In this document: piece by piece, positions 1-53,333 of the stretch | Layout: each line of letters begins with the position of its first letter | How positions within the stretch are numbered: position 1 is the first letter of the stretch | Assembly (NCBI GenBank): GCA_032718475.1 | Contig: JAUCBJ010004023.1 | Span: 1 to 53,333, forward strand | Reading direction: 5' to 3' | DNA: 53,333 nt | Origin: Nemertoderma westbladi | Taxonomy: Eukaryota > Animalia > Xenacoelomorpha | Notes under the pieces: generated by a model | What the model was told of the DNA's origin: nothing | What the model saw: the letters and a program-made list of their open reading frames with translations, nothing else | The model's database searches: none | Translations under genes and position numbers: made by a program

Positions 1-171
1 CTTGTGCAGAAATATCGTAACGAACTGGAATTTCTACGCAGCGCTACCCCTCAACAAAGAACTTATTTTATTAACCATACCGCGAGTAACGAATTAATAC
101 GGCTCATTGTAAATACTGCATTAAATGTTCTAAAAGGTAACGTACAATTAACCCCTCATTCATTTAGAAAT

Positions 172-576
172 TTGGATTTAAAAGTTGTCTTCCAAACCAG
201 CTGTAGGCTATCCTCCCTTTTCCCGTACAAGGATCAGATTCCTGAACACATACGGTCGGGTGTTGTGTACCATTATAATTGTGGAAGCTGCGATGCTTCT
301 TACATTGGACGCACTATACGCCACCTGGCTAAACGTGTTGAGGAACACACTGGCTTTTTGTACAACTCCGGAAAATTCTCCCGTCCAAAAAATTCTTCTA
401 TCTTTGAACACTCCTCCACCGCCGATCATCCCACGTTAAAAGAAAATTTCAGCATCTTATCAACATCCCGTAACTTGCGCGAACTTCTAAAGAGACTTAA
501 AGAGACTTTATTCATTAGGAAACTTCGCCCCACTTTAAATGACCAAACAACTTCGACTTTCCTTTCCCTACTGTAG
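172..576 (+). CDS. Penelope-type GIY-YIG endonuclease domain, fused in frame to the Polinton ORF (ORF 4..576)
   Basis: FPYKD..SGVVYHYNCGSCDASYIGRTIRHLAKRVEEH..SSIFEH..ENFSIL..ETLFIRKLRPTLN, the typical Penelope C-terminal endonuclease pattern. Confidence 0.85.
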   Translation: MDLKVVFQTSCRLSSLFPYKDQIPEHIRSGVVYHYNCGSCDASYIGRTIRHLAKRVEEHTGFLYNSGKFSRPKNSSIFEHSSTADHPTLKENFSILSTSRNLRELLKRLKETLFIRKLRPTLNDQTTSTFLSLL

Positions 577-887
577 TTCCTTGATATACCCCCCCCCCCC
601 CCCCCCCCCCCCCCGCCCCTACCTCACGTACTGCCTTATTCGTGTACCGGTAGGTCCGACTTTCTTACTGGACTGTCTTATACTATCCGCTCTGTTGTTT
701 CCTGTAGTACTGTACTGCTGTACACGCCTTCCATATTCAATTACAACCTTTTTTTGCACACTAGCCACACCCATTATTTTGTAAATTGTTTTTTTTTTGT
801 ATTGTTATTTCAATCTTCACCAGCCTTATTATTGTATTTTGTATTTAGTACTGTCTTTCACTAATTTTCAGGTATTTATTTGTTTTT

Positions 888-928
888 GCTTTGAAAATGA
901 TTATTGTTTAATAAATCGAAACGTCAGC
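888..928 (+). ncRNA. Degenerate minimal hammerhead ribozyme motif of the Penelope pLTR
   Basis: GCT-TTGAAAA-T-GATTATT gttt AATAAATC-GAAAC-GTC-AGC. Stems and GAAAC/GTC are present, but CTGANGA is degenerate (TTGAAAA). Confidence 0.5.
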
Positions 929-1240
929 TGTTTTTTAGAATCTTTATTTCTCAAATCATGAAGTTTAAGATATTTGCGCTGTTTATTGTTGCCTTAATAA
1001 GCTTCAGGTTCCCAGCAACTCAAACTCTATCATTTAGAAATATTCGCCGCTATAAGAAGGTATTGAAATCACTCAACCGTAAAACAAAAAATATATCAAG
1101 TTACAGAAAAAAGTTAAGCAATCAATCTGGAGGCATACTACCATTTCTAATACCCTTACTTGGCATTGGTGCGAAACTCGTGCCGGTGCCGCTGCCGCTG
1201 GAGCGGCTATTGCGAAAAAAATTAACCGAGGACGGTAATA

Positions 1241-1411
1241 ATGGTTAAAACAGGAGTAACATTTAGAAAATTATATTTAGTATCGAGTAAACCGTTAGCT
1301 GCTGATTTAAAACCACAAGATATACCTAGAGTAAATACTACAAAAAGAAAACCCTTCAAAACATCAACTTCAAAGAAAATAATTAAAAAATTTCAGTTGT
1401 TCTTACGGTGA
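1241..1411 (+). CDS. Small basic Polinton ORF (56 aa), possibly truncated
   Basis: ATG 2 nt after the pX-like stop; MVKTGVTFRKLYLVSSKP...; Lys-rich; fills the gap before the integrase. Confidence 0.35.
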   Translation: MVKTGVTFRKLYLVSSKPLAADLKPQDIPRVNTTKRKPFKTSTSKKIIKKFQLFLR

Positions 1412-1462
1412 TGCCCTTTATAAGAGATTTGAATATACATATTACTTGCGGTTGTCGAAAAG

Positions 1463-2551
1463 ATGCCTCGCAAGATGAAACCGATTTTAAGCCGAAGCTT
1501 AGACAAAAAACTGTTAAGAATTTATTTAGATCCATCATCCCCCGCGGGTTTTGCAAGTGTTGCAAAATTAGCAAAAGCGGCAAACATCAAACCAGCCCAA
1601 GCCAAGAAATGGTTGAGCGGGCAAAAGACATACACCCTTCACGCTCCACGTAGACATCATTATCCAACATCTAAAATATTTACGGGGGGTTTAAAAGATA
1701 TATATATGATAGATTTGGTGGATATGCAGCAATATAAATCGCAAAATAATAATTATAACTATATATTAATATGTATTGATGCCTTTAGCAGGCTTGCTTT
1801 TGGCTATGGTATGAAAACAAAAAAGGGTGTTGAAATTATTAGTATATTGCAAAAAATATTCCAGAAAGGAAAACCAAACAGAATCGCGACTGATCAAGGG
1901 TCTGAGTTTCTAAATAAATCTGTAGGATAATATTTAGATACGTTAGGTATACAGTATTACGTAATGTATTCTGTGAATAAGGCGGCTATTGTCGAGAGAT
2001 TCAATAGAACATTAAAAACAAAGATGTTCAAAATTTTTACACAACGAGGAAATAATGTTTGGATTAAAATTTTACCTAAGCTTATCTCGGCTTATAATAG
2101 GTCATATCATAGGACAATAAAAATGACACCTATTGAAGTTAATAAATTTAATGAAACTGAATTAATGAATAGATTATATGGGAAATATAGACAGATTAAT
2201 CATAAGAAAATAAAATTTAAAGTTGGAGATACAGTACGATTATCTATCGCTCGTACTGCTTTTGCTAAAGGCTATCGTGAACAATGGACACGTGAATTAT
2301 TTATTATTCATCGTGTCAGGTTGGATAGAGTACCTGCTGTAATGTTCGATATTAAGGACAGCGCTGGAGCTATAATAAAGGGCTCATTTTATTCTCACGA
2401 ACTCCAAAAGGTCCACCCGAATAGTAATATTTATCTAGCAATTGATAAAAATATTGGCAAACTTAAAGAACGTGTACGCAATGGAAAGAAAGAATATTTA
2501 GTCCGATTCATCGGATCCAAGAAACAGTCGTGGGTACAGCATATTCAATAA
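1463..2551 (+). pseudogene. Polinton retroviral-like (rve) integrase with one in-frame nonsense codon and a C-terminal chromo-like segment
   Basis: IDLVDM, CIDAFSR, TDQGSEF, KAAIVERFNRTLK, YNRSYHRTIKMTP, FAKGYREQWTRELF, EYLVRF..SWV. ORFs 1463..1930 and 1964..2551 share a frame and are separated by TAA 1928-1930. Confidence 0.93.
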
Positions 2552-2812
2552 GCTTAGGTTTATACTGTATATTAATTCATTTTGGTCGCATATGACCGTA
2601 ATTAATCAATCAATATTAACTCGAATGATATTACTATATCTATAGTTCATCCGTTTTAAATAAAGCCAATAAAATATTGATCCCGCACATATACTGTAGA
2701 AGATGCACGACAATGAACGTGGTCACAGATGTCTATAATTTAACATTATACTGTACTGTATGTACAATGGAGTCAAGTAGAGAGAGAGAGAGCTTAAATA
2801 ATAATAATAATA

Positions 2813-3685
2813 ATGGCCACAGATACATATATCACTCTACTTTCAGATAGCTCATTAAACACTTACCCCAATAATAATCCTAGCGAGTTTACTGTTGATT
2901 TAGCCGAAGAATTATATATTGGTCCAAACGCTAAAATTGGGCTTGCCGAGCTTCAATACCAAGCAACATACAGTAATATTACGCTGCAAACTCAAATCTC
3001 ACTGTCAATCGGGGTAGATGCAAAAGATGCCAAATTATATAGTTTATTTCCTGGTATGCATAACTCTATTCAAGTCATTATTGATGATATAAATAAACTG
3101 TTTAATTCTGAAGCGAAATATAGAGATTTCGAATTCATTTTTAATACAAATAATTCTAGAATTAAATTTAAATTTCCTAAAAAGTTGAAAAAAATACAAT
3201 TAAGTCTACGTGGTGATTTAATACAAATTCTAGGCTTAAAACCGTTATTGGATCGGAATCATCCGGATATTCCGAATTGGGATATATACAGTACCACTAC
3301 AGTAGATGAATTAAGCAATATAGAACAGCCGATATTAATTTTAAATTATAGCGGACCAAAAATTTCGGAAATTGGCATTTTAGATTTTCCAGCTCCCACG
3401 AATATAACACGTAATAAAGACACTATCTTTATATATACAGATATTATTAAGAGCTCATTTGTTGGTGACGCTTTAGCTCCGCTCTTAAGAACCTGCCCTT
3501 TAACGCAATTAAATCGAAAATATATTAATCACGAATACGAGAGCATTTGCTATTACCCGTTGTTGAATAAAAAACTAAAAACAATCTTAATTACTTTACG
3601 TGACGGACAAGGCGAATTAATTAATTTTAGCGGAGGTCGCACTGTTATAACACTTAAGTTAATACGGGGTGGCAGTGATGGATGA
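2813..3685 (+). CDS. Minor capsid protein (penton) 1
   Basis: YITLLSDSS..YPNNNPSEFTVDL..IGLAELQY at the N-terminus; IFIYTDII..VGDALAPLLR..YYPL..ITLRDGQGELINF..TVITL at the C-terminus. Confidence 0.85.
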   Translation: MATDTYITLLSDSSLNTYPNNNPSEFTVDLAEELYIGPNAKIGLAELQYQATYSNITLQTQISLSIGVDAKDAKLYSLFPGMHNSIQVIIDDINKLFNSEAKYRDFEFIFNTNNSRIKFKFPKKLKKIQLSLRGDLIQILGLKPLLDRNHPDIPNWDIYSTTTVDELSNIEQPILILNYSGPKISEIGILDFPAPTNITRNKDTIFIYTDIIKSSFVGDALAPLLRTCPLTQLNRKYINHEYESICYYPLLNKKLKTILITLRDGQGELINFSGGRTVITLKLIRGGSDG

Positions 3686-4523
3686 ATTCTACGTAAGACT
3701 ACCAAGTAACTCCTGTCCAATTGATTTTCCCCGCAATAGCGCTAGTAATTATCAGATCAATTTCCATGGCGCCTTACCTATAAACCCAAACGAAAACTGG
3801 GTGGTAGGTATAAAAAGTATATTTTACTTAGCAACGTTGCCGTCCATGTATAACAATGTAGAGAATGTTATTTTATTAAAAAAAGGAAAAAAAAATTTTG
3901 AGGATACACTTCCATCCGGTTTGTTCTACAGTATCAATGACATTATAGATTATTTTAACACGGGGGCGTTGAAAGATAAATTACAAATAGTTGAAAATAC
4001 TCAGCAAAATAGGTTGCAATTTATTTTAGGGAAAACTGTGCGAGAGTTATTTATAGGTCAACAATTAGCCTATTATTTTGGAATTACTGAAAATAATCTC
4101 GGCGCGAATTTAAATCCAAATTTTAAAATTATTTTGAAGACGAAAAATAACATAAAGGGTTATATAATAAAGGTTATCGGAAATGGAGAAAAAGCTTACC
4201 AGATGGTATTGTTATGCCCTCAACCACCCAATTCTATTCCAGAACCTAAGTCGAACATGTACGTGACTACTAATATAATTGAAAATCAATATATTAATGA
4301 CTTTGGTTTAGCTTTACTTCGTCGTGTTGCGATACCTGATGACGTGAAATATGGTAGCGTAATAAATAAAGAATTTGTCAAGGATACAATTCATTATATC
4401 CCTGTAAAAAAATCATATAAGATAACATACATTCATATTGAAATAACAGACAAAGAAGGAAAAGATTTGAATTTTGAATACGGGACAACATCTATTACAT
4501 TACACTTTAAACGAATAAATTAA
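3678..4523 (+). CDS. Minor capsid protein (penton) 2, divergent paralog
   Basis: FYVRLPSNS..FPRNSASNY..WVVGIKSIFY; MYVTTNIIE..LALLRRV..HYIPV..IHIEITDKEGKDLNF..TSITLHFKR. The ATG overlaps the end of penton 1. Confidence 0.85.
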   Translation: MDEFYVRLPSNSCPIDFPRNSASNYQINFHGALPINPNENWVVGIKSIFYLATLPSMYNNVENVILLKKGKKNFEDTLPSGLFYSINDIIDYFNTGALKDKLQIVENTQQNRLQFILGKTVRELFIGQQLAYYFGITENNLGANLNPNFKIILKTKNNIKGYIIKVIGNGEKAYQMVLLCPQPPNSIPEPKSNMYVTTNIIENQYINDFGLALLRRVAIPDDVKYGSVINKEFVKDTIHYIPVKKSYKITYIHIEITDKEGKDLNFEYGTTSITLHFKRIN

Positions 4524-4524
4524 A

Positions 4525-5086
4525 ATGGATTCTGATTTATTTCAAAGATACAGTAAACCTCAATATGGTGGTGCAGACTCGAATCTTGCTGTTTTTAAAG
4601 GTGGAAGAAGTACCAGAGGGTCGATGCAAGTTCCTGTTTTTCGAGGTGGTTCATATATTGACCCTTACGGTCAACAAATTGGCACATTTGGTTGAAACTT
4701 AAAACAACGTCGTTTTCAGCGTTATCGTAGAGGTATGCGGGCAAATCAACACGGAGAAGGTATATTTACAGACGCTTTATCGACATTGAAAAAATTTGGT
4801 AAGCCATTAGCTAAAAAAGTTTTACAGAAAGCTTTACCATTTACCACAAAATTTATGAGACAACACGTAATACCAAAAGGTAAGCGGGTCTTACATCAGC
4901 AGGCTAATACGGTTATTAATAAAGCATTAAATAAAATGAAACCGTCAACAAGGTCAGTTGTAGAAAAAGTTTATAGAGATTTAAAGCGACCCGCTAGACC
5001 AATGTCTATGAACATACATCATCGACGTAGTAAAAAGAGAAATATAAAAGGCAAACTGAAACACTGCGGAAAAAAGTATTTTTTAA
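4525..5086 (+). pseudogene. Arg/Lys-rich core protein (pVII-like) with putative protease sites; in-frame TGA and a 3' frameshift into the MCP frame
   Basis: MDSDLFQRYSKPQYGG..VFKGG..VFRGG..*(4693-4695)..QHGEGIF..KKFGKPLAKK. The probable original end, EKSIF**, lies in another frame (TAA 5084-5086). Confidence 0.65.
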
Positions 5087-5088
5087 TA

Positions 5089-6348
5089 ATGTCAATTATT
5101 AAGGAATTAGATTTATTTTCTACACAGCCAATACAGACTGAATTTAAAGCAAAGCATTATGAAACAATTTACCCCGTATCTAATCTCAGAAGTGAGTCTA
5201 GAGAAGTCACGTTCCTTGTACCGAGATCCAATGAATTCTATACGAAACTGCAAGATGCGTTATTAATTACAAAATGTACTGTACGATGGGATAGACGACT
5301 TGAAAACTCCCATATATATATGCTGAATTACCCCGCTGAAACTATGTGGAGTGATATTAAAATAGACCTTAATGAGAAGCAGGTTGAAAATAGCAATAAC
5401 CATTATTTCTACAAGTCGTACTTATCCAATTTATTATTTACAACTTACGAGGATAAAAATGGGCTACTGGGTGCGGGTGGCTTTCATCAACCTTTATCTG
5501 AGCACGGAAATGAAATTGATCCCGGCGCGCATCCTATTGGCGATGCCTTTAGTAAACAAATGCAATTTGTAAGTGGATTGACGATTGATTTTGATACTGA
5601 AAGCAAAATAATACAACCCGGGTATGATTTAAGAATGCATTTTAGAAAAGTATCAAATTTGTTTATTTTTAAAATCACTCCAAACGCAAACGCGGTGACA
5701 AATCTTCGGCTAGAATTAGATGAAATAAAGATTCTAATCCCTAGAATGGAGGTTAATCCTGTAATAGAAAGCAGTCACCTAAAAGGTTTAGAGAGTTACG
5801 ATATTGAATATCAATTTCAAAAAAAGGAGGTTACAACATTTACTATTCCCGCTCAAACCACAAATTACACCCAAACAAACATATTTGATGGTAAAAAACC
5901 CAAATTAGTTATTATTGGCTTCATAACAAATAACGCTTATTCGGGAGAATTAATTAGCAATCCCTTGAAATTTGAACATTTTAACCTTAGACGCGCGGAA
6001 CTGATTGTAGACGGTCTTCCAGTAGGTGGTGTAATATACGAGCCTAATTTTACAGATGGAACATATATTTTTGAGTATACTCAATTAATGAAGAACATTA
6101 ATACATATATTAACGGTTATGGAGGTAATAATATAGACCATGAAACCTACTTAGGTAATTGCCCCATCCTATCCAGGGACTTAACTGCCGATGGCTATGT
6201 TAGAGATCCGCAACCGTCGATATATACTAATGGCCAATTAAAATTAAGATTTGCTGAACCGTTGGTTGAAACCATAAATGTAATCGTTTTTAATATTTAT
6301 GATCAATCATTAAGTTTAAATAGCAGGAAAGAAATACATATCGATTAA
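5089..6348 (+). CDS. Major capsid protein (double jelly-roll, hexon-like)
   Basis: MSIIKELDLFSTQPIQT, YETIYPVS, YFYKSYLSNLL, NIFDGKKPKLVIIGF, NPLKFEHFNL, DLTADG, LRFAEPL..TINVIV. Located between penton/core genes and the protease. Confidence 0.9.
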   Translation: MSIIKELDLFSTQPIQTEFKAKHYETIYPVSNLRSESREVTFLVPRSNEFYTKLQDALLITKCTVRWDRRLENSHIYMLNYPAETMWSDIKIDLNEKQVENSNNHYFYKSYLSNLLFTTYEDKNGLLGAGGFHQPLSEHGNEIDPGAHPIGDAFSKQMQFVSGLTIDFDTESKIIQPGYDLRMHFRKVSNLFIFKITPNANAVTNLRLELDEIKILIPRMEVNPVIESSHLKGLESYDIEYQFQKKEVTTFTIPAQTTNYTQTNIFDGKKPKLVIIGFITNNAYSGELISNPLKFEHFNLRRAELIVDGLPVGGVIYEPNFTDGTYIFEYTQLMKNINTYINGYGGNNIDHETYLGNCPILSRDLTADGYVRDPQPSIYTNGQLKLRFAEPLVETINVIVFNIYDQSLSLNSRKEIHID

Positions 6349-6350
6349 GT

Positions 6351-6806
6351 ATGTTATCTACAGAGGACCTTGATATGTTTCCAGTGGGTGGTCACTATTT
6401 GGGTGCGTTTCCAGCTAATAAATTACCTAAATTAGATAATAATAATAAGCGAAGAGACTATGGCTTAATAGTAAATACCGATAAAGAGCATCTGCCTGGG
6501 ATTCATTGGATCGCAATATATATACGAGATAATGAGGCTGAATTATTTGACTCGTTTGGACCAAAATATCCAAACAGATGCATCGAAAAATGGCTTGAGA
6601 AAAATTCCGCAAGATGGCGTACTACTCGCAAACAATTTCAAGACCCTAGGAGGACCACATGCGGACTATACTGTCTCTAATATTTGGTAAATCGAATTCA
6701 CACAAATTATCCAATGAGTGCATTTACAAATAATGTGGAAATAAATGAAATAATATTATATAAATGGCTTGTTAATTATTATAAAATAAACCAACAAGCG
6801 TTGTAA
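6351..6806 (+). pseudogene. Adenain-like cysteine protease with a premature TAA at 6678-6680
   Basis: GAFPANKLP, IVNTD..PGIHWIAIY, LFDSFG, Q..TTCGLYCL. The frame stays open after the stop (YLVNR..FTNNVEINE) to TAA 6804-6806. Confidence 0.88.
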
Positions 6807-6837
6807 TTAATCATTTAACTTTTGTTTATCAGATAAA

Positions 6838-7440
6838 ATGGATAATATTATTTTTGTTGATTTTCAATATTATAAGATAGACAATAAAGAGTATCCGGTA
6901 GTATTTAAAGAATTTGCTATATTCGATTCTAATTACACCAAAACTAATGTAAAGACGTTTTTAATTAAAGGCCCACCTAATATTAAGTTATCAGCATTAG
7001 ATGCAGCCCACGTAAACAATTTACGGGATATGACTTCTCACTTGCCCTAGGACTACGGTGACATTTCCCAAGATGAGTTTAAAAATTATATGAAGAGACA
7101 TTTAAAATATAAAAAAAACATTCATGTATTTGGGTTGCTGAAGCGGGCAATATTAGTTTCCCAACTCGATGTTCTCGCGTCAAATTCGGTGGAGAGATTG
7201 GGAATATATAAGCAATATCACGATTATTTAACCCCCTGTCGCTTTCACGATCAATTTATTCCACTAGAAAATAAATGTGCGTTCCACTTAAACATAAAGG
7301 ATAACTGTCTGCGGTATTGCTCAGCAAAACGCATTGGGGGGTATGAGATGCTACACTTTTTCATGAGAAAGCGTTTAACTGCGACTGATGATGATAAACA
7401 GAAAGATATAACTGCGGTGGAAGATGTACTCACACTGTAG
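6838..7440 (+). pseudogene. Conserved Maverick-type small protein, possibly DEDD/RNase H-like fold; in-frame TAG at 7048-7050
   Basis: IIFVDFQ..VFKEFAIF..TFLIKGPP..HLP*DYGDI..IHVFG..K..C.FH..CAFH..CS. The two ORFs share a frame, and the TAG is probably a former TGG. Confidence 0.6.
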
Positions 7441-8090
7441 GTTTAACAGCGGTGGAAGATGTACTCTTACAGTAGGTTTACTCTAAGCTTGTAATGTGAT
7501 GGGATAATATATTTGTTTTAATGTCAATAAAAAATAATAAAAACATTAAAATCTTTTTTTATATCGCTGTTTACACTCACAAACACACCACACCTATCGG
7601 TATCAGAGTTTAACTACCAGTAGCTAGCCGACTTTACACATACAGACATATAGAATGGTGGAATGGGGCCCTTCTAGACTGTCAGCAACCACAAGGTTTT
7701 AGCGTTGTTACTTACTAAATTAACTCAACATGGAGGGTTTGTGAATGCGGCATTAGAGAGGCCCACCTAACAATAGGCCTACTGGTACCAACGGCCCTGT
7801 ATACCAGTACTTGAGGATAGAGCAAGAGCATACCGGACTGTCGGTTTCTTTGATTTAAGGATTACACTATTACACTTGAATGCTTCCAATTTTCTGTTTA
7901 CAACTTTAATTGGTCTAATCTACATTACTGCGGGCGGGCGGGCTACTACTGTCGCATAGGTAAGCCTATACAGCTATAGTTAACTTTATGCGGGGCCCTT
8001 TTTCGAATGTTGACCAAATATGGTTTATGGTTAACCTTTAGTACTCGCGGATAGGTAAGGTACACTTTCATTCGGTTAGGCATATAGGCC

Positions 8091-8430
8091 TAATGACTAC
8101 TCCTCAACTGATAGTTGACTAGCTCATTGATACAATAGGTGTGGTTAGGTACCGGTAGGGCTATAGGTCCTATAAAATCCCCCTCACACTCTCTGTTACT
8201 AACTTTCTACATTCACTCTTGAGCGCCATCATTCAACCAGTCATATAATGACTCCACTCGGATACAATAGGTGTGGCTCTCGGTATACCTAACTAAGCCT
8301 ATATAAAATCCACCCCATTCTCTGTTACTAACATTCACTCTATGTTGACGGGGGGGGGGGGGGGGGGGACTATATAAAACATAGTTAATTTATTTATGTA
8401 TTCGCTTTTTTTTTTTAATTATATATAAAA
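8091..8430 (+). promoter_or_regulatory. Duplicated promoter-like unit and cluster of four TATA boxes
   Basis: Two copies of TAATGACT..GATACAATAGGTGTGG..CCTATA(TA)AAATCC..CTCTGTTACTAAC..CATTCACTCT. TATA boxes at 8171, 8300, 8371 and 8422. Confidence 0.5.
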
Positions 8431-8514
8431 TAGATTTGGTCTACTAAGTTTTATAAGCAACAATAACTGATAGGCCTAACAATAACAATAACAATAACAA
8501 CAACCCTAAATTTA

Positions 8515-8955
8515 TTACTGTATTATACTTTTTATAGTCCTATAATGTGGGTCCCTCTGTAGAGTTTCCTCCATTGCCGGTACCTGTAAATGGTTGTTTA
8601 TAGGCCGGCTAACTTCTACCGGTCTTTGTGTTGGTATATTGAAGTGAAGCGTGTCATCAACATCATTCTCCCAATTTTCGCTAGAGGGTGAGCTTCCCGA
8701 TATTCGCAATGGTTGTATCTTTATAACAAGCGAGAAATCTTTTGAAATTTCAACCGTTGTAGGCGATAAAGGTAGACCATCTACTTGACCTACTCCATAT
8801 TCTATCGAAGTAAACCCGATCTCAAATTTTTTGTTTATATATCGCAACTCCATCTCAGCAATATTGGATGCTGCGAGATATGTTTCGTCGCTTGATTGCA
8901 ATTCGATTTTGATACAACTCTTCAACTCACGGTTATTGAAAAAGGCGAATGTCAT
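8515..8955 (-). CDS. Hypothetical Polinton protein (146 aa)
   Basis: Open ATG-started ORF co-oriented with the PolB block; TATA-like sequence about 140 bp upstream; no recognised motif. Confidence 0.55.
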   Translation of the reverse strand: MTFAFFNNRELKSCIKIELQSSDETYLAASNIAEMELRYINKKFEIGFTSIEYGVGQVDGLPLSPTTVEISKDFSLVIKIQPLRISGSSPSSENWENDVDDTLHFNIPTQRPVEVSRPINNHLQVPAMEETLQRDPHYRTIKSIIQ

Positions 8956-9639
8956 GTTCGAGTTGAGGTAAGTTGTCGTCGTCGTCGTAACTAGGTACCG
9001 GAAAGAGTATCTTTAAATTGAATAGGTAGGCCTACTGATATTTTTTTCTTCTTTTGTTTAACAAAATTATAGTTCACTGTCAGAAAAATTGAGTTTATAT
9101 ATATTTTTGTAGAGGGTCGCAGATGTGTACATTACAAAATTCTCATAGTTAACAAAATGCACAACATAAACCTTTCCCATGCGGATTAGCGATATATGCT
9201 CTGGTCGTTGTTCTATTCTGAATGTAGGGAGATGCATAGCCGATGTTTAAATGATATGTACCGGTATACAGACTAGTAACAGATAGGAGGGCATCGTCTT
9301 TGACTATGAATACCAGCACATAGCCCTAATCTTTTCTCACCGAGCTTAGCGTTGCCCACCGCACTCTCGCACACTCATAAGTAACAGATGCGCTATTGTA
9401 ACTCACTCGTGAGCAACAATGCCAAGTTAGCTAGCTAGCTAGCTACAGCCTCTGAGTATACTATGCCTACTTGAGTGTTACAAGCAACAATCGCTCTATC
9501 GAAGTTAATTTCCTCTCAAACTAGTTGTTGATTTTAAAAAAATATTCATAATTTTTTTCCAACCAATTTAATATATATATATATTTTAGTAAAAATCTCC
9601 ACCACCAAACAGCAACAACAACAATAAATTTCACTCACA

Positions 9640-10218
9640 CTAATTATATTTTACAACAAAAACCCTCGCACCAAACAATAATAAATTATTAACCAGTTTG
9701 TTGAATATAGGGCAATATTTATGAAATTTAAACGGGGAACACATTAATGTACATTTACCGGTGTAGAAGCAGCAAACAACAACATTATTATTTATTCTGA
9801 CTTTACAGTTATTGAATATTTCAGGTTCATATATAACTTGAAGTTGCACATTATCAAAGACAACATAAAACCCTGTATTGTTTGTCAATAACCTATAGAC
9901 TACAGACTTAATACTAAAAATATAAGTACATAAATTAACAGATTTTAAAATCAAATTAATACTAGTTTTATCAAATATATGCTTTTTTACTTTTTGGAAA
10001 TTATACTTACTGCCTAATAATGTAATACGACCATTTTTAAATATTAATAATGTGGCACCAAATATCTTATATATAAACTGATTTGGTTTGAGTATGTGTT
10101 TACCAGATAATTGATTTTTTAATTCTTTAAAATTAATCGCTAACACTTGCCGGCAACTTATATTTTTATTTACTATTTGATAATTCATCATCAATACCAT
10201 CGTCTTTTGGTTCTTCAT
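9640..10218 (-). CDS. TATA-binding protein (TBP)-like protein; probable start near 10188
   Basis: Two-repeat TBP pattern: YQIVN..INFKEL..ATLLIFKNGRITLLGSK and SVN..YEPEIF..VVVCCFYTGKCTL, compared with TBP TALIFSSGKMVCTGAK and YEPELF..LLIFVSGKVVL. About 180 aa, the size of the TBP core. Confidence 0.82.
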   Translation of the reverse strand: MKNQKTMVLMMNYQIVNKNISCRQVLAINFKELKNQLSGKHILKPNQFIYKIFGATLLIFKNGRITLLGSKYNFQKVKKHIFDKTSINLILKSVNLCTYIFSIKSVVYRLLTNNTGFYVVFDNVQLQVIYEPEIFNNCKVRINNNVVVCCFYTGKCTLMCSPFKFHKYCPIFNKLVNNLLLFGARVFVVKYN

Positions 10219-13200
10219 AAATTGGTATATTTGATATTTTTATAGGTTTTTTGAGGTTTGTTTTATAGTGCCCCCAAGGAAGCGAATGATTTTTATTAAC
10301 CCAATAAAGTTTATCGTCAAAGCTACTGAGTGCAAATTTATTTTGCTTTAAGGTATAAATACGATGTAATTTAGATTGAAATCTGTGTATGTTTTTTTTT
10401 ATTTCTTCATTTGAGTTATAGGCTTTTAAATATTCTTCATGTGTAATATTCGTTTCCACAACAGCTCTTGTAATACCTTTTGCTCTATGAATATTTTTGT
10501 TATTCCATTCCAAAATTGAATATAATTTTGGTCTTAAAAATACTGCTTGTTTAATTTCACGTGAGGCTAGTTCGTCTTTACAGTAATAGAGTTGGGATTT
10601 ATTTTTATCGCTGTAGAGAGGGTAATTGGAAGTATCTAAAATATTATTTTTAATTAATGCTTTTAAAAAATTATTCTGCGATGTATTATAATAACAACCT
10701 ATCAAAGAGTCAGTGTCTGATGCAGCAATTTCAATACGACAGTTTAATTCTTTCTCAATAGGTAGCAATTTATTGTAAAACAGCTCATACATATCCAATT
10801 TAGCCAAGTCCAACACAGCGCTACCAATAAATATAGGCTTATCGAGAGTTACAGAGTCTTTCACTAATAAATGTCCCGATAATGTATTATTGTATATTAT
10901 AAATTGTTCATGATTAATACGATTTACCAATTGATTGCATTTATCGTTGCTATTTGCGATACGAAAGTTACATCGATATCTTAACTTTTCTATTGATTTT
11001 CCAAACAGCGAATTATTGAGCAATTTCGCGACAGCAGTTTCAATGTAACTTTTTGCTAGGCGCCTTTGATTAATATTAAAATCTATGTAATTTTTAAATA
11101 CAAATTCTTGTTGAAAAGAATATAATTTATGGAGCTTAGTAACAATTAATCCATGTTTTATATAAAATTTTAACAGTTTCAAATGTAAATGATAAAACTC
11201 TTTATCAAATTGCGTCAGCAAGAGTTTTGGTGTAGACATCCTATATTTACGGGAGGTACCTCTTTGTATCGATAAATTATTAAATTGTTCCCGCATATAA
11301 GGCGAAAGCATTGTTTCATTTATACTTAAATGCTCTGGGGCTAACGGTAATTGTAATGTTTGATCGTGAATAGCCTTGGGATAATTTAAATCACATATTA
11401 AAAAATATCCAGTAGATTCGTCATTGTCTAAATCTACCAAGTACTCGATTAGTTTTTCTGGAATTGCATTCTCTAAATGTTTAATACTTACTTCTTTGAA
11501 TTGCGAGGTGGGTAGTTTTTTACTTAAATTCCCAGAATATAAAGAGTTGAAATCAATATTAAAAATATGGCATTCTTCCTTAGTAGAATCATATGTACTT
11601 GTTCCAGGTATATTTGATTCTATATAATGCTTTCGACAAAATGAAACACCACCCCTAATTGATTTTTCAAAATCTCTATATGTTTGATAATCCTTTATTA
11701 ATTCTATTTTACATTTATTATATTTTAGCGCGCAATCATAGGTAAATGACGCAATACTACAGTAAAAAACTACTTCTAAATCGTAATTTTGTTTACAAAC
11801 ATTCCTAAAATTCTCAAATATATCAGCAAGCAAACAAACATCGAGTTTTAAATAGGCTAAAAGATAATCTTTGAGATTCACACAGTCGAATTCTACCCAT
11901 GATAATCCTGCAAACCTATAATCTTCAATTGTGCATGTTTTTTGTGTTAAGTTACTAAAAAAATTATTTATAGACGGCAAACCAGTATCATTAAATTTAT
12001 TAATATCTGTCAAGTACTCGTATGGAAATACTCCTTTCCGTTTAATTGTTGAGTTATTCAAGTTTGGATAAAAATATTTCATTTCTTGTAGAGTAATAGG
12101 TAAAATTGAGCTTATATCATGACTCGCTACATCCTTTGTTGAACACTCAACTAAATTACTTAGGGAAAAGCTTAAAAATTGATATGTGTCTAAGAAACGT
12201 AACTCAATTTAATTGTGTTTTTAATTGGGATAAACGCACTCAGTGAAATATATCGTTCTGTATTTCTCGGTATAACCTTTATATCCCAATCGGTGTATTT
12301 CTTATCTCTAAACCCGGTTTGTAATATACAATGTATATCGTAATTACTGGAATTGTGCCCGCAAAGTACATACAGGTATCGTTTCAATGATAAACTTCGG
12401 TTACAACTATTACAGGCTGCTGCAATATATTTACCTGTAATATGTGAATGATGTCTGTTTTTCCCAACATTATTATTTAAAGTAACATTACAATAGAAAC
12501 AAAATTTTGCCTGTTCAAAATTTACAAAATCATTATTAGTAAATGACATAGTTTTATGAGTGTATATGTCTGACCAACAACATAATTCAGTTAAATCAAA
12601 ATATAATGAATCTAAAAAATCTTGAATACAATTATTATTATTATTTGACTTTACGAATGTTTTCAAATGACATTTTGGGGGGTTAATTAATTCAGTATTG
12701 GGAACAATTAAATAACTCGCAGCACACGGTATATGCTCCTGTATAAATTGATTATTAACTGAAGGTTGTAAGATACATTCTATATCAAAGTAGGTGACAA
12801 ACAATGGGGATAAGGTTCTATCTAAATTTGTAAAACTAATGTGTGTTCTTTTTTTATTAGGTAGTTTCTCTTGTTGACTTCTTCCTTGGTAGCATGCAAG
12901 ACGGTGTCGTTGGAGAACTTCCGATTGAAAAAAATGAGCCAAATACCTTTCACAATATTTCCTATTCCCGATATGAAGAGCTCTCGTATTCAGCAATCGA
13001 TTCAAGTTAGTTATGCAAACATAATGATTCGGTTTAGGTACATTGTTATTTTTTACTACAAGTAATATATTTAATAACTCTTTATTGGGTGTAATTTTAC
13101 TAAACGGTGGTTGTCTTAATATAGATACGGGGGCGCATTTGTTGTCGTTATTCCAACATAGTAAATTAATTATATATTTTGAATTTTGTTTTTCAAAAAG

Positions 13201-14211
13201 TTTAATCGCTAACAGCCACTCTGTTGGATAATCTTTGTTCCCGTTGTCAAAAATGAAATGAGTCATATAATTTTTGTACGATGAAGTACGGTTTTTATTG
13301 CTTTTCACTTTGCTACCAAATTTTGCGGATATAATTGCCCATTTAAAACAGTCATTATCAGCCGATTGTACATTTATAACACATCGTTTACTCGATAGAA
13401 CCTTAGGTAATTCCATATATCCATGCCCCTTATATAGTAACGACCTACACTTAGATTCAGCTAATTTAATTTCAACCCTTAATAAAGATTTAATACGCCA
13501 TCCCGAACCACGTGTGTTAAAGATGGCTACTTTTTGTAATATATTTTCCACAACATACTCAAACCATGTGTCAAAACTTTGTGGCGAATCTACAGTATTA
13601 ATAGCACCACCGGAAGAATTAAAATAAAAGGTTTCCAATTGCTCGCCTTCTGAAAAATGTGATCTGTACATTAATACATTTAGACCTAACCACAGTCTAA
13701 GAACATTCATTTCTTTCAATCTATCTAATATTAACTGAAGAATATTACCTCGAATTTGTGCTAATACTGTTTCTACATCGGGATAATCTCTAGAAGTTGG
13801 GAGGTCGTGGACATAAATTTCAAGACGATTATCGTGAGCTTCTTGTTCCCGCGTAAAAATTGTTGCGCATGTACCAAGAGCCAGCCTTAAGTTTTTTCTG
13901 GATATTATATTTTTATGTTGCGGAAATTTACGCTTTCTTGTGTAGTAACATTTCAAGTGACAGTCGTGTCGTATATAATTCTCATATGTATACTCTTTAT
14001 TACAGGTAGAACAAGTCAATTGATAGGTGCGGAACTCCATTTCTTTACAACCAGTAGTCGATTCATGTCGTTTACAAATTTCGCTGCATGAAGTCACAAC
14101 ATGACACTTAAAACAAGAATAACTTTCAAAATGTGACCGTAGGTGGCGTAAGTAATTATGTCTAGTTACATTCATATGACAGAATGAACAACATATTGTT
14201 ATTTTATCCAT
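10166..14211 (-). pseudogene. Protein-primed family B DNA polymerase (pPolB) with one frameshift near 12205-12225
   Basis: RGSGW, DNDCFKWAI, YFDIEC, CFYC..HHSHITGKYIAAACNSCN, HNSSNYD, then in the shifted frame LRFLDTYQFL, RKGVFPYEY, SIRGG, IDFNSLYS, KLLNNSLFGK, SDTDS, LRPKLYS, AKGI. Confidence 0.95.
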
Positions 14212-14405
14212 GTTGAAGTTTGTTAGTTTGTTTAGATAAATAATAATAATAATAATAAAATATGTCCAAAGATTAAAATGAAATGAAATGAAATGTTATT
14301 GACTATATCTAAACATTTATATGCTAGTGAGGGAAATAATTTTAAACCAATCACCAATCGCTTATGACTATTAGAAACCACAAAGAGTTTAACTTATGAT
14401 TAGGT

Positions 14406-15470
14406 TTACATATTAGGATAATAATCAGGTTTCCATGGAGAATTAGTAACAGGCTCTACTAGAGCTGGGTTACTGACAACTTTCTGTTTCTTTGCAGGTG
14501 ATGTGTTGGTAAATTTACTCGATGATCTTGGCTTCCGAGGTAATATTTCAGGAAAGACCTGTTGCGGTTGAGAGCAACTCTCTTCAACATCCGGATTAGG
14601 TGATGGGATCTCTACGAAAGCTTTAGGTTTATCCAAAAGGACAAAACCGTCAACATGGGCTTCAGTAAGAGAAACGCCATCCAGCGATTCTTTGAGAAAA
14701 CTAATATGGGCTTTATCATTCAAGTAATGCAACTCGATAGAATTTCCGCCGGCTCCTACTTCAGTAGAATTATCAGTGTTGGTGATAATAATTTTTTTAT
14801 TATTGGTTTTAATCATTTTGAGACGGTCTGATAATTGAATGATATTTTTATCAAAAAGATGCTTGTCTGTTTCATCGACTTGGTTGTCCCACTCTCGCAA
14901 CAAAACAATTAGTTCCTGTTTTGACAAATTGAAACCTGTATAATAGTTAAAACCAACACTATCAGCGTATCTGAGGCTGATTTTCCATAAGCCAACATAG
15001 TTGGTTCCTTTAAAAGCTGTTACAAATCCAATAAACTCTGGATTTGATAATTCAATGTAGAATTGATCGCTAATAATCTCTAGCAGTGGAGAGAGAAATT
15101 GCAATAATTTCCCTCTGTATTGAATTAGAACTTCAGTAAAAGCTTTGTTGAGAACTTTACATTTGCCTTGTTTCTGAACGTAAACATCACCCGATGTGGG
15201 GTTGATGGAAATATTCAAATTTCCCTGCGCAAAACGAAGAGTGGGATATATCCTACCTGGTATAATTGCTGGTCTGGATTGATGTTGGTTGTTGTTGGTT
15301 GTTTCTAGAATGTCTAACAAATAGCGGGTATCTTGATGGGAAAAACAAATTGATTCGTTGTCCTCCTGAGATTCCACAATAAAATACTTGCTGTGAACGA
15401 CGGTACAAGTATATTTATTGTAAGTAAATTTCCAGCTATTTGTTGCTCCGGTTTTTTGCGTTAAGGCCAT
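14406..15470 (-). CDS. Hypothetical Polinton protein with a probable PC4/Sub1-like ssDNA-binding domain
   Basis: IELSNPEFIGFVTAFKGTNYVGLWK..TGFNLSKQELIVLLREW matches the PC4 pattern (VxxFKG..hxh..GhxL..E/QW..L). Basic NLS-like tail PAKKQK. Confidence 0.6.
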   Translation of the reverse strand: MALTQKTGATNSWKFTYNKYTCTVVHSKYFIVESQEDNESICFSHQDTRYLLDILETTNNNQHQSRPAIIPGRIYPTLRFAQGNLNISINPTSGDVYVQKQGKCKVLNKAFTEVLIQYRGKLLQFLSPLLEIISDQFYIELSNPEFIGFVTAFKGTNYVGLWKISLRYADSVGFNYYTGFNLSKQELIVLLREWDNQVDETDKHLFDKNIIQLSDRLKMIKTNNKKIIITNTDNSTEVGAGGNSIELHYLNDKAHISFLKESLDGVSLTEAHVDGFVLLDKPKAFVEIPSPNPDVEESCSQPQQVFPEILPRKPRSSSKFTNTSPAKKQKVVSNPALVEPVTNSPWKPDYYPNM

Positions 15471-15492
15471 ACTAATAATAAATACGAAAAAT

Positions 15493-15851
15493 ATTACAAG
15501 TGATAAATTTTAAACCGTATCGCTGTAATAAATTGACACCATAGTTCTCACTCTAAAATTGTGTTTGGTCGGAAGACGACGCCTAAGAAAAATGATGCTG
15601 AGTTCGACATTAGGTATCGACTCAAAAACAAAAATCGTGTGAGACACGTAGCTCAGATTTTCGTTTTTAGGTCGATACCCAATGCTGGAATCAGTATCAT
15701 TTTATGTGGTGTCGTTTTCCGACCAACGAATATACAACGAATAAGATAATGTATAAATTATTAAGGAAATAACACAATGTCAGAGTGAGAACAAAAAAAA
15801 TTAGATATGGTATCAATATATTACCATGAAGATTACAAGTGATGAATTTTA
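15493..15851. repeat. Foldback/MITE-like long imperfect palindrome flanked by about 20-bp direct repeats
   Basis: About 70-bp inner arms (15565-15637 vs 15656-15726), outer arms GTTCTCACTCT..TTGTGTT/AACACAA..AGAGTGAGAAC, and ATTACAAGTGAT(A/G)AATTTTA at 15493 and 15832. Confidence 0.75.
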
Positions 15852-16458
15852 TTAAAAACATTCAGTTATATATAAATTTGTGATGGGGCATAGTCAACGA
15901 AGAAGAGATGGGACGTGTCATAATCATCGACGAATAAGAAAAGAGATGGGTGCAACGTGGTTGAATGGTTGGTTGGTTACGTGGATAGGAAATATGTGAA
16001 AGAATATGAATCATAGGGTTGTGTGTAATAATAATCAATAATTATTATAAAAACGCACAGTATAATGTTAGTAGTAGTAGCCTCTTTCAATATGGCACAG
16101 ATGCTGCGGGATCGGTTAGCTTGAGTAACTACTTGGAAATGTTCGTATACGTGTAGCTGGAACGTGGCGGAATTTCATGCACATGTATCATACTGAGTGG
16201 TTGGTTTGTTGGTTTGGCGACAGCAGTTGAGTAGCTCTATCAACGGAGGGACGTAAATCGTTGAGTTGGCAATCAATATAATATACTCTAATATAACGAC
16301 TTGGTATATGCATCGTGTAGATGGCCACGTTATCGTTTTAGTCACCATATACAGTATGTGGAGGTGGTAGCGTGGCGAAAAGGGGAATAATCGGAGGGTG
16401 TATCGCTGTTGGTTGGTTGGTGAGTGGGTGGGTTGGGGGCTAGCCATGCGTCGAGAAG

Positions 16459-17193
16459 TTAGGCTACGCGAAGATGAATATGCAATGGATGGTTGTTGCA
16501 GCAATGATACGAATCAATACTATCGGTTGGTAGGTAGGTAACAGCTGCCATTGAGTAAGGTGGGCAACGCGAGTTTAGGCTACGCGTAGGTGAATACGCT
16601 ACGATTGGTTGATGGTAACTACCTCGATGGTGACAGATGTAGGCAATTAAACGCCGTAATTTAGCATCGGAATTTGGCATTTTTAATAGTCCTCCGAGAT
16701 GTAGCCCATAGCCCAAGCTAGGGAGGAGTATGTCGAGGTCACCTCTTTTCCTACTACTATCATCAAGATACAACACATTGAATATGGAGCTAATGGATTG
16801 TGCCATCTCAATGGTAGTGTCGCCAAGTAGGGGTGGGCCTTCAGGATCCCCTTGCTGAATTCCTTCCTCTGAAAGAAGGATACGTTTCCCATGGATGATG
16901 TAGCTTGGCTCCCCGTAGGCAGCAAGCGTGTAGTCATAGATCTCAGGTAGTCGTTCGTAGACAATCTCTAGCATCGAATCCCTACGGACAGCATTAAAGT
17001 CAATACTGAAGTCTACCTTGAGTAGCACTGAACCTGGTAAGTTGGATGTGGCAATCATGGTGCGGGTTGCGTGTGCTGCAACGGCTGTATGCAACGGGAC
17101 CAGCTCACCACCTACCCCAAATATATCGACCAAATCAATGCATTGCAGCATTGCAGCTTGTCGCTCTTTTTGAAGCGAGATAATCTTTAGCAA
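16459..17193 (-). pseudogene. Non-LTR reverse transcriptase fragment, CRE-like (RT homology about 16760-17100)
   Basis: LLKVDFSIDFNAVRRD, AYGEPS, SEEGIQQGDPEGP, YLDD; similarity is lost after YLDD. Confidence 0.8.
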
Positions 17194-17254
17194 GATTGGT
17201 GGGAGAAATGATTTGTGATGTATCCTTCTTGACAGGGGTTATAATTTGACAGGA

Positions 17255-17713
17255 TTAATTTAATTCGGATACTAGATTCAATTTAACTTTTTCTCGAATG
17301 GTCCTACACCCATTATCTTCAAGGTCCTCTATGATTGGCACATAGATCGCATCCAGCTCAGCTCGATTGTTCCAGGGGCCCGCAACTTTAGTAGACTCAC
17401 TCTGTATAGAAGCCAACCCAATTTGAAGCCAACCCAATTTGAACGTCCTAAGTTTCCGTGACATTGGTAGAATCCCTGGAGTTGGTGTTTCATTCAACCC
17501 GGTTTCATCCTCACAACCCTAAATAATGATGGCACTAGAATCTTCTTTTTCATTTAGTTGAGATAAACTCTCGCTTAGTAATTTCTTCTCGTAGACCTCC
17601 AGACGTTCAATCATTTCCTTTTTACTTCCTGATTTGGTAAGACCTCGAAATTTCAATTAATCTCGCAATTGAACCACTTTCTTAGAGTTCCAATCTTGAG
17701 TGTTTGTTGCCAT
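17255..17713 (-). pseudogene. SAP-domain gene relic with two in-frame stops
   Basis: From ATG 17713: MATNTQDWNSKKVVQLRD*LKFRGLTKSGSKKEMIERLE (SAP consensus), continuing in frame through a TAG into ORF 17255..17497. Confidence 0.7.
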
Positions 17714-18770
17714 TATAGAAGTTAGTAAAAATTTGGTGTAGGCTAGCCTTTTAGTATTTTAATTAATTTATGGAAAACATTTTTTTGTGTTCATTAAGTT
17801 AGAATTATAAAAAAAAATTGAAAAAACTGAATAGATGGTGTTTTTATTTAATAGAATAAAACAGCCTCGTGCAGGTACAAAACCATGCAACATTTGAAAG
17901 CTCAGATCTCAGCTATTTCCCAACCAAATTCAAATATTTTTACATTTTTGGAATCCTTGCACGGTCGGCTTTCTATTGATACATATATCGGTAGGGCCTA
18001 CATATAATCATATATTGGTACATATAATCACGATAAGGTTCAAGAATAACTACAGTGCAACTGGTGAAATACCACCGGAGACACCTTTTTCAAACGCTTG
18101 TTGCTAAATAAGGAAAGCAAAAATAAAAATTCTGGCTCACCCACCCAGGAGGAGTTGAGTGAAACTATCTCTGTTTCAAATGTCATACAATTTCATTAAG
18201 ATTTGTTAAAAAATTTGCGGGGGGGGGGATGTACCAGAATAACGACACTATTCCAGGTCATGGTGTAAACAACTGTAAAGGTGAATCTAGTAACATCTGA
18301 GACAGAGGAGGCGCCAAAGGGCTTCTAGATCAAATACTTTCATTATCCAACTCTATTATCTTTACTCAGGCAGCAAGCATGCAGTATGCCAGCTGTCAGG
18401 TTCGCATTACAGGTAGGTAGGTGGTCTGAAGATAGTTGCTAAAAGTAAACATCTTTAAATTGGGCCGTTCCAACCACTTAGACGACCTCACCCTGAACAC
18501 GATAGGACCTACATTACAGATATGAAAGATCATGTAAAAAAGATATTAACAAATTATTTCTTCACATGCTTGGACTGCGAATAGGCCTAGTCCAAGGGAG
18601 AAGGTCAATGTGGTGTTAACAAGGCGTCCTTTCCACCACTACTGTATGTTCTCCTCCACTCGTCATCCCATGTCACCATATACACCATGTACACCAATGT
18701 CACGCATTGTAGTATTAATTATAGTAATTAACAATTGATGTACAATTAGGACTAGATATTCTACATATAA

Positions 18771-19400
18771 GTGAATTCAAAGAAAACTAAAATAGTAAAA
18801 TTTGGAATGGGTAGCCGACTATCCCATCTGGATAACGTTACTTATGCGGGTCAATCAGTTGAAATACAAAACGAATATAATTATTTAGGTGTAATACTTC
18901 AACAATCTTTGTGCTTTTCTAAACATATTAAAAATAAAAAGTGTCAGTCGTACAAGTTAATTGGGTCTTTAAAACAGTTACCATTATTATCAATTGAAAC
19001 ATGTATGAAAATATTTTCTGGTAAAATTGAACCTTTAAATATTTGAAAAAATTGAACCTTTATTCTCGTTACATACTTTTGCGAAATAGTTAACATTGGA
19101 AAATGTAAAAGATATAGATAAGATTAAGTCGGTATTTATTAAGAAAATGTTGGGTTTACATAGTTCTACTTCCTCTACGCTAGCTTATAATATAATAGGT
19201 GAAAAAACATATTGGAATTATTTTAATTCGACATCCAAATATTTTTGATCCAAATCTATTACAGAACATAATAAGATTTGGGGAAGAACGAAATCAAAAT
19301 TTCATAACCATAGTTACCTCAATGGGCCAGCTTTCCAATCCTCTACATGGAGATTATCAAATCAAAGAAATCGACATTATTCTCACTAGGACTACCTCGC
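18771..19400 (+). mobile_element. 3' fragment of a LINE ORF2 (post-RT region), frameshifted
   Basis: NSKKTKIVKF..VEIQNEYNYLGVIL..FSKHI, then FIKKMLGL-like and TR..HGFH-like segments. Confidence 0.75.
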
Positions 19401-20132
19401 ACGGCTTTCATTCTCACTAGGACTACCTCGCACGGCTTTCATTCTCACTATGACTACCTCGCACGGCTTTCATTCTCACTATGACTACCTCGCACGGCTT
19501 TCATTCTCACTATGACTACCTCGCACGGCTTTCATTCTCACTATGACTACCTCGCACGGCTTTCATTCTCACATGGACTACCTCGCACGGCTTTCATTCT
19601 CACTATGACTACCTCGCACGGCTTTCATTCTCACTATGACTACCTCGCACGGCTTTCATTCTCACTATGACTACCTCGCACGGCTTTCATTCTCACTATG
19701 ACTACCTCGCACGGCTTTCATTCTCACATGGACTACCTCGCACGGCTTTCATTCTCACTAGGACTACCTCGCACGGCTTTCATTCTCACTAGGACTACCT
19801 CGCACGGCTTTCATTCTCACTATGACTACCTCGCACGGCTTTCATTCTCACTAGGACTACCTCGCACGGCTTTCATTCTCACTATGACTACCTCGCACGG
19901 CTTTCATTCTCACTAGGACTACCTCGCACGGCTTTCATTCTCACTATGACTACCTCGCACGGCTTTCATTCTCACTAGGACTACCTCGCACTGCTTTCAT
20001 TCTCACTATGACTACCTCGCACGGCTTTCATTCTCACATGGACTACCTCGCACGGCTTTCATTCTCACTAGGACTACCTCGCACGGCTTTCATTCTCACT
20101 AGGACTACCTCGCACGGCTTTCATTCTCACTA
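19379..20132 (+). repeat. 31-bp minisatellite, about 24 copies
   Basis: ACTACCTCGCACGGCTTTCATTCTCA(CTAGG/CTATG/CATGG); unit starts at 19391 and 19422. Confidence 0.97.
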
Positions 20133-21200
20133 CCATTGTCCCAAATCCCCGGCATCATCATTTTTAGCAACATGCTCTTGAATTATTTACAGTAGGTCTA
20201 GTTAATGTTTCATATTCTATCAATTCAATTCACTAATTACAGTCTTTATTCCTTGTCTGGAATTCGTGATTTTCTTTTTGATTGGTCAAAAATTGTGCGA
20301 CTATTTCCTATTTTCATTTTACCCCGGTTGGGGGTGCTAATTGGAGACAGGGGGGAAACTGGACCAAAACCCGCCTTGGCGAAGTAATATCCCGCCTCAA
20401 TGTTAAATTCTCAATTTATGGAAAGGAGCAGGTTACAGTGGCACGTTATTTTAACCAAAACAATAAACTACACACAATAGAACAGGTTACAGTTTTATTT
20501 TGAGAGTAATCAGCTGTTATTTGCGTCGAATTTCCCCTGGAGAGGGATGCATTTTTATTGCGTCCAGTTTCCCCCCTATCTGGCTAATTGATTAATACAA
20601 TATATTTTTATTACGCAATAATTTTTCTTGTCCGTTTAAATCCTTTTTTTGTCCTTTTTTTTTTACTTTTTATGTCCTTTTTTTTTACTTTTTATGTCCT
20701 TTTTTTTTACTTTTTATGTCCTCCACAAATCTACCGTTGGGTTCCTTGCTACCGGTTTCTCAACTGCTGTTCTCTTAGGCTATAAGTACCGGTATTAGTA
20801 TATATAGAGCACTATTTTGCAGTATTGCATTGTATGTTGGTATAAACTAAAGCATATGCCTTAGAAATAATTATACTGTCTGACTGTATTATACTACATT
20901 ACAGCATTAGGTATTGACTCACTGATTCTGTGATATGTACAGTTGTAAATATGATAGGCCTAATTGCTGAATTGTGATAAGTCCATAGTATAAGTCATTT
21001 TGTTTTATTCACTGTTCAACTTTCTCCTGTTTTATTATGTGCAGTTTTATTTATACGCTTCTATGACAGCGGTGTCTCCACCCACATAATATAATAATAA
21101 TAATGGTAAAGGTAATTTATTAATTACGGTAATTTCAGAATTTTAGTACGGGTGCCGGTCTTACATAGTTTATTGTTATGTTCATGACATTTATTGTTTA

Positions 21201-21800
21201 TTTATTGTTTTGGTTAGAAAATCCTGCCTCTGTAACATGCTCCTTTCCCTAATTTGGTAAAGTGGCCGTTTATTGTTTTGGTTAGAAAGGCCCGCCTCTG
21301 TAACCTGCTCCTTTCCCTGATTTGGTAAAGTGACTGTTTATTGTTTTGGTTAGAAAATCTCGCCTCTGTAACCTGCTCCTTTCTTTCAATTGGTAATGTT
21401 ATCGTTTATTGTTTTGGTTAGAAAATTCCTTCTCTGTAACCTGCTCCTTTCCCTGATTTGGTAAAGTGACTGTTTATTGTTTTGGTTAGAAAATCCCGCC
21501 TCTTTAACCCGCTCCTTTCCCTCAATTAGTTGAATGATCCTTTATTGTTTTGGTCAGAAAGGCCCGCCTCTGTAACCTGCTCCTTTCCCTGATTTGGTAA
21601 AGTGACTGTTTATTGTTTTGGTTAGAAAATCCCGCCTCTATAACCCGCTCCTTTCCCTCAATTAGTTGAATGATCGTTTATTATTTTGGTTAGAAAGGCC
21701 CGCCTCTGTAACCTGCTCCTTTCCTTCATTTGGTAAAGTGACTGTTTATTGTTTTGGTTAGAAAATCCGGCCTTAACCTGCTCCTTTCCATCAATTGGTA
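21201..21800 (+). repeat. 68-bp tandem repeat, about 9 copies
   Basis: TTTATTGTTTTGGTTAGAAAATCCCGCCTCTGTAACCTGCTCCTTT.. at about 21201, 21269, 21337 and so on to 21745. Confidence 0.95.
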
Positions 21801-23580
21801 ATTGTTTTTGGCTATAAAATGAGTGTTTTGATACGTCATGTGGTAATCGATTATCGACAACAACCACAAACTATTAAATTTTTTTCTTTTACCACAGGCG
21901 CATATGGAAATCTATCTCATAGTTTATAAATCATGGAATTTTGAATGTTTTGGCACAGGCATAGTGAAACCAACTGTCCGACAGACCAGAAATCAACAAA
22001 TTTCGAATGTTTTGGCATAGGCATGTTGAAATCAACTGTCTGACAGTCCAGAAATCAGCAGTCTGACAGTTTGAAGAAATACATACATAAAAAGGACAAC
22101 AAAAGTCATTAAAAGGACAACAAAAGTCATTATGCACAATTCGTAAAAAAAAGGACAAAAAAAGTCAAATAAAAGGACATAAAAAATCACTGCCTTTTTA
22201 TTAAGTATTTATTTCATTTCGAGAGACATTTGAAATGTCTAAATGTTAATACAAACATAATATGAGGGGAAAGTCATACATACCTCTTTAAGTAAAGTAG
22301 GTAAAATGTTATGAGGTCTGGTCCTGTACGAATACACATTATACAATATGGAGGGTTCCAATGTTCTGAGGTCTGAAGTCTGTATGGGCGAAGTGGTATC
22401 TGAGTTGGTGGTGCGATTAATTTAGGTCATTGGTGCAGTATAGATAGGCTTGGCTAATTCCCTGTCCAGCTGACGAGGCATCGAGGATTAGCGCGTACTG
22501 GTCCTAGACGCCGAAACGCAACCATATTTTTCACAAATTAATTATTTTTGTCCTAGTCCTACCTCTTTCACAGCGACAAAAATGTCATATATTTTCTTAT
22601 AGAATATAGGCTTAGTTTTTGTGCAGTTTATTAGCGGTATCATTTAGTGTATGGCGGGTAGGTTTTAGGGTTAGGTTTGCGATACTGTACCTGTATGTGG
22701 AGCATGTTATTATATATTCTGTTTGTGTTTGTTGTTTATTTTGTTTGTGTCCTTTGAAGGCCCTAGGGACTGAGAAGTATTTTGGGCTTAATGTCCTGAT
22801 TCTATATTTTTTTTTTTTTTTTTTTTTTGTAGTTTAAGGGGTGTAAGACTCTAGTGTTTACTTTAAAGTTAATACATTATACAATATGGTGGTGAGATTG
22901 TGGCAGTTAACATATTACAAACGGGATATGTAAAAGTTATTGTCGCAGAATCGACTCGATTCGTCAATATTTTTCAGGTTTAGGGGTCCTCTGTAGGCCG
23001 GGGTCCCTAAGGTCCAGCCTGCAGTCTAGTCATTAAAGCGACCCTGACTGCCTGACAATGAACCTAGAAGCTACATAATAATTAGATTTCACCGCCCACA
23101 GATGCAGCCATGTTCCACGGGGGATAGCATATGGTTCATGGCTTATTGCTGCTTACTGGGAGAATGTATAGCCCACCGTAAACTAATATAATCAAGGCCT
23201 TCCTCACCGTGGAAGAATGCCTAATCACAATGAACGACAAAGTAAGGCCTTATTACAGGCTGCGTAATTGCCTGCTTGGAAATCTTTAGCCAATCAGGAC
23301 ATAGCACAATGCATAAATTGATCTATGTCCAAATAATAAGACCTCTATTGCTCTATTGACCTGTATTATGTCAATATGCTCTGCATGTAATCAGCTATGC
23401 AATATATTTACGCTCAAAAGCTAAAATATGTCAGAAAGCTAATATCTATAACATTTATTTTATTTTAATTAATTGTCTCAATCTTTCAATCATTAATTAA
23501 CGGATTGGCGTGTAAATAATTTAATATGTAAATTAGTATTCTAAATATTAATAATCGAATGATACAACTCCATCACGACT

Positions 23581-25293
23581 ATGGGTTATATGCAATTCTT
23601 TAAAGTTAATTATAAACTACTTATTGTCATTTTGGCTCCTATAATATTTTGCCCTTTACCTGCTTTTCTACCAAGCAAACATTTTATATGCGCCTACTGT
23701 ATCCTAATCACCGCCACCTATTGGGTCTTCGAGGTTGTCCATATCAGCATCACCGCTCTGCTTCCTCTCTTCTTATTCACAATGTTCGGAATCTCGTCTG
23801 CTACATCTTTGTACTCGGCTTTCATGACGGACACAACATTCCTTATTTTCGGTGGTTTAGTTCTGAGCTCCGCAGTAGAACGATGGGACCTCCATAAACG
23901 GATAGCATTGGGTTTCCTTGCACCGTTTCCACCGCAGCACCGCTGGTTAATGCTCGGCCTTATGATAATCACCGGGTTCCTATCCATGTGGGTTAGCAAC
24001 ACAGCGGTTACTGCCATGGTTACGCCCATAGCAGTCGCTATTCTCCTGGAGATCAGACAAAATAGGAAGAATGTTCGGCATGTTGTGGACAGAAACAGCG
24101 GCGATATAAATGAAGCCACGGAATCGTTGATGGAAATTATCGAAATTTCTAGCCAAAGTCCCGAGGTCACATCCGAAGTGGAGCCCATAGTATCCGATGC
24201 CAAACAGACAAAGGAATTTACACGGCAAGAGAAAGCCTGTTTATTATCTATTTGTTACGCGGCTAACATTGGAGGTACAGCCACTCTCATTGGCACACCA
24301 ACTAACCTCATTCTAGTTGGGGTTGTTGAGAAGTTGTATGACACAGACAGTCATCCGATATCATTCACATCATGGATGTTGTATGCAACTCCAACTGCCG
24401 TTATCTGTATAGTATTGGCGTGGTTTTGGTTGCAAGCAATATACATCAGGTGCCAATGTAAAATCAGTCCTGATGAAAAGGCGAATTTGGCTCGGGTAAA
24501 GCGAATGCTAAAAGTACAATACAAAGCTTTAGGACCTATGAAGTTCTCTGAGGTTGCTGTTCTGTGTCATTTCGTGGCACTGGTACTCCTATGGATGTTT
24601 CGCGATCCTAAAATTTTTCCCGGGTGGTCTTATCTCGTTTTGCCAGAAAATTATAAGTATATTAGAGACGGCACAGTTGCTATGCTGATAATATTTAGTT
24701 TATTCGTTTGTCCTTCCGAAAAGCCCAACTTTAACAGCAACAAATCTATGCCCGCTCTCTTAGATTGGACTTATATGGTGCACCATGTCAACTGGGGACT
24801 TGTACTGCTCCTGGGTGGGGGTTACGTATTAGCAACTGGAGTTAAAGAGTCTTGTTTATCAGAATGGTTGGCTATTCAATTTATGGGATTAAAATCAATC
24901 CCTCCATTATTAGTGATGCTAATAATTATCACTACTGTGGCTTTCGTAACCGAAGTTACCAGTAACACATCAACCGCTAATATAATGCTCCCGATATTAG
25001 CTCAAATGGCGGAAGGTATTGGTGTTAATCCTTTATACCTTATGGTACCAGCGACCATGGCCTGTTCGTACGCGTTTATGATGCCCATCGCAACACCCCC
25101 AAACGCCGTTGTTTTCGCTTACGGATCCCTAAGGATGATGGACATGGTTAAGGCCGGTATTATTATGAACGTGATCTGTATAGCAACAGTGTTGCTAACA
25201 ACTTCGACTCTTGGTGATGTTGTTTTCGGTCTTGGAGAAGCAGCAACTTTTGGGAACCTTTCTGATGCCAATTCCATAGAATGTACATTTTAA
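23581..25293 (+). CDS. SLC13: SLC13/DASS-family sodium:dicarboxylate/citrate/sulfate symporter (Indy-like), intronless, 570 aa
   Basis: VERWDLHKRIAL, FLSMWVSNTAVTAM, CYAANIGGTATLIGTPTNL, LLWMFRDP, WGLVLLLGGG, TEVTSNTSTANI, CSYAFMMPIATPPNA, DMVKAG. Confidence 0.96.
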   Translation: MGYMQFFKVNYKLLIVILAPIIFCPLPAFLPSKHFICAYCILITATYWVFEVVHISITALLPLFLFTMFGISSATSLYSAFMTDTTFLIFGGLVLSSAVERWDLHKRIALGFLAPFPPQHRWLMLGLMIITGFLSMWVSNTAVTAMVTPIAVAILLEIRQNRKNVRHVVDRNSGDINEATESLMEIIEISSQSPEVTSEVEPIVSDAKQTKEFTRQEKACLLSICYAANIGGTATLIGTPTNLILVGVVEKLYDTDSHPISFTSWMLYATPTAVICIVLAWFWLQAIYIRCQCKISPDEKANLARVKRMLKVQYKALGPMKFSEVAVLCHFVALVLLWMFRDPKIFPGWSYLVLPENYKYIRDGTVAMLIIFSLFVCPSEKPNFNSNKSMPALLDWTYMVHHVNWGLVLLLGGGYVLATGVKESCLSEWLAIQFMGLKSIPPLLVMLIIITTVAFVTEVTSNTSTANIMLPILAQMAEGIGVNPLYLMVPATMACSYAFMMPIATPPNAVVFAYGSLRMMDMVKAGIIMNVICIATVLLTTSTLGDVVFGLGEAATFGNLSDANSIECTF

Positions 25294-25782
25294 TGACTTC
25301 GAAATGTCCGAGGGGCCTATATGTCTTGAACTTTGTTAATAGTTTATATGTTATTATTCTTACAGTATTATACAAATTAAAAGGTACACCATTATTTGTA
25401 AAGCAACAACAGCCTCCACTCAATCGCTAAAAATATACAATCACAGTCTTCCGAGATCTTTAGCCAATATACAGTATCATCTTAAAAGGATCAAATTAAC
25501 TTACTCGAATCAATCTATAGTGGATATAACCAACGAATGAAAGGAATCTATAATTTCCATTTCCACTATCGAATATTTATTTTATCACATAAGAAAATTG
25601 AGATTGCTGTATTATTTTGTGAAGTTTATATTGTCTAGACGATCATTGTTTAAATGCTGCAGGATATGTAGCTTGGGATACATAGAGGTTAAGCATCGTC
25701 TCTTTCTCTTACCACCAGTAATAAGCAAAGCAACCAGTCGACCGAGGCCGGAGGCGACCCGAAGGCTCCTCTTTCGATATCT

Positions 25783-26490
25783 TCTACCCGAGGGTAGGGG
25801 TGGGCGCTACACCTATCTGCTACCCGAAGGTAGGGGTGGTCGCTACTCCTATCAGTTACCCGAGGGTAGGGGTGGGCACTACTCCTATCTGCTACCTGAA
25901 GGTAGGGGTGGGCGCTACTCCTATCTGCTACCCGAGGGTAGGGGTGGGCACTACTCCTATCTGCTACCTGAAGGTAGGGGTGGGCGCTACTCCTATCTGC
26001 TACCCGAGGGTAGGGGTGGGCGCTACTCCTATCTGCTACCTGAAATGGGCGCTACTCCTATCTGCTACCCGAGGGTAGGGGTGGGCGATACTCCTATCTG
26101 CTACCCGAGGGTAGGGTTGGGCGCTACTCCTATCTGCTACACGAAGGTAGGGGTGGGCGCTACTCCTATCTGCTACCCGAGGGTAGGGGTGGGCGCTACT
26201 CCTATCTGCAACCCGAGGGTAGGGGTGGGCGCTACTCCTATCTGCTACCCGAAGGTAGGGGTGGGCGCTACTCCTATCTGCTACCCGACGGTAGGGGTGG
26301 GCGCTACTCCTATCTGCTACCCGAGGGTAGGGGTGGGCGCTACTCCTATTTGCTACCCGAAGGTAGGGGTGGGCGCTACTCCTATCTGCTACCCGAGGGT
26401 AGGGGTGGGCGCTACTCCTATCTGCTACCCGAGGGTAGGGGTGGGCGCTACTCCTATCTGCTACCCGAAGGTAGGGGTGGGCGCTACTCC
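25783..26490 (+). repeat. 36-bp GC-rich minisatellite, about 20 copies
   Basis: CTACCCGAGGGTAGGGGTGGGCGCTACTCCTATCTG repeated; 12-aa periodicity in the ORF track. Confidence 0.97.
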
Positions 26491-26550
26491 TTTCCCAAGT
26501 TTTCCTCCCAGTAATTCAACTGGTCCTCATTTTAGTGGATGAAAGACGAG

Positions 26551-26617
26551 GGGCCCTGGCGGGACTCGAACCTACAACCAATAGATTGCAGGCCCGGCGC
26601 TCAACCAACTGAGCTAC
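26551..26617 (-). pseudogene. tRNA-like SINE head with Pol III A and B boxes
   Basis: GTAGCTCAGTTGG (A box), CTGCAAT loop, GGTTCGAGTCC (B box). The anticodon stem is poorly paired and the 5' acceptor strand is missing. Confidence 0.75.
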
Positions 26618-26659
26618 AAATTAAAATTTATGAAAAATTTAAATTTTACGAGTCGAGAA

Positions 26660-27260
26660 AATTGCGCCGCCACAACTCCCATCACCCATGCATGACATTT
26701 GTTAGATCATCCGCATCTTCCAGGCCAGTGTCCTTTAAGATGCGTCTCAAGAAAGTCATGAGCTGTCCACCATGCTTATTCATTCCATGAGCCCACCAAA
26801 GCACAAGATTATGCACTGACAGGTCCTCACGGCGAAAGCAATGTCCTGCAAAGTGGAGGCGATTTTGTTCTAGTGTCAAGCCTGGAGGAACCAATGAGAC
26901 ACCTCCAATGTTATATAGTGTCTGGTGGTCTGCATTGTACTTGACACAGTGAACCCTGCGTAGCATTCTTATGAGTGTACCATCCACAGAGATTTGTTGT
27001 CCTTACCAATTAGAGCCCAGCATGGATTCCCATAGACGAGAACTGGAACTATTGCTGCTCTAAATAATCGGACCTTAAGTTTCAGATGAATTCTATGTGA
27101 CTTCCAAATCCGGGAAAACCCATTCAATGTTTCCCATGCCTTTCTCTTACGTATTCGAAGGTCCTCACCTGACATCCGGATCCATGATCTCAGGTAACAG
27201 AAGTCGTCCACATGCTCAAGCATACCATCCTTTGAGCTTATGCTCATCCTGTCAGAGACT
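26660..27260 (-). mobile_element. RTE-like LINE 3' fragment, frameshifted
   Basis: LEHVDDFCYLRSWI..RKRKAW..RIWKS..KVRLFRAAIVPVLVYG..DG..RMLRRV..RLHFAGHCFR..LVLW. Confidence 0.85.
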
Positions 27261-28677
27261 TGATGAGGACTTTCAAAGTTAACTAAAATTTTTCAAAGTC
27301 AAAAAATTGGTCTTTTTGGAGTTGATAAAAAGACCAACACTAGAGGCAGCGTGATCTAATGAGCTGAGGAACCGTTGGGCTCCCTCTAGTGATTCTGAGA
27401 GTACTCATAAGTCATCGGAAAAGTCTAGATCAGTTAGGTACTTGGCAGGATTTCCTCGACTTCTGAGCCAGTAGGTGGAGTTACCATCATCACCCCATCA
27501 TTATGATGATCTAAGGACATAGAGCATAGTCAACTAATCTGATTGCCGCAATAATTTCCATCAGGAATTCCATATAATGAAAGTATGCTGAACATATTTG
27601 TAAAAATTTGTGGGGGGGGGGGGGGGGGTGTGGGGGCCATGTACCTGAATAACGACACTATATTCCAGGACATGGTGTAATCCAGTCAAACTACCGAAAA
27701 AGGGGGGCGAACCCAAAACTAATCGCAATTCATCCGAACCAAATTTTTTTGATTCTATATATTTTGCTAATATCACCAAAAAGTCTATAAAATAAATTGG
27801 AAAGTCGGTTCAATTCTTTCAATTCCATGCATGCTTCTTCCCTTAGCAACAGGGATTTTACACAGCAGCTATCAAATTTTAGTCCAGAGCAGGGACTGGA
27901 TTATGGATTTTCGGGCCCCCGGCAGTCGCAACTTACGGGCCCCTATCCCCCCCCCCCTCCCCCCCACGAAAACCAATTGAAAAAATTTTGGACCCCGTTG
28001 GTAAAAAGTAAATTGTTATTATTTAAGTAATTATTATTTTTATATGTGGTTCGGATTGAATTCGAGTGCCCAGACCCAGCCCCCCATAATACTGTAATAC
28101 CCCCCATGAAAAACACAAAAATATCATTATTCAAATTTCAAAGACACATATTTTTTAAGAGCTCAATTGTTGATTGAAATTGCTTGAAATTTGAAACACA
28201 GCTAGTTGAACGCACCGTCATTGTTACCATGAAGCCGGAATTTTAGTTTATTTAGGTTTTTGTTGCTTATTCACTTTCTTACTTATAATTTCTTATATAC
28301 ATTAATATTTTGTGCTGCGCTACTTACATACACCATGACCCGTAATATAGTGTTCTTTTCTGATGACACGGACCCCCCCCCCCCCCCCCCCCCGTATTGC
28401 CGTGGCCGGGGACTGCCTAAAACCCGGGCCGGTCCCGGTCTCGGTCCACTGAACCTAAAACCCGGTCGGTCCAATTTTTGCCCGCTCCGCGTGAAAATTC
28501 CTAAAACCCGCTCCCAATAATTCCTAAAACCCGGTCCATAAACTCGCGGTCCAAAAAATTTAATGACTAAAACCCGGTCTCGGTCTTAAAGTTAAAATTA
28601 TTAAAACCCGGTCCCAAAATCCCGGTCCAATTTGTTCTTACATTTTCATGATATTTTATGTTATAATGTTTTTATGG

Positions 28678-29003
28678 GGGTGAGTACAAAACAAAAACCA
28701 AAGACTAAAGATCTGTACAAAACACATGTGTTAACTTTCGTTTATTGTTTTGGTTCCCCTAAAATACATCTGTAACCTGCTCCTTTAAATGAAATGGAAC
28801 TTAAATGGGACTTAACGCTCTTTGGGACCTAACGCGACTTTTACCTCTTCGTTTTGTACAGGTCCCAAAGAGCGTTAGGTCCCATTGCCATTTAAAGGTG
28901 CAGTTTAGTGAAGGAGCATGTTACAGAGGCGTTTGGGGCAACCAAAACAATAAACGAAACTTAACACATGTTACTTAATTGGGTCTTTGTTTTGTACTCA
29001 CCC
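28678..29003. mobile_element. Palindromic MITE
   Basis: TIRs GGGTGAGTACAAAACAAA / TTTGTTTTGTACTCACCC; internal inverted arms including GGGACCTAACGC/GCGTTAGGTCCC; partial second copy at about 29900-30030. Confidence 0.8.
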
Positions 29004-30667
29004 TTTTCATGATGTTTAATGCTCTAATGGTAGTCATTCAAAAGATACAGCACAGTGGAGTAAACCTGCAGTTCGCAGCCGCAGCATTTGATGTGTACCA
29101 TTCAGATGGTTAAATGAACTTCGATTTAATATGTTATGTATAATATGCATATTTCCGTAAGGGAGGGGGGGGGGGGGGGGGTGCTGTGCGCCGCAATGCA
29201 GTGCACAAACATATTCAGTGAGGGAAACAAACAATGATGCGCGCAGATATTGAGGGTCTCAAATTTTTTAATCAGTATAACGAAAATATTAATAGAGGCG
29301 CAAACATTAATCATCATCTTATTCATGCCGGTGTTTCAAGCTCACGTTCTCTGATAACTTCATTATACTTGTAGGGCCCCCTATACGTTTATACTTAAGT
29401 TATTGATATAGCTAGCATTAGCATTGTAGCAATTTACATAAGTTTGTCTAATAGCGTATTTACTAAATATAGTAAATACGCTATTGTTTGTCTCCATTAT
29501 TAATATCAACAGCAGCTTTTTGACCTCCGCCCCTGATTTGTAAAAGCTTTGCTACTTTCCCAACGGACTTGATCAGTTATTGAGTGATAAACTACAAGAT
29601 ACTTTCCGTGGGAACGCGACCCCGCATTACAGATCTGTCCCATTTCCCAAGGTGAAGTGTTGTCTGTCACTGTATTGAGCTATTTTTAGCTTCATTGCTA
29701 ACTATGATGGGAATGTAACTCTTCCACTGGTATTGAGCTACTGTACATACAAAGAGTATAGCAAAGCTACAAGCAGCAATTAACAGATTAAGTTAGTGAG
29801 TTACATATACATACACCCTGAATACGGACGGTGTATTATAAGTTTCTCTTCATTGATAATTTAACTTTGAGGCGAGATATTAATTCGCCGAGATGGAATG
29901 GGTGAGTACAAAACAAAGACCAAAAGACCTGTACGTAAACACATTCGTTTATTATGTGGTCCCTCCAACACGCCTCTTTAACCTGCTCCTTTACTAACCT
30001 GCTCCTTTAAATGGCAATAGGACCTAACCATGGAATACTAAATATACACGGATGGACAAATGTGTCATACCCCTGGAGGCAATCTTTTTATTTTATAAAA
30101 CAATAGATATGGATGACAGAAAACCGCTGCTAAATTTTTTTCCAAATCTGTCGTGCCGTTTTTGAGATATAGCATTTTATGGCCTACTATATACACGGCC
30201 TAATAAGCTGCATTTGGAGGCCATTCAAAAAGAGACCAGTTTTTTTTATAACAATTTGATATTTTGATATAATTCTTTATTGACTGAATTGAAGTCTCCT
30301 CGTTAAGCAAGATACTACAGTAAATTATATGGTAGCTAGTGTTTTAGGTAGGTTTAGCTAGTAATTTTGACACTGGTTTCGACATCCTACTTCCTTCTAT
30401 AAATATTTTGTAGTAGCTAGTTTTTATTACTATATGTATATAAAATGTTCCAGAACATGTTAGCTATTCATTAAAAAAAAATATAGAAGATTTTTTTGAA
30501 AAAAGTCTGGACTCTATTTAAAACGCATCCCAGCAAAGTCATAGCATGATAAGTCGCTGATAAATTGCTACTAATTTCGCCGGCTAATACCCTGCTAATT
30601 TCGCCGGATAAAAGCCGGCTTTTTGGTTCCAATGTTCTTAAATGGCATTGTTCTAAAACGTGTTTTG

Positions 30668-30760
30668 CATGACTTTCTTGAGACGCATCTTACTGCTGTA
30701 CTGTCTTATAGGACACTGGCCTTGAAGATGCGGATCATCTAGCAATGTCATGGATGATAA
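30668..30760 (+). mobile_element. Short second copy of the RTE-like LINE 3' end
   Basis: CATGACTTTCTTGAGACGCATCTTA..AGGACACTGGCC..GAAGATGCGGAT is the reverse complement of about 26690-26760. Confidence 0.75.
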
Positions 30761-33700
30761 GGGAGTTTGTGGAGGCGCCATTTTGTCAACAAGCCGGCAC
30801 TGCATTCTTAATATATATATATACTGTACTGTATAATGCAGCTGCAATGCAGCATGCCGACTGTAGTAGTACCGGTAGTTGGTTAGAAAAGCCCGCTTCT
30901 GTATGTATAAGCACATGCCCTATGTGGTGATAGGGCTCTGGGCTCCTTCAATTGGTGAAGTCAGAAAGTGGCCGTTTATTGTTTTAGTTAGAAAAGCCTG
31001 CCTCTGTCACCTGTTCCTTTTTCCTTAATTGGTTTGACGTGTGTTACTGTGGGTACTACTTATTATGTGGAGACCCCAACACGTTAATCATTTAATCCAG
31101 CCGTTTTAAAATACGTTTTCCTCTCTTTGAGGTTACATGAACAATACCCAGGCACGGGGCCATGTTTTAAACTTTAACCCTTTAATTTAATTTCATTTAA
31201 TTATATTACAAATTCGTCTACTAAAATATTTGCTGTATTATTAAAATAACTCGTTGTCATTCGCCAAATTAAATTTATGTATTACCAAATACATTTATAT
31301 ATATAGACCTACAGTATAAACAAAAAATGTTAAAAAATCGCAGTCTGCCCCAACTAATTACCATAAATCTATTGCTAAATTAGCACTCCTAATACATAGT
31401 CCCTATCCTTCCTATTCTTATCTATCTACTTTCTACTCTACCTTACTTACATTATCTATCTATCTATATGCCATCTTCTTCTTCACCTCTCTATTCTGCA
31501 TCTGCAACACCCTACAGTATAATATTACTTCAAACCACTACTTACTACATCCATTCTATCAAATGTTACATATATTTACATTTTATATAATCCCATCCTC
31601 CTGGTGGGCAGCCGTTTACTAGCCCTGCTATTTGGCTGTTCTCCAGTACCCATTTATATAGAACTTACCATATATAGTATGTATTCATGTTAATTTCTAT
31701 TTTATACTGAGTTATTGTTATTTTGAATTATTATTGGAAGGGTAAAATAAACATTGAAACATTGAAACATACCCTTCCTGTTCAGCTGTTTGTATGGAAA
31801 AATTAGAAGAGATGGTGGTAGATCAACTTGTAGTATTTCTTTCTGATAGGGCTCCCATAGGCTTAGACGAAATCGTATAGCTTGTACTGTAGTTAGCCTT
31901 AGCAGCAGCTGTAGTTGGCAAATCTGGTCCTAATCTTAGTCCTAATCCTAAAGACTCCTAACCTAAATTCCTGGATACATAAGCAGATAAGGCTCTAAGC
32001 TGCTAAGGTTAGGCATAATAACACTGTAACATGAATGTAAACAATATGCTAAAAGTAAAGTACAAAAGTACCTAGAATGCTAGAATGTACCATTCTATTT
32101 AAGGCAATAGGCACTCCCTTGTACGTCGTACAGTACACTGAAGATACATAAAGAGCTGCAAAGGTAACTTTCCATAAATAGCTGTCTCTCATCTCCATCT
32201 GTCATGCTTCATGTACCTTTAAGTTTGATTTTCAATGTCACGGCCAAATTTGGACTTCAAGTCCAATACTGGACTTTTGTAAAATTCAAAGCCTTATTAA
32301 AAAAGTTCCCCCTGGTGAATTTCAGGTCCCCCTGTTCAAAACTCTTATTTTTTATATACTTTCGATTAAAAAAAAAATCCCGCCCGATCCAATTACCTAA
32401 GGCCCTGGACAGCTGGAACAATTGGCTGATTTGAAGTCCAATACTGCAATATTGGACTCACAGAAGTCCAATTTTGGACTTGAAATACTGAAATGGAGTC
32501 AAAGTCCAATTTTTGACTTTCTCACAGACTGTCTGACTGTTGTGATTTGGTGTGATTTGTTGTGATTTGGTGTGATTTATTGTGATTTGGTGTGATTTCA
32601 GGATTTGTTGTGATTTAGGTGTTTAGTAGACAGACCCTACAGCCTTCAGGCCTTAAATAAAATAATTCCACACAATATCTAACCTAACCAAAATACAGAA
32701 ATACTAAATCGCACTACCGATACCGAAACTCATTTTAAAATAACACAAACAATGCTGCAATGCAGCAATGTAACACAAACACAGTTTATACTTTTTTTAG
32801 GATATAAATTATTTTTGTCTTTTTGGGTAGGCCTAGGTTTTTAGGGTATTATTGTATTTTTTGTGTTTTATTGCTGTATTGCAGTAGGCCTATTGGGTTT
32901 TTTGGGTAAATTTTTGTGTTTTTTTATATTTTTTGTGTTTTTTGGGTAATTTAATTTTGTGTTTTTTTGGGTAATTCGTAGGACCGCACCAAACTGCCAA
33001 ATCAAAAAAAAATTGAAAAGTAAAGTCGAGCAGGTTACGGTTACAGGGTTACAGTGCAGCAGTGGTAGCCAGAAGGAGCCAAAACAATAGGCCTAAACGA
33101 TTTGAAAAAAATAAAAAATTTTATAATTTTTTTGAGTTATTTTGCATTTTGTGTGATTTGGTGTGATTTGTTTTGATTTGGTGTGATTTGGGATTTGGCA
33201 GTTTGGATGTTTAGTTAGGCCTAGACCTGTAGACTGTTAGTTAATACAGACCGATTATTTGATCAGTAGCAGTACGGCTGTACAGGGATGTTTAGTTTAT
33301 ACCTGTTATATCATATCAGTGATATACAGATATAATTTGGCCACCTGTCAGCCTGTTATGAGCGCAATGAGGCTTCTAAATGGGAGGACCAGGACAGCCA
33401 TTCCAGCGTAACGGTCGTGACATTCCGCATGGTTCATGGGTTTCCGTTATTAATGCAGTAATGAGTATTCTAAGGGCACATGGAAGAATGATATTGAAAA
33501 GATATTACTATGATATGATGGACCTTTAATAAAATCGAAACCGCACTGGAATACATTACGTTTTATTGATTATATTCCAGTTCAAAGTTGGCGTAACGGT
33601 CGTGACTGAAATGGACAAGCTTTTTAGAGACTCCTACACATTATAAATTTCTATCGAATTTACTGTACCGGTACTTATTTAGCGTTACTTATGTCAGACT

Positions 33701-33904
33701 AACATGTTAATAGATAGAGTTTAAAATGAAATTAACAGTAGGCCTATGGCAATATAATATCATTAGAGAATGTGGCAATCAATTAACCAGCGTAACGGTC
33801 GTGACATAGTTTCGTAACGGTTGTGACATTATCGATTTTCACATAAATCTGAATTTCAAAAAATGGTAAGGTATTAATTAGAGTTAGGTATTGATACCGA
33901 TTTC

Positions 33905-35205
33905 AGGCAGGTTTTCTTGTACGCTTATTTTAATGGAAGGTTTTTTACATTCCGCAATTGACAGATTGAACACATCTACCATTTTTGGTGCTAAAATGAA
34001 AAGTGCAAGTAACAAGTATTTTTCAAATTAGTGAAAACAACTAGAATTGTAGGAATGGTGTTTATTTTAATTACATAGGCCTACAGGTTTTCTGGTACGC
34101 CGATATCAATGTAAGGCTTTTTAAATTCCGCAGTTGAACACATCTACTATTTTTGGCGCTAAAATGAAAAGTGCAAGTAAACAGCATTTTTCAAATTAAT
34201 GAAAACAACTAGACTGGTAGGAATGGTGTTTATTTCAATTACATACAGGTTTTCTGGTGCGCTGATTTCAATGGAAGGCTGTTTACATTCCGCAGTTTAA
34301 CACACCTACCATTTTTGGTGCTAAAATGAAAAGTGCAAGTAACCAGCCAGCCAGGATTTTTCAAATTAGTGAAAACAACTAGAATTGTAGGAATGGTGTT
34401 TATTTTAATTACATACAGGTTTTCTGGTACGCCGATATCAATGTAAGGCTTTTTAAATTCCGCAGTTGAACACATCTACAATTTTTGGTGCTAAAATGAA
34501 AAGTGCAAGTAACCAGCATTTTTCAAATTAGTGAAAACAACTAGAATTGTAGGAATGGTGTTTATTTCAATTACATACAGGTTTTCTGGTGCACTGATTT
34601 CAATCTGTCAATGGAAGGCTTTTTGAATGCCGCAGTTGAACACACCTACCATTTTTGGTGCTAAAATGAAAAGTGCAAGTAATCAGCATTTTTCAAATTA
34701 GTGAAAACAATAAGAATTGTAGGAATGGTATTTATTTCAATTACATATAGGTTTTCTGGTACGCCGATTTCTATGGAAGGCTTTTTAAATTCCGCAGTTG
34801 AACGCACCTACTGACCTACCATTTTTGGTGCTCAAACGAAAAGTACAAGTAACCAGCATTTTTAAAATTAGTTAAAACAAGTAGAATTGTAGTAATGGTG
34901 CTTATTTCAATTACATACAGGTTTTCTGGTACGCCGATTTCAATGGAAGGCTTTTTAAATTCCGCAGTTGACTGGTTGAACATACCTACCATTTTTGGTG
35001 CTAAAATGAAAAGTGCAAGTAAACAGCATTTTTCAAATTAGTGAAAACAACTAGACTTGTAGGAGTGGTGTTTATTTCAATTACATACAGGTTTTCTGGT
35101 GCGCTGATTTCAATGGAAGGCTTTTTAAATTCCGCAGTTGAATACACCTACCATGTTCGGTGCTAAAATGAAAAGTGCAAGAGTAAATAAACATAATTTT
35201 TCAAA
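33905..35205 (+). repeat. Tandem satellite of about 162-175 bp, about 8 copies
   Basis: CAGGTTTTCTGGT..TTCCGCAGTTGAACAC..GCTAAAATGAAAAGTGCAAG..GTGAAAACAACTAG recurs at about 33908, 34084, 34246, 34416, 34578, 34748, 34918 and 35088. Confidence 0.95.
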
Positions 35206-37889
35206 TTTTGCAGATTACTGGATTATATGTAAGCAGCAAGCAGCCATACGTTCTACTGTTGGTACAATCCGGATTCAGGGCCCTCCACCAATTCTGCTGT
35301 GCTGTGTGTTGTTTACTCTGACCTAACTGACCGGTTGTTTTGGTTAGAAATCCCGCCTCTGTAACCTGCTCCTTTCCCAGATATGGTAAAGTGACCCTTC
35401 ATTTTGTAAAGTGACTGTTTATTGTTTTGGACTGGAGGGCCCCCAGTCCGGTTATTACCCTACTGTTCTATGTAGTATTGTAAGCTGATATTTTGGTTAT
35501 TATGTGTACTACCTGATTACAGTACAATTATAATTACATCCCACTGCAGCAGTGGTATCATAAATGATACAAATTAATTTATACTGTATAATAATGATTC
35601 CTAAGGTTTGTGTCACAACCGTTACGGTCATTGCTGTTATGGCACATTAGGCCTATAGGTTAAGAAGACACCTTTGTGCACCCAATATTACAATATCATT
35701 TTGTGTGGAATCATATTCCAAAATGTAATCTAAATGGCGAGTAAAAAAGACGACCCGTTCGTTCGTTCCTTGAATTATACAATATACATGCTATGCTAAT
35801 ATTCCCATTTCCCACATGTTAATGTCACGACCGTTACGCTGATTACTACAACTGGAACATATAGTCAAGTTAAACTATATAACTCAAACAATTGAATGAA
35901 TCAACGAACAACCTAACGATAGATATACTGATATATAAGATTATAGCCATTACTGCCGGGGATCTGGAGATATTGGAAAAACTTGTTCTTCAGCGTAACG
36001 GTCGTGACATATTTTCCCATCTACTCATTACAATGCTATTAGAAAAATATTTATTAGTTGTACATTATTTAACCGACATGGCTAATTACTACATAGATAT
36101 AAGATTCTGAAAAACATATGACATTTCCAGTTTGGTAATGATCATGCCATTTTCATTTGTATGTAATTATGCCAAAAATATTGAATTTTTGGCATTTTTT
36201 AAATCACATTTTGCGGACGCCGTAAAAAGAAATTAGCGGATGCCGTAAAATAAAATATAAATAAAATAAAACAAAAAAAATTAAAAAATTTTTCAGAAAA
36301 TGTGTGACGCACATTTTCTGAATAAATTTTTAATTTTTTTAATCCGGATTAAAAATAAAAAATAAAAAAATAAAAATAAAATAAAATAAAAAATACAATG
36401 TTCTAGAACTTTTTTTTTAATTTTAAAATAGCTAGTAAATATAAAAAAATATCCAATTTGGTAGATAAATTTTCTAAAAAATAAATAATATAAATAAATA
36501 ATTTTTTTTGTATTACTAGCTATTTTAAATTTGAAAAATAACTAGCTATATGTTCTAGAACATTATATTATTTGTATTATTTATGATCTAGAATAGTGTA
36601 TAATCAAGGCGTACTATATACAAGCAATTTTAAGAATTTTCATTTCAATTGGGGCAATTTTCAGAAAATGTGTGACGGATACTGCAAAAGTACCTATAAT
36701 TCATTGGGTATTGAAATTAGTCAATAATATGTGAGAGTTATTTACCTTTGTTTGTTACCTTACACATAAAATATCTGACAAGTGGGTGGTGAAAAAAACA
36801 GTCTTTATTGTGTCTAAAACATTTAAATACTTAATGTGTGCTGGTTATGAGAGCAACCTCGTAAGCATACCTTGGTTCTAAACTATTTAATCTGACGATT
36901 AATTTTGAAAATTGAACTTTTAAATTGAATAATATATACTGAAGAAGGCATTGGTGGAATCCGAAACTTCTCATGCATGTTTCCCTTATCCATGTTACTA
37001 CTCATGATTCATTTCAAGCACCCATCTTTTATCAGACGCTTGCAGTGATGTTCCGAAGTACTGAAGTATGGCAATTTTGGAAAGTTTCAATTTTCCAGAT
37101 GATGGTATGGAAGTCTGACTTGCTGGTGGTACATGAAAATTATACCACAGAACCCCCCTTTGCTGCTTTGGTATATCTAACTATTTACTAAATGTTTTGG
37201 GCTATCCACTAATCAGACCACTCTAAATCAAGCATCCAAAAGACAAAATTTGTCGAAAAGTCCAATCTTTGGCCACATAGAAAAGTTGGTCTGACAAGTG
37301 GGTGGTATTTATTCATGGTTTTAATGTGTATGAGACCTATTTATGTGTACAATAAACATAAAATGACACTCCACCCACTAGTCAGAAATATTTTCTGTAG
37401 GTTTCATTGGGGATATGTTCGAGTAAATCGCAAACTTTGAACTGCAATATCTCGAAAGCCAATCTGCCAATACACCATCATCAGAAATATTTCATCAGGT
37501 GTCATTTTATACCATTTCCGACCATATATCCAAAAATTAACGAAATTGATGACCCCATGCCACCGCGATTTGTCGAATTTGGATGGAATTACCCTATAGC
37601 TGTACAGAAGACTGTGCTTGAGGAAGTCACATGTCCAATATCAGGAATATTTAATAAGGGGCGGGACCTGGTAGTGAAAATACACTAGGGAATTTTAACC
37701 GGGCCGGGGGTGATTCAATATTTTTTTGTGATACCTACTGCTGTACTGTCTGACTGCACCGGCTTCAAATTTGAAGTTTACCTTGAGGAATACCGGTATC
37801 TTAAGTTTACCTTGAGGTTGATCTTGAAATATTTCATATAGGAATATTAGCAAAAAAAGTTATGTACACTAGGCCTACAAGGTCAGTCA

Positions 37890-38363
37890 GGGAGAAGTTA
37901 AAATTTCAACTGCGTTGAAATTTAAAGCTTTTTTTTATAATTCAACTTTTAAGTTGTAAATTCAACTCTAAAATGGCAGGAGGCGCAGAAGGCCCCCAAT
38001 TCGTGTCAGAAGGGGTGTTTTCATTGTTTTTATGGATGTAACTCGAAAAATTAACCCTCATTACCGATGGAATAAAAACTTTAACCATCGGGAACACTTT
38101 TTTTAAAAACATTTTAAGTGATTACATTTGTAAATTAGCTGAAATATTACGGGAATTTATAAGATGTATTTATATTTAATTACCGCTGAATGTGATAATT
38201 ATTATACAATGGAATACCAGTAATGGATTCTATATTTCAGTATTTCCAACGCTACTCCAAAAGCTGAATTTTAAAAAAAGTTGAATTTTAAACTCTACTC
38301 CAAAAGTTGAATTTAAAAAAATAAAGTTGAAATTTCAACTCAGTTGAAAATATAACTTCTCCC
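37890..38363. mobile_element. MITE with about 34-bp TIRs
   Basis: GGGAGAAGTTAAAATTTCAACTGCGTTGAAATTT vs AAATTTCAACTCAGTTGAAAATATAACTTCTCCC, with internal TTCAACT/AGTTGAA subrepeats. Confidence 0.8.
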
Positions 38364-38688
38364 CTACTGAAGGTAGCATAGCACACTAAGTTTGAGTAAT
38401 TACAGATATTAGGGCATTGTCTAGGTGCTGCTGCCATAGCATTTAGTTTCTGATTTCTGGTATGTATGTACTAATGATTTATATCTAGGCCTATACAGGT
38501 ATACAGTAATGTTTTTGATAGTTTGCATCTTTGTTGTTCAGTTGTTGTTCGATAAAAGTGTATGTATGGGACACAGGTATAGGTATATACTATACATACA
38601 GACATCTGGACATATATAATGTAGATAATAAGCCATTTCTTGGACAGCTACCGTATCTTTGAAATAGAACGAAAAAGAGGACAGTGAA

Positions 38689-41600
38689 ATGGGCAATGGA
38701 GGTGTAGAGTTTTCAACAAGTTATACTATCCCCAAGAAGACGAGGGCACCTACACCACATCAGTCTGAAAGGTTGAAACCTTTGAAATATGAAACCAAAT
38801 TAAATTCCTATTTGAGTCCAAAAAAAACTGGTTTAAATGAAGAAGTTGAGGATTGGTATTATGACTTGGTTGTCATGCATGACTTGTCATATTCAACATC
38901 CAGGACGGTATTTTTCAAGGAAGATAGCGGTCATTCTTCACCTCGGTTTCGTCAATTGCCATCAACTTCATCTAGATGTCGTAACTCCCATGAAAAATTG
39001 TCGCTTTGCATGGATGAAGAATTAATCTACAAGCCAACTGAATATGAAACGCAGGGTTCATCAAATCGACTTAAAAATTGGCAATCTCGTCAGTCGAAAC
39101 CAATCAAATCGTATAGAAATGCATCTAGATATGAAGATAACTATTCTGCTCCAGTCAAACCAACATATAAATATTCAACTCCAGTAAAATCATCTTACAA
39201 ATATTCAGCTCACAATGTAGAAAGTAGAAAGAACAAAAGATATGCAAAAGATTATCTCACGGGAGTGATGCCACCTAAAAAGGTTAAGAAAGTTGAAGAT
39301 CCTATTCCACCAAAGCTTCAGTCAATATCATCTAAAGTTCCACCAGCCAAAGAGTTTTACAATATTCCAGTTATTGAAGGGAAAGTTTTGTGTTCTGGTC
39401 TTGATCCGTTAATTTCTGATAATCTCACCCCTGTAACATATGATTCATATAATAATAATTTGATTTCAATTCATGATTCTGATCCTATTAGTAAAGAACC
39501 TTCGCCTACTAGTAATTTAATTTTAATAAATCCTGAAACAATATTTGAAACCGCCTTGGAAACCCCTGTTAGTATCCCCAAGGCGACGGAGTCAGCTTCA
39601 AAAGAAAATATCCATAATACTATAAGTGTGGGTGAATCAATAAAACCAGAAGAAAAGAAGAAACTCTCCCTTGGGGCATATAAACGTAAATGTGGATATG
39701 TCTTACAACGTATTTCATTTGGACCTACTCCGTCTCCAAGTTTACAAGGTTGCTCATTTGCAATTCAGTCTTATTTGAAACAGTACAAGGATTTGTGTTT
39801 GAGTTCTAACCCGACAACAAGAGATCCACGTTTACTTCTTAGTACATCCAGATCCTGGAGTGCCACATTGACTGAAAACGCAATTGATACTCCCAATGTA
39901 CCACAAGTTAGAAAGAAAGTAAATATGACGCAAATAGTTACATTCAAGGATACACAAAATGAGGCAGTAAACAAATTCAAATTTCCCCACAAAATCCAGG
40001 CAATAGATGATGCAGAAATTGTACAGAAAATGTCTCCGAACAAGAGTGAATCATCTACAGTACCGGTATTTCTTGACCCAGTTAGGGTTGCAGTTGATGC
40101 CAATGATTTGAACACTACTGGTAGTAATATGGTTCCAAAAACTAAAGAACAAGTGGAAAATGATAAAGTAATCTCACCTTGTTTCGCCACTGATACTCCT
40201 GATGTACCACAAGTTAGAAGGAAAGTAAATCTGACACAAATAGTTACATCCAAGAATACACAAAGTGGGGCAGTAGACAAAACCAAATTTCCTCCGAAAA
40301 CACAGATAATAGATGTTGCAGAAGTTGTACAGAAAATGCCTCTGAACAAGTATGAATCATCTAAGGAAATGCTTGACCCAGATAGGGTTGCAGTTGATTC
40401 CATTGATTTGAACGCTACTGGTAATAATATGATTCCAGAAACTGAAGTACAAGTACAACATGATAAAATAACATCACCATGTTTGTCCATATATACCTCC
40501 CAAAATAATAGTGAATTAAATATTTTGGAAAACAATAATATTGATGTTGGTGGTGTTAGTGAAATCCGGGAAGACTTAAAAGACAAATCTGATTGTGAAT
40601 CTGATTATGTTGATCATGTTGATGATAGAATAGAAATCAAGGATTCAGTTATTAATGGTGGCAGTGGTCTTAAACTTATTTCAGATTCATATGCAATGTT
40701 TGCACCACGAGTATTTCCTGACTTTTTAATGCTTGACCAATCAGATAATGATAATGGTGTATTTGCAGATACAGATGCTGCCGACTCCACTGCAGAAAGG
40801 AATAAAATTAAATCATCATCAAAAGCAGCACTTCAACTTATTTCATCATCATACAGTGATATATTGCACAAAGGATCGGTTGGTTGTAACATAGATAGTA
40901 ACCTCCAAAATGATAAAAGTATATTACCTAAAGTGCACAGTCTTCCATTCCAGAACGAAGTCACACATTCAGTCAACACTGAAATACCATCACTGAGTCA
41001 TATCCACAGAGGACATAGTAGTGGTGAAGGGAATATAAATACCAACTGTGATCGCAGTATCACATCAGAAGAACCTACAAGTAGAAATACAATGGCACTA
41101 CTGTGTGGCTTCAATGGTTCCGATGTAGATGATAATGTGAGTACTGATAAATCTGAAATTAATGACCCGCAAATTCCTAAGGATATTGTCAAGGTTAATA
41201 AAGAATTCATTCCATCCATCATGTCAACATGTAAAGTAGTTCAGGAACAAAAGGAAAATATAAATAACGTAAAAGAATCTGCCACAACATTTGAAGCAAC
41301 TGAAGTTGTTGAATCTGTCAAAATAAGTGAAATTCCAATAGTTAATCATGATGATACAACAATGGACATTGCTGATTCCACTCCCGGTTCAATTGGGATG
41401 ACTCAGGTCAATACAATGCAAAATGAATCTCCTCTTTTAATATCAAAATTAAAAGAATCAAAAGATTTTACAAACAATATAAGTGAAAGTCGAATCAGCA
41501 AACAATTATCTGACTTCTCCCTAGCCAAGTTGATTAGAACCCGACCCCGAGTCTCACCAGAAAAGAAAAAGTCTACATCAAGGAGAACCTTAATCCTTAA

Positions 41601-44600
41601 ACCTGACAATCAAATAAATACAAATAAACATGTTTCCAAATCTGATGGTAATTCAACTCCTTCTTTGTGTAATGCAACTAATAAAGTAAATAACACGTCA
41701 CCTCATCAATTCCATTTTGACTTTACCAACCAGAAACATGATATACCCAAACCAATCCGTCCATTTTGGTTGGAAATTCCTTTGAGTAATTTGTCTAATG
41801 TTGAAGTTTCACCAATGACATTGGGGAATACATCTGTAAAAGAAATTACAGATAGCAAGATGGTCGGAGACAATGTAGCAATAAATAATATATGCAGACT
41901 GGCATCGAAATCTTCAAATTCAATACCAGTACCATTGAAAACTGCAGCTGTTGCACAAAAACCTCTAAATTTGAAACTGAAAGGGTGTAAAGTTGTTCTT
42001 GAAACTATTCCTGATTCATACATAAACAGTTTTTCTCAATCGAAGACACAATCTAAGTTAATATCAAAGCGAAGAATGCTAAGGAAGTTTATATTGAGGA
42101 AACCAACAAGGTCTAAACGATGTAGATGGATGTCATACTTGGAAAGTCGTCAACTATTCAACTCTAAATCGACAGCTCAAAGGCCAAATGGTAACAATCC
42201 GCATGTTCCACCTAACCCATTAATAATGCACTTCACTACAGGTAAACCTAGGATTATACACCATGCAACATCATATGACATAAAACAGACACTTAAGCAA
42301 CATAAATGCAATTTCAAGGAGAGTATTGAAATATCAAAATGCCAAGTATCCCTATGCAAGATCCCCTCAAAACAACTGGCTCTGCTTAGACGAAACCATA
42401 ATTCATGTCCATTAACAGAGGTTCAACACTCAAAGTTCAAGGATTCAACTGGATCTATATGTTTTTCAGGCCATTATGATGCTTCTCATGATAGTAATAA
42501 AAATGCAGATATTACAAAAGAAAGTTCAAATTATATGCAACTGGCTTGTGAAGAATCATTTAATGTCATTCTTGATGATAAACCTCAGATTTCTCTAAGT
42601 AATGCACAACCAGTTGAATATATTACTCAACTAACACAGGAACTGAATTCACCACTGCTGTGTGAACCAACAGAAAGTCAAATCCAATGTTCTTCATCAC
42701 ACTGTAATCAACCCATTACTACAGTTATAGATGGTTTATTAGTAGAATCTAGGGTATCTACTATGGTAGACCGAGAAGCGGAGTCCCTGCATCCTGATGC
42801 ATCTCTGAGTAATGCAGGTGCACCTCCAGGCCCAGTTTCTGATTCTGGATATTGTGAAACGCATCTGGTGGATACAGAGGAACAGCATCTAAGAGATTCT
42901 TGTGAAACCTCATCAAATGGGCACTGTGCAATCGTACCACTATTTAATAAATACAATCAGACATCTCTACCAGCCCCAGCCACATCAAATGCAGATGATG
43001 CGCAAATAATATTAGTTAATTCAAGTAGTACATATCATCCGAATGAAGGCCTATGTAAACCACTGCAGAGTCAATGTGATAATATGTCCAACAATCCGCC
43101 ACTATTGGGCTTTGAGATGGAAAGTTCAGATGTTTCGTCATTGATTTCAAATATTGCTTTACCGGCTTTAACAAATGATGTTAGTACAACTCCAGCCGAA
43201 GCTGGGACATCTCTAACAGACCAGGATGTAACTTTAGCAATACCGGTAACCACATGTGATGTTGTGGATAGTCTATCACCACGACCTGTGCCTGCTGATT
43301 TAAACACAATAGAAACTAGGATAATTACCAATGACGATCGTACCCTCAACACCCTCCCATTTTCCTCCAAAGAAAATGGAAAACAAAACACAAAAACACA
43401 AAATAATGTGGGAAACTTAGTTTTTACTGATAATCATCTTGCAGAAATTCAACAAGATCAGGATGAACAAGTTGAAACATGTCCTGAAGCTGTCAACTAC
43501 TGTGAAGTGGAAAATTTCAAGAATAACTTACAAAACAATATTGACATGGAACAAGTTATAAATATGGTGGGAACTGATGTAAATGTTGCTTATTATACCA
43601 TGAGCACTCATAATGCCAGTGAGATGGAATGTCAACCAACTGTAGACGATTACAGTTGTCTTCATGGAAACATTCCAATGCGAAAGTTAAAAATAAAGCA
43701 ACATGTGAAGGGCTTTTATATCGTTATTGGAGGAGAATCAGACAGACTCGAATTCCGTAAGATTGTATCTTCAAACTTAAGTGAATATTCATCTCTCTAT
43801 GATATAAATATTTGTGATTCTCGTCCAATATTTATGTTTATCGATAGCAATAATCTTAATGCCTTATTCTCAGACAATGGAATTTTTCCAATAATGCTAG
43901 TGCCAAATATCCACTTTTTGTTATATAAGTCTGTAGAACATTTTAGACAAGGCCGTTTTAAGTCAATATTTGAAGCAGGCGTTCTGGTGTTCCTAAGTGC
44001 AAAGGCAATTGAAAATTCCACTAATAGCGAGATGGTGAAATTTTTAAAGTTATTTGAGTCTCGAAAATGGTTTGGTTTTATTGACCCTAAGTATCATAAT
44101 GCTGTTAAAGAAAAGCAGCCAGATACTGAAGTATGTTCCATTCTCGAAAGTATGATTAACAACCCTAGTACATGCCCCAATGGTCGGCTTTACGTATCTC
44201 AATGTAAACATATGTCTGACAATATGTTGGCTTGTGTTAAACAGTTTCTTGTTTCCACGTGGTCATCAGAAAACCACATTTCGCCAGCATTCCGTCATAT
44301 AATCTGCATCACTTCTGACGTTTCCTCTCACTGCGGTTGCATAAGAGTCATGACTTTGCCCGATGTACTAAACGAGTGCAACCATCTCTACAGTGAATCA
44401 TTTTATGAATGTCCTCGGATGAGTAGTTTGTTTGCTAAAAAACGTTGCTCTTCCAACACCTCTATAATTAGCAAAGATAGTAGTACTAGTAGTAGTAATG
44501 TTAAGGCCACGCTATATCAACCATCCTCTATGCCATATCAAGCAGCAACTATTGTTGAACCAGTACTACCACAACTGGAACAAAGGTTTTCCCACACACC

Positions 44601-45333
44601 AAATTATTACTCTATAACTCCTCCAATACCTACTGGACCCACAGTGACTGATTCGACGTCTCCGGAATCTATTCCATCTCCACCAGCACTGGCTAGTACA
44701 GAAGAAATTGACCAGTGGCTTAATGATTTTCCATGGGAGACTATACGTGGGCCTGCAACATCACTCACTAACACTTTGCAGACAACCCAGTCCGAAATAA
44801 GTTATGATAGCGCAATAAATGCACCCACTGTAAACCCTGTCCAATTTCCTACACATCCCTTAACCCTTTTACCTCCAAGAGCTATATCCCACTCAGACGC
44901 AACAAATACTTCCACAACTGCACCTGTCCCAACAACAACATTACATTTCAGGTCACCGGTTCTCTCAACCCTATTAGAATCAACCCGGCCAGTAGAACAG
45001 CCTGTTGCAGGTGTTGCAACCCCACCTCGCTCATGGCCCATGTACCATGGCCCTTATCCCGTGGGATTTAATAGACCTATGATGATGCCACCATTGTTTC
45101 TCCAAACTTCATCTTTCATTAACAATGGTTCCAGGATGGCAGGAGGTGTACGATTGCCCGGTTTTGCGGCATCTTTTAGACACAAAAGAAGTGGCAGTGT
45201 TATTCCTGTGCGTTTTAACACAACAGGCAGAAGTAATATTGAGTCTCAGAAGCAAAATTATCTCAGTTTGCCAATACATCCAGAATTGCCAAATACTACA
45301 CGCTGGGCTCAGGGACCCCTATCGTATCCTTAG
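38689..45333 (+). CDS. 2214-aa largely disordered protein with a globular domain (about 43690-44390) resembling the TASOR/TASOR2 C-terminal PIN-like region
   Basis: 6.6-kb uninterrupted non-repetitive ORF, S/T/N/P-rich. Domain pattern GFYIV..IFMFIDS..PNIHF..SVEHF..IFEAG..KFLKLFE..KW..LACV..RHIICIT..IRVMT. The ORF is well supported; the family call is tentative. Confidence 0.75.
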   Translation: MGNGGVEFSTSYTIPKKTRAPTPHQSERLKPLKYETKLNSYLSPKKTGLNEEVEDWYYDLVVMHDLSYSTSRTVFFKEDSGHSSPRFRQLPSTSSRCRNSHEKLSLCMDEELIYKPTEYETQGSSNRLKNWQSRQSKPIKSYRNASRYEDNYSAPVKPTYKYSTPVKSSYKYSAHNVESRKNKRYAKDYLTGVMPPKKVKKVEDPIPPKLQSISSKVPPAKEFYNIPVIEGKVLCSGLDPLISDNLTPVTYDSYNNNLISIHDSDPISKEPSPTSNLILINPETIFETALETPVSIPKATESASKENIHNTISVGESIKPEEKKKLSLGAYKRKCGYVLQRISFGPTPSPSLQGCSFAIQSYLKQYKDLCLSSNPTTRDPRLLLSTSRSWSATLTENAIDTPNVPQVRKKVNMTQIVTFKDTQNEAVNKFKFPHKIQAIDDAEIVQKMSPNKSESSTVPVFLDPVRVAVDANDLNTTGSNMVPKTKEQVENDKVISPCFATDTPDVPQVRRKVNLTQIVTSKNTQSGAVDKTKFPPKTQIIDVAEVVQKMPLNKYESSKEMLDPDRVAVDSIDLNATGNNMIPETEVQVQHDKITSPCLSIYTSQNNSELNILENNNIDVGGVSEIREDLKDKSDCESDYVDHVDDRIEIKDSVINGGSGLKLISDSYAMFAPRVFPDFLMLDQSDNDNGVFADTDAADSTAERNKIKSSSKAALQLISSSYSDILHKGSVGCNIDSNLQNDKSILPKVHSLPFQNEVTHSVNTEIPSLSHIHRGHSSGEGNINTNCDRSITSEEPTSRNTMALLCGFNGSDVDDNVSTDKSEINDPQIPKDIVKVNKEFIPSIMSTCKVVQEQKENINNVKESATTFEATEVVESVKISEIPIVNHDDTTMDIADSTPGSIGMTQVNTMQNESPLLISKLKESKDFTNNISESRISKQLSDFSLAKLIRTRPRVSPEKKKSTSRRTLILKPDNQINTNKHVSKSDGNSTPSLCNATNKVNNTSPHQFHFDFTNQKHDIPKPIRPFWLEIPLSNLSNVEVSPMTLGNTSVKEITDSKMVGDNVAINNICRLASKSSNSIPVPLKTAAVAQKPLNLKLKGCKVVLETIPDSYINSFSQSKTQSKLISKRRMLRKFILRKPTRSKRCRWMSYLESRQLFNSKSTAQRPNGNNPHVPPNPLIMHFTTGKPRIIHHATSYDIKQTLKQHKCNFKESIEISKCQVSLCKIPSKQLALLRRNHNSCPLTEVQHSKFKDSTGSICFSGHYDASHDSNKNADITKESSNYMQLACEESFNVILDDKPQISLSNAQPVEYITQLTQELNSPLLCEPTESQIQCSSSHCNQPITTVIDGLLVESRVSTMVDREAESLHPDASLSNAGAPPGPVSDSGYCETHLVDTEEQHLRDSCETSSNGHCAIVPLFNKYNQTSLPAPATSNADDAQIILVNSSSTYHPNEGLCKPLQSQCDNMSNNPPLLGFEMESSDVSSLISNIALPALTNDVSTTPAEAGTSLTDQDVTLAIPVTTCDVVDSLSPRPVPADLNTIETRIITNDDRTLNTLPFSSKENGKQNTKTQNNVGNLVFTDNHLAEIQQDQDEQVETCPEAVNYCEVENFKNNLQNNIDMEQVINMVGTDVNVAYYTMSTHNASEMECQPTVDDYSCLHGNIPMRKLKIKQHVKGFYIVIGGESDRLEFRKIVSSNLSEYSSLYDINICDSRPIFMFIDSNNLNALFSDNGIFPIMLVPNIHFLLYKSVEHFRQGRFKSIFEAGVLVFLSAKAIENSTNSEMVKFLKLFESRKWFGFIDPKYHNAVKEKQPDTEVCSILESMINNPSTCPNGRLYVSQCKHMSDNMLACVKQFLVSTWSSENHISPAFRHIICITSDVSSHCGCIRVMTLPDVLNECNHLYSESFYECPRMSSLFAKKRCSSNTSIISKDSSTSSSNVKATLYQPSSMPYQAATIVEPVLPQLEQRFSHTPNYYSITPPIPTGPTVTDSTSPESIPSPPALASTEEIDQWLNDFPWETIRGPATSLTNTLQTTQSEISYDSAINAPTVNPVQFPTHPLTLLPPRAISHSDATNTSTTAPVPTTTLHFRSPVLSTLLESTRPVEQPVAGVATPPRSWPMYHGPYPVGFNRPMMMPPLFLQTSSFINNGSRMAGGVRLPGFAASFRHKRSGSVIPVRFNTTGRSNIESQKQNYLSLPIHPELPNTTRWAQGPLSYP
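39886..40485 (+). repeat. In-frame internal duplication, two units of about 100 aa
   Basis: DTPNVPQVRKKVNMTQIVT..DKVISPCF and DTPDVPQVRRKVNLTQIVT..DKITSPCL; unit starts at 39886 and 40192. Confidence 0.92.
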
Positions 45334-47444
45334 ATTCAGGAGTAGTTTAGATACCGGTACATGGTGATACCTACATATATATATATATATACTGTAGTTT
45401 GTAAAAATTTAGTAACCGAACTTTGTATCCTCACAAAATTGTTAAAAAACTGTATTGTTAATTAATTACTAAACTAAATTTCATTATGGATTGGCGCGGT
45501 GTGGGTGTGTTTATAAATTTATATAGTGACATGTGTTACATGTGAAAATATGACATTTTACATTACGTTGAAATTCTGTTTTTTTCTTCTGATATAACTA
45601 CATCGTAAATAATAAATATATGTCATATATTTTTTTTTATATATACATACATAATAGTCATAGGTCGATGTAAATGATGCAAAGTTTGCTGCCTGCTCAA
45701 AACACGCCTAGTCTGATGTAACATTATAAAAATCTAACCAAAACAATTCGAAAAGACATTGAAAACTACAAAATACTACAGGTATATCAGAAGAAATTTT
45801 AAAGAAATTTTATAGAAATAAAAGATCTTCATGGCTAAAATTGTGAATTTCATTTCAAACGGAAAGTTAAAGCCATGATTACATGGACGTGAAATAGGAA
45901 TGTAAATTGTCTAGGTATACCAATTTATAACAGTGTTTTTTATATGCAAGGTGCTAAAAGTAAGTATTATACAAATTGTTTTATTACATTTATGCAATAT
46001 ATATAATACTACTTTATATATAACAGTTAATTTTATGCAGGAAAAGTAATTATTGTCTATATTTTGATACAATATGTGGTGTAGGCCTATATAATTTTAC
46101 TGTATTTTGTTGCACATTTGAGAATATTTAATCTCATACTTCTAAATTCTAATGTTATCTTACAATTTACATCAGATTTGGAATCAGCATTGCCTAATTA
46201 TGTATAATACATATGTGCAAAGCTTCTTCCCATATATTAGTTCTCTTTTGGTCGCTGGATGCACATATCTCTGCATCTATCAATCCTTATCTTAAAATGC
46301 TTTGAAGTACAGTATAGTATTGTTGTATATCATGCACCATATCATTTTAAAATACAAATCAGATGCGATTTTTGGGTTCTGCACTTAAAATCAGTCAAAA
46401 TCAAATTAAACGAACAGTTCCTAGATATAATTAACCAAAAGTTAAGTTTTGTGGCCAATTATTGATATCGTACCAAATGGCGCTTAGGCACAAATTAGTG
46501 ATGTTTGTGCAAGCATTTCCCATGGGGTTGTGATGAATTTTTTTTACTAAACATAGCTTTGAATGGTTAGACAATGCTAAAATCGAGATTAACTGAAATA
46601 AGATGCGGGGAGGTAGACCTACAAAATGTTAATGCCAATATTTCAATATGTCCTTGGCGTAATCAATTGAATGATCGATTGATGAGTTGTGCCGGGCTTA
46701 AGCTTTTGTGTGATATCTCAAAAACTACTAGCTTAGCACTTGTTTTGAAGGTATCTACACCCACTAAATCGATGACTGCGGTTCAAATAAGCCTAAAATT
46801 AACTCTGCACGACCAACAGAAGCCTTCATATCAGCAAACTCTATTATATTCTTCGCGCGCGATCAATCGGTGACCAGACACTCAACTTCAGTGTGTTTGA
46901 GCTACCTCTAATATTTGATGTACATGCTTAAAATTTCGCATGTCGTATTTTTTGACGAAATGGAAACATTTGAGGGGGTCAGAGATGATAAATTCCAACC
47001 TTTCAAAATAAGGACCACCCTAATATATATACAATACGATCGAAGGCATATTTCATATTCAGTTAGTAAATAATACAGTTACTTTTGTATTACAAATTAA
47101 TATCATTAGGAGCTTGGTTTAATGTCTTATCGTTATTTGATGCGTTATTTTATAATTTATGTTCAATTAATTATTGCAATTTAGTGCAATAGGCCTACTC
47201 ATACGCAGTAGTTACGCTACCACCGTGCATGTATTGATAGTGTCATATGCAGTAGGAGGAGTATGGGGTAGTAATACAATAGTTTTATATTTTAATGCAA
47301 TATATTGTAATTAATCTTGAAATGCAATAATATCCTTTTGATTTATTTCCTTTTGTTAATTTGCTTCCTAATACATATTGTCGTTTTTTATATTTTTTTT
47401 ATCGTTTTTATGGGCGAGGTACGGATTTGGTTGTGGGTTGGTCA

Positions 47445-50068
47445 TCATGGGGTTGGGTTGAGGTACTGGGTCGGGCACGGACATAGGGCTGAGAGACAGG
47501 GTCGTACATGGGGGTTGAGGGTCGTACATGGGGGTTGAGGTACGGGGTCGGACATGGGGGTGAGGTGCAAGGTCAGACATGGGGGTGAGGTACGGGGTAG
47601 GACATGGGGTTGAGGTGCAGGGTCGAGCATGGGGGTGAGGTACAGGGTCGTACATGGGGGTTGATGTACGGGGTCGGACATGGGGGTGAGGTACGGGGTC
47701 GGACATGGGGGTGAGGTACAGGGTCGGACATGGGGGTGAGGTACGGGGTCGGGCATGGGGGTGAGGTACGGGGTCGGGCATGGGCGTTGAGTTACGCGGT
47801 CGTACATGGGGGTTGAGGTACGGGGTCGGACATGGGGGTGAGGTACAGAGTCGGACATGGGGGTGAGGTACGGGGTCGGGCATGGGCGTTGAGTTACGCG
47901 GTCGTACATGGGGGTTGAGGTACGGGGTCGGACATGGGGGTGAGGTACAGAGTCGGACATGGGGTGAGGTACAGGATCGGACATGGGGGTGAGGTACGGG
48001 GTCGGGCATGGGGGTGAGGTACAGGGTCGTACATGGGGATTGATGTACGGGGTCGGGCACGGGGTCGTACATGGGGGTTGAGGTACGGGGTCGGACATGG
48101 GGTTGAGGTACGGGGTCGGGCATGGGGGTGAGGTACAGGGTCGGGCATGGGGGTGAGGTACGGGGTCGGACATGGGGTTGAGGTCCAGGGTCGAGCATGG
48201 GGGTGAGGTACAGGGTCGAACATGGGGGTTGATGTACGTGGTCGGGCACGGGGTCGTACATGGGGGTGAGGTACAGAGTCGGACATGGGGGTGAGGTACA
48301 GGATCGGACATGGGGGTGAGGTACAGGATTGGACATGGGGGTGAGCTACGGGGTCGGGCATGGGGGTGAGGTACAGGGTCGTACATGGGGGTTGATGTAC
48401 GGGGTCGGGCACGGGGTCGTACATGGGGGTTGAGGTACGGGGTCGGACATGGGGGTGAGGTGCTGGGTCGGACATGGGGGGTGAGGTACAGAGTCGGACA
48501 TGGGGGTGAGGTACAGGGTAGGGCATGGGGGTTGAGGTACGCGGTCGGACATGGGGGTAAGGTACGGAGTCGGGCATGGGGGTTGAGGTACGGGGTCGTA
48601 CATGGGGGTGAGGTGCTGGGTCGGACATGGGGGTGAGGTACAGGGTCGGACATGGGGGTGATGTACGGGGTCGGGCATGGGGGTGAGGTACAGGGTCGGA
48701 CATGGGGGTGAGGTACGGGGTCGTACATGGGGGTGAGGTGCTGGGTCGGACATGGGGGTGAGGTACAGGGTAGGACATGGGGGTGATGTGCTGGGTCGGA
48801 CATGGGGGGTGAGGTACAGAGTCGGACATGGGGGTGAGGTACAGGGTCGGACATGGGGGTGAGGTACGGGGTCGGGCATGGGGGTTGAGGTACGGGGTCG
48901 AACATGGGGGTGAGGTGCTGGGTCGGACATGGGGGTGAGGTACAGGGTCGGACATGGGGGTGAGGTACGGGGTCGGGCATGGGGGTGAGGTACAGGGTCG
49001 GACATGGGGGTGAGGTGCTGGGTCGGACATGGGGGTGAGGTACAGGGTAGGGCATGGGGGTTGAGTTACGGGGTCGGGCATGGGGGTTGAGGTACAGAGT
49101 CGGACATGGGGGTAAGGTACAGGGTCGGGCATGGGGGTTGAGGTACGGGGTCGGACATGGGGGTGAGGTACGGGGTCGGGCATGGGGGTTGAGGTACGGG
49201 GTCGGGCATGGGGGTGAGGTACGGGGTCGTACATGGGGGTTGAGGTACGGGGTCGAACATGGGGGTGAGGTTCGGGGTCGAACATGGGGGTGAGGTACAG
49301 AGTCGGACATGGGGGTGAGGTACGGGGTCGGACATGGGGTTGAGGTACGGGGTCGGACATGGGGGTGAGGTGCTGAGTCGGACATGGGGGTGAGGTACAG
49401 GGTAGGGCATGGGGTTGAGTTACGGGGTCGTACATGGGGGTTGAGGTACGCGGTCGGACATGGGGGTGAGGTACGGGGTCGGGCATGGGGGTGAGGTACG
49501 GGGTCGGGCATGGGCGTTGAGTTATGCGGTCGTACATGGGGGTTGAGGTACGGGGTCGGACATGGGGGTGAGGTGCTGGGTCGGACATGGGGGTGAGGTA
49601 CAGAGTCGGACATGGGGGTGAGGTACGGGGTCGGACATGGGGGTGAGGTGCTGGGTCGGACATGGGGGTGAGGTACAGAGTCGGACATGCGGGTTGAAGT
49701 ACGGGGTCGGACATGGGGGTGAGGTACAGGGTAGGGCATGGGGGTTGAGTTACGGGGCCGTACATGGGGGTTGAGGTACGCGGTCGGACATGGGGGTGAG
49801 GTACGGGGTCGGACATGGGGGTGAGGTACAGGGTCGGACATGGGGGTGAGGTACGGGGTCGGACATGGGGGTGAGGTACGGGGTCGGGCATGGGGGTTGA
49901 GGTACGGGGTCGGGCATGGGGGTGAGGTACAGGGTCGGGCATGGGGGTGAGGTACGGGGTCGGGCATGGGCGTTGAGTTACGCGGTCGTACATGGGGGTT
50001 GAGGTACGGGGTCGGACATGGGGGTGAGGTACAGAGTCGGACATGGGGGTGAGGTACGGGGTCGGGCA
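47445..50068 (+). repeat. 25/26-bp G-rich minisatellite, about 100 copies
   Basis: CATGGGGGTGAGGTACGGGGTCGGA and variants; unit starts at 47679, 47704 and 47729. Confidence 0.97.
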
Positions 50069-51402
50069 TTGTATGGGACCCCCGCTGCATGCGTCTATCC
50101 CCACTGCCTTAATGTGAAAGATAACGCCGGCCACCGAAATGCCACAGCCACTCTAGCAACCGCTAGCGTAGTAACCCGTTACTTTACGTCCGTCGGCTAC
50201 CACACACTTCTAATCCAACAAAGGCCCTTCCCAGTGGCACTTGTTTTCCCGAGGAGAATGGGCAGAAGGGTACAGGGTACATCAATAGCTACGGACAGGA
50301 TGGCAATTACTTCCCCCTTTGCTTACGCAGGTGGACAATAACATCAATATCAAAGAATATAATATGTTGTATATTTAGTATTGATTGAAACAAAGGGTTA
50401 CGTAATTTGTAATATTGATATACACTTACCAACAAATAATTCGTCCGGACGCTACCACCCGTTCCTCCTGAATTGCACTGCACTGTAGGCCTTGCGTCTA
50501 TGAGAAGATCCGCACACAAATAAATATTACAGCATAAAACTTAACTTAACTAGATAATACGGCCACATTGGACTACGTAATACTTGAAATAATAAACAAT
50601 GGAGGGATGTAAATATTATGTCTGACTGTAAAATACGTTGTAATTGTAAGATTTTAATAGCACAAGTGTAAATGATAATTTGTAATTTAACTGTCAGAAC
50701 CTGAACCTGAACCTGGTAACAAATAAGAGTAAATTACCATCCCTCCAAAACTAATTAAAGCTACCAACAGAGTCAACTGAATAACAAGGAGAGAGTGCAA
50801 ATAAATTGTTGTTACTGCTATTATATAGTATAAGAGTTGACCTCTATAATTACTTATTACCACTAGGAACTGAGCAACATAATTGGCTGTAATAATAACG
50901 GCATTAATAATCTGATGCAGGGCCAATCAGAGGACGGCTTCTGCTGAATAGGTATGTCGAATAGAGTGTACCGTAATATATTGGCATTGTTACTGAACAT
51001 TATTGGTGTGTAATGTATAAATATAAATTGGATCTGAGATTCATAGACGCTCTACCATTACAGTGCTTCCTAAAAAAAATATTTTTTGAAAAAAATTTAT
51101 TTTTAAAAACCCGGATATGAATCTACAGAGACATGTCAGCGAAATTGATATAGGCCTATTTGAAACTGAAAGTAAATTCCAGTTATATATCCACACCTCC
51201 CAATTTGATAAATTTATGAAACTGAAAACCCATAACCCTTTGGAATGAACGAGTGGCGTTGTCCCTACACTACAAATTGCACAAGTTATCATTTTGCTTA
51301 AAAAATATGTTATATGTTACTTAATATTTCTACTAAAACCGTCACCAAAAGGTCCCATAGTTCACCTAAGCTGAACTCTTGAGTTTACGATAGATCCGAG
51401 TC

Positions 51403-52080
51403 TGTTGAAGTCATAACAATCCATGAGAATCTCATTGTGTGCATCAGTGTCGTCGAATCAGTTGTGATATGTCGGTACTTCGTGACGTCATCGACCCGAT
51501 TATGTTTATTCAACCCTAGCGCTCTCTGGATTAATCGAAACGAACACGGAATCAACACCAGCGCTCCCTGCGCTAGCGAATTAATCGAACGAAACCGACT
51601 CAACACCAGGGCTCCCTGCGCTAGCGAATTAATCGAACGAAACCGACTCAACACCAGCGCTCCCTGCGCTAGCGAATTAATCGAACGAAACCGACTCAAC
51701 ACCAGCGCTCCCTGCGCTAGCGAATTAATCCCATAATGAACTGATATACCCATAATGAACTGATATACGACGTCATCTTTGCTAAAACTTCATTCATACT
51801 TAGATTTCAGCTTGGTGATAGGTCCCCGTAGATACATCGAAGCCAAGTAGAGCACATGAAAACGAAATGAATATGAATTAGTTACTTATTTACGTAGATA
51901 CATATAATACACATACATACAAATCAAATTGATGAAAATCATTCCAGATTCAAACAATTATGACTTCAATATTTCCCACATAATTAAAGTTTATTATCTT
52001 TCTAGTTTGTTAGCATAAATCAATATAGCTTCTAAATTACAATGACTACCGATATTAATCTTCTATGACTGAAGAATTCA
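51403..52080 (-). repeat. Putative 3' LTR, about 678 bp
   Basis: On the - strand, the PPT GGAAGGGAAGAAG (52093-52081) is followed directly by TGAATT. AATAAA lies near 51505 and the end TTCAACA at 51403. The second LTR is not in the window. Confidence 0.6.
51531..51730 (+). repeat. 48-bp tandem repeat, about 4 copies, inside the LTR
   Basis: TTAATCGAACGAAACCGACTCAACACCAGCGCTCCCTGCGCTAGCGAA at 51581, 51629 and 51677, plus a variant copy from 51531. Confidence 0.93.
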
Positions 52081-53333
52081 CTTCTTCCCTTCCTGCATTG
52101 TTAGCGGGAAATGTACAACCCTCTAGCAAGCAGAGTTTCGAAATATCTCTGGAATATATGCGGCCGTTGTAGCGAACTTTCACTGAACGCACTAGGTTGT
52201 CTTCTCCCACATCAACAGAGTCTACTACCGCCGTTACCCATGTTCCCCTCACCTTGGTATCGGTCATCACTAATACTAGGTCTCCCTTACGAATGTTACG
52301 TTTCTTTGTGAACCATCGCTGTCGCTCTCTCAACAATGGAATGTACTCATCAATCCATCGATCCCAGAACACCTTAGCCAGGATCTGCCCTTGCTGCCAA
52401 GTTCGTTTCGAATATATAGCATTGGTGTCGAATTGACCTGGAACCTTCGAAGCTGGCCGCCGTAGCAACAAGTCATTTGGAGTTAACGGTTGATCTGCAG
52501 TAGGGTCGTCAGATGGCGCGTACAGTGGTCTAGAGTTCAATGACCTGGCAATTTCCGCTAAAGCTGTACGTAAAGTATCCTCATCAACTAAATGGCTACC
52601 AATGGACGACCTTAGGGCGTCCTTAACGATCTTTATAAGGCGCTCCCAAACACCAGATGTATGGCTAGCATATGGGGTGTGGAACGTCCACTTAGTCTCT
52701 GGTCCTAAGCTGTTCTCAATTATTCCAGAATCCCACTCTACCATGGCTTCCCGAAGTTCCCGCTCCGCCCCTACGAAACAAGTACCATTGTCTGATCTGA
52801 TGAGTTTCACATCTCCATGGCAACAAATAAAACGTCTATATACATTGATAAATGATGCAGCTGATGCATCGTATGCAATATCCAATGCAACTGCTCGGCT
52901 GGTTAGACAAGTGAATATCGCACCCCAGCGCTTCTCACTTCGTCGACCGATCTTAACAGTCATGGGTCCCCAATAGTCCACACCCGTGAAAGTAAAAGGA
53001 GGTTCGTAGGCGGTTAATCTTTCAAGTGGCAATGGCGCCATGAGTTGTTTCATCACAGTTGGATGATTACGCTTGCAAATGATGCAGTTTGATAATATAT
53101 TTCTCACTAAAGCTTGGCCCCCCACAATCCAAAATCGCTTCCTAACATTGGTTAGAGTGTGGTCTCTTCCTGCATGTAAATTATAGCGGTGAATTTGATG
53201 AACTATACGAGTTGCGATTATATCACTTCGATGTATGATGATGGGTTCTTTCATATCTCGATCAAATGGCGCCTTAATAATTCGAGATCCCATACGAATA
53301 ACATTATTCTCGTCCAAAAAAGGGCGGAGTTTA
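52055..53333 (-). CDS. BEL/Pao polyprotein C-terminus (HHCC zinc finger, rve integrase, C-terminal domain), partial
   Basis: H..LHAG..RKRFWI..CIICKR, MAPLPLERL, TGVDYWGP, FTCLTSRAV, SDNGTCF, GVWERLIK, LNSRPL, LTPNDLL, FWDRWIDEY, GDLVLV. Confidence 0.95.
   Translation of the reverse strand, partial: KLRPFLDENNVIRMGSRIIKAPFDRDMKEPIIIHRSDIIATRIVHQIHRYNLHAGRDHTLTNVRKRFWIVGGQALVRNILSNCIICKRNHPTVMKQLMAPLPLERLTAYEPPFTFTGVDYWGPMTVKIGRRSEKRWGAIFTCLTSRAVALDIAYDASAASFINVYRRFICCHGDVKLIRSDNGTCFVGAERELREAMVEWDSGIIENSLGPETKWTFHTPYASHTSGVWERLIKIVKDALRSSIGSHLVDEDTLRTALAEIARSLNSRPLYAPSDDPTADQPLTPNDLLLRRPASKVPGQFDTNAIYSKRTWQQGQILAKVFWDRWIDEYIPLLRERQRWFTKKRNIRKGDLVLVMTDTKVRGTWVTAVVDSVDVGEDNLVRSVKVRYNGRIYSRDISKLCLLEGCTFPANNAGREEVNSSVIED

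What the first reader, a model, noticed from the sequence alone, without database searches (positions are those of the whole stretch)
9640..10218. A Polinton/Maverick that encodes its own TBP-like protein
Seen: an intact intronless ORF overlapping the PolB stop, with both TBP repeats, the two DNA-contacting Asn positions (IVN, SVN) and Phe at three of the four intercalating positions (LLIF, YEPEIF, CCF); the fourth (PNQF) is uncertain. Known: TBP homologs occur in large DNA viruses but are not part of the canonical Polinton gene set. Inference: a captured, strongly diverged TBP that redirects host Pol II to element promoters or acts as a decoy.
Basis: partly seen in the sequence, partly recalled or inferred. 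Interest (0 to 1): 0.88.

Follow-up and report, generated by a model that had tools for sequence, protein, structure and literature searches.

The report
Polinton's own rewired TATA-binding protein
A virus-like Polinton element in a probably animal genome carries its own altered TATA-binding protein, and related elements with this gene show non-standard boxes instead of ordinary TATA boxes before their capsid and packaging genes, so the protein likely serves as a private switch for those late genes.

Summary
Confirmed: 9640-10218(-) is an intact 192-aa TBP homologue (Pfam TBP 32.7 bits, cut-off 22.9; predicted TBP saddle, Z 13.4). It lies between pPolB and the capsid module of a decayed, multi-copy Polinton. 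Copies keep the frame and favour silent changes. Similar short TBPs form a family (124 hits); four more sit in Polinton contigs. Two residue calls are wrong: the second Asn position is Ser105, not 'SVN', and the first intercalating Phe is lost in all 87 aligned proteins. The TFIIB-binding E-x-E loop is kept, unlike in many viral TBPs. Canonical TATA boxes precede 7 of 54 genes in 4 TBP-bearing elements (5.2 expected) against 148 of 315 in 27 loci without a detected TBP (37 expected). Two TBP-bearing relatives carry TTAAGC or CATAAAC before late genes. No motif reached significance in this window. Best reading: an altered-specificity late-promoter factor that recruits host TFIIB/Pol II (0.6, untested). 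Prior art: a figure label 'TBP' in one MELD-virus paper; this scan noted Polinton TBPs 28 times in at least 3 other genomes.

The parts
9640..10218 (-). TBP-like gene, 192 aa from the first ATG; in-frame ATGs at 10200, 10191 and 10188, the last matching where relatives start
   Evidence: Pfam TBP above cut-off; TBP fold predicted; ATG positions; family start column
9814..9831 (-). YEPEIF stirrup of the C-terminal lobe: E131 and E133 at the TFIIB-contact positions, F135 the third intercalating Phe
   Evidence: Glu in 85 and 86 of 87 aligned proteins; role of the two glutamates from PMC7221094
10084..10089 (-). K44-P45, standing where canonical TBP has the first intercalating Phe, in a shortened N-terminal stirrup
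   Evidence: alignment with 20 canonical TBPs
9904..9906 (-). S105, in the column of the second DNA-contact Asn
   Evidence: Ser 69, Asn 15 of 87; on strand 100-110 of the model
10238..10267 (-). Two canonical TATAAAA boxes (10261-10267, 10238-10244) inside the pPolB 3' end, upstream of the TBP gene; candidate host-TBP promoter
   Evidence: sequence; only 1 of 12 genes of this element has TATAWA within 80 nt of its ATG, against 2.4 expected, and among the upstream stretches listed the TBP gene carries it; not significant alone
10166..14211 (-). Protein-primed DNA polymerase B, split by a frameshift near 12190-12208
   Evidence: ORFs; motifs DFNSLY, KLLNNSLFG, DTDS; 904 relatives at E<=1e-20, many with PF03175
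14406..15470 (-). 354-aa ORF of unknown function upstream of pPolB
   Evidence: no Pfam, PHROG, PDB or locus match
8515..8955 (-). 146-aa ORF of unknown function downstream of the TBP gene
   Evidence: no match above cut-off
6838..7440 (+). Element ORF broken by an in-frame stop at 7048; a nuclease-like N-terminus is my recollection, not a tool result
   Evidence: no Pfam match
6351..6806 (+). Adenovirus-type maturation protease, broken by an in-frame stop at 6678
   Evidence: Peptidase_C5 E 0.002, below cut-off
4735..6348 (+). Putative major capsid protein (about 5089-6348), in frame behind a basic core-protein-like stretch
   Evidence: 26% identity over 430 columns, E 9e-47, to the matching protein of L039; the capsid label rests on size, position beside the protease and recalled Polinton layout
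2813..4523 (+). Two related ORFs (290 and 281 aa), probably minor capsid proteins
   Evidence: both hit the same set of proteins in other Polinton loci (E to 9e-21); the label is recalled
1463..2551 (+). Retroviral-type integrase, broken by an in-frame stop at 1928
   Evidence: Pfam rve 33.4 bits, cut-off 32.6
1..1248 (+). Small element gene interrupted by a retroelement fragment (about 172-1041) flanked by a 12-bp duplication; the element runs off the left end of the window
   Evidence: both halves hit small proteins of other Polinton loci; TCATTTAGAAAT at 160 and 1030

Best explanation
This is an element-encoded TBP homologue with a remodelled DNA-binding face that likely acts as the Polinton's late-gene promoter factor: it is predicted to bind non-canonical TATA-like boxes in front of capsid, packaging and integrase genes and would bring in host TFIIB and RNA polymerase II through its kept acidic stirrup. 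Shown: identity as a TBP homologue, position inside the element, residue changes, signs of purifying selection among copies, and the promoter contrast among relatives. Predicted: the saddle fold. Inferred: DNA binding, the sequence read, TFIIB recruitment, and timing (the TBP gene itself made early from ordinary TATA boxes by host TBP).
For: (1) Fold and family. (2) Kept: N17, F60, F135, F151 (83, 87, 87, 86 of 87) and E131/E133 (85, 86 of 87); PMC7221094 names these two glutamates as the TFIIB contacts. (3) Changed across the family on the DNA face: first Phe lost, second Asn mostly Ser, yeast V71 column Asn/His in 81 of 87, V122 column Arg/Gln in 85 of 87, L205 column Asn in 67 of 87 (yeast numbering from Table 1 of PMC12529657). 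KSHV ORF24, which reads TATT, shows a similar polar face. (4) Selection: 18 of 45 listed differences among copies are silent against 19-25% expected (p 0.0009-0.018), none makes a stop, and the only listed indels inside the ORF are three 1-nt insertions in the same contigs, 3 nt in sum. (5) Promoters: TATAWA within 80 nt of the ATG in 7 of 54 genes of 4 TBP-bearing elements (5.2 expected) against 148 of 315 genes of 27 loci without a detected TBP (37 expected); enriched at p<0.01 in 0 of 4 against 18 of 27, Fisher p 0.023. (6) L039 has TTAAGC before 7 of 14 genes (empirical p 0.005) and L005 has CATAAAC-type boxes before 7 of 13 (p 0.02); these include packaging ATPase, integrase and capsid-module genes and in both exclude pPolB and the TBP gene.
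Against: No motif is significant in this window's element (empirical p 0.16 and 0.52) or in L055 (0.48, 0.67). YTTAAR stands before 7 of 12 genes here against 3.1 expected (p 0.02), but the pattern was chosen after seeing the relatives. Three of the four TBP-bearing elements in the contrast belong to one pPolB clade, so it rests on about two independent lineages, and most 'TBP-less' loci are partial. This protein is far more diverged than its family: Asn136 where 81 of 87 have the Pro that follows the third Phe, Ser161 where 85 of 87 have Gly, Thr66 and Cys149 at the two polar columns, and a long branch. No binding and no expression were shown. The selection count uses only the rows the tool listed (40 of 146 and 40 of 74).
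Confidence: 0.6

Rival explanations
1. The protein is a decoy or host-shutoff factor: it ties up host TFIIB through the kept stirrup or sits unproductively on host promoters, and does not drive element genes.
For: The TFIIB glutamates are the best-kept surface. The basic residues of helix 2 used by TFIIA, Mot1/BTAF1 and TAF1 are not kept in register (roles from PMC7221094). One intercalating Phe and one Asn are lost.
Against: Three Phe and the first Asn are nearly invariant and the polar changes are themselves conserved, which suggests a maintained DNA-reading face. A decoy does not explain why TBP-bearing elements lack canonical TATA enrichment and carry other boxes.
Confidence: 0.14
2. The family is a promoter factor, but in this lineage the protein has drifted to weak or no specific DNA binding and is kept for another or a residual role.
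For: Longest branch after L055. Asn at the conserved Pro column and Ser at the conserved Gly column, with no listed variant at codon 136. No motif found in this element. No relative found by single-sequence search.
Against: Silent changes are in excess and the frame is kept among copies that differ by up to about 17%. N17, F60, E133, F135 and F151 show no listed variant, and E131 varies only to another acidic residue. This element also lacks canonical TATA enrichment (1 of 12).
Confidence: 0.14
3. The protein is a general DNA-bending protein used in replication, packaging or target choice for integration, not in transcription.
For: The gene lies directly behind or near pPolB in the window, L039 and L067, and the protein is very basic (pI 9.9).
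Against: It does not explain the kept TFIIB-contact glutamates or the promoter contrast. In L005 the gene lies next to the ATPase, 5.5 kb from pPolB.
Confidence: 0.09
4. It is a host TBP retrocopy recently picked up by this one copy and now decaying.
For: It is intronless, and the element copy around it is broken in at least five genes.
Against: Other copies link TBP and pPolB on one contig (X4 record 9844-10487, X5 record 10055-10361). It shares the lost first Phe and Ser-for-Asn with the element-type family, scores higher on that profile, and shows selection.
Confidence: 0.02

Closest known systems
TBP-labelled gene in MELD viruses with adintovirus-like PolB (Starrett et al. 2021, PMC8502044; preprint 10.1101/697771)
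   Same: A TBP-like gene in a midsize pPolB virus or related element. I saw passages, section 3.4 with the Fig. [quoted passage not shown]
   Different: It is only a label in a figure legend. The figure is not held, so I cannot say which element carries it. The main text gives no residues, distribution or function. The supplement is cut, and its slide files and Table S1 were not readable.
Cellular TBP (eukaryotic TBP/TRF, archaeal TBP; Pfam PF00352)
   Same: Two-lobed saddle, first Asn, three Phe, YEPExF stirrup.
   Different: First Phe and part of the N-terminal stirrup lost, second Asn to Ser, polar DNA face, helix-2 basic residues not in register, 14-23% identity.
Beta/gamma-herpesvirus vTBP (KSHV ORF24 and homologues; PMC12529657, passages and section 15 read)
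   Same: Virus-encoded TBP fold with a polar DNA face, reading a non-canonical TATA (TATTWAA) at late promoters with host Pol II. This is the working model here.
   Different: ORF24 is 752 aa, keeps all four Phe, lacks the TFIIB glutamates, binds Pol II itself and needs five other viral factors. This protein is a bare core of about 180 aa, has three Phe and keeps the TFIIB glutamates.
TBPs of giant DNA viruses and mirusviruses (PMC7221094 passages; PMC10132985 passages)
   Same: Virus-encoded divergent TBP; the best BFVD fold matches include such proteins.
   Different: PMC7221094 reports that viral TBPs have diverged at the TFIIB positions and pair with viral TFIIB homologues. Here the positions are kept and no TFIIB-like gene was seen among the 14 ORFs scanned. 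That paper's main text does not mention Polintons or Mavericks.
Polintons/Mavericks (adintoviruses)
   Same: pPolB, rve integrase, protease, capsid-module genes, many genomic copies.
   Different: Extra TBP gene, typical of one pPolB clade and absent from 27 of 30 long related loci.

Membership tests
TBP family (PF00352) | Score above the Pfam cut-off with two repeats | tested here: met
   32.7 bits against 22.9, two stretches
TBP family (PF00352) | Two-lobed saddle fold | tested here: met
   predicted model, pLDDT 76.6; TBP chains top both fold searches
Canonical TBP | Four intercalating Phe | tested here: not met
   three kept (F60, F135, F151); the first column holds Pro45 or Lys44
Canonical TBP | Two base-contacting Asn | tested here: not met
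   N17 kept; S105 at the second position
Canonical TBP | Two acidic stirrup residues that bind TFIIB | tested here: met
   E131 and E133; role from PMC7221094
Canonical TBP | Basic patch of the N-terminal lobe for TFIIA, TAF1, Mot1, Brf1 | tested here: inconclusive
   not kept in register, but helix 2 holds other lysines and a 4-residue insertion blurs the alignment
Canonical TBP | Binds and bends TATAWAW | not testable with these tools
   needs EMSA, SELEX or a structure
Polinton/Maverick | Protein-primed PolB | tested here: met
   broken by a frameshift in this copy
Polinton/Maverick | Retroviral-type integrase | tested here: met
   rve above cut-off; in-frame stop in this copy
Polinton/Maverick | Capsid proteins and adenovirus-type protease | tested here: met
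   homology to the matching genes of L039 and other loci; Peptidase_C5 E 0.002; capsid fold itself not predicted
Polinton/Maverick | Packaging ATPase | tested here: inconclusive
   not in the window; the element runs off the left end
Polinton/Maverick | Terminal inverted repeats and 6-bp target duplication | tested here: inconclusive
   no matching long inverted repeat among those listed; left end outside the window; no genome held
Herpesvirus vTBP (ORF24 type) | Large protein with Pol II-binding N-terminal domain, loss of TFIIB glutamates, partner activators | tested here: not met
   192 aa, glutamates kept; works-like only
Giant-virus TBP/TFIIB pair | A TFIIB homologue encoded by the same virus | tested here: inconclusive
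   none among 14 window ORFs in Pfam; the element is incomplete and two ORFs are unassigned

The most novel reading that the evidence does not exclude
A whole clade of Polintons runs the smallest known private transcription switch: a three-phenylalanine TBP that has changed its DNA code together with the element's late promoters (TTAAGC in one lineage, CATAAAC in another) while still plugging into host TFIIB. This would give 15-20 kb integrated viruses an early-to-late programme and provide natural altered-specificity TBPs.
Probability: 0.5. Interest if true: 0.85.

Novelty: new variant of a known kind. Interest (0 to 1): 0.66.

Why it matters
How Polintons time the expression of their capsid genes is, to my knowledge (recalled), open, and it bears on whether they behave as true viruses. 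A dedicated TBP with matching non-canonical promoters makes that directly testable with one small protein and short promoter fragments. TBP is among the most conserved proteins known, so natural variants that drop an intercalating Phe and an Asn yet keep the TFIIB surface would show how TATA recognition can be reprogrammed. They could also serve as orthogonal Pol II promoter systems.

Tried and rejected
Single-sequence searches with the window protein found nothing: word-index search (0 of 78 candidates), phmmer over 1.84 billion representatives (0 at E<=0.001), PDB sequences (no TBP; only myosin and one other at E>0.3), viral contigs. Relatives appeared only through pPolB neighbours and a profile. 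Folding without an alignment failed (pLDDT 37). The ESM Atlas gave no answer. No whole genome is held, so element ends and copy number were not determined. AGTAGT-type words at 16070 and (reverse) near 16126-16132 are only candidates for the right end. Expression: no RNA holder listed; run X5 is only guessed to be RNA and is not used as evidence. Summed contig depth was not used as copy number. A pattern scan of viral contigs gave 14 loci, 5 with a TBP-like ORF, none with Polinton markers; three served as canonical-type comparators. De novo motif search in this element was not significant; TACGG (5 of 13) does not survive correction. A PC4-like reading of the 354-aa ORF was my impression and got no support. 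No complex prediction was run: only an archaeal stand-in for TFIIB was on offer, and a textbook pair without DNA would not have moved the odds. The TBP tree groups all 87 element-type proteins with support of only 0.80 on long branches, next to three eukaryote-type viral TBPs (0.96). No true eukaryotic cellular TBP was in the tree, so the donor is not resolved.

Full report
1. The observation. The ORF at 9640-10218 on the minus strand is open for 192 codons and overlaps the last 53 nt of the pPolB gene. It passes the Pfam TBP cut-off (32.7 bits against 22.9, two stretches). Folded alone it gave a useless model (pLDDT 37). Folded on an 87-sequence alignment it gave pLDDT 76.6. That model's best matches are TBPs in Foldseek (E down to 4.5e-9, TM about 0.6) and in VIA-align (Z 13.4, rmsd 3.5 over 170 residues to yeast TBP; the next fold scores 7.1). 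It is a TBP homologue beyond reasonable doubt.

2. The residues. I aligned the element-type proteins with 17 archaeal TBPs and 3 eukaryote-type viral TBPs fetched, and took yeast numbering from Table 1 of PMC12529657. N17, F60, F135 and F151 match yeast N69, F116, F190 and F207. The N159 column holds S105 (Ser in 69, Asn in 15 of 87), while N95 of 'SVN' lies in the loop after helix 2. The F99 column, Phe in 20 of 20 canonical TBPs, holds Pro45 (Pro in 86 of 87), or Lys44 with a one-residue shift, inside a shortened stirrup; F48 is a core position. Other DNA-face columns are polar across the family: V71 is Asn or His in 81 of 87 (N19 here), V122 is Arg or Gln in 85 of 87 (Thr here), L205 is Asn in 67 of 87 (Cys here). 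The two stirrup glutamates that PMC7221094 identifies as TFIIB contacts (passages) are kept: E131 and E133, Glu in 85 and 86 of 87. The basic residues of the N-terminal lobe are not kept in register, although other lysines lie nearby. This protein also departs from its own family: Asn136 for a Pro kept in 81 of 87, Ser161 for a Gly kept in 85 of 87.

3. The surroundings. The gene lies between pPolB (14211-10166) and a converging block of integrase, two probable minor capsid genes, a probable major capsid gene and a protease, so it is internal to a Polinton whatever the ends are. The left end is outside the window and no genome is held. This copy is decayed: in-frame stops in the integrase (1928), the protease (6678) and a further ORF (7048), a frameshift in pPolB near 12190-12208, and a retroelement fragment with a 12-bp duplication in a small gene. 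The host is probably an animal; I infer this from the retroelements nearby and from the named pPolB relatives (coral, snail, flatworm).

4. Other copies. Five runs hold part of the stretch, four of one organism and one of another. In run X1, 1245 contigs lie on 1.2 kb, 99 of them under 90% alike, so the family has many diverged copies. Single contigs bridge TBP and pPolB in X4 (9844-10487) and X5 (10055-10361). In one search the 12 listed indels (of 37) all fall in the non-coding stretch 9436-9638. In one search, on 9660-10180, the only listed indels are three 1-nt insertions within 12 nt in the same contigs, in frame in sum. Of 45 listed substitutions in the ORF, 18 are silent (19-25% expected, p 0.0009-0.018), 23 fall on third positions and none makes a stop. 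The tables were cut to 40 of 146 and 40 of 74 rows, so this is a sample. The gene has been under purifying selection while the family spread.

5. Relatives. Direct searches with this protein found nothing. Going through pPolB gave 106 loci (78 metagenome, 28 viral). Four of the 106 hold a Pfam-positive TBP: L005, L039, L055 and L067. L005, L039 and L055 are near-complete Polintons. A profile of five proteins found 124 short TBPs, mostly 140-200 aa and without readable context. Four of these short TBPs (one a cluster member) share contig lengths with the closest pPolB cluster. In a tree of 51 pPolB sequences (50 of the 106 loci chosen by length or closeness, plus the window), the window, L005, L039 and L067 fall in one clade with support 1.0. 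Its 13 other members are contigs of 8.9 kb or less, too short to show absence. L055 lies outside. The gene is thus a clade trait with perhaps a second origin.

6. Promoters. The lead came from earlier notes of this scan, and I tested it on my own loci. For the 30 loci of at least 10 kb with 7 or more ORFs, plus the window, I counted words within 80 nt of each ATG. Canonical TATAWA is enriched at p<0.01 in 18 of 27 loci without a detected TBP and in 0 of 4 with one (Fisher p 0.023). Pooled, it stands before 148 of 315 genes (37 expected) against 7 of 54 (5.2 expected). Against the 11 TBP-less loci with at least two marker genes the fractions do not overlap (0.30-0.89 against 0.08-0.20; Mann-Whitney p 0.0015). 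With hand-picked starts, L039 has TTAAGC before 7 of 14 genes (empirical p 0.005) and L005 has CATAAAC-type boxes before 7 of 13 (p 0.02), in both cases not before pPolB or the TBP gene. The window and L055 gave no significant motif (p 0.52, 0.67). In the window YTTAAR stands before 7 of 12 genes (3.1 expected, p 0.02, pattern chosen afterwards). The TBP gene here has two TATAAAA boxes upstream, and that of L039 has one. In 13 short loci of the same clade TATAWA precedes 7 of 31 genes (1.9 expected), and in the loci printed it does so at pPolB and its neighbours, as expected if early genes use host TBP. Limits: about two independent lineages, partial loci, and ATGs used as stand-ins for transcription starts.

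7. Mechanism. Most likely (0.6) the element makes this TBP early with the host machinery. The protein then binds altered boxes before late genes and recruits host TFIIB and Pol II. It may escape TFIIA, TAF1 and Mot1-type control through its changed N-terminal lobe. The identity, the residue pattern, the selection and the promoter contrast are shown. Binding, specificity, partner and timing are inferred. Rivals: decoy of TFIIB (0.14), degenerate function in this lineage (0.14), non-transcriptional DNA bending (0.09), recent host retrocopy (0.02).

8. Against what is known. It works like the herpesvirus late factor ORF24, which reads TATTWAA with a polar face, but it is not a member of that family: ORF24 is 752 aa, keeps four Phe and lacks the TFIIB glutamates (PMC12529657). 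Giant-virus TBPs are reported to have diverged at the TFIIB sites and to pair with viral TFIIB (PMC7221094). Mirusviruses encode TBP (PMC10132985). For Polintons the only print trace I found is the Fig. 5 legend of PMC8502044 and the legends of its preprint. Eight searches on this point showed no paper on a Polinton TBP's residues, spread or promoters. Most hits were seen only as listings; passages of PMC10675990 and PMC12220804 were checked and concern other elements or a reference list. The library lacks most subscription papers and Repbase reports, and parts of the PMC8502044 supplement could not be read. This scan has 28 earlier findings of the kind in at least 3 other genomes, none in this genome and none matching this sequence. 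One note (e1-8605585) reports lost partner surfaces in its protein; here the TFIIB glutamates are kept.

9. Verdict. A real, selected TBP gene of a Polinton clade, a new variant of the known kind 'virus-encoded TBP'. Interest 0.66.

Noticed in passing
window 1-1041: A retroelement fragment with a GIY-YIG-like motif (Penelope type, label recalled) sits inside a Polinton gene, flanked by a 12-bp duplication. It happens to be in frame with the host gene's first part, giving a 191-aa fused ORF at 1-576.
   Followed up: partly
window 23581-25293 (+): An uninterrupted 570-aa SLC13-type sodium:sulfate/carboxylate symporter gene (Pfam PF00939, E 3e-76). A single-exon form may be a retrocopy or reflect an intron-poor host.
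   Followed up: partly
window 38668-45330 (+): A 2221-codon open frame with no Pfam match at E<=0.01, holding internal 300-bp repeats.
   Followed up: partly
window 52058-53332 (-) and 16462-17238 (-): An LTR-retrotransposon integrase region (DUF5641 plus Integrase_H2C2), and a fragment that looks like a non-LTR reverse transcriptase by eye but has no Pfam match.
   Followed up: partly
window 19255-20300, 21133-21880, 25670-26612, 33887-35181, 47363-50150: Several tandem arrays with units of 31, 68, 36, about 170 and about 25 bp.
   Followed up: no
window 7980-8370: The non-coding stretch between the two converging gene blocks holds two similar units, each with a TATAAAATCC-type box followed by CTCTGTTACTAAC (seen). 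They may be promoters of short unannotated transcripts.
   Followed up: no
L055:8426-8911: A second, very different Polinton TBP (Pfam 32.8 bits) in an element outside the main pPolB clade. It has a further reduced N-terminal lobe and only one stirrup glutamate, and may be an independent acquisition.
   Followed up: partly
proteins P0002/P0255-P0257 and P0182, P0258, P0162, P0190: The cluster of the closest pPolB relative and four short TBPs lie on ENA contigs of the same three lengths (45383, 28807, 33920), which suggests three more elements with both genes. The contigs themselves could not be read.
   Followed up: partly
L033:4609-6453 (-): A clade member without a detected TBP in its 8.9 kb carries CATAAAC before its protease-like gene, the same box as L005.
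   Followed up: no
L091, L092, L105, L106: Polinton-like loci without a detected TBP whose best upstream words are TAAAAA (11 of 14 genes each), CATTTT or GATTGA. Other non-canonical promoter systems may exist.
   Followed up: no
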